Assembly (NCBI GenBank): GCA_004431415.1
Contig: QPMI01000553.1
Location: 62,001-126,000 of the forward strand
Length of the DNA: 64,000 nucleotides
DNA from: Cyanophora paradoxa CCMP329
Taxonomy: Eukaryota > Plantae > Glaucophyta
Direction of reading: 5' to 3'
Made by a program: the position numbers and the translations under genes. This document shows positions 1 to 64,000 of this stretch, one piece after another; position 1 is the stretch's first letter; every line of letters starts with the position of its first letter. The notes beneath the pieces are model-generated. The model was given only the letters and a program-made list of their open reading frames with translations. It ran no database searches and was not told the DNA's origin.

Positions 1-3000
1 GCAGCTGCGGGCGCACCGGCCTGGATGGACGAGGCGGCCGCGTGCATCCGGCGGAAGGCCCGCCGCGCGAGCCAGCCGCGGACCATCCGCTGCACCTCCG
101 TCGCCTTGTGCGCCCGCAGCATAACCCCGTACGCCCGCCGCGCCACGCGCCCGCGCAGCGCTGCCGCGCGCTCAGCGGCGGCGCCGGAAGCGAACGGGCC
201 GGCGGGGCGGGGGCACACCGGTCTGGAGGGCGACGCAGGCGGAGCGGAAGCGGCGGAACTTGAGCGCCGCCAGGGCGCCGCGGGCGGCCGCCTGGATCGC
301 GCGCGCCGCCTCCCGGGCGCGGAGGAAGCGGCTTCTCGCGAGGTACATGCGCGCGACGCGCTGGATGACGACGGCCAGCACGGACTGCTTCTCGTTCCTC
401 CTCTGCTCCAGGTGCTCCAGCTGCAAAGCGGTGTGAGGCAGGGCCGAAAGGCGGCGGAACAGGGGCTCGAGCTCCGAGCGCTTACCACGCCCTGGCGGAA
501 GAAGACCTTGCTGAGGCCGATCTGGTAGCGGTCCTTCTCGAGGGCGAGGCGCGACAGAAGCGTCGCACACGCCGCCTTGACCTCGCGTGCCGACTCCTCG
601 TTGTCCAGGCTCGGGTCGTCAAGGTGCCCGTCGCCCATAGCGGCCAGAACGCGGAACCTGCGAGGCGTTCAGGGCCGGCCGGCCGGCAGCAGGATGAAGT
701 GGGCGCGATGAGCGGCGGCACCGGTGGAGGAAGTCGACGTGGGGGAGGCGGTTCGGGAACGCGGCGCGGGAGACGCGGACGGCCTCGAGGACGCCGGAGT
801 ACGCGAGCTGCGAGGCGACGAAGCGCTGCTCGAAGACCTCGGCCGTGTTCACGGTGTTCGGCTTGATGCAGCGGATGTAGTGGAGGGCGGTCGCGCCGAT
901 GCGCTGCATGAGTGAGTTGAGCTGCTCCTTGAACTGCGAGCCGACCGTCATGTACAGGATCGACCGCTTCGTGTTGGCCACGTCCGTCGGGAACTCCGCC
1001 GCCGGGAACAGGCCCGCCACGAACTGCCACTGAAGCTGCTGCATCAGCTTGATCGTGTCCGGGTGCAGCGAGTCCTTGTTCTTCTCCAGGAAGCCCGCCG
1101 TCTCGTAGATCACCTGCCGCCCCGCGTCGGCCCCCGCCCTGGCCCCCCGCCCCCGCCCGCCCCGCGCACGTCGCCGGCGTAGTGCTTGACGGTGAACGCC
1201 GTGCTGCTCATCCGCGGCTTGTCGAAGTACCTGCGGCCGGCGCGTCGGCGTGCGGGCCCGTGCCCTACAGCGCGCGGCGCGCACCGGTTGCCCTGGTGCG
1301 TCTTCTGGACCTTGGCCGCGAAGGTGCGGTCCGACGCCTTCGGGAAGACGCACTCCTCGTCCAGCAGGCAGAAAACGCCCATCGGACGCTGCACGAGCGC
1401 GTCAGAGCGTCGAGGGAGGGCGGGGAAGGCGCCGCCAACCTTCTCGAGCATGTCCAGGCATTCCTGATTGTCCACGAACTCGATGAACTGCGCTCGGTTG
1501 TCAGGAAGAGGCCCACGCGAGATATACTTGGACCCCACGCACCGACCAGTCGATCTTCTCCCGCGTGTACTCCTCCTGCTCCGTCTTGAACACGTGCTGG
1601 TTGAACTGCTGCTGCAGCTTCTCCTGCGCCCCGCCGCCCCCAGGCCGCAGTCAACGGCGCGCCCGACCCCAACCCGCCTCGGGCCCCGGCGCACGTTCGC
1701 GAAGTTGATGCACAGCTGCTCGAAGCTGTTGACCTGTGGGCGAGGTGAGCTCGGCGGAACTCGAGCTCGCGAGGGGGGCGCCGGCGGACCTTGAACGACT
1801 CGAAGCCGAAGATGTCGAGGATGCCGATGAAGGCGACCGTCTTCTCGTCGTTCCGGATGCACTTGTTGATCCGCTGCACGAGCCACTCGAAGAGCCGCCC
1901 GTACAGCGCCTTCGCGAGCGCGTCGCGGGCCTCGACCGCCTGGTCCATCGTGTGCTCGATCGTGTACCACTCGCCGCCGGCGAAGATGCGGCGCGAGCAG
2001 AAGACTGTCGTCAGCTCCTCCTCCGTGCAGCCGAGCAGCTCCGCCACCCGCTTCAGCGCCGCGCCGTCGTCGACCACCACCGCATCCTCCTTCGCCGGGT
2101 CCGGCTTGAAGGTCACCTCGCCGAGGTTCAGCACAGCCGCCACCACCCGCAGCGCCTCCACCTGCTCCTCCTCCGTGATCCCCACCACGCCCATCGCCCG
2201 CTGCGCGAGCCGCGGGTCAGCGGCTGTTCATTCTCCGCCCGACCGGAGCCAGCGCGCACCCTCGTCTTGGCGAACTCGTCCGCTTCCGACAGGCCGAGGA
2301 TGGACACGCAGCCGCTGCCCTTCAGATAGACGAACTCGTCCGGCTTCCGCAAGTGCAGTTTGGCTGCCGCCCCGGCCGCGTCAGGACCACCGGGCGCTCG
2401 GCGCGGTCCGCGCGACGCACCGCGCTCCTCGTCCGATGCGCCGGCGCAAAGCTGGTAGAAGATGTGGTAGTTGCGCTCGCCCTGAGCCTGTGCGATGACC
2501 CGCGACTTCTCCAGCAGGTCTGCGCGGCGGCGGATCACTGGCAAACAAGAGCGAGGCCGGCGGGGCTAGCGCACAGGTCTGGATGCTCGCGCCAGCGACC
2601 TTCCAGTCTTTGTCGAACTGGATCTCGATGAACTTGCCCTGCGGCGCGCGTCAGGGCGCCAGCCGCCCTTCGGCGCGCGAGAAGGGGGCGCACGAAGCGA
2701 GAGGAGTTGTCGTTGCGGAGCGTCTTCGCGTTACCGAAAGCTGCACAGGGCACAACCGCGTCAGCATAGCTAACATAGAGCGCGTCTGCTCCAGCGCGCA
2801 CCTTCCAAAATCGGATTCGACTCCAGCACCTGCTGAGCCACGCGGTTGGGCCCCTTCCCGGAGCCTGAGATAGACGCCAGGTACTGCATGCACAGCTTCG
2901 TCGTCTCTGTCTTTCCGGCACCCGACTCGCCGCTGCGCGCCGCGCTCAGCAGCCGCCCGCACAAGAACACGGCCGCGGCGCCGCGCACCTGACGAGAATC

Positions 3001-3683
3001 GACTGGCTCTTGCGGTCTGCGGCGCATCGAGGAGGGGGCGGCGCACAAGCGTTAGCTAAGAGCGGCGGTGCGCAGGTCGCGGCAGCGGGCCGGGCCGCAC
3101 CTTTGGTCATCTGGCGGAAGGCCAGGTCCGTGTTCGCGAAGACGTGCGGCTTGCAGTCCCCGAGCTCGCGGCCGCGGTAAAGCTCGACCATGTCGTTGCC
3201 GTACAGGGGAAGCCATTTGAAGGGGTTCACGGCGATGAGGATCCGCCCAGTGAGAGTCTGCGCGAGACGTCAGACTTCTCGCTTTCGCGACGCGCGCGGC
3301 GGCGTAGGAGCGCACATAGACTTCGTTCTTCTGGAAGCGCATCTGCACGTTGTGCAGGATAGCGGGCGCGTGCAGGTAGTTGAGCGTGCACATGTCGTCC
3401 ACATCCGGCCCCTCGTTCTGTAGCGGCAGGTCCGCGGTGACCGCCGTGCGCTCCTGCCGGCGGCCCGAGCGGCGGCCGAGTGAGAAGAAAGAACCAGCGA
3501 CCGCACGACAGCGTGCGGCGCGGCACGGACCTCGCCGTTGTCGAGCTTCACCTTGCACTTGCCGCCCGCCATCACCTCGGTGATCTCCGCGACGACCCAT
3601 GCCACTTTCTCGTCCTCCACCTTCACCCAGACCTTCGTGCCGCTCTCCCTAGCGCCCTCTGACGCGCCGCTGAGCGCCGGCAT
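1..3683 (-). CDS. Myosin heavy chain A (N-terminal SH3-like, motor, IQ motifs; 3' part outside window), multi-exon
   Basis: Spliced translation gives [21 protein letters not shown]..., [26 protein letters not shown]-loop GESGAGKTE, switch I NDNSSRFGK, LLEKSRV, switch [37 protein letters not shown], then IQxxxRGxxxR repeats. Introns are GT-AG. Confidence 0.96.
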
Positions 3684-3984
3684 CGCGGCTCCGAGCTACG
3701 CGACGCCCCGCAATCGGAGAGCTTCAAGAAGCGGCCGGAGAACTCGGATGCTCCGATGGCGGCCGCGGAACGGACGCGGGGCGCCGGTTACGTCGACAGT
3801 TCGAACCGAAGAAAAAGCCCCGGCTCGAATCCGTGGAGTCCACCATTTGCGGCTCAGGCAGCCCGCGGCAGCCCAGCGCGCCGGCCACCGGGGAGATCGG
3901 CATCGGTCGAACCGGAAGATGGGTGTCGATTTGAATCAGCGTGTGGCGTGAGGGCGCTGTTCATAGGCGCTTCGTGTGGCGCCG

Positions 3985-6900
3985 ATGGCCGCGACGCACG
4001 GCTTCGTCGTCGAGAGCGCCGAGTCGTGGAAGTGAGTTTGAAGCGTCTCGCCTCGCTTGGCGCGGTCGGCGCTGAGTGGGGGCGGTCGTCCTTACGTTCG
4101 CAGGGACCTCGGTGCGGTCATCCTTACGAAGAAGCTGTGGCATGAGGTGCTGCAGGACAGGTCGGAGAAGGTGCTTGCGGCCCGCTCGCGCAACCCGGCC
4201 GCCTTTCCCATGCCGGCCCGCAGGAGCGCACCGCCCACCTCAACGAGATTCTGCCGCTGTTCGAGCTCCTCATCGAGGCCCATGAACCAAGCGCTCGTCC
4301 CACGCAAGCGCTCAAGTGCGGGCCGAATCGCCGCCGCCCCCCGCCCGGCCTGACCCGCCCCTCAGGCTCGTCGACGGGCGCGTGTTCGGGAACCACGCCT
4401 CGCGGCAGCTCTCCGCGGCGCTCTCGCGCGCCGTCGGCAAGGAAGCGAACCGCAGCGTGTCGAGCGTGACCGTGCTGGGCGTGCTGGTCGTCCGCGGCGG
4501 GAAGGAGTACGGCGCCGAGAGCTTCTTCGCCGTCGATGTGCTCTCCGCTCTGGTGCGCCAGCACGCGCACGAGCGCTCGGCCGCGGCCCGCGCCGACGAG
4601 GCTCGGGCGGCGGCTCGCAGCCGCAGGCGGTGGTGGGGCTCGTGGAGGGCGGCCTGCCGACGACCCTCGCAAACGTCCTCTTCGTCCTCGCGGACCTCCC
4701 CGCCGAGGCGCGCGCGCCGCCCCGCGAGGCGGCCGGCGAGGCCGAGCGGCCCGAGGAGTGGATCTCGCGCGCCGCCGGCGTCCTCTGCCGCGTCGTCCGC
4801 GAGGGGCACGGCGCGCTGGAGGGGATGGTCAAGAGCGACGCACTCGGCGCGCTCCTCAAGGGCGCCCTCTCCAGCTCCCCCGCCGCCAACCCCGCCGCCC
4901 GCTATGCGTGCGCCCCGCCGCCCGCCGCCCGCCGCCCGCCGCCCGCCGGCGCCTCACGCCGCCGCGCCGCGCCGCGCCCCGTCCCGCCCGCAGATCGCTT
5001 CGCGTGCTGGAGGCCGTCGGGGCGGCCGGCGGGGCGGACGGGCGGGCGGCGGCGCAGTACATGCACCGGCGGGGCGCGCTGGGGTCCCTCCTGAAGCGCC
5101 TGAAGGAGTGCGGGCCGGCGGGGGGCCCCGCCGGCCTCCTCCTCGCGCCCCGCCTCGTGGCGGCGGTGGCGGCGCTGCTGCGGGGCGCCTGCGCGGCGGG
5201 CCTCGGGGCGGAGGCGGCCGGGGAGCTGCGGGCGGCGGAGGCGTACAAGGCGCTGGGCGAGCTGGTGGCGGGGGCTGCGGGGGCCGAGGGCGGGCGTGCC
5301 GTGGCCGAGGAGCTGGTGGAGGGCGTCGCCGACCTCGTCTTCGCGGGACCCGACCCGCCCCCGCCCCGGGCGCCCCGCCCCCTCCCCGCGCCGCCTCCGC
5401 AACCCCGCCGCCTTCCAGGTCCCCCGGCCGGCCCCGCGCCTCCGCCCCGCCCCGGCCGACGCGGGGCGCGCAGCTCCTGCAGGACATCTTCATGGGGAGC
5501 TCCCACCAGTGGCTCTGCCGCAAGGCCCGCCCCGCCCCGCCCCGCCCGCCGCTCGCCGCCCCGCAGCCTCCGATGCCCGCGCAGGTGCTGGAGGCGGTCT
5601 TCTCGGTGCTCTCGGGGGAGATCGGCAACTTCGCGGCCGTGCGGGAGCTCCACACCCTCGCCCACTTCCTCGAGCGCCTCGACTCGCTCGACGCCCCCCT
5701 CCAGGCCCGCCCTCCGTACCCCTCCGCGCCCCGCGCCACGCGCCCCGCCGGCCTCACGCCTCACGCCGGCGCAGGAGTCGCTGCTGAAGCTGATGGAGTA
5801 CGTGGTGATGGTGGCGGGCCACGTCCCCTTTAACGAGCTCTGCTTCCTCTCCCGCGTCCTCGACCGTGCGCCCGCCCCCGCCCCCGCCTCCCGCGGCCTT
5901 CCCGTCGATCCCGAAGCTCTGACCCGCGCCGCTGCTCCGCAGAGGGCGTGGCGCCGGGGACGGCGGAGGCGGTGCTGCGCGGGGCGGTCAAGCTGACCTC
6001 GTTCGACGGCAAGTTCCGGGACGTCCTGCGCGACGCCGGCCTGGTCGACGTGCTGGCCCACGCGACGGCCGCCCTCGCGCGCCCCGGCGCCGGCGCCCCG
6101 CCGAGCGGCGCGCCTGGGCGCTCGCCGCGCCCGCCAGCGCCCTGCGCGCCCTCTTCGAGTGCCTCGCGGAGCTCCTGCACGGCTCCCCGCAGAACGTCGC
6201 CATCTTCCGCGCCGCGTCCGCCCCCCGCTCCGGCGTCTTCGCTGTCGGCTTCTGACGCCGGCGCAGGGGCGGCCCCGGCATGCTGCTCGCGCTGCTGGCG
6301 GCCTCGGCGACGGGGCGGGGCCGGCGGGGCGGGCGAGGAGCCCGAGGCGGCGCGGGAGCGGCGGGCGGCGCTGCGGGCCGGCTCGCTGCAGGCGCTGCAC
6401 GAGGTGGTGGCGGCGGGGCCGGCCCCGGGCGGGCCCGGGCCAGGGGAGGGCGACCTGGCTGGGCTGCTGGACGTGCTCCAGACGGCGGGGGGGCGGGACC
6501 TGGGCCTCCTGCGGGACGCCCTGCACGCCCTCCGCCGCTTCTTCGGCGCCTGCCCCTCCACCCGCGACCGCTTCCGCGAGGCAGGCGGCTTCCTCTGCTT
6601 CGTCCAGCTCCTCGCCGCCCTCCAGCCCGCCCCGGAGGCCCCCGCCCCCGCCCCGGCGCGGCCCGGCGAGGCCGGCCCCGAGGACGGCGAGCGCCTCGCC
6701 GTCGCCGACGCGCTCTTCCGGGCGCTGACGGCGGCGCTGGCGGGGAGCGCCGCCAACCGGCGGGCCTTCGCGGAGCAGGTCGGCTGGCGCCGCCTCGGCG
6801 AGCTCCTGAGGCTCGCCGGCCTCGACGCGGCGACCGTGGGCGGCGAGCCGCCCTCCGCGACTGGCTCCTGAACCTCGCGCTCGAGCGCGCCCCGGCCCGC

Positions 6901-9900
6901 CCCTCGACCTTGCCCTGCTCGCCCCGACGGGGCGCGCCCGCCGAGCCCGCCGCCCTCGCCTCGGCGCCCTCCTCGGAGTTCCGGCTCCCCGCGCTGGCGC
7001 CGGCGCCATCGCGGCGGCCCTCGGGCGCCGAGGCCGGCGACGGGCGGAGGACGGGGAGCGCTCCTCGGCGTGGGGCGAGGCCGGGGAGGCCGAGGAGGCG
7101 GGCCCCGGCCTCGTGCGCAACCCGGAGGCCCTCTCGACGCTGCTGGAGGTGCTGGCGCCCGTGGCGGCCCCGGGGCGCTGCGGGAGACGCTGGAGCGGCT
7201 GCTGGCGCTCGCGCGGGCCTCCCCTGGAACCGGGAGGCCCTCGCCTCGGCCGGCGTGGCGGGGCTGCTGCTGGACGGCCTCGCGCGGCGCTCGGGCGAGC
7301 TCGAGCCGGCGCTGCGCGAGGCTCTCGTCGAGCTCGTCGCCGCCGTCGCCGCCCACCGCCTCGCCCGCCTCGAGACCCGCTCCGCCCTCCGCCTCCTCCG
7401 CCCGGGGCGCGCCCCGCCGGGCCCCCCCGAGCTCCCGCGGGCCCTCCTCGGGGCGGCCCTGGCCGGGCGAACGGTCGCCTGCCTCCACTTCACCTCGGCC
7501 GGCGCGGGGTACGCCGCCGTCCGCGTCCCGGGCCTCGGGGACCGCTCGTGGCCGCCCGCCAACGGCTTCACGTTTGCCGCGTGGGTCCGCATCGACCGGT
7601 ACCCCTCCCGCGCGTCGGCCCCCGTGCACCTCTTCGGGGTCGCCTCGTCGGACGGGCGCTCGGTGCTGCGCTGCCTGATCCGCGAGGGCGCGGTGCACGT
7701 GGTGACGGGCGCGCGGGCGGCGGCGCGCTTCGAGGCGGCGCTGGTGCCGGGGCGCTGGCACCACGTCGCCGTCTCCCACGCCCGCCACCGCATCGCCGCC
7801 TCCCTCGCCTCCCTCTACCTCGACGGCCTCCCCGTCGACGCCGCCAAGCTCCCGTACCCCTCCTCCGCCCCGGGCGCCGCCGTCGCCGCGTACCTCGGGC
7901 AGCCGCGCGAGCTCCGGCGGGTCTCGGACGCTGCCTGGTCCATGGGCCCCGCCTACGCCCTCGAGGAGGCGGCCGCCCCCGCCGCCCTCTTCGCCCTCTA
8001 CGCCCTCGGCCCCTCCTTCGCCGGCCTCTTCCCCGCCCCCGGCGGCCCCGGCGCCGATACGGCCCAGTTCCTCTCCCTCGAGCCGGCCCTGCTATACCGC
8101 GGCGCCCTCGCCGAGTCGCCCCCCGTCCTCTCCTTCCTGGAGGCCGGCGGCTCGCCGGGCCCGGGCGGGGGCGCCGGCCCCGCCCCCGAGCTGGACCTGC
8201 CGCCCCTCGCTCTCCACCCGCTGCCCCACGAGCGCCTTCTCTTCGCGTACTGGGCCGGCCGCCTCGACGGCGCCCGCCCCGCCCCGCGCCTCCCCAACCT
8301 GGCCTCCCTCGCCGACCCAGCGACGGGCGCGGCGCCCGAGGGGGCCGGGGCGCCGCTGGGCGAGCTGGAGGGCGAGGCGGCGGTGCTGGAGCAGCAAGCG
8401 CTGCCGGACGCGCTGCGGGCCGTCGGCGGCGTCGTCGTGCCGCTCGCGCTCGTGGCGGCGGCGCGGGCCCCCGAGGAGCTGGCGCAGGCGCTCGCGCTGC
8501 TGCGGGCGTGCCTGCGGGGCAACCCCAAGAACCAGGACGACTTCGCGCGGGGCCACGGCGTCGACGTCCTCGCCCGGCTCCTCGCGGAGCGCGCGGGCCT
8601 GCTCTCCCACGCCGCCCTCCTCGAGCTCCTTCGCCTCGTTGGGCTCCTCCCGACCGCGCTGGGGCCGGCCGGCGAGCCCGTCCCGGGCGCCGTGCTCGAC
8701 CACGTGGCCTGCCGGCGGCTCCTGCTCGAGTACGACCTCTGGCGGGCCGCCCCGCTGCCCCTTCAGCACGCCCTCTGGCGCCCCCTCCTCGCCGCCATCG
8801 CCCCCGAGGTCCCCGCGCTCCCGCTGCCCCCGGCCGAGGGCCCCGCCCGCCCGCCCGCCCGAGGGCGCGGCCGCGGCCGACGGCGTCGGCGCGGCGTGGG
8901 CGGCCGTGCGCCGCTTCAACGTGCGGCGGCTGCGGCGCTCGGCGGCGTGCGGCACCTGCTGGACGTTGTGCGGGACGAGGGCACCCCCCGGAGGTCGCCC
9001 CGCCGCCGCCGCCGCCCTCGCCGCGCTCCTGCCGGAGCCGCTTTCGCTTCCCGACCTGCGCGAGCTCGCCGACGCGATCACGGCCGCCCTCGCCCGGAGC
9101 CCGAGGCCGGGCCGCCGTCCCGCCGGCCCCTCCGCCGCCGCCTGCCCCGCTCCCACCGCCGCCGCCGCCCGGCCCGGAGGCCGCCGCTCCTGCGCAGGCG
9201 TCCGGCACCCGCTCCCGCTCGGCCCGCCGGCCGCGCCCGCCGCCTCGGCGGCGGCGACAGCGACGGCGCCGGCGCCGGCGCCGGCGCACGCGGCGCGGGT
9301 GCGGGAGGGCCTCCTCGACGTCGTCCTCACGCTCCTCTTCCGCTGCGTGGCCGCCGGCGACCGCGACGCGCTCCACTCCTTCCACCGCGCCTTCCCCTTC
9401 CCCTGGCTCCTCCAGCTCGTCTCCCCCGCCCAGGGCCCCGCCACCGCCGCCCTCGCCCTCCGCCTCCTAGGAGCCTACCTCCTGGGCCGCCCCGCCTACG
9501 GCGCCAAGTTCCGAGAGGCCGGCGGCTTCGCCCACCTGGAGGCGGTCCTCCCGTCCGCCTTCGCTGCGCGGGCCGACCTTGCGTACCTCCTCCTCTGCTC
9601 GGCCCTGGGGCGCGCCCCGGCCTCCGGGCCCGTCCGCCTCCGGCACCTCTCCGAGCTCTCCCCGGGCGCCGGGCCCGACGCCAGGGTGCGTACCCCCGCT
9701 CCTCCTCCTCCCCTCCCCTTCCCTGCGCTGACGCCCTTCTCAGGTACCCTTCCCCGAGTTCCTCCCCGTCGTCCTTCGCATGCTGCGCGCCCTGGCGCGG
9801 GGGCGCCCCTCCTCCGATCCACTGGAGGAGGGGGAGGGGGAGGGGGCCGGCCTGGAGGAAGGGCAGCGCCTCGCCGAGTCGCTGCGCCCTGCGGAGGCCG

Positions 9901-12900
9901 AGGTCGCCGTGCTCCGCATGCTGGCGCGGCTCGTGCGGGCGGCGCCGGCCCTGCAGGAGGCGCTCCGGGCCCGCGCCGACACGCTCCCTCTCCTCGTGGA
10001 CGCGCTCTTCGTCGCCCCGGCCCCGCCGCCCCCGCTGGAGGCCCCGGGCCCCTCCGCCGCCCCCGCGCTCGTCGTGTCGCCCAGCACGCCGGCCAAGCCC
10101 CCGCCCCCGCCCCGCTCGCCGCCGCCGCCACCGCCGCCGCCGCCCCCGCCGCCGCGGGACCGTTCTCGCCCGGGTACGCCGACGCCGGGCCTGGGGCTGG
10201 ACCTGGAGCCCTCCTTTGCCGTCCGCTCCCCGAGCCTGGAGACGCTGTCGCTTGCGCTGGCCTCTGGGGCGCCCTCCGCACCGGCCGTGAGCCCGCGGGG
10301 CAAGCCGGCGTCGCCCACGCCCTCGGCAGGCGGGAGCTCCCTGGGGCGCGCCATCGGGGGCCGCCTCCTCGCCGCCCTCGGCCTCCGCTCCCGCCCGCAG
10401 GACGCGGCCCGCGTGGCTGCCGCCGCCGCGGCGCCGGATGAGGATGGCGGGGCCGACGAGGACCCGGCGGCGCCGGCCTGGTCCTGGGCGCCCGGCGGGC
10501 CGGGCCCGGGCTCGGCCTCGGGCTCCGGCTCCGGCTCGGGTTCCGCCCCGGGCGGCGGCGCGGCGGCGGCAGCGCTGGTGTACGATCTGATACACGCGGC
10601 GTTCGCGCCGGCGTTTGTGTCGGGCAACCGCGCCGCGGGGGCCCTCGAGGCGGCGCTGGAGGCGACGCCCCTCTGGGCCCCCTCGCACCAGCTCCGCGCC
10701 TTCTGCTGGCGCCTCGTCGCGCCCCTCTGCGCCTTCCTCGCGGGCGCGCCGGCGGCCGAGGGGAAGGAGGCGGCGCCCGGTGCGGCGACGCGGGAGGCGC
10801 TGGAGGGGAACGTTCGCCTCGCGACGAACGTGGAGCGCTTCTGCGGCCTCCTCTCCGAGTGGTCCTACGCCGGCCTGCTCCCGCGCCCCGCCGCGCGGGG
10901 CCTGCTCTCCTTCCTCGCCGCACTCCTCCGCCGCCTCGGCACGCCCGCCGCCCCCGCCGCCGGCCGCCTCGCCCAGCTCTCGGCCGCCCTCCACCGCGCC
11001 ATGAACGCCCTCCTCCTCTTCCTCTTCTGGGAGGCGGGCGGCGTCGCGGCGCTCGCGGCGCCCAGCTTCAAGGGCGCATCCTCCTCCAAGCTGGAGGCCG
11101 CGCTGGAGGACCTCGTCGAGCACAGCGGGGTGCGGGGCGCCTCGCTTTGCTCGCTTCCTCCGCGCGCTCTAGAAAGGAAGAAGCAAGGGAAGAAGCTCCA
11201 AGCCCGCTTCCTCCGCGCGCTCTAGAAAGGAAGAAGCAAGGGAAGAAGCTCCAAGCCCGCTTCCTCCGCGCGCTAGAAAGAAGAAGCTTCGATTCGCTCC
11301 ATTCCTAAGAGCTCTGCTTCCCTTCCTAGCTTCCCCAACGCCCCTCTTCCCCGCAGGTGATCTTCGGGGCGAGCAACGAGGACGCGGAGTTCTTCGGGCG
11401 GCTCCTCTTCCACCTCTACGCCATCCTCGTCGCCAGCCCCGACCGCGCCCTCCAGGTGCCCCGTCCCGCCCAAGATTGGGGCTGGCGAGACGAAAGATAA
11501 GATGGGTTGTAGGAACCCTAGCTCTAGCTTGAGCTAAAGATTGGGGCTGGCGAGACGATAAGGCGATAGGATGATAGGATGATAGGATGAGGGGGTGGCG
11601 GGCTTCGCTTAGCTCCTGCTTGAGCTAAAGCCTAAGCCCCGACCGCCCCCTCCAGGCCCCTGCCCCGCTTCCCCCCGCCCCAAACGAACGAACGAACCCT
11701 AGAGCTTGCTAGGCCGAGGATAGGGTGAAAATTGGCTGAGAACTGGCTCGCCGAGACTCGAGACTCGCTCGAGACCCTCCGCCCCGCCCCGCTCGGCGCC
11801 GCTGACGGCTGACGGCACAGGAGCTGGCGTCGCTGCTGGTGAAGATGATGCTGGTGGAGAAGCCGGCGACGGCCGCCGAGCTCCTCGCGCCCCCGCGGGG
11901 GGGCCCCTCGGGGGCCCGTGGGGAGCCCTCCGACCTGCTCCACGGCGGTTCGCGGCCTTTCTCCCAGAAAGAAAGAGAGAAAGAGGAGGGAGATCAAGCT
12001 TAAGTTCCGTCCCCTGGCCTTGCTCCTCTGAGAAGGGTTCCCCGCAGGATTCGACCTGCTCGTCGAGTCGGACATCGACCGCTTCGCCGCGGTCCGCCCC
12101 CCGCCGCTCATGTGAGCTCAGCTCCGCTCCGCCTCACGTGAGGGCAGTGGGTGGAGAGCAACGAGGAGCGGGTGAACCGGGTCGTGGGCGAGGTCCTCGC
12201 CAAGTCCTGGGAGGGCCTTGAGCGCTCCGCCGCCGCCGGCCGCCGCGACGCCCTCGACCGCCTCTCCGCCCGCCGCCAGGCCCGCCTCGCCAAGCGCGAC
12301 AAGGCCGCCGCCGAGGAGCAGCGCGCCCACGCCGCCCGTCTCGCTGACCTCCGCGCCCGCGCCGAGGCGACGCTCCGCGCCGAGCGGGAGGCCTACCGCA
12401 AGCGGCGGCAGGCCCGCGCCGACCGCTCCGAGTTCGCGGCGCGCACGTGGCGCCGCTGGGTGCGCGTGCTCTACCGAGAGAGGGCCCTCTGGGGGCCCTC
12501 CGGCCCCGCCCTCTCCTTCTTCGACCCCCAGGAGGCCTGGGTCGCCGCCCCGGTCCGCCTACGCCCACGCCTCTTCTTCCTCCTTGAAGCTTGCTCACCT
12601 GCTTTTTCGGCGCAGCCGGAGGAGGGCTGGGAGCGGGAGGACGGGGAAGGGTGGCAGCTGGACCCCACGGAGGGGCCCCTCCGCATGCGCCGAAAGCTCA
12701 TGCGCGCCCGAGCCCGCCGGCGGCCCCCCGCCTCGCCGGCCGGGCCCGGCCCGGGCGAGCCAAAGGCCGCCGCGGACTCGCGGAGCGCCGCCAGCGGCGG
12801 CTTCGTCCTGCGCGACGCGCTCGTGTCCCCACGCGGGCCGCCCGCCCGCCCGCCCCGCCGCCTCCGGCCCCGCCGCCCCGCCGCGGCCGGCGAGCCCCGA

Positions 12901-15900
12901 GGCGGACCCCGGCGCGCAGCGCACGCCCCGGGCCGAGCCGGCGGGCGCCCCCGAGGAGGAGGGGGCCGGCACGCCAGCGCAGAGCCCGGAGCAGCCTCCT
13001 TCGCCGCCGGCGGCGGCGGCGGCCGATGAGGCGCCTCAACCTGCGGCGAACGCAGGCGAGGAGGAGGAGACGATGACGGAGGGCGCGCAGGCGTCTGTTC
13101 AGCAGCAGCAGCAGCAGCGGCAGCGCTGGGAGGGGGCGGAGGAGGCGCCCCCGCCGATGGTGGCGGAGGAAGAGGCGCAGGCCGAGGCGCGCCGGCGGGA
13201 GGAGGAGGCGGCGGCGGCCGCGGCGGAGGCCGAGGAGGGGGAGACGGAGGAGGAGGAGGAGGGCGAGGCCTTCGAGGTCGTCGACGTCCGCAACAAGGAG
13301 GAGATCGACGAGAAGGTGCGCCGGGCGCGAACGAAGCGAAGCGGCCGCCCGTACCCCCCGTCAGAGCCGCCGACCTAGCCAAGCCAAATCTAGCCCATAC
13401 GAGGCTAGCGACGCTCGTGTTGGATTCGATAGTCGAATGCACCATACCCCCGTCAGAGCCAAATCTAGCCGAGCCGAATCGAGCCTACCGACGCTCGCGT
13501 TAGACTAGATGGTCGAGCCGAGCAGAGAACGCTCCTCTCCTCCCTGTTGTCGTCACGCTCTGAGCGCCCCCGCCGCCCGCCTCAGATCGGGTCGCTGCTG
13601 GACCCCGGGGAGCGGATGGAGGGCCGCTGGAACTGCGCCCGCTGCATGGGCCTCGACAAGGTGCGAGGGGGGGAGGCCCGCCGCGCCGGGGCGAGGCCCA
13701 GGCCCGCCCCGATCGTCCTTAGCTCTTTTATAACGTTAAAGGGTCTATAGGAGGTCCTAGAAAAAGAGTAGCACCGATTCCAACTAAAGCACTGCATTTA
13801 TGACGCCCCTGCGCGGCAGTGCGACGCGCTGCTGGTGGTGTGCGAGCGGCACCTCTACGTCATCGACAACTACCTGGTCTCCGAGTCCGGCGAGGTCCGT
13901 CCTTCCTTCCTTCTTTCCTTTCTTGTAGCGTGTTACGTGTTTCTCACTCCTTTGCTCGCAGGTCGTGGAGGTGGCGCCCGAGGAGGAGGGCTCCTGGGAC
14001 GACGGCGGCGCGGCGAGCGGCGGCGGCGGGGACGCGCGCGGGGCGTGGCCCGTCGACTGCTCCACGGAGGCCTCCCTGGGCGCCGCCGGCCCGCCGCTGG
14101 CGCCGGCCCCGGAGGAGGGCGCGGCGCTCGCGGGCGGCGGCGCGGGCGGCGTCGAGCACCGCGTGTGGAAGCGGCGCTGGGAGGAGGTGCGCGGGGCTCT
14201 CGAGGAGCTCTAGCTTGGAGCTCATAAGCTTGAAGCTTGGAGTTCTAGCTCACCGCTCTCCTTCTATCTTCCTCACTCTCCCTCCTTCGCCCCTTGGAAC
14301 TTGAAAAGGAGCTCTAGCTTGAAGCTTGGAACTTGAAGCTTGAAGTCTAGAAGCGCCAAGGATCTAGCTCACACCCGCCCCTCGCACCCTCTCTCAGGTG
14401 CGGGAGGCGCTGAAGCGGCGGTACGGGCTGCGCAACGTGGCGCTCGAGGTCTTCGGGACGGACGGGCGCGCCGAGCTCCTCGTCCTCCACCCCGCCGAGC
14501 GCGACCCCGCCCTCGCCCGCATCCAGGTCCGCACGCCCCCTCCGCGCTCCTTAACATAATTGTTTCGGCATGGAATAGCTCGCTTACATAACGTAACGTG
14601 GGGCAGCTCGCTAATTATCTAACTTCAACTGCCTCCACCACTGCCGCTAATTATTCTAACTGCCTCTAACTTCTAACTTCAACTGCCTCCTAACGTGGGG
14701 CAGCTCGCTAATTACCTAACTCCACTGCCTAACTATCTAACTCTTTGACTAGCTGCTGCGCTTTTCCCACTGCCTTGCTCACCTCGAACCCTTCTCAGGC
14801 CAAGGTGGCCGAGGCTGCGGGCCGCGCGGCGCCCTCGGGCGTGATGAGCGCCATGGGCCAGCGCGCCGCGGGGCTCGCCCTGGGCGCCGTCTCGGCCCTC
14901 GCGAGCGGCAACCCCCTCGCCGCCGCCGCCGCCGCCATCGGCGTCGGCGGGCCGCGCCCCCTCGTCGACGAGGCCGTCACGCAGCGCTGGGTACAGGGCG
15001 CCCTCTCCAACTTCGAGGTACGTATCCCCCGGCGCCTTCTTCCCCCCTCTCTCCCCCTTCCGCTAAGATCTCTGCGGCGCGCAGTACCTCATGTACATCA
15101 ACACGGTGGCGGGGCGGACGTACAACGACCTGACGCAGTACCCCGTCTTCCCCTGGGTCCTCGCCGACTACGCCTCCCAGGAGCTTGACCTGGAGGACCC
15201 GGCGAGCTTCCGCGACCTGTCCAAGCCGATGGGCGCGCTGGACGCCGGGCGCCTCGCGGTGTACGAGGAGCGATTCCTCGAGTGGGACCCCGCCGCCAAC
15301 GCCGTCGAGGTGCTCCCATCCCTCCTTAACCTTTCCTATCTATCTGTCTATTCCCTCCTAACTCTTCCTAACCTTGTCCCAGGTGCTGGCGCGCCCCGAC
15401 GGGAGCTCGGGCGACGTGGTGCGGCTCGAGGTCCCGGCCTTCCACTACGGCTCCCACTACTCTTCCGCCGGCATCGTCCTCTACTACCTCATCCGCCTCC
15501 AGCCCTACGCCTGGCAGGCGAGGCGGCTGCAGGGCGGCCGCTGGGACCACCCCGACCGCCTCTTCGACGCCGTCGACGAGACGTGGGCCTCCGCGTCGCG
15601 CCTGAACCTGTCCGACGTGAAGGAGCTGACGCCCGAGTGGTTCTACCTCCCCGAGTTCCTGGAGAACAGGGCCCGCCTCCCGCTCGGCCGCAAGCAGAGC
15701 GGCGCCGACGTCGCCGACGTGCGGCTCCCGCCGTGGGCGCGCGGCGACGCGCGGCTCTTCGTCCGGCGGCACCGGCAGGCCCTCGAGTCGCGGCACGTCT
15801 CCGAGCGCCTGCACGAGTGGATCGAGCTGGTCTTCGGGCACCGGCAGCAGGGCAAGGGCGCGCTGGCCGCCCGCAACCTCTTCCACCCGTTCACGTACGA

Positions 15901-17695
15901 GGGCGCCGTCGACATCGACGCGATCGCCGACCCCGTGCTCCGCGCGGCGACCGTCGCCCAGATCCACAACTTCGGGCAGGCGCCACGCCAGCTATTCTTC
16001 AGGGAGCACCCGCCCCGCCGCCCGGCGCCGGCCCCGGGGCCCGTCGGCTTCTTCACGCACCCGGAGCTCCTCACCGGCTCCCACAAGGGCGACGTCGCCG
16101 ACCCGCCCGTCGCCTCCATCACCTTCGACGCGGCGGCGTCGGCGCTGATCGCCACGGGCCGGCGCAAGGCGATCGTGCGGGGCGCCGGCCCCGACGCGCG
16201 CTACGTGAGCTGGGGCGAGGCCGACGGCGCCGTGCGGCTCCGCGCGCTCGACTCGGACCGGCCCGTCGCCGTCCTGCAGGCCCTCCACGACCGGCCCGTC
16301 TCCTGCGTCGCCGTCTCCGAGGACGGGCGCCTCCTCGTCACGGGCGGCGAGGACACCGTCGTGAACCTCTGGCGCCTCCCGGGGCCGTCCGGATCCGCCC
16401 GGGCCAGTCCTCCGCCCCTCCAGCAGCCCAGAGGCCGGCGGGGCGGCCGCGGGGAGCGGCGGCGCGCGGGCGCGCGGGAGCGCGAGGCGGAGCTGCTGGC
16501 GCGGCTCTGCTCGCACTACGCGCGGGTCACATGCGCCGCGATCAGCGTCGCGTGGTCCGTCGTCGTGAGCGGGAGCGAGGACCGGACGGCCATCCTGTGG
16601 GACCTGAACCGCCTGCGGTACGTGCGGCAGCTGCGGCGGCACGCGGGCCCTGTCGCCTGCGTCGCCGTCGACGAGGCGAGCGGCAACGTCGTCACGACCT
16701 GCGGGCCCACCGTGCTCGTCTGGTCCATCAACGGGGACTGCCTGGTGCGGCACGAGGCGGGGGCCGGCCCCGCCGAGTCGGTCACGGCGCTCGCCCTCTC
16801 GCGGGCCCCCGAGTGGCTCGACTGCAACGTCGTCATCACGGGCCACCGCGACGGGGCCATACGGGCGCGCAGCGGAGCCCGCCCTCCCCTGTCTTTATCT
16901 CCTTCTTGGACCTCTTCTGACCTCTTCCGGCCTCACTCAGATGTGGAGCGTGGCGTTCGACGGGGCGCGCGGGGCGCGGGCCGGCCCCCGCTACACGCTG
17001 CGGCTGCGGAGCGGCGAGTGGAAGGCCTCGTCGCGGGACCCCGCCGCCCCGGCCTCCCACGCCGCCGCCATCACCGCCTTCCACGTCTCCCAGTCCGCCC
17101 CGTCAAGCTTAATCTTAAGCTTAAACTTGCTTGAACTGACTCTTTCTTTCTTCCTCTTTCTCTCCAGGGACCAGACGAAGCTGTGGAGCGGGGACGAGGG
17201 CGGGCGGATCGTCTGCTGGGCCCTCCCCGACGCCCCCGTCGTCAAGCACTTCGAGAAGGCGGAGTTCGGGGACGCCTGCAACGCCTGCGGGCGCAAGTTC
17301 GGGCTGGCTCTGCTGGAGCGGCGGCACCACTGCCGCTCCTGCGGGCGCCTCTTCTGCGACGCCTGCTCCTCCCGCCGCACCGAGGTCGTCGAGCTGGGCT
17401 ACCTCACCCCGGCCCGCGTCTGCGACCCCTGCTACGCCACCCGCCACGCCGCCCTCCGCGCGCGCCTCTTCCACCCCGACGCCCCCCGCCCCTCCCCCTC
17501 CCCCGCCCCCTCCGGATCCGCCCCCACCCCCACCAGCACCGGTACCCGCCGCCCGCCGCCCCGGTCGCCCCGCCGGCGCCGGCGGAGCCTGCGGGCTCCG
17601 CCCGCGGCGGCCTCTCTGAGGATCAGCCGGAGGAGGCGCCGCCGCCGGTATCCTCGGGATCCCCAACCGGCGCCGTTTCAAGCTCCATCCTGTAG
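3985..17695 (+). CDS. WDFY3: BEACH-domain protein, WDFY3/ALFY/LvsA type (ARM-like, ConA-like, PH-BEACH, WD40, C-terminal FYVE), multi-exon
   Basis: ConA-like [15 protein letters not shown] (~7540); [15 protein letters not shown] (12650); BEACH core [72 protein letters not shown]; WD40 repeats ([27 protein letters not shown]); [36 protein letters not shown]. Several apparent frameshifts lie in G/C runs, and the start and stop are inferred. Confidence 0.92.
11152..11288 (+). repeat. Intronic tandem repeat, 53-bp unit x ~2.5
   Basis: ttcctccgcgcgctctagaaaggaagaagcaagggaagaagctccaagcccgc begins at 11155 and 11208, with a partial copy at 11261. Confidence 0.9.
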
Positions 17696-18800
17696 GTTTG
17701 AGAGTAGGTTTCAAGGCTCCGTGTATCAGTACCAACTTCTTCAATGTATGCATATCCCGCGGCCGATTGCGAGATTTGCGGGTTGGCGCCACGCGTACGC
17801 CGGCGCCTCGCTCGCGCTACGTATACGGTACCAGTCAAAATGCTGGCGTGGCCTGGTCATGACAGCTATAGGGGCAGTGCCTGGCACTTCTGAGAAGTTC
17901 CTGCGCCTGCTTGGTATTCAAATTTGAATTCGCGAAATTTCTTTCAGGGGACTTTCAAGTTTATCGATATCAGGGTCCTCTAGATCTAGATCTAGATCTA
18001 CTAGGCTAGAGCTACGCGAGAATCGCGATCGCGAGCGGCGCCGGCGCGCCGGCGACTCGCGGCCCGCGGGCGAGATCGAGATGCCCACTTGCCAGGCTCG
18101 CGATCGAGCTCGTGGGATTATTGGATCGGAGTCGCCGAGTCGTGGCCGATACCATGCAGCGCTAGCCTGGCAGAGCCGCCACTGGCCCAGTGGGCCATGG
18201 CCAGATCTAGAAGCCTCTACTAGCCTCTAGTAGGCCCTCTACTAGTAGCCTAGTCTCCGATCATCGGATCTCGAGGCTCCGGATCCGCGACAAGATCTAA
18301 ACGGATTCTCAAGATCTTCTGGGGCTGGTCAATAACGGCGGATCGTCGACGGTTGTGGCCAAACTTGTGGGACGCTAGCTTTCATATGCGTTCAATCGCC
18401 TGGGCGTTATCTCACTGGCTCATGATCACACACTTATAAATGTGGAAAATCGGCTAGCGTTTCGGGGAAGATCTTGGTTGCCACTGCATGGTTGGCCGAC
18501 ACTTAGAAACAAAGCAATCTTATGAATCGATCGCGAAGATCGTATCTCACTGGCTCGTGCCAGATCATGACACATGGCCGACGTAGATTTCGAGAAATTT
18601 CGAGCATTTTTTCATATTTTCCAATGTTCTTAAATTTCCATCGCGATCGTTCAATCATCGTTGACGAGTCGGAATCGTCGACGATCGCGCGCGCGAGATC
18701 CGACTCGTGATCGGCGAGATATCGATCATATATAATAGTATATCGGCACTGATTCGAATTCTAGTACTAGTGCAGGCGCGTTAGAACCGGATACCCGGTA

Positions 18801-19057
18801 CCGTAACACACAATATTATGTCATGCAAATTTATGTCGTTTTAAAACCCGAGCCTTCTCTATGCGAAATATGACGTCCCCAAATTATGTCGGCATGAACT
18901 TTTCATGATCAGGCTTGTATGGGGCGGTAAAAGTGGGGGGATACCTCATTGTGCGCCCCATTATGACGTCCCCAAATTATGTCGTTTTGTCAAGTTTTAG
19001 GCGACATAATTTCGGGACGACATAATAAAGTACAGACCTTAATTTTCTGCATTACGG
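18801..19057. mobile_element. Non-autonomous Tc1/mariner/pogo-like MITE
   Basis: TA|CCGTAA...TTACGG|TA: TA on both sides, imperfect ~20-bp TIRs, and an internal motif (TTATGTCG / CGACATAA) repeated in both orientations, including two copies of atgacgtccccaaattatgtcg. Confidence 0.75.
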
Positions 19058-19801
19058 TAGTAGGGCCGGTACGTATACGTCCGCCCGCCGGTTCAAATTG
19101 CCGAGAGGCCGGCGGAATTCGGCAATTTAGCATCACTGCAATTGTTCATGGGGTAGTCTGTTTTCTGGATTCGGAGATCTGGATTCGGCGCCCGGCATGC
19201 CGCATGCGCAATTTGCCACGTCATGCATGCGCAATTCCGGTTTGGACGAATTCGGCAATTTTACTACGTACGCGGCAATTTTGTTACTATCATAGAATAC
19301 TCATGATCAGCCGGCGCCTGCGCATGCAGGCCTAGGCCTAGGGCCTGCAGCCTGCAGGGCAGTGCAGAGTCACACTGCAGACTGTGCAGGGCCTGCAGGC
19401 TGCAGGCTGCAGCCTGCAGCTGCATGCAGAGACCGTAGCCTACGTACGCGTACACTGTGACAGCGCCGGTAGTAGCTATATACTGTACTAGACTCACTGA
19501 GTCAGTAGACTCCGCATCGCAATTGAGTCCGCAATGCACGCTGCAGGCTGCACTGCGGACTCAGTGCGGAGTCTGCGGCACTGTGCACAGTGTGCAGCTG
19601 CATGCCAGCCTGGCAGCGGCCAGCCTGCAGCTGGCGCGCGGCGCCGGCCCTGGCCGGGCTGGCCCAGTGGCCCAGTACTAGTCACTGAGTGGCAGCGCCG
19701 CAGATCTAGATCTACCGGTACGTATATATACCGGTACCGTCTACGTACACGCTGAGCCTGACTCAGTGAGAAGAACTTCGGAACTTCGGAAGATCTAATA
19801 A

Positions 19802-22800
19802 TACAAGCAGGGGGGCTCCGCCCCCCCGCACCCCCCCAGTGTTATTTAGGAGTCTTTGATTTCTTGTGGTCTATTCTTCTTCTTCTACGTACTACTTCTA
19901 CTACTACTACTTATTAATTGAACAAAGAATGAGAATGAAGTACTAAAGTTGTAAAGACAGAACAGAAGAAGCTGAAGCACTGAACATAAAGAACACAGAT
20001 GTGAGTGCATGGAAGATGTAGAAATTAAACACTGATCATGTAATCTGGAAACAATGCACGAGATGCAATGTAGTCCAAAGCGAGGCTTCATCATTTATGG
20101 TTTGTCATGAAACACAGTGCTTTGCAATTGGTGTTTAATTCTTGGCTGGCAAAGAAATTAAAGGGCGATTTGATATTCTTAGCTATAGCTATAGCTTTAG
20201 CCAGGAAGATGAGAAGAAGAGCTAAAGCACTGAACAATTGCAAGAAGTTTGAAATTGCACACATGAATCTCTTGTGGTTCATGATCAATCGTATTACAAA
20301 GAACGAAAATGAAGCTGAAGCACTGAAGAAGAGAGCATTTCAGAACAGATCCAGAAACAATGAAGTGATCACAAAACAATACAAAAGAAGCACATGCAAT
20401 GTATACGTATTTCAAAGTTTTGATCATTTATGTTCTAGATCTGTCATCGAACATCGAGTTTTGGTGTTAAATACTGGCCATGGCTGGCAAAGCAAGGGCA
20501 ATCCTTAGCAGGAAAGTGGGCAAGAAGCTTGAACGTTAACATGTATTGCAGCAGTGATATACTGTCGAAGTCCCTGTAGCTTTGTACCCCTGTACCTCAG
20601 TCTGCCTGTACCCCCAATACACCACCTTGCCAGCTATCTAGCCTGGCAACACATTGCGGCACTGATCATGAACAATTGCAAGAAGCTTAAGAATTGAACA
20701 CTTCAATTGGCAACTTGGCAAAAACAACCTGGCAAGGTTGTAGAAGAATTGATCATGAACAAGTCAATCATTGATCATTTTATTTCATGCATGTAACACG
20801 CAACAATATTTTATGCATGCAATGATGCCATGATGAATAATGCATGCATCATGATCAATGTAAAGATCTAGATGCCACTGATCTAGATGTTAAACAAACA
20901 ATGCAAGTACAATCTCTTCAATTTCAATTTGGCAAGTTTCTGTTTTGTTTGTTGTGAATGTGTGAACGTTGTGTTAGTGTTGTGTTTTTTGTTTTTTGTC
21001 TTGTTTTGTTGTTTGTACATTGTGGAACATATGCTTTTCTTTTTGTTGTACATGCCAAGATGTTTAATGTATTATTTATTGTTTGCCAAGAATCGAACTG
21101 GTTCTGAATCGGCACTGAGCAATCAAGTGCACCACAGCACTAAAGGGACTTTCCATTGACAGAACTGCCGGATACCCAATTTCAGCCACAAAACTCCACT
21201 CTGTGGCAGATCTTCCCACTTCATACTTCCAAGCTCACTGGCAAGGGCAGCGGCTGCCGCTACTTTTTTTAAGAAGTCACAGAGTCATACATCACTCAGT
21301 GACTTTTCCTTCTCATGTGGAGCCTGTCTCAGTGACCACAGTGAGTCAAGGCAGCACTGGCAGCCTTCAAGTGCATATCGAATTGAGTATACCAATGAGA
21401 GCGACAACTCAACCACTGGCCTGCGATTCACAAGTTCCCCACTTACCAAACATGCTGGCACGACTGTTGGCAGCCCAGGCTGGACCACCCATGGAGCACA
21501 GTCCAGTCAGTGACTTTGACTGTTCGCACCGCTCTCAATGCTGGCAGTTTGAGTCTGCCGTAGTACTAAACGGAATTTTCTTCCAAGGGGAACATGGGTT
21601 AATCTACTATGTATACAAGCAGGGGGGCTCCGCCCCCCCGCACCCCCCCAGTGTTATTTAGGAGTCTTTGATTTCTTGTGGTCTATTCTTCTTCTTCTAC
21701 GTACTACTTCTACTACTACTACTTATTAATTGAACAAAGAATGAGAATGAAGTACTAAAGTTGTAAAGACAGAACAGAAGAAGCTGAAGCACTGAACATA
21801 AAGAACACAGATGTGAGTGCATGGAAGATGTAGAAATTAAACACTGATCATGTAATCTGGAAACAATGCACGAGATGCAATGTAGTCCAAAGCGAGGCTT
21901 CATCATTTATGGTTTGTCATGAAACACAGTGCTTTGCAATTGGTGTTTAATTCTTGGCTGGCAAAGAAATTAAAGGGCGATTTGATATTCTTAGCTATAG
22001 CTATAGCTTTAGCCAGGAAGATGAGAAGAAGAGCTAAAGCACTGAACAATTGCAAGAAGTTTGAAATTGCACACATGAATCTCTTGTGGTTCATGATCAA
22101 TCGTATTACAAAGAACGAAAATGAAGCTGAAGCACTGAAGAAGAGAGCATTTCAGAACAGATCCAGAAACAATGAAGTGATCACAAAACAATACAAAAGA
22201 AGCACATGCAATGTATACGTATTTCAAAGTTTTGATCATTTATGTTCTAGATCTGTCATCGAACATCGAGTTTTGGTGTTAAATACTGGCCATGGCTGGC
22301 AAAGCAAGGGCAATCCTTAGCAGGAAAGTGGGCAAGAAGCTTGAACGTTAACATGTATTGCAGCAGTGATATACTGTCGAAGTCCCTGTAGCTTTGTACC
22401 CCTGTACCTCAGTCTGCCTGTACCCCAATACACCACCTTGCCAGCTATCTAGCCTGGCAACACATTGCGGCACTGATCATGAACAATTGCAAGAAGCTTA
22501 AGAATTGAACACTTCAATTGGCAACTTGGCAAAAACAACCTGGCAAGGTTGTAGAAGAATTGATCATGAACAAGTCAATCATTGATCATTTTATTTCATG
22601 CATGTAACACGCAACAATATTTTATGCATGCAATGATGCCATGATGAATAATGCATGCATCATGATCAATGTAAAGATCTAGATGCCACTGATCTAGATG
22701 TTAAACAAACAATGCAAGTACAATCTCTTCAATTTCAATTTGGCAAGTTTCTGTTTTGTTTGTTGTGAATGTGTGAACGTTGTGTTAGTGTTGTGTTTTT

Positions 22801-23424
22801 TGTTTTTTGTCTTGTTTTGTTGTTTGTACATTGTGGAACATATGCTTTTCTTTTTGTTGTACATGCCAAGATGTTTAATGTATTATTTATTGTTTGCCAA
22901 GAATCGAACTGGTTCTGAATCGGCATTGAGCAATCAAGTGCACCACAGCACTAAAGGGACTTTCCATTGACAGAACTGCCGGATACCCAATTTCAGCCAC
23001 AAAACTCCACTCTGTGGCAGATCTTCCCACTTCATACTTCCAAGCTCACTGGCAAGGGCAGCGGCTGCCGCTACTTTTTTTAAGAAGTCACAGAGTCATA
23101 CATCACTCAGTGACTTTTCCTTCTCATGTGGAGCCTGTCTCAGTGACCACAGTGAGTCAAGGCAGCACTGGCAGCCTTCAAGTGCATATCGAATTGAGTA
23201 TACCAATGAGAGCGACAACTCAACCACTGGCCTGCGATTCACAAGTTCCCCACTTACCAAACATGCTGGCACGACTGTTGGCAGCCCAGGCTGGACCACC
23301 CATGGAGCACAGTCCAGTCAGTGACTTTGACTGTTCGCACCGCTCTCAATGCTGGCAGTTTGAGTCTGCCGTAGTACTAAACGGAATTTTCTTCCAAGGG
23401 GAACATGGGTTAATCTACTATGTA
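19802..23424 (-). mobile_element. Head-to-tail tandem pair of a ~1.81-kb AT-rich non-coding element, probably a non-autonomous rolling-circle (Helitron-like) element
   Basis: 19802-21613 and 21614-23424 are identical except one C-run indel and one substitution that I could find. One end has a GC hairpin (GGGGGGC-GGA-GCCCCCC on the - strand, 19810-19826) followed by TGCTTGTA. No TSD, long TIR or transposase ORF. Confidence 0.65.
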
Positions 23425-23806
23425 GCAATATATAAGATCTCCAGACTCTGAGAGTCCTATATCACTGCCGCGGCGCAGTCACTGAGTCAGCAGACTCAGC
23501 ACTCACTGCAGCAGTACGTGCGCGCTTCGAGGCTCGCGACGTACGGTACTCGGCGATCATCGGACTCCGGGATCGGATCGCGAATCGCGCCTCGATCGCT
23601 CGAGTCGCATCGCCGGCGCCGAGTGTCTCAGCCTAGTATACTCAGCAACTCAGCTTGCGCGGCCGTGCACCGCGACCGCACTGGTATGATATTGATCGAT
23701 TATCAGCCGCAGCGAACGCAGGGGCTGACGCGCCCCAGCTTCTGACAGCGCCAGCTGCAGACTCTGGTCCTGGCCCGCCGCCGCAGCTGCAGCTGTCAAC
23801 GGACAC

Positions 23807-26800
23807 ATGGATAGCTCGTATAACCGGCCCGGGACTCCGGATTCTCCTTATTCGCTCGCTCCAACTGCGCCACGAATGCGGCAGTCGCCGGCCCCCGACA
23901 GCGATCGCGATATGGATCAAGGTGCGATCAAGGTCGAAATCGTCGAGCTCGATCGTTCAGGACAGCAGAAAAAGCGAGCCGCGCATCCGAGCACTTCTTA
24001 TACGTATTCTCCCATCGCCAACCCTGCAGGTGTGCTTGTAATTGACTCAGGCCGCGCGCGGCCGTACGCGTGGATCCGCGCATGCATATGCGCCCTCATC
24101 ATGATCATAAGTACTCACTAGCACTCTCTCTTCTTTCGCAGCACCAGTGCTCTCCGACAAAGACCACGAGCATGCATATGAGCGGAAGCGGGACTACAGC
24201 AGCGCCCCGCTTCCAGAGCCTGCCGCGGGATCTGCGACATATCTCGATGCGTGCGTCCAATCTACAATGATGCCTTATCAAGTTTCACTCGGGCATTAAA
24301 TTACGAGTCCAGGTACATGAGTTTCGCTCGAGCTGCGGAGACAAAGGAGGGCACAAACGCGATCGCTACCGCGAAGACCCTAATCAACGCCATCGAGCAA
24401 CAGGGCCTGAAGGTACGGCTAATCAGCGCTAACGATTGATGCACACACTGGACATTGAGCTTGCGATTCGCGATTGGCCGCAGTGCGGCTACGAGACCGA
24501 TGGAGATGCCGCCTTCCAGAATGCCGTGCACAGGAAGCGCATCTCGGCGGCAATAGAGGGCGCGCAGTGCTTCGTCGTCGTCGCCTCTGTTGGTGCGCCT
24601 GAAAGGCTTCGATCCCGACGGCTGCTCCGCTCTCCTGGCCTGACTAATTCGATCCCCCCTTTTCTTTCCAGACTGGTTCAAATCCAAGTAATTCCTCCCA
24701 TCCCCTCCCCCGCGCGCCTTTCCCTTTGAATTCCCCTTTGCACTCCCCGCTCCATGCCCCCGCCCCCGCCCCCCCCCTCCCCCCCCTCCCCCCCCGCCCA
24801 CCCTCCCCCCCCTCGCCCTCCCTCCCCCCTCGCCCTCCCTCCCCCCCTCGCCCCTCCCTCCTCCTCCTCCCCCCCCTCCCCCCGCGGCCGGCCCCCCACC
24901 CCTCCCGAATCTCCTCGCCCGCCACTCCCCCGCCCCACATAGACTTCGCCCCTTCGAAGTCTAACTCGTTGCAGGCCCTTCGAGACCCCTGATCGCCCTT
25001 TGCTGCGCAGCATGTGCATCACGGAACTGGAACATGCGAAATGGCTTGAGAAAAATATTGCATGCGTCAGCATCAGCAAGCCCGCGGCGGCACTGGCCCA
25101 GGAGGCCAAGGCCGCCGGGGCAGACACAGCGCGCATCGATGCCGCACTGGCGATTCTCCACTCCAACACCGAGTTCACTGTCCCTCGCTTCGAAGGTTCG
25201 AGTTTAATTTGTTGCCTTTTCAAAAGGGCTCTAGGGTTCGAGGTTCGATCGCACGATCTAGGGCTCAAACGCACAACGCAGATAATCACCAGCAATTTAT
25301 GATTGGCGTTGCTGAGCTGGCGGCCGTCATTCGCCCCGAGGGCACTTCCGGTCCGCTGTTTTCGATTTCATTCCGGATCCAGAAATTCCAGAGTTCTGGT
25401 CCACTTAATTCCGTCTCCTCGCAGTTGTCGAGCCCGACGCGCGGACCCCCATTAAAGCTCTAGATGTGCGCGTTTGTGATCATGAGCTGCCCGCCTGCTT
25501 CTGTTTCTCGTCTGACGGAACTCGAAACTTGGCACAGGTCATGGTTTCTTATCGCCGGTCCGTCAAATTCCGCTGCGCCACTAAAATATCGACTGACATC
25601 GAGTCTTGTCATACGAGCAGCAAGAACACGGACGGTGCGTTCTGAAGCTAGAGCTCTTTCCTCGACACCCCCCCTCCACCGCCCTCCACCGCCTCGCCCG
25701 CCCCCACCGCTCCGCCCCCGCCCCTGCCCGCCCCCCCCCCCCCCCCCCCCCCCCGCCCCCCTCCCCTCCCCCTTGCCCCCGGTCCACCGCCCCGCGCACC
25801 CGAACTGCGCTGCGCTGCGCATGCAGCCGCTGCCACCTCACTGAAATCTGTGCTTGCGATATCGATCGCCCATGCCAGAGATGAAGACAGTGTGCAAGAT
25901 TTTGGATAATTTGAACATCTCTCACTGGGTTAGTGCATGTACAATGTCGTAACGTAGTATTCAAGAACCTAACGTTAAGGATCCCTTCTGCAGGTGGACG
26001 TCAACACCGAGAACGGCATCCTTAAAGGGGTGCAGTGGTGCGTGAAGCGAGTAATACAAATTAATTTAAGCGAGTAAAATTAATTGAAGGGAAGTGGCAA
26101 GCCGTATCGTGGACAGTATACGTAGGCCTAGCTATAGGGGATATGCCCGTGCAGGAGATTTAGAAGAAATAAAGGTGTTTTGGAATATATATGAGGTGCG
26201 GAGGAGGGACGGGCCGGGGAGGACAGGGCCCGGGGGGGTGTAGTGGTGCACAAGCCTTGAAGCCTGGCGCACATCCGCCCCTTTCATTCTCGTTCCCTCT
26301 CAGGGGCAAGGCCATCGCGGCTGGAATCAAGGGCGCTTCCGTGGTCCTCGTTCTGTTGTCTCCGGAATGGATCCAGAGCACTTACTGGTACGCTTTCTCT
26401 TCATCTATTCCATCTTATTGTATATATAATTATGACCTGAGCACCGCTGAACGCGCGCAGTATTGATGGTGAGCGCGACACTTTTTGTCAACATTTTATA
26501 ATTAAGAGCAAACAAACAGTTCTTCAGCTTATTTCAAACGTACAGAATTCGACTACGCGTGCGCCCAGCAGAAGCGCATCGTCGTTGTAGAGCTTGCTCC
26601 TGTCGAGGAGCAACACATCACCATACCCCCCGACGCCACCGAGAAGCAGCGGAATTTTAACAGGTGTTTACTTATGCACTATTTCCAGGCTTCGATTCGC
26701 GCTCACAGTCAGTTATACGTAATTTATAATATACAGGCGCCAGCGTATGTGCCTCTCCGCCATCAATACTTGGTAAACTGACATACAACTCACATATTGA

Positions 26801-29800
26801 CGTTTTGCTTGTGCATGCATTACATGCATAATATGTTGACTTTATCACGGGTTTGCAGGCAGAAAGTGGCTTTTCCTCTCTTGGTCGGTCAAACGCCAGA
26901 TACACTCAGCAAGGCCATGCAAGACCTTTCCTTCAAGATGTCTGTCGATGAAATGGAGGACGCGATCCGGGTCTGTTCTTCGAATTCTATCATTTGCACC
27001 CAGTCCTGCTCTTGACTGACGCGTACGTTAACGTCCGCACGCCTCCGGTCCCTCTCCGTGCGATCGCGACTTAGTTTGATGCGGAGAAAGCACGCTTGCA
27101 CACTCAGCTCACGCTCCGCGCCGACAAGTACAAGGAAGGTCCGTTCATGCATGAAAGTGTGATCATGAAAGTCATCGCCAACACTCCAGCGCCTAGCACT
27201 TGGATTCGATGTGTCCGTGCGCTGGCCGGATGCTAAGTCCGTGAAGATCGACAAGGTCTGCGCTTTCTTCAGGCCACATTCACGTCTTCAGTGTGTCCGC
27301 AAATACTTAAGATGAGCGAACAGATCGACAAGAAGCAGCGCGCGAAGGCGGGGGCATTTCTCCTCCATGGTTTCGCGCTGCAGGAGGCACGAAAGTGGGT
27401 GGAGGAAACTGGACACATTACCCCCGCGCACCGCGGTCCGCTCGCGGCAATTCAGGCCGTTTTCGCCGTGAAATCTGTGAGCAAGGATATCATTATAAAT
27501 AATGCGTATATCGCCAGTTGCTGATTGCTTTCTGCAGGTCAAAATTGTGGAAAAGGCCCACGACAAGGGCGCTGAAAAGGCGACGGCGGCACAGAAGTCT
27601 CTTGAGCCAACTCCGGAGCACGTTGTGTGCGTTGCAAATTAAAATCGTCTGCATCCTCCAGTTTGCTGACAGATTTGATAAAAGGCTTGTCAAGCACTCA
27701 ATCGACGCTGCCATGCGCAAGCGCCGGGTTTTTGCCGGCGTTGCAAGCGTCATCGCAGCACGTGCGCTTTTTTCCGTGCACTGGACCTGCCGCGGTGCAA
27801 AGCCTGTCTAATTAACAAGCTTGCAGTTCTCATCGCGCTGACTATTGTGGCTTTTGTGATGCTTGGTGAGCGCTTGTGCGCTGCTCTAGGCCCGCCTTCC
27901 ATTGGCGTGATCATTGCAATGTGCATGCAGTCATCTCGCTCCAGCGACAAGCTGAGGCGGAGGCTGCCACTAAAAGGGCTGAAGACGAGGCCGCGAATGC
28001 GCTCCTGCAGCAAAAGGCGCGTCGGAACATGCATACATGCGCATGATCATGATCGCATTCGCTTCATTTGTCTTCATTCGCTTTCTGACGCCATCGCTGT
28101 GGTCCTGCAGAAAGCGGACGCAGCAGCTTTGAATGCAACGAACTCTGCGAATGAGGCAGAGGTGCAAAGGTTGCGGGCAGTGGACGCGGCAAATGAGGCA
28201 GAGCGACAAAGGCTACTGGCGGTCGATGCCCTCAAGAATGCGACGGAGTCCGCTCGCATAGCTGAAGAGCAACGGCTGAGGGCGGAGGACGCCTCTATTC
28301 AAGCATTAATTGAGAGGAACAACGCTTTAGCTCAAGAGCAGGTGTGCTTCCTGTGCTGCTGCTGCTGCAATCGATATCGATGCTGGATATAATAATGTGC
28401 GCAGCTGGCTGTCGCCGCAAAAATCAATGCTACTCTGGCCGCTCTGGAGGCCCAGCTACAACGCGACATCGCGACGAATGCGTCAATTGCTGCGAACATT
28501 TCGGAAGCGCAAGCAGTTCAGCAAAAAATCGTGCGCTTAACTTCAACCGATTGCAACCTGCACAAAGCTGTTGCTCGCCTCACTGTAGCGACAGATTGCC
28601 GAGGCACAAAGGGCCCTCGCTGTTGCCGCGAGCATCCTTGCCAACGAAAGCGCGATTGCTGCAGAAGTGCAGAGGTCACTGGCAGTGGCAAATGAGCGCG
28701 TGGCACTGGTCGCACGCGCCCAGGCAGAAGCATCCCAGCTGGTCGCTGAAGCTAACCTGAAGGTCGCCTTGATCCGCACAAGGCGCGCATGGCCGTCTTA
28801 TTCTATGCAATTGCGATAATGAATTCGAGCACGAGCTAATATAACATGTCGCGTTTGCAGTATTGCCGCTTCGCTTTCGAGTCAGAGTACAGACCCAGAG
28901 CGAGCAATGCTGTATGCTCTGGAAGCGATAAGCGGCAGCACAAGCTCTGCAAGGGATGCAATGGCCGCAGAGGACACGCTGCGTCAGATTCTCGAGTCGA
29001 GCAATTCCGAGTTTCTCCTGGGAGGACCTGCAACCTCTTCCACCGGACGCCGGCGCCGAGTTCTCGCAGATTCAACTTCGACTGCCGCACCTCTTATATC
29101 CGATTTCGCGGCGACCGGCTTCAAAGATTTCCAGGTATACCTAACATATACACTTCAATTGTGCTCTACGATTGTGAACTTATGCAATGCGTCCTTCACA
29201 GACCTTCTACGCCACTTCGCCTAGCGGAAATTTTACATTAATGGCTGCAATTGGAGTTCTGCCTGTTGAAGTGCCAGTCAATGCAAGCAACGTGAAAGTA
29301 ACAGTTTTCGCGGTGCGTGTTCTTTCAACCGATGTCACTGGTTTAACAAAGTGGCTGAATTGCGCAATCAGGCGCGGATTCTCGTGCATGTTCTGAATGC
29401 GCAGGAGGCAATCGAGTATTCTGTTGAAGATCAGCTGTTGTCTGGTTTGAGCAAAACGACTTTTTGGGCTTTCTACCTCGGATCGACACGCATGTTCGTT
29501 GACGATTTCGGCAATGTTTTCGTTCACGTCCGGTAAATATTGTGCCTCCGATGTCTTGGCAGCACCTTCGATATTCTCGAACGCCCCCGGCAGACGCTTG
29601 GGCCACGAGCCCCTCAAGTGTGAAACTGAGTTCGGGCCGAGCCAGTGGTTCACGTTCGAGGACGAGCGCTTTCGCAGCCTCGACCGCTCGGATGGATCCC
29701 CGATCGGCTGCCTCCCGCCTTCAACCTCTATTCTCGTCATTTATACGAAAGACAACGCCCTTGCCAAGAAGCGCGGGTGCCTCCAGAAGCAAAACGGGCC

Positions 29801-32236
29801 TGCGAATCACCTTCTAGAAGTCCATGACATATTCGTCGGCCACGGATTCGTCGCTGTTCTTGTCGGAGAGTCAACAGCGGGATGGAAAGGTGCATGCACT
29901 TCTTCTCCTGTTCTCAGAAAGATTGATATGCCACTGTCCTTTGCTAGGCTGGGAAGACAAGGACCTGTACACCGAGCAGCAACGGCTGCGAATCAGGGAC
30001 ATCTATGGCTGCTACAGTTGTGAAGAGTGGGCATCGCGAAGCGCCTTGCCCCGCGTTGCGCTTCGAATATTCAACGGGCCGCTGGCTATCCGCAATGTGG
30101 ACCTCTATGCAGGTCCGATTCGCATGTATTCATGATCATGATCATGCAATTGACTATTATATATATATTTTCTGCATGACAGGATACCAACCAAGCAGCC
30201 CCGACCTTTGCGAGTTCTATCCTACGAATTACGAGACGCTCGACCTCGGACCTGATCTCTTCGCAATATCGCGTCTGAGCGCTGATTATCCCTACCCCGC
30301 CGGCTTCGCCTTCTCCCCCAAAACGTGCACGAGCGGTGGCCAGGAGTACTTGGTCGTGGGTGGGGAGGGAATCTTCTGGCTAGGCCCTGTGGACGCGCTG
30401 TCGTCTCGTGTCCTCTCTATCCAGCACAAGACCGATATGATAACCACATTCTCGGTAGACACTTCGAACCTCGAAGTCTTTTATGACCAACGCGGACCAC
30501 AATTTCTCGCTTTCGGGACCTCGGACCTGCTAGTCGATCGGAACTGCTCAACGATCGTGGGTGTTCTCCGGCAAGATGGACGGGGAGTCACCTACGAAAA
30601 CGGCAAGGCGACCGCTGGCTACTCGTGGAACATGCTGTTCAAGATACACTTGCCTTCGGCAATTTCTCCTGGATTGTACACAAACACGACGGTGCAGCGC
30701 AGATCGGCAGACGGATCAATCATATCTGACCGTATGCGAATCATTACCATCGGAGACATAGGCGGCAGAGACGGAAATCTGGCAACTTTGACCTCCTGGG
30801 AGCGAATCAATAATGGAATCCCGTCGCCTGTGCGGTATTCGAACTTCAGCAATCCCAATTTCTCTGACGAAAAGACTGCCCCGGAGAACGCACGCGACCC
30901 AGATCTTGTGCTCGTTGACATCACACATTACGAGCAGACTCCCGGCACGGTGCGTGTCAGCACGATGCAAATGCTCGCTTTTCTTTTCGACTCCAGCTAA
31001 AATCGAACGCTGGCATCGCATAGGAGGACAAGACTTCTTTTAGCGGACTCGGCGCGCTTGTGCTCCGCAGCAGCCTTTCAAGATCAGAGTCATGTGTACG
31101 GCAGCAGCTCGTGTTCGTCGCCCTGCAACCAGAGAACGCGTTTGCGTTTTGGTCAATCGAAGAGCTTGGTTGTGCTTCAGCCTACACTGGCTCCCCCTTG
31201 AACAACCTCCGGCGAAGAAACATAGTGCGTTTTGAAAACCAAGCGCTTTTATTTTCGGCGCGTCGGAACCTGCAATCTCCAGATTGCTTTGCTAGGAGAT
31301 CGATCGGGGAGCCTCGTAGCTGTTGGCCGTGAATCGGGGGACGTCGTCTTGCATGAAATTCGAAGTCCAAGTGACATTCCTCTCAGCTCACAAACCGTGC
31401 GACGCTTGTTCTCCTTGAATCCTCTCGTTCTTTTTAACAGCTTTTCCACGGAAGGTTTCCGTAAAGGTTTTGAGCTCTGGAATCCAAACGCTGGTTCTGA
31501 AAGCGGACGGATCTCAATTGTCGATTGCAGACACCGCAGGCAACTTTGCTCGAATGAAAATTGCGACAGAGAATCTACAGGAAGCTGACCCTGCCCGGCT
31601 GCTGCTCAAGGTAAACTTCGCTCGTTGCAGTAGAGTGGCACATATACACTATCTAAATTTCGCCTTCAATTAATTTCCAGGCCACGACTCTGTATGATGG
31701 GCCTCTTGGCAATTCGTTGAGCGAACTCAATAAAGCGACGCTGAACTCCTTCGTCGCGGAAACATCAGCGAACGACGTATTCGGACCCAACGGAGGCATC
31801 TTTCTGACGAAAAACAACTCGTGTCACTTCATGATTATTGGCCAGCAAAAGACAGTAGTATGGGACGCTGACATGCAGAAAGCGCGCACAATGCTGCAAC
31901 CAACGCAAACACTCTCGGGAAAGAAACTCTTTACAATGCAGCACACGCTTGGCAGACAACAGAGAGGAGAACATGCCATGGCCACAGCTTCTACTGCCGA
32001 TCGGTGTCCGGAATGTAATAATCCCAACTTTAATTTCCGCTGTGCGCCCATGTCTGCGCTCGCAGGAGTGCATCTGTGATCGTTTCAATGCAGGGTTTGG
32101 CGAGCACGGAAAGACTGGCGGATTGATTGCTCTTAACGCGACTGGTGGCGCGCTGTTTACTAGCAGCGCGACAGGCGACGCCCGATGCCTCTCTTCTGCT
32201 ACGCTACAATTACGCAAGACGTGGTATGGAATATTA

Positions 32237-32302
<66 letters not shown>

Positions 32303-35300
32303 CAACTCATTTAATTACCCGCTGGCAGGTCGTGGCGGTCCGGAATCGAAACCCGCCCTTGGCCCGATGGAACGCCGGCCCGGGATTTCCCTTATGGAGG
32401 GGGGCAGCCAGCTGAAAGCTGGTATTCAAACGATGAAAAGCGCCATCTGAAATTCACGGTTTCTCTCACTGATCGTCCAAGTGTGGTAAAGCATGTGTAC
32501 GATAGAGATGACTACAGACGGAAGCTTAATCTCTATGAAGCCGCGGTAGATTCAAACATGTTTACCGTAGAATATCGTCCCTTTTCGTCAAGCCCGTCAT
32601 GCGTGCATCCAGGAGACCCGGTCTGGTGCGCGGAAGAGCTCAGCCGGAACAGCCAAATGGCTCCATTGTATGACTTTCTGGAGCAATGCGACGAGCTTCG
32701 CATGTGCTACGTCGCCTCAAACTTGCAACAGTTCAAACCCACAGACCCTCACTTCTTCCCTCACCCGTCAGAGCCTTATCACCCTATCGCATTTTCGTAC
32801 GGACCGAGCGGAGGCGGGTACGCCGCAATCGCTGGCGTCATCTACGCGCTTGATGATGAGGTTTGTGCAATCGCTAGCATTCCATGTTCCATGTCCAAGA
32901 TCCGCAAATGTGCAGGGTATCCCTATGTCAGACAACGATCAGTCGTGGTCTATTTTCGACAGCAACGCGAGCATCAAGGACCTTTTCACACCAAACATTA
33001 CTGCCGAGTTTTTCAAAAAAAAGGAGGATTGTTTCATTCGGATGGCGGGAGTCCGTTCTCTGCGAGAGAACGATCGGGCGATGGCCGCTCTTCTATACTC
33101 GCTTGACGGACTGGAATCAGAGGGCTGCAGGAAAGTAAAACAACCTTCGTTGCTATATACAAGTTCAAACCAACCTCTCGATGAAGTAGCCACGGACTAT
33201 TTTGTGAACGATTGGCGCCGACGTTCGTACTTTCACGTGTACGATTCGAGTCGCCCCGAATTACTTCGCGATATTTTGAGAGAGAGGCAATCAATGATGG
33301 TGTTTACATGTGCTGTCGAGCGCAGACGTACAACATTCATCTGGATTCAACTATGACGCTTCGCTTTGCTTCTTTTGCTTCAGTTCTTTCGGAGTGCTGT
33401 TCGACAGAAATCCGGATTTCCAAGACTTTGAATATAAGGATCCCTTCTTCGGAAATGACTGTACTGGCTGCTCACGGAATCGCACCATCAGGTAATGCTC
33501 AAAGTCACTCCGCCGATGCTGCTGTTGAGACGCCTTTAATTGGTGGGGCAGCACTGTTCAGAGCGGGCTGGCAGAAGGCCTCGAAACGGTTGTCTTGGCA
33601 TCAGCAAGGAAACTGGCACCTGCTCTTACTGGCGGGGCAAGCGCTTCCCAGCGAAAAATTGTCCTGTACATTGATTGTACATTGCATGGGCAGGTGGAAA
33701 GTTGGGGCCAGCCTCAAGCAATTCGAATCCCAGATGTGGATCCCTCCAATATCAAGAGAAACTTGCGCTCCTGTCGGCGCGTGCTGTATTGGGAAGTGCA
33801 ACAGCTTCTCGTCGTCGACTTGTACGCGCTCAAACAAAATGCTTAAATACCGCAAGCATGCGAAGTATATATACGTTCTTTTTCAACAGGCGCGCTGTCG
33901 TGCTTGTGGTTGAAATTCGAGATGACGGATCATTTGGAGGCTTCATTCAAATTCAACAGGAAACGAGTGCGTCTTCAAATTATGTAATATTTTAAGCAAT
34001 GCCTAAAATCGAAAAGGCATTCCGGTGCCAGGCGTGCTGCTCTCAAACCCGTCGAAAAGCAAAAGATCGATTGTTAAGGATAATCGGAACTTTGACTATG
34101 CGGACTCTACCTACCGAAACGTGAAAACATCCCGCGGTGGGTGCGTTTCTCGGCTTTTTCTTCATTCTCATTTTCGTTTTCAAGCTTCAAACTCTGCAAT
34201 CATCCTCGCAGCTCAGCTTACGGTGCACTGAATTTCTATTAATGTTTAAAATCACCTTACACCTATAGCGGCGCAGCTGACTGCTCTATCTACTTGTCTG
34301 CTGACGAGTCTTCACTGTGGATTGTGGATGCTTTTTCAGCTCGCAGATACAATTCGAAGGCCACATTATGGAGTGCATCGAATTCTGCAAGCAGATTCGC
34401 ATTCGGCAGCTACGCTCCCCGAGCATCGCAGAATGGTGCAAACTGAAATGTTGCATTCGATCTTCACTTTTGCGCATGTTTGTTTTCGAAACCGACTGCT
34501 CATTACAGGGCAGTTTCTGGCGATCTGGAAAACAAAGACGGAACTGCAGATTTTAGATCTTGAAAAGGGATTCAATGCCGATACCCTTGCGAGTCTAGTT
34601 GTTCGGACTGTGCCTATTGATGCGATCTTCGTGGATGCGACTGGGCTTGGATTGCTGCCCGCTGTTCCAATCGTCAGCAATGATGGGTGCGACGATGTCG
34701 ATGATATAAAACTGTCTTCAATATCATGTATATGCACATGCATATGCATGATATGCTAGTACTATATATATGCTGATGTTAAAAACTAGCTATATATATA
34801 GTATGCATGACTTTCTCATCAGAGATCATCTTGCAATTCGCTACAAGAAGTCCGATGGATCATTTGCCGTCAGAGTAATGGCAAGTCTTTGCCTAATGCT
34901 GGCGCAACTTTTGCTTATAATTTGCGATTGGATGGGGTTTGCGCAGGACCTTACCCAAACAGCAATCATCGCTGAGACCTGCTCGCGAGTGAGCCGTACA
35001 CTGGACGACTCGGAGATAGACAGCACTTACGGGAACTCGAACATGTCCAGTTTATCTGCACGAACGTTTTGCAAGCCGTATTTGCCAAGCGCAATCGCAA
35101 CGAACGGGCTGCCAAAACGGTCCAAGGCGGCTCGCCTTCAAACTGCACCTCAAGTTCCTATCTTGCGGCTAGTAAGAACTTCGCGTATTTCAATGACAGC
35201 GTTTGCGTACAGCCCGCACATGCAACCTAGCGATTCTATGCCGACAATGGCGTCGATCGAGTGCAAGCGAAAAGGAGGCGACGTTGTGGTCGTCAAGCAA

Positions 35301-38300
35301 GACAATGTACCTCTGTCGTTGTCTTCGTTCCCATACTTGCGACCGGAATCGAGCCCTTCCGGCGTGGCGCTTCAATTATGTGGTCGCCGTTTCGACTTGG
35401 TGCTCCCATCTGTGTTAGCTGCGCAGTTCGATATTACAGACCTGCAGCCAAACGCTGGACACGAATGCACAGCCACCTTCAGCAACGATGCCGGCACGTC
35501 GCCGACAACTTCGGCCATACTGGAGCAAAGCCTAGACGGAAGTGCAAATGTACTCCCCTACAGGCCTCTAGATATTCGTGCACCTGCTTTCGGTTTCGGA
35601 CTTTTCGACGATGGATACTGGCGCATCAAACCAAAAAACCAGGATTACGTCCCACTTGAGCCATACGACAGCCAGGTCGCGCTGAGCAACATAACAGCAA
35701 GAGCAGATGCATCTTTATTTTCTGGCTGGACGCAGCTCCCCAGCCCATACAGATCGGCGGACTTTGAGGATTTCCTTGGAAGCCAGATGCTTCCCAGCTA
35801 CTCAAGCACATTATTCATCCCAGGCGTTGATTATCCCGTCCCGGTCTCTCTGCCGACGTGCGAACTAAAGCGGCGCTATTGTGAGCTCGCTCATCTTAAT
35901 ACTGAGAAAATCCACACTTGCTGGCTTCCTGGCCTCCCGGAGTGGACCAACGTCACACTTGGCGGAGTTTTGCAAATCTCGAAGTTGTACGTTCGAATTC
36001 AGTCTTGATAGAATCCTATGAATTGATGATTCGCAATATTTATCGCAGGAATATCGAGCAAGGGTGGAATGCGACCCGTATTGAATTTCAAATCAGCGCG
36101 ATTTTCTTTTCAGGAAATAGAACCAACACAACGATTCGTATTGAGGTACGGTCTGATGACGTTGCACGCCGCGCCATGCGCGTTTGCAAATCTGCAGCTG
36201 CGTGCATGCATATGGCTAACCGTGCGCACTTGCACATGAAGTTCGACGGGATTCAAAGCACTGGTCTTTCTAATTGGAGGGACGACGGCCGACAGCGGGA
36301 CGTACTGGCCATATCTAACGCCTCCTTTTCGGGACCCTTCATTTTCAAGACGCACTACACGAACTGGCGCTCTCCACAACTGAAAAACTTCTTAACAGTT
36401 ACGGCTTCAACGTCTCGGCTCATCTCGTGGCACGGCCAGAATGTGCAAGATCTCTCCGGAATCACGATTCACGCTCGGTTCCGCGTAGTGGGTCATCCGA
36501 CAGGACGCAAAATGCTCCGCGATTACCCTACCATTCCGACTTGGGGATGTCCTAAAGCTGTACCATGCTTTGCCGCTTCAAACTGGAAATGGATGAATTC
36601 GAATGAGAAACGAACCTTCGATGCCTTCAATCCCACTGAGCGTCGTAATTTGCATAGGCCTCCGTGGTTCGTGGCCAAGGCCCGAGATTAGCGTAGGTCC
36701 GTGGTCCGGACCGAACTTTTGCACGGTTCGCGATCGTGCAGGTATCTGAAAGCGCCAGCCGGAAGCAAAGTGCTTGTGGAAGTCACATCTTTTGATATGC
36801 CACCCGAATTCTACATCGAGGTGCCTCTCTGGCTAGATCCTGGCTTGATCATGAGCCCAATCAGAGCAACAGGTCCGAGACGGTTTTCTCGAGAACTCTC
36901 CAGTTATGATGAGAGTATTCAGCATTCGAGCCAAATCTGAATATGTCTGGCTACCAACTGCACCAGCTCAAAACGTCAGTACGGGCGACGAGGCTGTCAT
37001 AGAGCTGAAGTACAAGAGCTCCGACTCAGCCAGTCCACAGTCTTTGCCGTATGTTTGGTCAGGCTTTGTGGCGCGTTTTCGAGCTCAAAGTGCGCACACT
37101 TGCATGAACATATATATATACATCTACCAGTCACTGAACGTCGCATTACATGACGCATACTCAGACCCGGCTGAACTAGTGCAATCGGACGCTCACTGCA
37201 AGTCAGCATTGTCTTGCACGCTAACTGCGACATCAGAGCACGCTACCTTCAGCGGGGGGGATCTAATGTCAAATACGAACACCCTTCAGTGGTGAGAGCG
37301 TGTACCGCAACGCATCCGAGATTCGTCTTCTCAAAGCGGGTTCCCCGTTCAGGATTCTTGTCGCGGGAGAGAATCAAGGCATAGAGATTAGTTTCTGGCG
37401 ATTCGACATCGGGCAATCGGATGATGTCTTACAGGTTTGAAACTGTCGTGACCGTGACCGGAACGAAATCCAATGGCGCTAAAAACAATGCCGTGCACTT
37501 GCAGTTATTCGATGGAACTTCGGACAGCTCTCCTTTGCTCGCTTCGCTCAGTTTTTACAATTTGAGTAGAGCGGAAATCATGCCCACGTTCATAGCAAAT
37601 GGATCGGCGTTCATTTCATATACTACCAGCTTTAGTGAGTCAACTCACGATGCTCCCGAGGGCTTTGCAGCTCGATTCAGAGCTGGTGAGCGAATGCAGA
37701 TCACTTAAGCTTACATTTGCGCCCAGTTTCTTGATCACTTACATTCGCGCCCAGTTTCATTGTCGAACGTGACGTACTTAGAGACCAGAATTCCAGCAGC
37801 TACTCGTATCAACATACCTCCTTTGATCGCCACGTGTGCGTTATCCGTTGTATTCTCCGCCAGTATCCGCTGAACAAGCGCTGATCGACGTAACGAGCAG
37901 ACGTTGATGAGGCTGCGTTTTGCGATTCATGGGATCCATGTGAGCTGAATGCAACGACAAGCTTCACCGGACTCCAAGAAGGGCCCATTGACACGAGCTA
38001 CGAAATTAACATCGCACGAGAGTGGTCAGCGTTCTGCGCCCGCTGTACATGTGCAGTGAAAGTCTCAGATTAACTGCTGATTGGATCTCATCAGGAGAAT
38101 CACGGGCCCAGTCGGCTCGACTATTCTAGTAGAGTTTATCACGTTTGAGACGTTCGTGCATTAACGTTTTTCGCACTGATTATCTATGCTACAGCTGCGC
38201 GCTAAACATTTGTACCGCCTCAGGGAGCTTGACGCCGATTTTGTATCGGTGAGTGTGAGTTGCTCTAGAACGTTTTCCGACAAACCGACGATTGGCTCAG

Positions 38301-40749
38301 ATATTTGATGGCCCGTTTTCGACTGCTCCTCGAATAGCTCATTTGAGCGGAACTTTAAGCAAGCCTCCCGCATTCGAAACATCGGGGAACGTCTGCTACA
38401 TCCGGTTCACGAGTGGTAACTATTCATGTAGTGCAGCAATGTTCGGAATATCTTTGTATTTATGAAACGGAGCGCAGACGGAACCGCAAACTTGGAAGGA
38501 TTCATTGCACAGTTTCTGGCAATCTCGCGAGACAAAGTTATTATTCTTGGTGCGTTCTTAGCGTATTCAGATGGCTCGTTCTTGGCAATGTTGATTGAAT
38601 ATTTAATGCAGATGAAGGGAGCGAATACTGCGGCGTCATGCACGCGAATTGCGTCATAAACATAGCGAAAACGCTTACGACTTTCAAGGAGGGGACCGCG
38701 ACTGGAAAACCCTGGTGCACAGAGCCGAATTTTATTAGAGTTCGTTCTTGCAATTGATCACGTCTGCTCCGCGTACGTAGGACATTTATACCGCCGATGA
38801 TGGACATTGAATTTTTAAACTTCATTCCTGAGATTGTGTTCACTAGATTCGATCTGTGAGTGCAGAGTATCTAATTTTGCCAGGGCATCTGATAACGTTC
38901 CCCAGACCGGATGATGTTCTGACGGTCAGAGTCTGTCGGTATTCATCTATCTCGTAAGAGCAGATTTCATTCTCGCGAGGGCAGATCACTGAACTCAACT
39001 ATCCCAACCTCATCGTTGCCAACCTCAGCGGCTCTGTGAGAACGCCATTTACGCTGCGACCTCGCGAAACAGCTGGACTCACGTTCTCTTTTCGCAATGG
39101 TTCGGCGGCACAGTTTACCAACAACCAAGTACATTGTCATTTACGATTTCACAGGATTCGCGGGCTCAAGTGCTGCAACTTCGCGATTCGAGGGGCACTT
39201 TATCGCCATACTGCCTGGGGATGCAGTCGGTACGCGAAAGATAGATATAAATAACTGTTGGCTCGCTGAAATAGGTTGACAGCTTTGAATTATGAATGCC
39301 CGACGTCGACGCCGGCGGTTGCCGGTTATAATTGTTGGAAGTTCGCCACCGAAAAGCGACAAACTCTACGTGATGGTCCAATCGGGCGAGACTACGAAAA
39401 TTCTTTCAATTACACGTGGTATTCTACGTCTGTCTTTGTGTTGTTCCCACCAAGAAAATCATACATCGCGACAGGGACATCCAGGCACTTTCTGGATCTG
39501 TCATTGTGCTCGAATTCAATGTTATTGACACGTGCGCAAAAAGAATTATTATATATGATGCTTGACGTGCACGTGAGAGAGAATGCATATGTCTTGCAGG
39601 GAAGAAAATTACGACTTTATTTCGGTAAGAGATTTTAAGAGACTCGTGCCCATATCTAGATCTAGATCTGTGATCCGTCATTCTTCTCGTTGCATTCGAG
39701 TACGAGTGGTTGCAGGTGTACGATGGTCCTTTAAATGTCCCGAATCCGAATGGCGGTTTTGTACGCGATCTTATACATATGCATATATCTATATCTTTTA
39801 TTCAAACGTATCGACAGTATTACGATAACGCAAGACTATTCCCCCAGCAAATCGCATATCTTAGCGGATCTATTCGCACGCCTGTACGATATCAGACATC
39901 TGGTCCACGCGCCGTCATTAGATTCACAACGGGTACGAATTCGGTCATGGCCATGAAAGTCAGATCATTTTCGCTTATCATCCGCTGCACAATTGCAGAT
40001 AAGACTGTGGTAAAATCAGGATTTGAACTTCGTTTCTACACCACTGCACTGGCCTCAAATCATGTTGATGCCATGGACACGGGCACGTAGTTGATGCAAC
40101 TCGAATCCTTTTCTTAAAGCACCCTTATGGTATCCTTGATAGGTTGCAAGGAATACAATCCTTGTCCTTTGTTCCTAAATTCAAGCACATCTTTTTTGAA
40201 TTTCGACGAATATCCGCCAGCACGTAAGGAATCGAAGTCTTGGTAATTATGAGCTTAAAATTGTTGATCTTGCTACAAAAAGCGCTTATAACCATAGCTA
40301 TTGATCGCGTTCAAGCAGGTTGATCACTTCACCGCCAGGATTCTTCCTTGAAATCGAATTTACTCTTTTCGTGTCGTGCGTAACCATTTGCATTTCACGA
40401 ATACATTCCGTTCGAGCTGATATGCGATCAGAGTGGATTCGTTCACCGTACGCAACGCTTTGTCCTTTTTGCGGAATCTGATTCGCAGCATTCAGATTCA
40501 CGATGGCTCTGCGCATATATTGAACTCAAACGTCATTGCCAATATTACTGCCGACGGCGGCGCGACACTGCTTACTCCTTTTCGGTTCTATACTAGTCAG
40601 CGATACGGCTACCTCCGATGGAATTCAGGTATCATTATAAACCCGTTTAAGCTTGCCATTCATGTCCCAGCTAAACTTTGAGCTCAGGGGATGCTTGGCA
40701 AGGGAAAATTGAAGGACGGATTCGAGCGATCAATGGTCTGCAATCGTGA
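23807..40749 (+). CDS. Predicted type-II single-pass receptor: TIR-TIR-helical linker-TM-coiled coil-beta-propeller-like-Fn3-(CUB)x5-6; dozens of short introns
   Basis: Phase-consistent splicing gives TIR1 (DAYMSFAR...ISAAIEGAQCFVVVASV...RSMCITELEHAKWLEKNIACV) and TIR2 (DVMVSYRR...GVQWGKAIAAGIKGASVVLVLLSPEWIQSTYCIDEFDYACAQQKRIVVV). These are followed by RKRR+VFAGVASVIAALLIALTIVAFVMLVISL (TM), an Ala/Glu coiled coil with many NxS/T sites, Fn3-like FDITDLQPNAGHECTATFSNDAGTSP and CUB-like repeats. Stop TGA at 40747-40749. The start and the middle exons are less certain. Confidence 0.8.
24240..25070 (+). other. TIR domain 1 of the receptor gene
   Basis: betaA DAYMSF, betaC CFVVVAS and alphaC SMCITELEHA (with the conserved Glu) lie across 3-4 exons. 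Confidence 0.78.
25460..26600 (+). other. TIR domain 2 of the receptor gene (includes 20-, 14- and 8-nt exons)
   Basis: DVMVSYRR / KNTD / VDVNTENGILKGVQW / GKAIAAGIKGASVVLVLLSPEWIQSTY / CID / EFDYACAQQKRIVVVEL. Confidence 0.82.
27715..27940 (+). other. Transmembrane helix (split over three exons) preceded by a basic RKRR motif
   Basis: MRKRRVFAGVASVIAA|LLIALTIVAFVML|VISLQRQ. The positive-inside rule implies a cytoplasmic N-terminus. Confidence 0.8.
32240..32298. repeat. (TA)n microsatellite in an intron
   Basis: Uninterrupted TA run of about 29 units. Confidence 0.98.
36600..40749 (+). other. Array of CUB-like domains
   Basis: Recurrent pattern W-I-x-P-G-x-x-I-x-x-x-F-x-x-F, then D-F/V-x-x-[IV]-[FY]DG, then IAxLSG and GFxARF. 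Examples: RITGPVGSTILVEFITFET..DFVS.IFDGPFSTAPRIAHLSG..EGFIAQF; VYDGP..QIAYLSGS..GFELRFY; LFDGTSDSSPLLASLS..EGFAARFRA. Confidence 0.8.
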
Positions 40750-41550
40750 ACGATGTTGGTTCATTCAATGCCAGGTCAACTTCAGCTGCAATTCATGATT
40801 CCTTAAAAAGCTTCTCGACAGCGCTAGCTCGGCATAGTTTTGTCTCGGTTGCAGGCTACATCTAGAATTCATATCGACTTCGGCACGACACGGAGGAGAG
40901 GGGGGAAGGGGACGGGCCAGCTGCAGGGATCCGCGATAGGCGGAATGGAGAGAGCCTCAAGCTCGGAGCTCGCGAGAGTCCCAGTCTGGACTAGAGCTAG
41001 TTTCAGCATGTGTACAGTGGGATGGGATATTGACAAAGCGATTGCCCAATATTAATTCTCCAGAGAAATCCGGAGAGACTTCAGCTTAAGCGTGAGAGGG
41101 CGGTAGAAAAGCGAATTCATAGACGCCAGTGACGTCGACGTCGACCATATTTTCGCATGCATATGGGCCCGGGCCAGCGCCACGGACAAGGACCTCTGTA
41201 TATACGTATAATATACGCACGAATATTGCACATGTATACGAATACGTATATATATACAGCAGCCTGACGGCCGCCGGGCGTGAAATCGCAAGACTGGCAA
41301 ACTGGCTCTCGATCCTGCGCATGCTTCTGATACTATCGTACGCTTACGCGCGCGTACTACGTATACGGGAGCAGCAGCGGGAGCAGCAGCAGCGCTAGCA
41401 ACGCGGCAGAAGAAGCAGCAGGCCCTCGAGCTCACGTCACGGCGTGCGTCTGGATCGGAGCGAACTGACGCTTGCGCTTTCGAACTTTAAATCTGCAGTT
41501 CCTCCAGGCCTAGGCACAGCGCTAGCTATAGCAGCTCGCGTCGCCTAGCA

Positions 41551-42837
41551 ATGCCCGGGGCCAGCTGCAGGGACATAACAGGCCCCGGTGCGCTGCTCAC
41601 AGCTGCGCTGTGGGTTCCCCCGGCTCTCGTCGCCGGGGTCACCGTGGCCGCGGCCGTCGGTGCCGTCAAACTGACGGGGACTCTCCCGTACGGCATGCAT
41701 CTTGGGGCCCGAGAAGCTTTACACAAGCTCAAGCCCATGACCACCGCCGGTGATCATGAGACAAGTCCCTGCTTTGGCGAACCTCGACTGGAGCGCGGGC
41801 CCCGGCGGCGTCGAAATGCCGAGGTCGCTGAAGGGCTGCAGCTGCCCGAGCTTCCGTGGGGCCTTGTACGAAGAGGCGGAGAAGAACTACCAGCTGGCAT
41901 GGTGCAGGCCGGCGGGCAGGACCCCAAACTCAAGGCTTACGTGGAGGACGTCGGCAAGGAGAATGCGCGCGTAGGCTGTGCGCCCCGCCTTCTCCTCCCC
42001 CGCTCCCGTACCCATACACGTGCATGTCCGCCGGTGCCCGATGCGGGTGCCGCGGCTGCAGGCTACAAGTCCTCACGGCCGCCAAGGCCCTCTCGTACGC
42101 AGTGGGGTTCAACGCCATCCTACCGGGTCTTCCAAGAGGATGTTTCCGTGAGGCGGTGCGACCTCGGGCTCGAGCTCGCGCACCGTGCACGCGCCGCCGT
42201 GGCCGCCGCTGAGCACGCGCGCACACACAGCTGCGCGGAGGCGCTGGGGGCGGGCAGGAACTGGGGCGTGGGGAACACGACGGGGCCCGGGCCCGACGGC
42301 AAGTGCCGCGACATTCAGCACGCGTTGGGCAACCTGAGGAGCGCGGAGGGGGCGCTGGCCATGGGGGAGTACATGAGACAATACCGCTGCGCGGAGCTAC
42401 CTCCCTACTCTCACCCCCCTCCCCCCACGCCACTCTCACCCAACCCCCCTTCTCCCACACCACTCCCAACGTTAACTCCCAACTCCCGCCGCTCCCTCCT
42501 TCACTCCAATCCCCCGCCCCCCCCTCCCCCCCCTCCCTCCCCCCCTCCCCCTCCCCGCCCTCCCCCTCCCCCTCCCCTCCCCGCCTCCTCCCCCTCCCCC
42601 GGGAGCACGCTGCGCTGCTGGCATCTGATCATCGCAAGCCCGCGATATCACTCGTCGTGCTGTCCGCAGGTCGTGCTGTACTCGGCGGGCGAGGAGGCAG
42701 CTGCAGCGGCGGAGGGCGCGGCTGCGGACGCGGTCGGCGAGGCGGGCGAGGCCGGCGCCAACGTGCTCGCGTTCGGCGATGTTGGCGCGGCGCTCGCGAT
42801 AGAGGCCGCCCCCTCCGAGCACCCTGGCCTCTTGTAG
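41551..42837 (+). CDS. Hypothetical protein (hydrophobic N-terminus, several Cys, acidic Ala-rich tail); possibly frameshifted or a pseudogene
   Basis: Coding-like segments fall in different frames (LYEEAEKNYQLAWC; DPKLKAYVEDVGKENARVG; GKCRDIQHALGNLRSAEGALAMGEYMRQY) and are separated by GTGCGC/GTGCAC...CAG introns. No recognisable family. Confidence 0.4.
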   Translation: MPGASCRDITGPGALLTAALWVPPALVAGVTVAAAVGAVKLTGTLPYGMHLGAREALHKLKPMTTAGDHETSPCFGEPRLERGPRRRRNAEVAEGLQLPELPWGLVRRGGEELPAGMVQAGGQDPKLKAYVEDVGKENARVGCAPRLLLPRSRTHTRACPPVPDAGAAAAGYKSSRPPRPSRTQWGSTPSYRVFQEDVSVRRCDLGLELAHRARAAVAAAEHARTHSCAEALGAGRNWGVGNTTGPGPDGKCRDIQHALGNLRSAEGALAMGEYMRQYRCAELPPYSHPPPPTPLSPNPPSPTPLPTLTPNSRRSLLHSNPPPPPPPPPSPPPPPRPPPPPPLPASSPSPGSTLRCWHLIIASPRYHSSCCPQVVLYSAGEEAAAAAEGAAADAVGEAGEAGANVLAFGDVGAALAIEAAPSEHPGLL

Positions 42838-43409
42838 CCTGGCCCCGGGGCCTTCTTTGGAAAATGGAAGCCCACGGCCAGTTCGGCGAGGCAAATTAGC
42901 TATTCGATCTGGACGGGGCCGGTGGGCCCGGGGGCGGGGCGCATGCCGCGCACGGTCGCCTGTGAAGACGGGGCCGACCTAATCTAGAGCACCTCGCCGT
43001 CCGGGGCCGGCCGCGGCCTACACCTCCCGCAGGCCGGGCCCGAATTCGAACCGAATTCGAAAATTCACGCTTCCATGACCGTCGGACTCCTATGCGCAAG
43101 GGACTGGTTATAGATATCCGCTGATCCGGGTCCTCTTCCCCTCTCCCCTCCCCCTCTCCCCTCGGGTAACCGTTGGGGGGAACTGTGGACCGGAGGCCTC
43201 GGGGGGCCTTGCGCATGCCGCACTGCGCTGCCTTCCCGGGCCCGAGGGCGCCGCCCCCGGGGCCGGGGCCCCTGCCGCAAAGTCCGCGGGCTCAGATTGA
43301 CTGAAGCCTCCCGCTCTGCTCTAGATCTCAAACGCGACTTCAGTCAAATCGGATACGTTCAGAGGCGGCTACGGTGCGATCTAGGGGTTCGGGATGGGCG
43401 CCGGGTCAG

Positions 43410-45701
43410 TCAGAGGGCGAGGAGGCTCTTGGGGCGGGGGCTGCTGAAGAAGTGGGCGAGGACGGCGAAGCGGGCGCCCCACGACTTGGGCTCGTCCGGA
43501 AGGTTCCCCACGTGCGCCGCCGTCCCCGACATCTGCGAGAACTCCCGGCTCTCCTGCGCAAGGTGGAGGAGGCCTCAGTAGAGAGAGGCGGGGCGGGGCG
43601 GGGCGGGGCGTGCCTTGAATGTGATGTTGGTCCAGAGGAGGCGAAGGCGGGAGCGGACGAAGGAGGAGATGAAGACGAGCAGGGGGAAGCAGGCCGCGAT
43701 CAGCGCGAAGACCACCGGGTGCGCCCCCTCGCCCGTCGCCCTGCCCGGCCCTAGCTCAGGCGCGGGGCGCCTGGGGAGGCGGGCGGGCGCGGCCGCACGG
43801 GACGTAGCAGGAGCGGTAGCGGTAGGAGCCGCCGAAGTAGACACCAGAGAAGCCGGCGACGACCAGCGTCCCGAAGTCGGCCTGCATGCGGGCCGGGTGG
43901 GTGGGGCGGCGCGGCGCGGGGCGGGGGAGGGGAGAGGGCGCGCGTTGCGGCCGCCGAGCCAGTGCGGGGGGATCTCCTTGACGCCCTCGACGGGGAGCGG
44001 GCGGCAGCAGAAGGCGTTGACGAAGAAGCGGACGAAGCAGACGAGGAGGAAGAGGCCGACGCCGACGACGAGGGTCTCCCACCAGGCCTCAGGCGAGCAC
44101 GCGGGGACGGCCTTGGAGGCCGCCTGGAGGTAGGCGATGCAGGAGTAGAAGCCGAGGAGGGCGACGGCGAGGAAGGAGAGGACGACGTAGGTGAAGGACT
44201 TGTCATTCAGGACGCCGACGCAGTTGCCCAGGAAGTCGCAGTGGTGGTCCATCACCCGCACGCAGTTGTCGCACCGCTTGCAGTGCGACGACCGCTTCGG
44301 CCGGATGACTAGAAGGGAGAGGGCCGCGTGAGCCCAGGGCGGAGGGCGTTGCGGTGCGGCGCGGCGCGGGTCTCACTCTTACAGGTCGGGCAGGGCTTGC
44401 CCCCGATCCCCCAGTCCTTGGCTGCGCGCGCGTGTGAGGGCCTCGGCGGCGGCGGCGTGCGGGGGGGCGGGCGCCGGGCCGCGCGGGGCCGCGAGGCGCA
44501 CATTCGTGCCACGTGGCGCCCATGCCCTCCTCCATCGTCGGCGACGGGACGGGCAGCTTGAGCCGCGATCCCGGCGGCCTGCCGCCCGCCCGTTCGGCCC
44601 GGGGCGGGGCGGGGCGGGGCGGGGGCGGGGCGGGGCGGGGCGCACTGGACGCGGGTTAGGTCCCCTCCGGACTCCTCGCGGGCCGCCTGCTCCGGATCGC
44701 CGCTCAGAGCCGGCCGCGCGGGGCGGCGCGGCCGGAGCGGGGCGGTACCTGTACAGCCTTCTGCATCGCCTCGCTGAACGCCTTCTGCAGCGACTCGGGC
44801 GTGCCCCGCGGGATGATACCGGGATCGCTGAACGCTGCGCCGCGGTCGAGGAGCGCAGCCGGAGGGGCGCCGCGGGCGCGCCGCGCAGGCGAGGGGCGCG
44901 CGGCGACAAAGGATACTGACGGTCAGCATGTGGTAGCTGCGCGGGGCGGCCGATCAGCGAGGAAGAAGCAGCCGGGCCGGGCAGGCGGCGCTCACAAGAG
45001 GAAGACGATGAGCGGGGTGACGCAGAGCGAGAACATGGGCATCGTCCGCCCGATCCAGTGGAACCACGCCGAGAGGCCAACGATCCACGCCCCGTAGATG
45101 CTGCAGGCCATCGGAAGGTCCTTTTTGGGGCCCGTCATGATCTTCTTCCCGAACAGGTTGAAGACCATCTGCGGCGGGTTGAACTGGCGGGCGGCGGAGG
45201 TCAGGCGGGCGACCCGCTTCGGCGCACGTTCTTCCCCCTCGGCGGAGTCGGTGCCATGAGCTCCTGCAGCGTACGTCACGGGCTCGCCCGGCGAGCGCTC
45301 GAGTGGCGCGACGAACTCACCGCCATGAACTTTTGAGCGCTCTGCATAAAGTCGGGCACGTTGACGCCGCCGGGCACCATACCCGGTGCCATCGGCATAC
45401 CGTGCATCATCGGCATACCGTGCATCATCGGCATTCCGCCCTGGGCCTGGGCCTGGGCCTGCATCGCCTGGAGCTGGGCCAGCCGCGCCCGCATGGCCTG
45501 GAACTGAGCTAGCGGCATGCCGCCTTCGAGCTGCGCTAGCATGTTTGGATCCATAGGAAAGGGCATGGCTCCGGCTCCGTCCATCGGGATAGCGTGGTGG
45601 GCGTGGCCATGACCGCCATGCGGGTGACCGCCATGGCCACCGTGCCCGTGGGAGCAGCCATGAGCGCAGCCGTGGCCGTGGCCGTGGCCGGGAGCCGACA
45701 T
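43410..45701 (-). CDS. DHHC-type protein S-acyltransferase with His-rich/Met-Gln-rich N-terminus
   Basis: FSDPGIIPR motif; CPTCK|VIRPKRSSHCKRCDNCVRVMDHHCDFLGNCVGVLNDKSF; TM segments; NITFKE (TTxE-like); stop at 43410-43412. Confidence 0.93.
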
Positions 45702-45752
45702 GGCGCGCTTCCCGGGTATTCGAACCGCGACAGGGGGTACGGCAGTCGGAAG
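45702..45752. promoter_or_regulatory. Very short divergent intergenic spacer (candidate bidirectional promoter) between the DHHC and myosin B start codons
   Basis: DHHC ATG at 45701 (-) and inferred myosin B ATG at 45753 (+) are 51 bp apart. Confidence 0.5.
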
Positions 45753-48700
45753 ATGGCGCCGCTCGCAGCCGTGCCCGCGGTGCGTGTTCGATGTTGCGCA
45801 AAGCGGCCTACTTCTAACCGCCCGGTCAGAGCTCGCGGTGCTGGGTGCCAGCGGACGCCAAAGAGGCCGGCGACCAGCAGTGGATAGCCGCCGAGGTCGT
45901 TTCGACGTCCAGCGACGCGAGCTCGGCAGTTGTCCGCACAAGTGACGGCGCGGTGCGCGCCGCCGCGATGATTGCACGCGTGCTCGGAGCCGCGGCGGGC
46001 GTTGCGAGCGGCGCGCTGAGACGCGCCGGCGCAGGAGCGCCAGGTAGCGCTCGCCGATCTGTATCTACAAAACGACGAAGCCTCCGACCTCTTGGACGAT
46101 CTGTGCAACCTCCCCAACCTGAACCCGCCCTCAATCTGCCACACCGTCCGCTGCCGCTTCGCTCGGGACGAGTTTTACGTGCGTCGCATCTCTCTGCGCG
46201 CGGCGCGTCGCGGCAGCCCGTGCTGATTTCGCCCAGACGCTTACCGGGCGGATCCTCATCGCCGTGAACCCGTTCAAATGGCTTCCCCTGTACGGCAACG
46301 ACATGGTCGAGCTGTACCGCGGCCGCGAGCTCGGGGACTGCAAGCCGCACGTCTTCGCGAACACGGACCTCGCCTTCCGCCAGATGACCAAAGGTGCGGC
46401 CCGGCCCGCTGCGGCGACCTGCTCAACGCTCCTCTTTAGCTAACGCTTGTGCGCCACGCCCTTCTCGATGCGCCGCAGACCGCAAGAGCCAGTCGATCCT
46501 CGTCAGGTGCGCTGCGCCGGGGTCGTGTTCTTGTGCGGGCGGCTGCTGAGCGCGGCGCGCAGCGGCGAGTCGGGTGCCGGAAAGACAGAGACGACGAAGC
46601 TGTGCATGCAGTACCTGGCGTCTACTTCGGGTTCCGCGGAGGGCCCGAGCCGGATAGCAGAGCAAGTGCTGGAGTCGAATCCGATCTTGGAAGGTGCACG
46701 CTGGAGCAGATGCGCTCTTTGTTAGCTACGTTGACGCGGTTGTGCCCTGTGCAGCGTTCGGTAACGCGAAGACGCTCCGCAACGACAACTCCTCTCGCTT
46801 CGTGCGCCCCGCTCCCGCGCGCCGGAGGGCCGCTCGCGCCCTGACGCGCGCCGCAGGGCAAGTTCATCGAGATGCAATTCGATGACGAGTGGAAGATCGT
46901 GGGAGCAAGGATACAAACCTGTGCGCTAGCCCCGCCGGCCCCGCTCTTGTTTGCCAGTGATCCGCTCCCGTGCAGACCTGCTGGAGAAGTCGCGAGTCAT
47001 CGCCCAGGCTCAGGGCGAACGCAACTACCACATCTTCTACCAGCTGTGCGCCGGCGCATCGGATGAGGAGCGCGGTGCGTCGCGCCGGCCGCGCCGAGCG
47101 CTCGGGGGTCCTGACGCAGCCGGGGCGGCAGCCAAGCTGCACCTGCGGAAGCCGGAAGAGTTCGTCTATCTGAAGGGCAGTGGCTGCTACGGCGTCGACG
47201 GGGTATCCGATAAAGAGGAGTTCTCGAAGACGAGGGTGCGCGCTGGTTCCGGTCGGGCGGCAAACATGTGCTGATCCGCGGCTCGCGCAGCGGGCGATGG
47301 GCGTGGTGGGGATCACGGAGGAGGAGCAGGTGGAGGCGCTGCGGGTGGTGGCGACGGTGCTGAACCTCGGCGAGGTGACCTTCAAGCCGGACCCGGCGAA
47401 GGAGGACGCGGTGGTGGTCGACGACGGCGCGGCGCTGAAGCGGGTGGCGGAGCTGCTCGGCTGCACCGAGGAGGAGCTGACGACGGTCTTCTGCTCGCGC
47501 CGCATCTTCGCCGGCGGCGAGTGGTACACGATCGAGCACACGATGGACCAGGCGGTCGAGGCCCGCGACGCGCTCGCGAAGGCGCTGTACGGGCGGCTCT
47601 TCGAGTGGCTCGTGCAGCGGATCAACAAGTGCATCCGGAACGACGAGAAGACGGTCGCCTTCATCGGCATCCTCGACATCTTCGGCTTCGAGTCGTTCAA
47701 GGTCCGCCGGCGCCCCCCGCGCGAGCTCGAGTTCCGCCGAGCTCACCCCGCCCACAGGTCAACAGCTTCGAGCAGCTGTGCATCAACTTCGCGAACGTGC
47801 GCGGGGCCCGGGGTGGGCTGGGGTCGGGCGCTCGCCGCTAACGGCGGCTTGGGGGCGGCGGGGCGCAGGAGAAGCTGCAGCAGCAGTTCAACCAGCACGT
47901 GTTTAAGATGGAGCAGGAGGAGTACTCTCGGGAAAAGATCGACTGGGCGGTGCGCTGCGTGTTCTGACGCCGTACCCCCGCGCCGTTCTGATCCTGTACC
48001 CCCGCGCAGTTCATCGAGTACGTCGACAACCAAGAGGTTCTGGATATGCTGGAGAAGGTGCATTCTTGTTCTTTTATGCGCTGCCCTATCGATTTCCGAC
48101 GCGCGCCTCTTTTTCTTCAGCGCCCTTCTGGTGTTTTCTGCCTGCTGGACGAGGAGTGCGTCTTCCCGAAGGCGTCGGACCGCACCTTCGCGGCCAAGGT
48201 CCAGAAGACGCACCAGGGCAACCGGTGCGCGCCGCGCGCGGGGGGCCGGGCCCGCACGCCGACGCGGGACCGCAGGTACTTCGACAAGCCGCGGATGAGC
48301 AGCACGGCGTTCACCGTCAAGCACTACGCCGGCGACGTGCGCGGGGCGGGCGGGGGCGGGGGGCCAGGGCGGGGGCCGACGCGGGGCGGCAGGTGATCTA
48401 CGAGACGGCGGGCTTCCTGGAGAAGAACAAGGACTCGCTGCACCCGGACACGATCAAGCTGATGCAGCAGCTTCAGTGGCAGTTCGTGGCGGGCCTCTTC
48501 CCGGCGGCGGAGTTCCCGACGGACGTGGCCAACACGAAGCGGTCGATCCTGTACATGACGGTGGGCTCGCAGTTCAAGGAGCAGCTCAACTCGCTGATGC
48601 AGCGCATCGGCGCGACCGCCCTCCACTACATCCGCTGCATCAAGCCGAACAGGGAGAACCTCTCGGAGCGCTTCGACCAGCGCTTCGTGGCGACGCAGCT

Positions 48701-51568
48701 CGCGTATTCCGGCGTCCTCGAGGCCATCCGCGTCTCCCGCGCCGCGTACCCCAACCGCCTCCCCCACGCCGACTTCCTCCGCCGGTGCGATCCAATCTTA
48801 TACTTAGCTGAGATGCGATCCATCCAGCCCGGCCCGGCCCCTCTTAGCTTGGCTTCGCGCCCGCAGGTTCCTCCTTCTCTCCCGCGTCGCGTCTTCGGAG
48901 GAGGGCGGCCGGCTAGAGGACGCGTGCGCGGCGCTCCTGGGGCGGCTCCAGGTCACCCCCGCCGAGTTCCAGATGGGCCTCTCCAAAGTCTTCTTCCGCC
49001 CCGGCGTCGTCCGTCCCCTCTCTTTCCTGCTACTGGTACTAGTCCTTCTTCTTACTTTGCCGCAGCTCGAGAGGCTGGAGGGGCTGCGGCAGGCCAAGCA
49101 GGGGGCGCTCGCGCTCGTGATCCAAAGCCTCATGCGGGGCTACCTCGCCCGGGGCCGCTTCGTCCGCTGCCGCGAGGCGGCGCGCGCGATCCAGGCGGCC
49201 GCCCGGGGCGCCCTCGCGGCGCTCAAGTTCCGCCGCTTCCAATTCGCCTGCGTCGCCCTCCAGACCGGTGCGCCCCCGCCCCGCCGGCCCGTTCGTTTCC
49301 GGGGCCGGCGCTGAGCGCGCGGCAGCGCTGCGCGGGCGCGTGGCGCGGCGGGCGTACGGGGTGATGCTGCGGGCGCACAAGGCGACGGAGGTGCAGCGGA
49401 TGGTCCGCGGCTGGCTCGCGCGGCGGGCCTTCCGCCGGATGCACGCGGCCGCCTCGTCCATCCAGGCCGGTGCGTCAGCTGCCTGCTGGCCCCTCGTCCG
49501 CAGGCGCTGACGGCGGGGCGGGCGCAGTGGTGCGGGGCCGGCAGGAGCGGGGCCGCTACCAGCGGGCGGCGGCGGCGGCGCGGCGGCGGGCCAACCTGGA
49601 GCACCTGGTGGAGGACCTGCGGGCGGAGCTGGAGGCGGAGCGCGCCGCGCGCCTCGCCGCCGAGGCGCGCCTCGCGCAGGGCCCCGCGGCGGCCCCCGCG
49701 GCCCCAGCCGCACCGGCGGCGCCCGCAGCAGCAGCGCCGGCAGCGCCCGCGGCGGCGGCGGCGTCAAGCGAGGAGGCGATCGCGCTGCGGGCGGAGGTGC
49801 AGGCGCTGAAGCAGCGGCTGGCGGCGGCCGAGGCCGAGGCGGCGCGGCTCGCCGGCGAGGCGAGCGCGGCGCGGGCCGCGTCGGCGAAGGTGGACGAGGA
49901 GCGCGCAGCGCGCGACGCGGCGGAGGCGAAGCTGAGGGAGCTGCGGGCCAAGCTGGGGACCGCCGAGGCGCACGCGGCGAAGCTGACGGCGGAGGCGAGG
50001 GAGGCGCGGGCGGCGAACGTGCGGGCGACGGGCATGCTGGGCGAGCAGCAAGCCGAGCTGCGGGAGGTCCGGGCGCGCTTCAAGGCATCCGAGGCGCTCC
50101 GCTGGGAGCTCAAGAAGCAGGCGAGTTTTCTACCTGTCCTTCTCCCTTCTTCAAATTCAAATCCGATGATTCCGCCTTGCAGCTCGCGGTGTACGAGGGG
50201 TACGAGGTGATCGAGGACACGCGGCCTGCGAAGGCGCCCGCGGCGCGCGGCGGAGGGGCGGCAGGCGAGGCGGAGCGGAGTCGCCAGCAGCAGCAGGCCC
50301 CGCGGGGCGGGGCGTCGGGGCGGGGTGGGCCGCAGCAGCGGGCGCCGTCGGCGGCGGCGTCGGCGGCGGACCACGCGGCGGAGGATCCCCTTATGGCCGC
50401 CTTCAAGAAGGCGCACCAGTCCCCGCCGGCGCCCGCGCCGGCGCCGGGCCCCGCCCGCGCCGGGCCGCCCCCTCACGGAACACTTCGGCCACGTCCCTGG
50501 CGCCCCCCTCCCAGTCGCAGTCGCAGCCGCAGTCGCAGTCGCGCTCGCCGCAGCCGCACGCGCGGTCCCCGCAGCCCCAGCCGCACGGCGGCTCCCCGCC
50601 CTCTGCGAAGAAAGGGGCGAGCCGCCCTCGCCCCAGCCGGCCCCCGGCGCCCCGCGCACCGCCGGCGCCGGCGCCCCGCGGCCAAGGGCGCTTCGCCTCC
50701 TCGAAGGGCCAGCAGAGCTCCGCGGCGGCGGCCGCGGCGGCGGCGGCCGCGGCTGCGGACCCGCTGGCGGCGGCCGCGGGCCTCGCGAGGACAGCCTCAG
50801 CTGCCGCCCCGTCCGCTTCGGCCGCGCCGAGCGGGAAGCCGCGCCCGCCGCGGCTGCTGACGCTGGGCACGCGGGACGCGCCCCCGGCCGGCGTCGACCT
50901 GCGGCGGGACTACGAATTGGTCGGGCGCGAGGGCGGCAAGGTCACCTACGTTCGCGTCGACCGCAAGACGGCGGGGCCGGGGAGCCCGCCCCCGCCCGGC
51001 GTCAACCTCCAGGACTGGAGGGCTCTGAGTGCGCTTTCCCCCAATTATATCTTCCGCCCTCCCGCCAGCCCAGCGCGCCCCTTACTCCCCGGCAGCCGCG
51101 GGGGGTATGATGCAGCTCTTCGTTCGCAACGGGGTGGAGGAGGCGGCGGCGCCGGGGCGGCCGCCCCTCCCGCCCCTCATCGTCTCCGTGGCGGGCAAGG
51201 CCGCGCCCCCCGCCGGCGTCGACCTCGCAAAGGACTACGAGGCGAGGCCTTCTCTCTTTATTATTCACTGTTAAACTCTTCAGCTTGTTAACTTTGTTCT
51301 TTACACTTCCGCGCAGCTCGTGCACAAGGACGGGGCGCGGGCGACCTACGTGCGGGTGGACCAGGTGCGACTCCCCGGTCCCGCACAGGGCGCGGCTCGC
51401 CGAATCGACCACTGAAATTTGATCTTCAAATTTGATCTTCTCCAGGTGGAGGTGGACGCGGGCGAGTCGGTCCCTGCGACGCTGGACCTGCGCGCCTTCC
51501 GTGTCTTCGTGATGGGCGACGGCCTCGACATCCGCCGCACCTACCTCCGCCGCTTCGAGGGCGTGTAG
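45753..51568 (+). CDS. Myosin heavy chain B (SH3-like, motor, IQ motifs, coiled coil, Pro/Gln linker, repeat-containing tail)
   Basis: [85 protein letters not shown] motifs, coiled coil; ends [11 protein letters not shown] at 51568. Confidence 0.95.
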
Positions 51569-52098
51569 GCGTGGGCCCTCGACCCCTGAGGCCGCTTGTA
51601 GACGTAGCCGCTTCGAGGGCGTGTAGACGTGGGCCCTCCAGCTCGAGCTCGAGCTCGAGCTCGGGGATGCTGGGCCCTGATCACGGGGGCCAACCACCTG
51701 CTTTTCTTTTTGCAGCCGATCGCCGCTTTTTCTGATTGCCTCGCGATCGGTGCTTCGAGGGCGTCTAGATCCACTTGGCTAGCTAGCCCCAGAGCTAGCC
51801 GCGCCGGCGCCCCTTCTTTTTCACGCTTTGGATCACTAGAACTTGCTTCGCTTTTCCCTCTAGATCTAGAAGAATTCATGATCAATGTCACATTGTGGAT
51901 TTAGTCTGTATAATGTATTGTATAAACGTACAAGCTGAGAAGTAGCTGTGCATGTGTGTGTATGTGTGTTTACTCAGGAAATTTACAAGGCGAGGGCGGC
52001 GCGCGCGGGGCCGCGAGCGCCTGGCCGCGCATGCAGCGGCGGACTGAGGCTGCATGCGAGGCGGCGGGCCGGGGCGGCCGACTCCGAGGCTCAGCGGC

Positions 52099-53068
52099 TC
52101 AGCCGGTGAGGTCCGCCTCGCCGTAGTCGAGCTTGCGCTCCTTGGGCTTGGCCAGACGGTCGAAGAACTCGTCCCCCAGCTGCGAATGCAGCGATCAAAT
52201 TCCGTTGGATCAAATCTGAATTTGAATTTGAAATCCGACCGGACCTCGGAGCGGAAGCGGCTGGCGTCCACGCCCTCCGGCAGCGGGATCCGCCCGAGCT
52301 CCGGGGTCTGTTGCATGCGCAGGCGCACGGCGCGGCTCGGCGCCCGCGCAGGCTCGAGCTGAACGCGCGGAGCTCAGAGGCGCACGGAGATGTTGAAGGC
52401 GAGGGCCTTCTTGAAGTCGTCGCCCGTCCACTCGTTCCCGGGCTTGTTGAAGCATTCGGGCGCTGCGGCGACTGAGTCGAAGGCCCCCATGATCCCCACG
52501 GGCTCACTGCGGGCGGCCCGGAGCCACGTCAGCGCGAGGGCGAGCCGGCCGCGGGCGGGGCAGGGTTCAAATCCAAACGCTGCCGCACGTGGCACCCGTG
52601 GCGACGTCCTCCATAACGTCCATCGCCTCGTTCACGCCGCGCCGGATCTGCCCGTGGGCCCTCAACCAACGCGGGACCATTGGGCCGGCCGGCCGGCCTG
52701 GCCGCGCACCGCGCCCCAGTAGGTCTCGCTGCCCTTCGCCTCCTTCTTCTCGGGCATCGCTCCCATCCCCATGGCGTCCGACATCGAAGACTTCGCCTGG
52801 TTGTACGTCTGCGTTGCAATTGCCCGGCGGCCGTCAAGCCAAAGCAAGCAAAAAGGCAGGGCAGCTGCTCACGTCCCGTATCTCCTGCGTCGCGGAGGCC
52901 ATCATGCCTCTGGCCTTCGGGCGTTCGCCTGCACGCCGACGTGAGGACCAGATGCGCAAGGAGAGCCGGCGCTTGCTCACCTTCGCGGGGCGCCTGGCCC
53001 TCGCGCGGCGCCGGCGCCTTGCTCTCCTGCTGCGGAGGCGCACTCTCTCCATGGCGCTTCCTCTCCAT
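52099..53068 (-). CDS. Small hypothetical protein, 7 exons
   Basis: Phase-consistent splicing: MERKRHGES...TYNQAKSSMSDAMG...IRRGVNEAMDVMEDVATGATEPVGIMGAFDSVAAAPECFNKPGNEWTGDDFKKALAFNIS...LGDEFFDRLAKPKERKLDYGEADLTG*. Confidence 0.65.
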
Positions 53069-53627
53069 ATCTGAGCTGCGTGAGGCACCGCGCGCCGGAG
53101 CTCGGTCAACATTCGCTTCGGCAGCAACGGACCTCTAAGCGCATCGAGGCCGCTTTCTGCGCGCGTGAAAGAGAGAGATCGAGTATTTCAGCCGCGTACA
53201 CGTTAAAGGCAGCGCGCCGGGGCGCGCGGCGCTGCGCGCGCGTCGCGTCGCGGCGAACAGAGCTCGAGGCGCCCGAAACCGGATCCGAAGCTCACGCTCT
53301 CGCTACGGGCTCGGGGACGAACCACCTGCATAGAACGGGCGAGTTAGGCTCGGGGCGAAAGGCCGGAATCGATATCCCGGGAGCCGGGGAGAGCCGGTCG
53401 CGGGAAAGCCGCAATTTTCCCGGCGGAGAGCGAATCGCACGCACTCGGTTGGGGCTTGACTCGCTCGCGCTCCTGCGCCGGCGGCTCCTGGATTTTCTCC
53501 ATCTTGTCGGCGATGTGACGTGCGGGTACAGACACACAGCGCCGACTCGTCCCCCCCCCCTCCCGGCTACTTTCGGAGCGACCCACCGGCACTAGCTAGG
53601 CACGCGGCGGACGCAGGCGGCGGCGGC

Positions 53628-54470
53628 ATGGATCCAGATGAGATGGCGGAGCTGCAGGGCGGCTCGGCGGACAGCGCCGTGCTGCAGTTCGCCACCTACG
53701 AGGACTACCTGGACTCCCAGATCACATCGACGGACCTGTACTATCTAGAGGATGAGGACCTTGCCCGGCAGCTCGTGGAGCTCGGCTATCGCGGCAGCGG
53801 CGAGATCCTGAAGCGGGAGGAGTTCGAGGCCCGCAAACGGGTGCGCCGCCGCGCCGCCGTGCCGCCGCGCCGCCTGGCCTTTGCCAACGTCGTGCGCAGG
53901 CAGCAGAGAACGCCAGGCTATCGAAGCTCAACAACGCGCCCAAGCAGCTGGCGAGCTTCGGCAAGGATCTGTCTGCATTCCCGTTCCTGCAGGCCCTGGC
54001 CGACCGCGAGAAGATGGTGCGCAACGGGAAGCTCACGGTGAGCGCTTTCATCGATGCGCTGCGCCCCCGGCGCGTCCCGTCGCTGACGCGGCCCCGCGCA
54101 GTCCATCATCTTCATTCGGGACAGGAACAGCAAGGGCCAGGAGGTCAGCGGCTACATAGACTACGCGCATCGGCTGAAGACGGAGAACTTCGAGCCGTAC
54201 TTCGACCGCAAGAAGCGGCTGATGCCGAAGCCGACGGACCTGAGCTTCTACAACTGGGAGACGCAGACGTCGACGTCGAACCACTCGGCCAACTTCCAGG
54301 TTATCGCGGACAACGAGGCGGGGCTCCTGTTCAAGAACAAGCGTGACCGCAAGGTCATCAACGTCGACCCGAAGGCGAACCCGGGCGACAACTCGCGGCG
54401 GGTGGAGATCAAGACGACCGAGTACATCCAGGTAGTCATCTACGACCACGTCACGAGGAGAAAGAGCTGA
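53628..54470 (+). CDS. CFAP299: Cilia- and flagella-associated protein 299 (C4orf22/DUF4464 family), 3 exons
   Basis: [45 protein letters not shown]; [25 protein letters not shown]; DLSFYNW; [17 protein letters not shown]; [15 protein letters not shown]. Confidence 0.95.
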
Positions 54471-54930
54471 TGCCGCTTCGGCGGCGTTGTAGGCAGGCCT
54501 AGAGACGCGTTAGCGCAGGACAGTGTACAGTCTAATGGTCAGAGGCTCAGAGCAGCTGCAGCCTGCAGGGGCCATGGCCAGGTGCTTGGCTAGCGCTCGG
54601 CTCAGGGCCCAGTCAGGGAACTGGGAAGCTTAACGTAAAGGCCACGTTTCTAGGATATCGATGGCCATGGTACCGGTATTCATACATGCACTCACATGCT
54701 ACAAGTTGCCAGCGGGGCGCTGGCCAACGTGAAATGGATCGAAGTCAACCTAGGCCTAGCCTAGTAGACTGTGCTTATCCTACTACGAATCATGATCACA
54801 GCAACTGTCACAAAGTGTCCTTCTGCCTCGGGGCCCCCCTCTCGCATAGCGGAGGGCCACCAACGAATGAGATCTAAAGAAGCGGCGCGGCCGCGTCCCG
54901 AAACCGAGACGCAGCCGCTCGCGACCGCGC

Positions 54931-57900
54931 CTATCGCTGCGTGTCGTCGCCGTAGCGCGTCGAGAAGAACTTGGCGAAGGCCTAGGGGGGGGGGGGGGGG
55001 GGGGGGCGCGGAAAGTGAGCCGTACAGCAAAACAGAACGCGGCGAGAAGGGGGTACGGACGCACCCAGTCAGCGACGCTCCTGCGCGACGTCTCGGGCGC
55101 GGGGTCGTAGTCCTACGCAGAGGAGGCCGTGAGCCGCCAAACGAACATGCATTCGAGACAGGCCACGCAAGCAAGCAAGGCAGCGCCCGTACCCGGACGA
55201 GGTCGGGGCGGACGGCGGCGAGGGCCTGCCGAATCTCGCTGTACTTGGTCTGCCAGAGCGCCGCCTTCTCCGAGGCCGTGTCGGCGATCGAGCGCGTCTC
55301 GCGGAACTGCTCCTTCGCCTTCTGCAGCTCGGTCGAGATCCGCGCGTGCTCCTCCCGCGTCTCGTCCAGCTCCTCCTTCAGCGACATCTGCGGATAGATA
55401 GATCAGAGGGGCAGAGAAGAGAGGTCGAAGCAGCGGGGACGAGTGGAGCTCGCCTTCTCGCGGGTGAGGCGGTCGACGGTGGCGTCTAGGGAGAGGTGCG
55501 CCCCCTGGCCCTTCATGATCCGGCTCCACGCCGCCTGCTCGTCCTCCTCCTCCGCGTTCGCGACGGTGTCCACCCACTCGCTCTCCTCCGCCCCGTTCTC
55601 GCCCTTCTTCCCCGCGGTCTCCGCCACCGCCTTGAGCAGCGCCGCGCGGTCCGGCGGCCGCCGGTCGAGCTCGGCCTCGAGGTCCTTGATGCGGGACTTG
55701 AGGGTCTCGGTCTGCTTGCGGAGCGCCTTGCTCTCGTCCTCGGCGCTCTTGCGGGCCTCGGCGATCTCGCGGATGACCTGGCGCAGCTGCATGCCCTCCT
55801 CCGTGAGGTTCTGGCCCCGCGGGGTCGTCAACGGCAACCCGCCCGGCATCGGCATCGGCGGGAAGCCGCCGGCGCCGCCGCCCGACTCGCGCCCGGGCGC
55901 CGCCGCCGCGCCGCCAGCAGCCGGCCGCGCCGCCAGCTGGGCGCGGAGGGCCTGGACCTCGGCCTGGAGCGCGTCGCGGGCCTTGGTCGCCGTGATGAGG
56001 TCGGCCTCGGCGACGGCGCCGCGCCGCTCCGCCTCGTCCCGCTTGGCTGAGGCCTCGTCCGCCATCTTCATCGCCTCGTCGTACTGCTCCTTGAGCTCCT
56101 CCACCTCCGTCTCCAGCGACAGCAGCCGCGACGCCGTCGCCGTCTCGTCCGCCACGCGCGCCGTCCGCGCCCCCGCCAGCTCCTTCTCCGTCGACGCCGC
56201 CGACGCCTTGGCCGCGTCCAGCTGCTTCTGGAGCTCCGCCGCCGCCGCCTGCGCAGCCTCCACCTGCTTGCGCAGCTCGGCCGCCGCCGCCTCGCCGGAC
56301 GCCGCTGCCTTGGCCGTCGACTCCTTGGACTCCTCCAGCGCGGCGCGCGCCGCCTCGGCCTCCTTGCGGGCCGCGTCGAGCTCGGCGCGGAGCTGCTCGG
56401 CCGCCGCGTCGGCGGCGGCGCGCGCCTCCTTCTCCGCTTTGAGCTCCGCCTCGAGGTCCTCGACCTTGTGCTCCAGCTGCGCCTTCCTCCGCACGACCGT
56501 CACCTCCCGCAGGTACCGCGCCTTCTGCTGCCGGCCCCGCACGACTGTGCCGCCCCGCCCGCCCGCCCCGCGTCAGCGACGGCCAGCGCGCCGCGCCGCG
56601 CCGCGTCGCGTGCGCACCGGCCTGGATCTTGGCGGCGGCGGCGCGCGTCGTGTTGTAGACCTTGCGCCGCAGGTACGAGCGCACGGCCTTCTGGATGAGC
56701 GTCGCCTTGTGGTGCCGCAGCCTGTCGGCGTAGCGCCGCCGCGCCATGCAGCCGCGGAACACTGCCCCGCCGCTCGCTCAGCACGGGACCGTCGGGCCGC
56801 CAACCGGCGGGCGGGGCTGTGGCGCACCGGCCTGGATGGCGACGCACGCCCGGTGGATGCGCTGGAACTTGGCCCGCGCGAGGTGCCTCCGCGTCGCTGT
56901 GCCGGTATCAGCGAAGTGCCGCAGCGCGGCGGGCGCGGCCGGCAAGCTCACCGGCCTGCATCTTGCGCGCCGCCTCGCGGGCGCGGAGGAAGCGGCCACG
57001 GGCGAGGTGCATGCGCGCGACGCGCTGGATGACGACGGCCAGCACGGACTGCTTCTCGTTTCTCATCTGCTCCAGGTGCTCCAGCTGCAAGGCCGATTGA
57101 GGCGGGGCCGAAAGGCAGCGGAACAGGGGCTCGAGCTCCGAGTGCGTACCACGCCCTGGCGGAAGAAGACCTTGCTGAGGCCGATTTGGTAGCGGTCCTT
57201 CTCGAGGGCGAGGCGCGACAGCAGCGACTCGCACGCGGCCTTGACCTCCTGAGCAGACTTCTCGCTGTCCTTGAGGCCCGCAAGCACTTTGAACCTGGAG
57301 ATTCGATGTGAGCAGCGGCGGCGGAGGAGGCGCGTGCACGCGGGAGGGCGGGGGGGGGGCGGCACCGGCGCAGGAAGTCGACGTGGGGGAGACGGTTGGG
57401 GTAGGCGGCGCGGGAGACGCGGACGGCCTCGAGGACGCCGGAGTACGCGAGCTGCGAGGCGACGAAGCGCTGCTCGAAGACCTCGGCCGTGTTCACGGTG
57501 TTCGGCTTGATGCAGCGGATGTAGTGGAGGGCGGTCGCGCCGATGCGCTGCATCAGCGAGTTAAGCTGCTCCTTGAACTGCGAGCCGACCGTCATGTACA
57601 GGATCGAGCGCTTCGTGTTGGCCACGTCCGTCGGGAACTCCGCCGCCGGGAAGAGGCCCGCCACGAACTGCCACTGCAGCTGCTGCATCAGCTTGATCGT
57701 GTCCGGGTGCAGCGAGTCCTTGTTCTTCTCCAGGAAGCCCGCCGTCTCGTAGATCACCTGCCGCCCCGCGTCGGCCCCCGCCCTGGCCCCCCGCCCCCGC
57801 CCGCCCCGCGCACGTCGCCGGCGTAGTGCTTGACGGTGAACGCCGTGCTGCTCATCCGCGGCTTGTCGAAGTACCTGCGGTCCCGCGTCGGCGTGCGGGC

Positions 57901-60393
57901 CCGTGCCCTACAGCGCGCGGCGCGCACCGGTTGCCCTGGTGCGTCTTCTGGACCTTGGCTGCGAAGGTGCGGTCCGACGCCTTCGGGAAGACGCACTCCT
58001 CGTCCAGCAGGCAGAAAACGCCCATCGGACGCTAAAGCGCAAGTCAGAGCACCGAAAGAGGGCGGGGTAGGCGCCGCCGACCTTCTCGAGCATGTCAAGG
58101 CAGTCCTGATTGTCTACGAACTCGATGAACTGCGCTCAGTTGTCAAGAAGTGGCCCACAACAGACAAACTGGGACCCAGCGCACCGCCCAGTCGATCTTT
58201 TCCCGAGAGTACTCCTCCTGCTCCATCTTAAACACGTGCTGGTTGAACTGCTGCTGCAGCTTCTCCTGCGCCCCGCCGCCCCCAAGCCGCCGTTAGCGGC
58301 GAGCGCCCGACCCCAGCCCACCCCGGGCCCCGCGCACGTTCGCGAAGTTGATGCACAGCTGCTCGAAGCTGTTGACCTGTGGGCGGGGTGAGCTCGGCGG
58401 AACTCGAGCTCGCGCGGGGGGCGCCGGCGGACCTTGAACGACTCGAAGCCGAAGATGTCGAGGATGCCGATGAAGGCGACCGTCTTCTCGTCGTTCCGGA
58501 TGCACTTGTTGATCCGCTGCACGAGCCACTCGAAGAGCCGCCCGTACAGTGCCTTCGCGAGCGCGTCGCGGGCCTCGACAGCCTGGTCCATCGTGTGCTC
58601 GATCGTGTACCACTCGCCACCGGCGAAGATGCGGCGCGAGCAGAAGACTGTCGTCAGCTCCTCCTCGGTGCAGCCGAGCAGCTCCGCCACCCGCTTCAGC
58701 GCCGCGCCGTCGTCGACCACCACCGCGTCCTCCTTCGCCGGGTCCGGCTTGAAGGTCACCTCGCCGAGGTTCAGCACCGTCGCCACCACCCGCAGCGCCT
58801 CCATCTGCTCCTCCTCCGTGATCCCCACCACGCCCATCGCCCGCTGCGCGAGCCGCGGGTCAGCGGCTGTTCATTCTCCGCCTGACCGGAGCCAGCGCGC
58901 ACCCTCGTCTTGGCGAACTCGTCCGCTTCCGACAGGCCGGGGATGGACACGCAGCCGCTGCCCTTTAAATAGACGAACTCTTCCGGCTTCCGCAGGTGCA
59001 GTTTGGCTGCCGCCCCGGCCGCGTCAGGACCCCCGAGCGCTCGGCGCGGCGCGCGCGACGCACCGCGCTCCTCATCCGATGCGCCGGCGCACAGCTGGTA
59101 AAAGATGTGGTAGTTGCGCTCGCCCTGAGCCTGGGCGATGACTCGCGACTTCTCCAGCAGGTCTGCGCGGGAGCCGATCACTGGCAAACAAGAGCGGGGC
59201 CGGCGGGGCTAACGCACAGGTTTGGATGCTCGCGCCAGCGACCTTCCAGTCTTTGTCGAACTGGATTTCAATGAACTTGCCCTGCAGAAGCCTTCGTTTA
59301 TTCCTTCAGAAAGAAGGAAAGAGAGAAAGCGACGCACGAAGCGAGAGGAGTTGTCGTTGCGGAGCGTCTTCGCGTTACCGAAGGCTGCACAGGGCGCAAG
59401 CCTTTCAGCTAAACTCATACACAGCGTATCTGCTCCAGCGCGCACCTTCCAAGATCGGATTCGACTCCAGCACCTGCTGAGCCACGCGGTTGGGCCCCTG
59501 ACCGGAGCCTGAGATCGACGCCAGGTACTGCATGCACAGCTTCGTCGTCTCTGTCTTTCCGGCACCCGATTCGCCGCTGCGCGCCGCGCTCAGCAGCCGC
59601 CCGCACAAGAACACACGGTCGCGGCGCCGCGCACCTGACGAGGATCGACTGGCTCTTGCGGTCTGCGGCGCAACGAGGAGGGCGCGGCGGAGACAAGTTA
59701 GCTAAAGAGCGGCGGTGCGCAGGTCGCGGCAGCGGTCCGGGCCGCACCTTTGGTCATCTGGCGGAAGGCCAGGTCCGTGTTCGCGAAGACGTGCGGCTTG
59801 CAGTCCCCGAGCTCGCGGCCGCGGTACAGCTCGACCATGTCGTTGCCGTACAGGGGAAGCCATTTGAACGGGTTCACGGCGATGAGGATCCGCCCGGTGA
59901 AGGTCTACGGGAGACGTCAAACTTCTCGTTTTCGCGACGCGCTTGGCGGCGGAGGAGCGCACATAGACTTCGTTCTTCTCGAAGCGCATCTGCACGTTGT
60001 GCAGGATAGCGGGCGCGTGCAGGTAGTTAAGCGTGCACATGTCGTCCACATCCGGCCCCTCGTTCTGTAGCGGCAGGTCCGCGGTGACCGCCGTGCGCTC
60101 CTGCCGACGGCCCGAGCGGCGGCCGAGTGAGAAGAAAGAACCAGCGACCCGCACGACAGCGTGCGGCGCGGCACGGACCTCGCCGTTGTCGAGCTTCACC
60201 TTGCACTTGCCGCCCGCCATCACCTCGGTGATCTCCGCGACGACCCATGCCACTTTCTCGTCCTCCACCTTCACCCAGACCTTCGTGCCTGCGGTCGGGC
60301 GGGTCAGCGGCGCGGCCGTGTGAACCTCGGCGACGGCACAAGGACGGCCGCCGCTCAAGGTCGAGGGGCCGCACCCTCGTGAACAGAGGCCAT
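54931..60393 (-). CDS. Myosin heavy chain C (SH3-like, motor, IQ motifs, long coiled-coil tail, no obvious DIL domain)
   Basis: MASVHEG|[11 protein letters not shown]..., all motor motifs as in A and B, IQ motifs, coiled coil (ORF 55403-56542); ends [16 protein letters not shown]. Confidence 0.95.
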
Positions 60394-60650
60394 AGTTGCA
60401 CTGCAGCTCGGCGGCTGCACGCGCTGGCGCCGCGGCGCAGAGGAGAACGGCGGCTGGAGGCCTCAGCCAGGGGGGGTGAACTTTGGGGGAGGAAACACGT
60501 GAGGGGTACGGAGAGCTGGGTAAGCGAGGCCGATCCGTGGCCTGCGCGTACAGGAACCGTCGTCTCTAGTTCCCCCGGTGTTATCGAACCCAAATCAGTC
60601 TCATCTGCGTCCGCCGCTAGTACCTCTGCAACTTTCCCCGGGCTCGAAGT

Positions 60651-62580
60651 ATGCTGGAGAAGCGAGCCCGTGAGTCGGAGGAATCAGACGATGAGATCTC
60701 CGCGCTCAGCCCGACCACATCATGGAGCGGTGGCTCCGACCTGGAGGACCCGCCCGCCAACGTCGCGCCCCAGAAGCGGCGGGCCGTCGCGCGCCCTGCT
60801 CCGGTCCGCAGCTTGTGTCAATCCTCGGCTTTTATCCCGTTGATGCGTTTCCGCACGAAGAGCACCGCCCTGCTGTCGTTGCCGCACGACCTGCTGGTAA
60901 GGGTCCTCCACTTCTGCGACGCGCGGACGCTCTGCGCATGCAAGCTGGTTTGCAAGACGTTTCGAAAGCTTGCCCCCGTAGCTGGTGCGCAGCCCCGCTG
61001 CCAATCTCTCAGGGCTTCTCGCGTTTAATGGTTCCCGCGCGTAGCACTGCCGCGCTGCGCCAAGGACATTCTCGCCAAGGCAAACCAGCAGACGCTTCCG
61101 GACGGCGAATATACGTGCTATTTCCAAGGGGACTACCTCAAGCCGTTCCAGCTGTACTGCAAGTTTTCCGAGGACCCGCCGACCGAATGGCTCTCGCTAC
61201 GCGAGACGCCTTCGCACAGCCTGTCGACGCACAGCGTGTGGTCACCAGGTAGTTGGGGTCCGCAGGCGGAGCAGGGCTCAGAGTGCGTCGCCGAGCCCGC
61301 GCGGCTGTGACGTTCCGGTTCTCTTACGGTCCGGTGCCCGCAGGCGCGAATACACGATCGAAGCACAGGGCACCAAGCTTCGTACTGTGTTTACGAAGCT
61401 TCGGTTCGACGGACGCCGCGGTCTGGTCAAGATCGACGACTTTTCGTTTGCGGAGTCCACCGGCCAGCTGACCATTGAACAGGTGGGCACGTTCGATGCG
61501 TTTCTTGTAGCTGCGTCTGACATGACCCTCCTTGCGAGCGCAGACCGGCCCGGACGGCCTGTTCTTCCGCTGTCCTGTGACGACCGCGCCGCTGGGCTCC
61601 GTGCGATGCGCGGACACCGTCGCCAAGTCCCGCATCGATTTGCGCGGGACGCCGTTCTGCGTGCGGAGCAACTTCACGGGCGTCCAGTGCGCACCGACCG
61701 GTCCCGCCGCCCGCGGGCGCAGCTGCGCGGCCCCGCTGACGCGCGCGCGCGCCTCGCCCAGGACGACGCGCCACATCAAGGAGCAGGACTGCGCCTGGAC
61801 GCTGGCGTACAACGGCCAGGTGGTCGTCATGACCTGCCGCGAGGGCAACGCGATCGACCCGAAGCCGCCCTCCGGCGCGCTGGACCCCACCGCTCTCGCG
61901 ACCTCCTCGTGCGCGGCGCCCCGCCCCGCCCCGCTCCGGCCGCCCCGGGATCCGACTGACCCCGGTGTGCGCGCGCTGCAGGCGGGGCGGGATCGCGCAC
62001 CGCAATCCGGCCCTGGAGGCGGCCGTGCGGTTCTCGTCCATGGTCAAGCCGGGCGGGTGGATAGTCGAGCTCGACTGGTGCCCCGCGTGGGCCGAACAGG
62101 TGCCCGCCGCCCCTCCTGACAGCGCGGCCGCCTCCGCCCCTTAGTCCGCCGCCCCGCAGGCGTCGCCCCCCGCGCAGGACCCCGCCTGCGCACACTGTCG
62201 CAAGAACGAGGGCAGCAACCGGTGCGGCCCCCGCCGTGCCACCCCGCCCCGGCCCGCCCCCCGACCCGCCGCCGCGCGCCGACGCCGCCGCCGGCCGCAG
62301 GATGTGCTCGGCGTGCCTCACGGCCCGATACTGCTCGCGAGACTGCCAGACTCAGGACTGGAAGACCCGCCACAAGTTCCAGTGCAGCCGCAAGTAGGCT
62401 CAAACCGCTCTATCTGCGCCCTGAGGCTCTGGGTGGAGAGCCCGGCGGCCCTGTATCATTTCTACCGTAGTATCGATCCAGTGTAACTAACTTTACCTCG
62501 TCTTCTCTTCGCTTTCACCTGTCCAGGTCTGCCGGGGGCTCGACGTGAGCCCGCCGGCAGCGCAACCTTGTATATTTTGA
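60651..62580 (+). CDS. F-box protein fused to a GON-like domain
   Basis: F-box LLSLPHDLLVRVLHFCDARTLCACKLVCKTFR, then LPRCAKDIL..DGEYTCYFQGDYLKPFQLYC..PTEWLSL..TVFTKLRFD..VKIDDFSFAESTG..SRIDLRGTPFCV, which matches the GON pattern of ADAMTS9/20/GON-1. The 3' end is uncertain (62486 or 62580). Confidence 0.8.
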
Positions 62581-62791
62581 TGCATTTCACTGCTTGTGTT
62601 GGGTACTAATACTAGAGCAGTAGCTACGGCTAGTTTCACTATGTATTGCTAGGATAGGTACGCTTATGATCAATTTTGCAGCTGCAGCCAGCAGAGTAGC
62701 GCGCAGTACTAGTAGTACTAAGTTAACGTTGCTGTATGCATTTTGAAGTCAATCAAACCGCAGTAAAATTACTATGTTCCTTATCCTAGAA

Positions 62792-64000
62792 CTAGGAGAC
62801 GAGGGACAGGGAGAAGGACTGGGGAGAGGGGCTGGAGAGGAGGCGGAGGAGGGCGCCCGAGGGGAGGGCCCGGCAGGTCCCGGAGACGACGGCGCCGCGG
62901 TGCCGGCCCTTGAGCTCCAGCTGGCCCCCGTCGCCCTCCAGCGAGAGCAGGACCTCCACGTCGCCACGCGGCGTGAAGGTGCCCGAAGCCGTGTACCCCC
63001 GCGCCGTGCCGCCCCGCGCCCTGCCGCGCCCGCCTCAGCAGAAAATTCGAGTTCGAAACGCCGAGAACGGCGTACCCGAGGAATCCCTCGCCGCGGACTC
63101 GCCCGAAGTGGAAGAAAAGCTCCAGCGTGACGTCCTGCGGCCGCCCTGCTTTCGCGTCGTTAGCGCCGGGGGTACGCCGTGGCTGGACTCCGGGTCCCGG
63201 GAAGTGGAACCCACGCACCGTCGATGGGGAGGGTGCCATGCCAGAGGCCGGACTTGGGAGGGGCCCCGCCGGCGCCGCTCTGCTGGAGGCCCGAGCTGGG
63301 GCGCGCCTTCTTGTCGGGGCCGAAGCTCGAGCTCGAGCCGAAGTCCCCGAAGCCGAACGAGTACCCGTCCTCGTCCCCCTCCTCCTCCTCCTCCAGGTCC
63401 TGCTTGAACTTGGACTCCTCCTCCTTCCGGGCGCCCAGGCCCGTCCCGAAGAGACCGCCCCCGGCGCTGCCGGGCGCCGCGGCGAAGGCCGGCGCCGCCG
63501 TGATCGGCTTGGGGGGGCGCCCGCCACCAACCATCACCGGTGCTGGCAACTCATCCTCCTCCAGGTCGGCGTAGGCGTAGGCCCCTGGGCGGCCGGCGCC
63601 GAGGTTCGGGGGCGCCGGGGCGGCCGCGGCCCTCAGCTCTGAGAGGACGGCGGCTTCGAGGGAATCGCGGGCGGCCCAGGCGATGTACTGCAGGCCCGAC
63701 AGATGGAACTTGAACTCCTGCGGGATCTGCGGGGGAGATTGATGTTAGATCTGATCTCGGATTTGTATTCGATCCACAGCGCCGGGAGAGGCGCACGTCG
63801 CCAGAGAGCATGACGGGTATGATCGCGAAGCTCTGCTTCTTCTCGCGCTTCTCCGCTGCCGGTGCGGCTCGGATTTGATCTCAAGCGTGAATTTGATCTT
63901 AGGGCGGACCGAAGATGTCGAGCTCAATGGAGCACGGAACCGAGGCGAAGTAGTTGGGCGAGAGGATGCACACGGCGACGCGCGACTCGGAGGCAGCGTG
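62792..64000 (-). CDS. TIR-domain protein with acidic/Gly linker and small C-terminal beta-barrel-like domain (5' part outside window)
   Basis: HAASESRVAVCILSPNYFASVPCSIELDIF|AEKREKKQSFAIIPVMLSGD|IPQEFKFHLSGLQYIAW is TIR betaC-alphaC-betaD-betaE. Tail GLWHGTLPIDG|DVTLELFFHFGRVRGEGFLG..YTASGTF..LELKGRHRGAVVSGTC; stop at 62792-62794. Confidence 0.8.

Follow-up and report, generated by a model that had tools for sequence, protein, structure and literature searches.

At positions 23807-40749 on the + strand of the window, the 64,000-nucleotide stretch of Cyanophora paradoxa DNA analysed here, lies what we take, with modest confidence, to be one nuclear gene of about 69 exons. It would belong to a paralogous family and encode a type II single-pass protein of ~3,600 residues that joins a bacterial-derived TIR frame to an Fn3/CUB outer part, a putative ligand-clustered NADase receptor. 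Profile comparisons showed the inner half of the predicted protein, from the TIRs to a post-coil element, to be homologous block by block to a bacterial family with TIR, linker, membrane helix and WD40 parts, and the eukaryotic addition is the outer Fn3-like and CUB-like part. At least two C. paradoxa paralogs were found, EukProt models tig00000139_g8297.t1 (P0001) and tig00001181_g7420.t1 (P0002).

Gene model, splicing and expression

Removal of ~68 short introns (median ~68 nt) leaves a single stop-free frame of ~3,600 codons. A gene-model search, checked by hand, gave a GT/GC-AG path of ~69 exons and ~3,600-3,630 codons that opens with the ATG at 23807 and meets no stop before the TGA at 40747-40749. 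Since a search of this kind returns some path for any sequence, the exact exon model is provisional. The joined protein was used for keeping the frame, for hydropathy and for counting sequons; Pfam searches went exon by exon. Stop-free pieces of at least 80 aa number 44 on the + strand of 26000-40750 (7 of at least 200 aa, longest 418) and 29 on the - strand (none of at least 200 aa, longest 181), against a mean of 23 (0.3 of at least 200 aa, longest ~176) in Markov shuffles. GTGCG[CT] occurs 25 times on the + strand versus 9 times on the - strand. In the model itself CAG ends 62 and GTNCG begins 34 of the 68 introns, open exons reach 1,164 nt, the introns resemble in style an intron of a neighbouring host BEACH gene, and the exon joins give back continuous P0001 and P0002 sequence. 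Neither a long non-coding gap nor a strand change interrupts 23.8-40.75 kb. Exon GC3 is 0.57 at the locus versus 0.78-0.92 in neighbouring host genes.

The start codon at 23807 was common to all gene-model searches; it opens the first two exons (23807-24250, +), which encode a Pro/Ser-rich N-terminal region before the first TIR-like module, and hydropathy analysis of this N-terminus found no hydrophobic segment. The locus is neighboured by BEACH-FYVE, DHHC and myosin genes.

A sequence-only reading made earlier had proposed one frame from TIR to CUB, carried on a single transcript. The stop-free spliced path of ~3,600 codons on the + strand bears out the frame; for the transcript, a search of 17 runs from the species, probably RNA, found no RNA evidence of the window copy. 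These runs contained next to no words of 24100-30099, and the four entries that did contain words are DNA-collinear contigs without splice joints. The frame stays open only if micro-exons as small as 8 and 16 nt are spliced in and three or more introns are GC-AG. Such unusual splicing makes it possible that the window copy has fallen silent or is decaying, as a pseudogene or a gene that is dying, within a functional inverted-TIR-receptor family; its blocks would still be legible although no full-length protein is made. We entertain this explanation tentatively and think it doubtful. It would account for the missing RNA words, for the absence of a EukProt gene model where the paralogs have one, for junctions that depend on the 8- and 16-nt exons, for a dead-end alternative exon (37353-37425) in one CUB-like unit, and for GC-rich simple-repeat inserts within introns at 24700-24940 and 25660-25800. 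It sits poorly with the persistence of a ~3,600-codon stop-free path with exons open for up to 1,164 nt, with the lack of any frameshift or stop in 33700-35516 relative to P0001, with the retention of invariant TIR residues in both modules, and with the strong splice signals on either side of both micro-exons.

The inner half and its bacterial relatives

The bacterial family was fetched from bacterial genomes by a DNA pattern for the FLLxG linker motif, so the presence of FLLxG..L.EA..W in its members holds by construction. The pattern found at least 120 loci against ~17 expected by our own estimate. A membrane helix followed the motif in 74 of 103 ORFs (KD-19 of at least 1.9 within 110 aa, typically at about +45), and all 24 full-length members tested carried both Pfam TIR_2 and WD40; a family model was built from these 24 proteins. 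The members of the family (loci L003-L108, alignment A5) are uncharacterised proteins of 850-1,200 residues from Cyanobacteria, Chloroflexota and Acidobacteriota. Relatives with two or three tandem TIRs were also found, and the same frame occurs with nSTAND1 and AAA_35 heads of the kind usual in conflict systems.

Against the window, the family model gave seven matches of at least 3 bits, all on the + strand and all collinear (TIR1, TIR2 in two consecutive exons, linker, coil and post-coil element), and none on the - strand (721 pieces searched). Like the bacterial proteins, the algal protein has its TIR(s) towards the N-terminus, with Ser, Cys, Glu and Lys invariant, followed in the same order by a His-Thr block, FLLxG..L.EA..W, a basic cluster with one helix, a coil and a post-coil 'LLALEA' element. 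The two differ in motif-to-helix spacing (~88 aa in the alga, ~45 aa in bacteria) and in the ~68 spliceosomal introns of the algal gene. They differ also at the C-terminus, where the bacterial proteins carry ~14 canonical WD40 repeats, whereas in the algal gene no WD40 is detectable, the beta-rich region is much longer, and an Fn3-like unit and six or seven CUB-like units follow it. The sequence-only reading had called the receptor independently assembled and a new class. Neither is supported in that form: from the TIRs to the post-coil element the protein runs in parallel with a bacterial family that is widespread and includes tandem-TIR members, and the gene has at least two paralogs in Cyanophora. 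Plasmid tblastn searches with four window exons returned chance matches only, including a Kovacikia match that was rejected as a short-chain dehydrogenase, and no loci related to the 255-aa exon of the beta-rich region were found in bacterial genomes.

The sequence of the TIR-like domains is spread over four to seven exons. Module 1 (24313-25195, +) comprises exons 24313-24412, 24484-24592, 24672-24687 (16 nt) and 24975-25195, and its frame is preserved only via the 16-nt exon. It aligns with the bacterial TIR family model at 24520-24588 (profile 40-62, 9.1 bits) and at 25009-25089 (profile 69-95), where the invariant Cys, Glu and Lys fall into register; its Cys-x-x-Glu lies at 25015-25026, within CITEL at 25015-25029, and its second exon is similar (z = 6.4) to the exon of module 2 that TIR_2 matches. 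Module 2 (25538-26970, +) comprises exons 25538-25634, 25879-25928, 25994-26037, 26304-26387, 26461-26468 (8 nt), 26546-26663 and probably 26859-26970. Here the bacterial model aligns with 26308-26382 over profile 45-69 (11.0 bits) and with 26530-26622 over profile 69-99 (9.8 bits), and CIDEF, with the spacing Ser-x-x-Cys-x-x-Glu, is regained only by splicing in the 8-nt exon. The sole Pfam match of exon 26305-26385 (27 aa) is TIR_2 (PF13676, STIR clan), at E 0.028 and 15.4 bits against a cut-off of 28 (profile 43-66), and exon-by-exon searches of Pfam, PADLOC and NCBIfam gave no other match, whether to TIR, CUB, Fn3 or WD40. Sequence and profile searches of the PDB with the TIR exons were empty or at chance level, and an ESM Atlas feature search with the last exon of module 1 gave no usable result. 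The claim of two TIR domains thus survives as two TIR-like modules, a designation supported indirectly by collinear similarity to bona fide TIR domains, with the Pfam score below its cut-off. A companion claim, that both retain the alphaC Glu, was confirmed: the Glu of SMCITEL and that of STYCIDEF, with the 8-nt exon spliced in, align with E81, which is invariant in the bacterial alignment.

The Glu after Cys is catalytic in characterised TIR NADases. Its retention in both modules and its invariance (E81) in the bacterial family bear on an alternative that we judge unlikely, namely that the gene is real and encodes, instead of an NAD-cleaving immune sensor, a surface receptor for adhesion, mating or the matrix, with TIRs that are protein-protein scaffolds only. 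CUB and Fn3 are general binding modules, the TIRs of animal TLR and IL-1R signal as scaffolds, and the locus lies among BEACH-FYVE, DHHC and myosin genes with no defence genes found beside it, all of which would suit such a receptor. The conserved Glu argues against it, as do the nSTAND1 and AAA_35 heads on the bacterial frame.

A helical linker (27081-27476, +) follows the TIR-like modules and was recognised with the family model. Its His-Thr block at 27081-27131 matches profile 131-147 (1.9 bits, collinear); the stretch 27336-27428, with FLLHG..L.EA..W at 27354-27398, matches profile 149-179 at 20.4 bits, a score that is partly circular, the family having been fetched with the same motif. 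Direct reading of the DNA and hydropathy then identify an RKRR cluster and a single membrane helix (27716-27865, +), in which RKRR and ~25 hydrophobic residues are formed by 27716-27761 and 27827-27865 joined across the 65-nt intron 27762-27826, the frame continuing from the preceding linker exon and on into the stalk. With a KD-19 of 3.22 this is the only real hydrophobic peak of the protein; the only other peak is intronic, a false one that appears if the GC-AG intron 34881-34946 is read through. An Ala/Glu/Gln-rich, coiled-coil-like helical stalk (27931-28762, +; introns 28017-28110, which is GC-AG, 28342-28404 and 28531-28594) contains 7 NxS/T sequons against 2.1 expected and matches the post-helix coil of the family weakly and collinearly at 28108-28323 and 28604-28765. 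Over the whole model, one sequon occurs in the 602 aa before the helix and 32 in the 3,010 aa after it. The inner half closes with a helical post-coil element of the 'LLALEA' type (28861-29134, +; DPERAMLYALEA ... EDTLRQIL), which precedes the WD40 repeats in bacteria and in the window matches profile 247-302 at 28862-29020 (11.2 bits, i-E 0.0021 among 721 pieces). These observations uphold the earlier proposals of a basic cluster, hydrophobic helix and sequon-dense stalk and of a type II layout, with the TIRs before the basic cluster and single helix, and the stalk and CUB-like array after them.

The outer region and the Cyanophora paralogs

Beyond the post-coil element lies a long beta-rich region of putative fold (29202-34880, +), the last part of which (33694-34880) consists of blade-like 'DG ... 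hydrophobic' repeats common to P0001 and P0002. With P0001 as query, tblastn on the window gave collinear matches at 33700-33822, 34267-34437, 34463-34687 and 34827-35516 (best E 9e-23); across 33700-35516 there is neither frameshift nor stop, and the joins 34435/34509 and 34686/34823 yield continuous paralog sequence. The sequence-only reading had seen a propeller in this region. What can be maintained is that it is beta-rich: Pfam searches of exons up to 345 aa found no WD40 or PD40, though WD40 was detected on a host exon piece, and the WD40 part of the bacterial family had no match of at least 3 bits in 29-41 kb. AlphaFold2 folded 30185-30949 as all-beta at a pLDDT of 34, and an ESM Atlas feature search with the 255-aa exon gave nothing usable, its matches scoring below 0.9. 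A likeness of 34947-35040 to the C-terminal tail of the bacterial family was rejected as not significant.

Between the blades and the next unit, a 66-nt GC-AG intron (34881-34946, +; GCAAGT...CAG) is excised to join FAVRVM to DLTQ, as in the paralogs. The unit itself (35145-35540, +) is assigned as an Fn3-like beta-sandwich by its homology to residues 400-538 of P0001, with 31-37% identity and a phmmer E of 1.3e-12 for the window exon. The gene-model search had placed an intron at 35307-35426, which was rejected because this interval aligns with P0001. AlphaFold2 modelled P0001 at a mean pLDDT of 38, low over the blades and usable only over residues 400-538; this part (pLDDT 60-79) superimposes on Fn3 domains with Z of 9.0-9.4 and rmsd of 2.4-2.8 over 85-95 residues, and the top structure matches are almost all Fn3. 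The Fn3-like unit claimed earlier is in this way matched structurally in the paralog and carried over to the window by homology.

Both paralogs resemble the window gene at 31-50% identity over the last blades, the Fn3-like unit and its surroundings, share the order of blades, Fn3-like unit and CUB(s), and have similar C-termini. Their models, of 1,003 and 282 aa, are incomplete and include neither TIRs nor the membrane helix. The window gene is missing from the EukProt models, although its paralogs are in them. Homologous proteins were sought with P0001 and with two window exons, the post-coil one and the last of TIR1; within a length range that excludes long relatives, these searches yielded P0001 itself or nothing.

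Six or seven CUB-like units, all on the + strand, occupy 36049-40749. Unit 0 (36049-36666), placed by motif order, is the weakest and may contain an in-frame intron. In unit 1 (36742-37089), which terminates in GFVARFRA, P0001 CUB residues 620-635 correspond to 36746-36793. Unit 2 (37165-37685) is ambiguous in exon structure within 37294-37486 and has two alternative middle exons, 37353-37425 and one from 37435 onward; the frame continues only via the second. Unit 3 (37901-38530) has four exons collinear with P0001 595-694, with HSPs at 37954-38028, 38099-38152 (23.9 bits), 38334-38423 and 38456-38512, and unit 4 (38612-39229), again placed by motif order, has the least certain exon model. Comparison with the P0001 CUB and curation by hand placed unit 5 (39283-40082), followed by the 60-nt GC-AG intron 40083-40142, which was preferred to a rejected 33-nt intron at 40087-40119. 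Unit 6, also curated by hand, runs with the stop codon (40747-40749) from 40143 to 40749; the P0001 CUB matches it at 40323-40370 (21.2 bits), and the protein ends much as P0001 does.

Of the roughly three CUB-like units in P0001, one is significant in Pfam (residues 600-694, PF00431, E 3.7e-12), whereas none of the six or seven in the window is: the Pfam CUB model found no match on window exon pieces even at E up to 10. Sequence and profile searches of the PDB with the CUB-like exons were empty or at chance level, and hhalign of a poor alignment of these exons against the P0001 CUB gave no signal. The P0001 CUB itself gave 6 HSPs of at least 18 bits on the + strand of 36000-40800 and 1 on the - strand, against a shuffle mean of 0.28, and its top eight HSPs sum to 158.5 against 120 +/- 5. 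The CUB identity of the window units is therefore supported indirectly, through similarity to a Pfam-valid CUB in a paralog; the 5-6 repeats of the sequence-only reading become six or seven CUB-like units that Pfam does not recognise on their own exons.

It is highly improbable that the splicing model wrongly joined two or more genes, one for a TIR-TIR protein of the cytosol and another for an unrelated Fn3/CUB protein that is secreted or in the membrane. In favour of such an error, no linking transcript was found, the P0001 model begins inside the outer region without TIRs, and the exon model over 29.2-33.5 kb has no outside support. Against it, the intron-split helix is in frame with linker and stalk, the blocks TIR, His-Thr, FLLxG, helix, coil and post-coil element follow one another as they do in single bacterial proteins, and 23.8-40.75 kb contains no strand change or long non-coding gap.

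A proposed history, and comparison with known receptors

For the single gene that we favour, we propose that the frame came from bacteria and then gained host-type short introns, that the propeller diverged past recognition, and that Fn3 and CUB modules of eukaryotic type were added at the outer tip. By analogy with characterised systems, the outer modules may recognise a ligand carried by a microbe, a virus or another cell; this contact would cluster the receptor via its stalk and bring the cytosolic TIR pairs together, leading to NAD+ cleavage or ADP-ribose-derived signals and to a stress or death response. Oligomerised TIRs act on NAD+ in SARM1, plant TNLs, Thoeris ThsB and Dictyostelium TirC, and the NADase and receptor roles that we infer for the window protein are modelled on these. 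More speculatively, and at odds we consider rather long, glaucophytes might have turned a bacterial TIR/membrane-helix/propeller sensor into a multigene family whose members received new tips of animal-type Fn3 and CUB modules. This would be the third 'Toll-like' surface immune receptor system to be built independently, one with inverted topology and NADase output, located in low-GC islands of a 70% GC genome.

If the gene is expressed and active, a bacterial membrane TIR sensor has been preserved whole in a eukaryote and refitted with eukaryotic ligand-binding modules. TIR immunity at the eukaryotic cell surface could then be studied outside animals, the bacterial TIR/membrane-helix/WD40 family would gain its first experimental handle, and the case would bear on how often receptor-type innate immunity is assembled from prokaryotic parts. 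For genome annotation, Cyanophora has long genes with micro-exons and GC-AG introns that current models miss.

Animal Toll-like and IL-1 receptors share with the window protein a single membrane pass, an extracellular binding part and a cytosolic TIR. They differ in being type I, with one C-terminal TIR that has a scaffold role and an LRR or Ig ectodomain; the window protein has two TIR-like modules, and exon-by-exon Pfam searches of the window gave no LRR or Ig match. Its TIR lineage also appears to differ from theirs, since the window TIRs match the TIR model of the bacterial family. No protein that combines TIR and CUB was found in the literature searched. Neuropilins, CDCP1, cubilin and the complement proteases C1r/C1s/MASP resemble the window protein in using CUB or CUB-like arrays as an extracellular binding part; the animal CUB receptors lack a TIR, and the window units have diverged beyond what the Pfam CUB model recognises. 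A further parallel is Dictyostelium TirC, a membrane-tethered TIR NADase derived from bacterial TIR-STING, with E162 as its catalytic Glu (Culbertson et al. 2026, PMC13142454). As in the window protein, a bacterial-type TIR in a eukaryote is tethered by a membrane helix, and a Glu-dependent NADase activity is the likely output. In TirC the helix is N-terminal, the TIR is single and an ectodomain is lacking, whereas the window protein is predicted to carry its TIRs before the helix and a very large outer part after it.

The inner half of the gene and its bacterial relatives

Pfam, run exon by exon, gave TIR_2 as the sole match to the 27-residue exon 26305-26385 (E 0.028, profile positions 43-66), and the counterpart exon in the first TIR module is significantly similar to this exon (z = 6.4). 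Both modules are also matched, on the + strand, by the TIR model of a family of bacterial proteins (TIR, FLLRG linker, membrane helix, coil and WD40) that was fetched independently of TIR sequence. Module 1 matches at 24520-24588 (profile 40-62, 9.1 bits) and 25009-25089 (69-95, 4.5 bits), and module 2 at 26308-26382 (45-69, 11.0 bits) and 26530-26622 (69-99, 9.8 bits); the - strand has zero matches to this model. Both modules keep the Ser, Cys, Glu and Lys that are invariant in the family. Module 2 regains the Ser-x-x-Cys-x-x-Glu spacing only by splicing in an 8-nt exon (26461-26468) with strong splice signals on both sides, and the reading frame of module 1 is maintained via a 16-nt exon (24672-24687). 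The Pfam match and the bacterial model indirectly support the two TIR modules proposed in a sequence-only reading of this DNA, and the Glu noted there is conserved in both.

The bacterial family was collected with a DNA pattern made from the motif F-L-L-H-G-x-x-L-x-E-A-x-x-W of the linker exon 27292-27476. The pattern, which accepts R, H or Q as the fourth residue, was scanned over one genome per bacterial species. At least 120 loci match, versus about 17 by chance on our own estimate, which assumes uniform base use. Among the matches listed, most are from Cyanobacteria, Chloroflexota or Anaerolineae, and Acidobacteriota. In 60 ORFs the distance from the start to the motif is 100-270 residues, and 74 of 103 ORFs have a strong hydrophobic helix no more than 110 residues beyond the motif. 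Pfam finds TIR_2 (best E 1.6e-27) and WD40 in all 24 aligned full-length members.

When a whole-family model was compared with all 721 stop-free pieces from both strands of 23-41 kb, seven matches reached at least 3 bits. Every one is on the + strand, and together they follow the order of the family: TIR1, TIR2 (two exons), linker, coil (two) and a post-coil element at 28862-29020 (11.2 bits). The linker match is partly circular, since the family was fetched with the linker motif. An eighth block (His-Thr...Arg-Ala, 27081-27131) is weak and sits between TIR2 and the linker. Longer-headed bacterial relatives include proteins with two or three tandem TIR_2 domains. Because tandem-TIR relatives exist, the two-TIR inner half is a bacterial arrangement and not an algal invention, and the earlier proposal of an independently assembled receptor is not sustained.

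Interchangeable heads precede a shared FLLRG linker and membrane helix at the bacterial loci L014, L019, L027, L076, L081, L084, L087, L099, L103 and L116, the options being one to three TIR_2, TIR plus nSTAND1, nSTAND1 alone, and AAA_35. In these sequences, linker and helix behave as a reusable chassis.

Membrane topology and the outer part

RKRR followed by about 25 hydrophobic residues, encoded at 27716-27761 plus 27827-27865, forms the only true hydrophobic peak. A second candidate peak was rejected; it lies within the GC-AG intron 34881-34946, which both paralogs lack. The basic cluster is on the TIR side of the helix, and NxS/T sequons number 1 in the 602 residues before it and 32 in the 3,010 residues after it, with 7 in the stalk versus 2.1 expected. 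Charge placement and sequon distribution fit a type II protein with cytosolic TIRs, the layout predicted earlier.

A search of 1.84 billion representative proteins with exon 34953-35984 returned only two relatives, both from Cyanophora: the paralogs P0001 (1,003 aa, E 1.3e-12) and P0002 (282 aa). Positions 33700-35516 are collinear with P0001 (best E 9e-23). Residues 600-694 of P0001 are a Pfam CUB domain (E 3.7e-12), which gives six HSPs of at least 18 bits on the + strand of 36000-40800 versus one on the - strand and an average of 0.28 across 120 shuffles. Of the CUB-like units, six are clear and one is weak, and unit 3 has four collinear HSPs with the P0001 CUB; the proposed CUB repeats stand as CUB-like units, supported via the paralog. 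Within unit 2, at 37294-37486, there are two alternative exons, each after the same split Trp codon. Exon 37353-37425 is the more CUB-like and runs into a stop, while the exon from 37435 onward keeps the frame; the pair may reflect mutually exclusive splicing or the decay of a duplicate. The gene end first proposed fits both the stop codon at 40747-40749 and a C-terminus resembling that of P0001.

Residues 400-538, the sole confident stretch when P0001 is modelled with AlphaFold2, match Fn3 domains (Z 9.0-9.4) and correspond to about 35145-35540 in the window. An Fn3-like unit is predicted on the paralog's model and placed in the gene by correspondence. The region at 29.2-34.9 kb is beta-rich, and its final blade-like repeats are common to the paralogs. 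Since it gave no WD40 or PD40 signal and structure models there were unusable, the "propeller" of the earlier reading remains a guess.

Reading frame, integrity and genomic setting

Between 26000 and 40750 the + strand has a clear surplus of long stop-free stretches: 44 pieces of at least 80 aa, 7 of at least 200 aa and a longest of 418 aa, versus 29, 0 and 181 aa on the - strand and means of 23, 0.3 and 176 aa in Markov shuffles. Read directly from the DNA, short introns whose donors are of the GTGCGC or GTGAGC type and whose acceptors are CAG join the frames exactly, as at 27762-27826, 28342-28404 and 28531-28594. Dynamic programming with self-trained splice and codon scores found a path free of stops, with 62-70 exons according to the settings. 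The preferred model, with GC donors permitted, has about 69 exons, about 3,630 codons and a median intron length of about 68 nt, with CAG at 62 of 68 acceptors and GTNCG at 34 of 68 donors. Since such a search yields some path for any sequence, outside support was sought: an intron of the neighbouring host BEACH gene is similar in style (74 nt, GTGCTC...CCCAG), and several joins (34435/34509, 34686/34823 and across 34881-34946) give back sequence that is continuous in the paralogs. Besides its two micro-exons, the gene has at least three GC-AG introns (28017-28110, 34881-34946 and 40083-40142).

No RNA evidence for the gene was found in 17 probable RNA runs of the species, searched with words of 24100-30099, and no public gene model among the 1.84 billion proteins covers exon 34953-35984. 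Together with the unusual splice junctions and the problematic unit at 37294-37486, this makes it a real, if unlikely, prospect that the copy is silent or in decay. Heavy decay is opposed by a frame open across about 3,600 codons, open exons that reach 1,164 nt, zero breaks relative to P0001 over 33700-35516 and intact invariant TIR residues.

The gene is housed in a low-GC island (18500-41500; 41-56% GC within DNA of 65-81% GC), and its exon GC3 is 0.57 versus 0.78-0.92 in flanking host genes; recent arrival, or a different mutation or recombination regime, may be the cause. Ordinary host genes in the flanks include a DHHC gene (43.6-44.4 kb) and, as left neighbour, a BEACH-WD40-FYVE gene (15067-17924, + strand, GC3 92%), whose WD40 is detected by Pfam on a single exon piece, which makes this gene useful as a positive control when profiles are searched exon by exon. 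The flanks also have a myosin-head exon in three places, 1268-2227 (-), 47174-48295 (+) and 58139-58870 (-), and the encoded peptides are almost identical (Pfam Myosin_head, E about 1e-37 each). Directly upstream of the gene, 19801-23430 is an AT-rich, non-coding-looking tandem duplication of about 1.81 kb in two copies (spacing 1811-1812), 100% identical in sampled 300-nt segments; it is either a very recent event or an assembly artefact.

Contigs of four 2012 runs from one sample map to 24100-30099 with zero differences and zero joints, so this sequence is reproducible as DNA. C-rich (CCN-type) simple-repeat inserts of 73-75% GC occupy 24700-24940 and 25660-25800, within two TIR introns of a gene otherwise of about 50% GC, and the 2012 read contigs end exactly at both. 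A (TA)n microsatellite (32230-32290) lies inside an outer-region intron.

Proposed mechanism and known TIR systems

The literature searched held no description of a TIR-plus-CUB protein, of Cyanophora TIR receptors or of the bacterial TIR/membrane-helix/WD40 family. By analogy, we propose that ligand binding by the CUB and Fn3 tip would cluster the receptor through its stalk and bring the cytosolic TIRs together, and that the paired TIRs might then carry out Glu-dependent NAD+ cleavage or signal synthesis. For this last step SARM1, plant TNLs and ThsB would serve as models, as would Dictyostelium TirC (PMC13142454).
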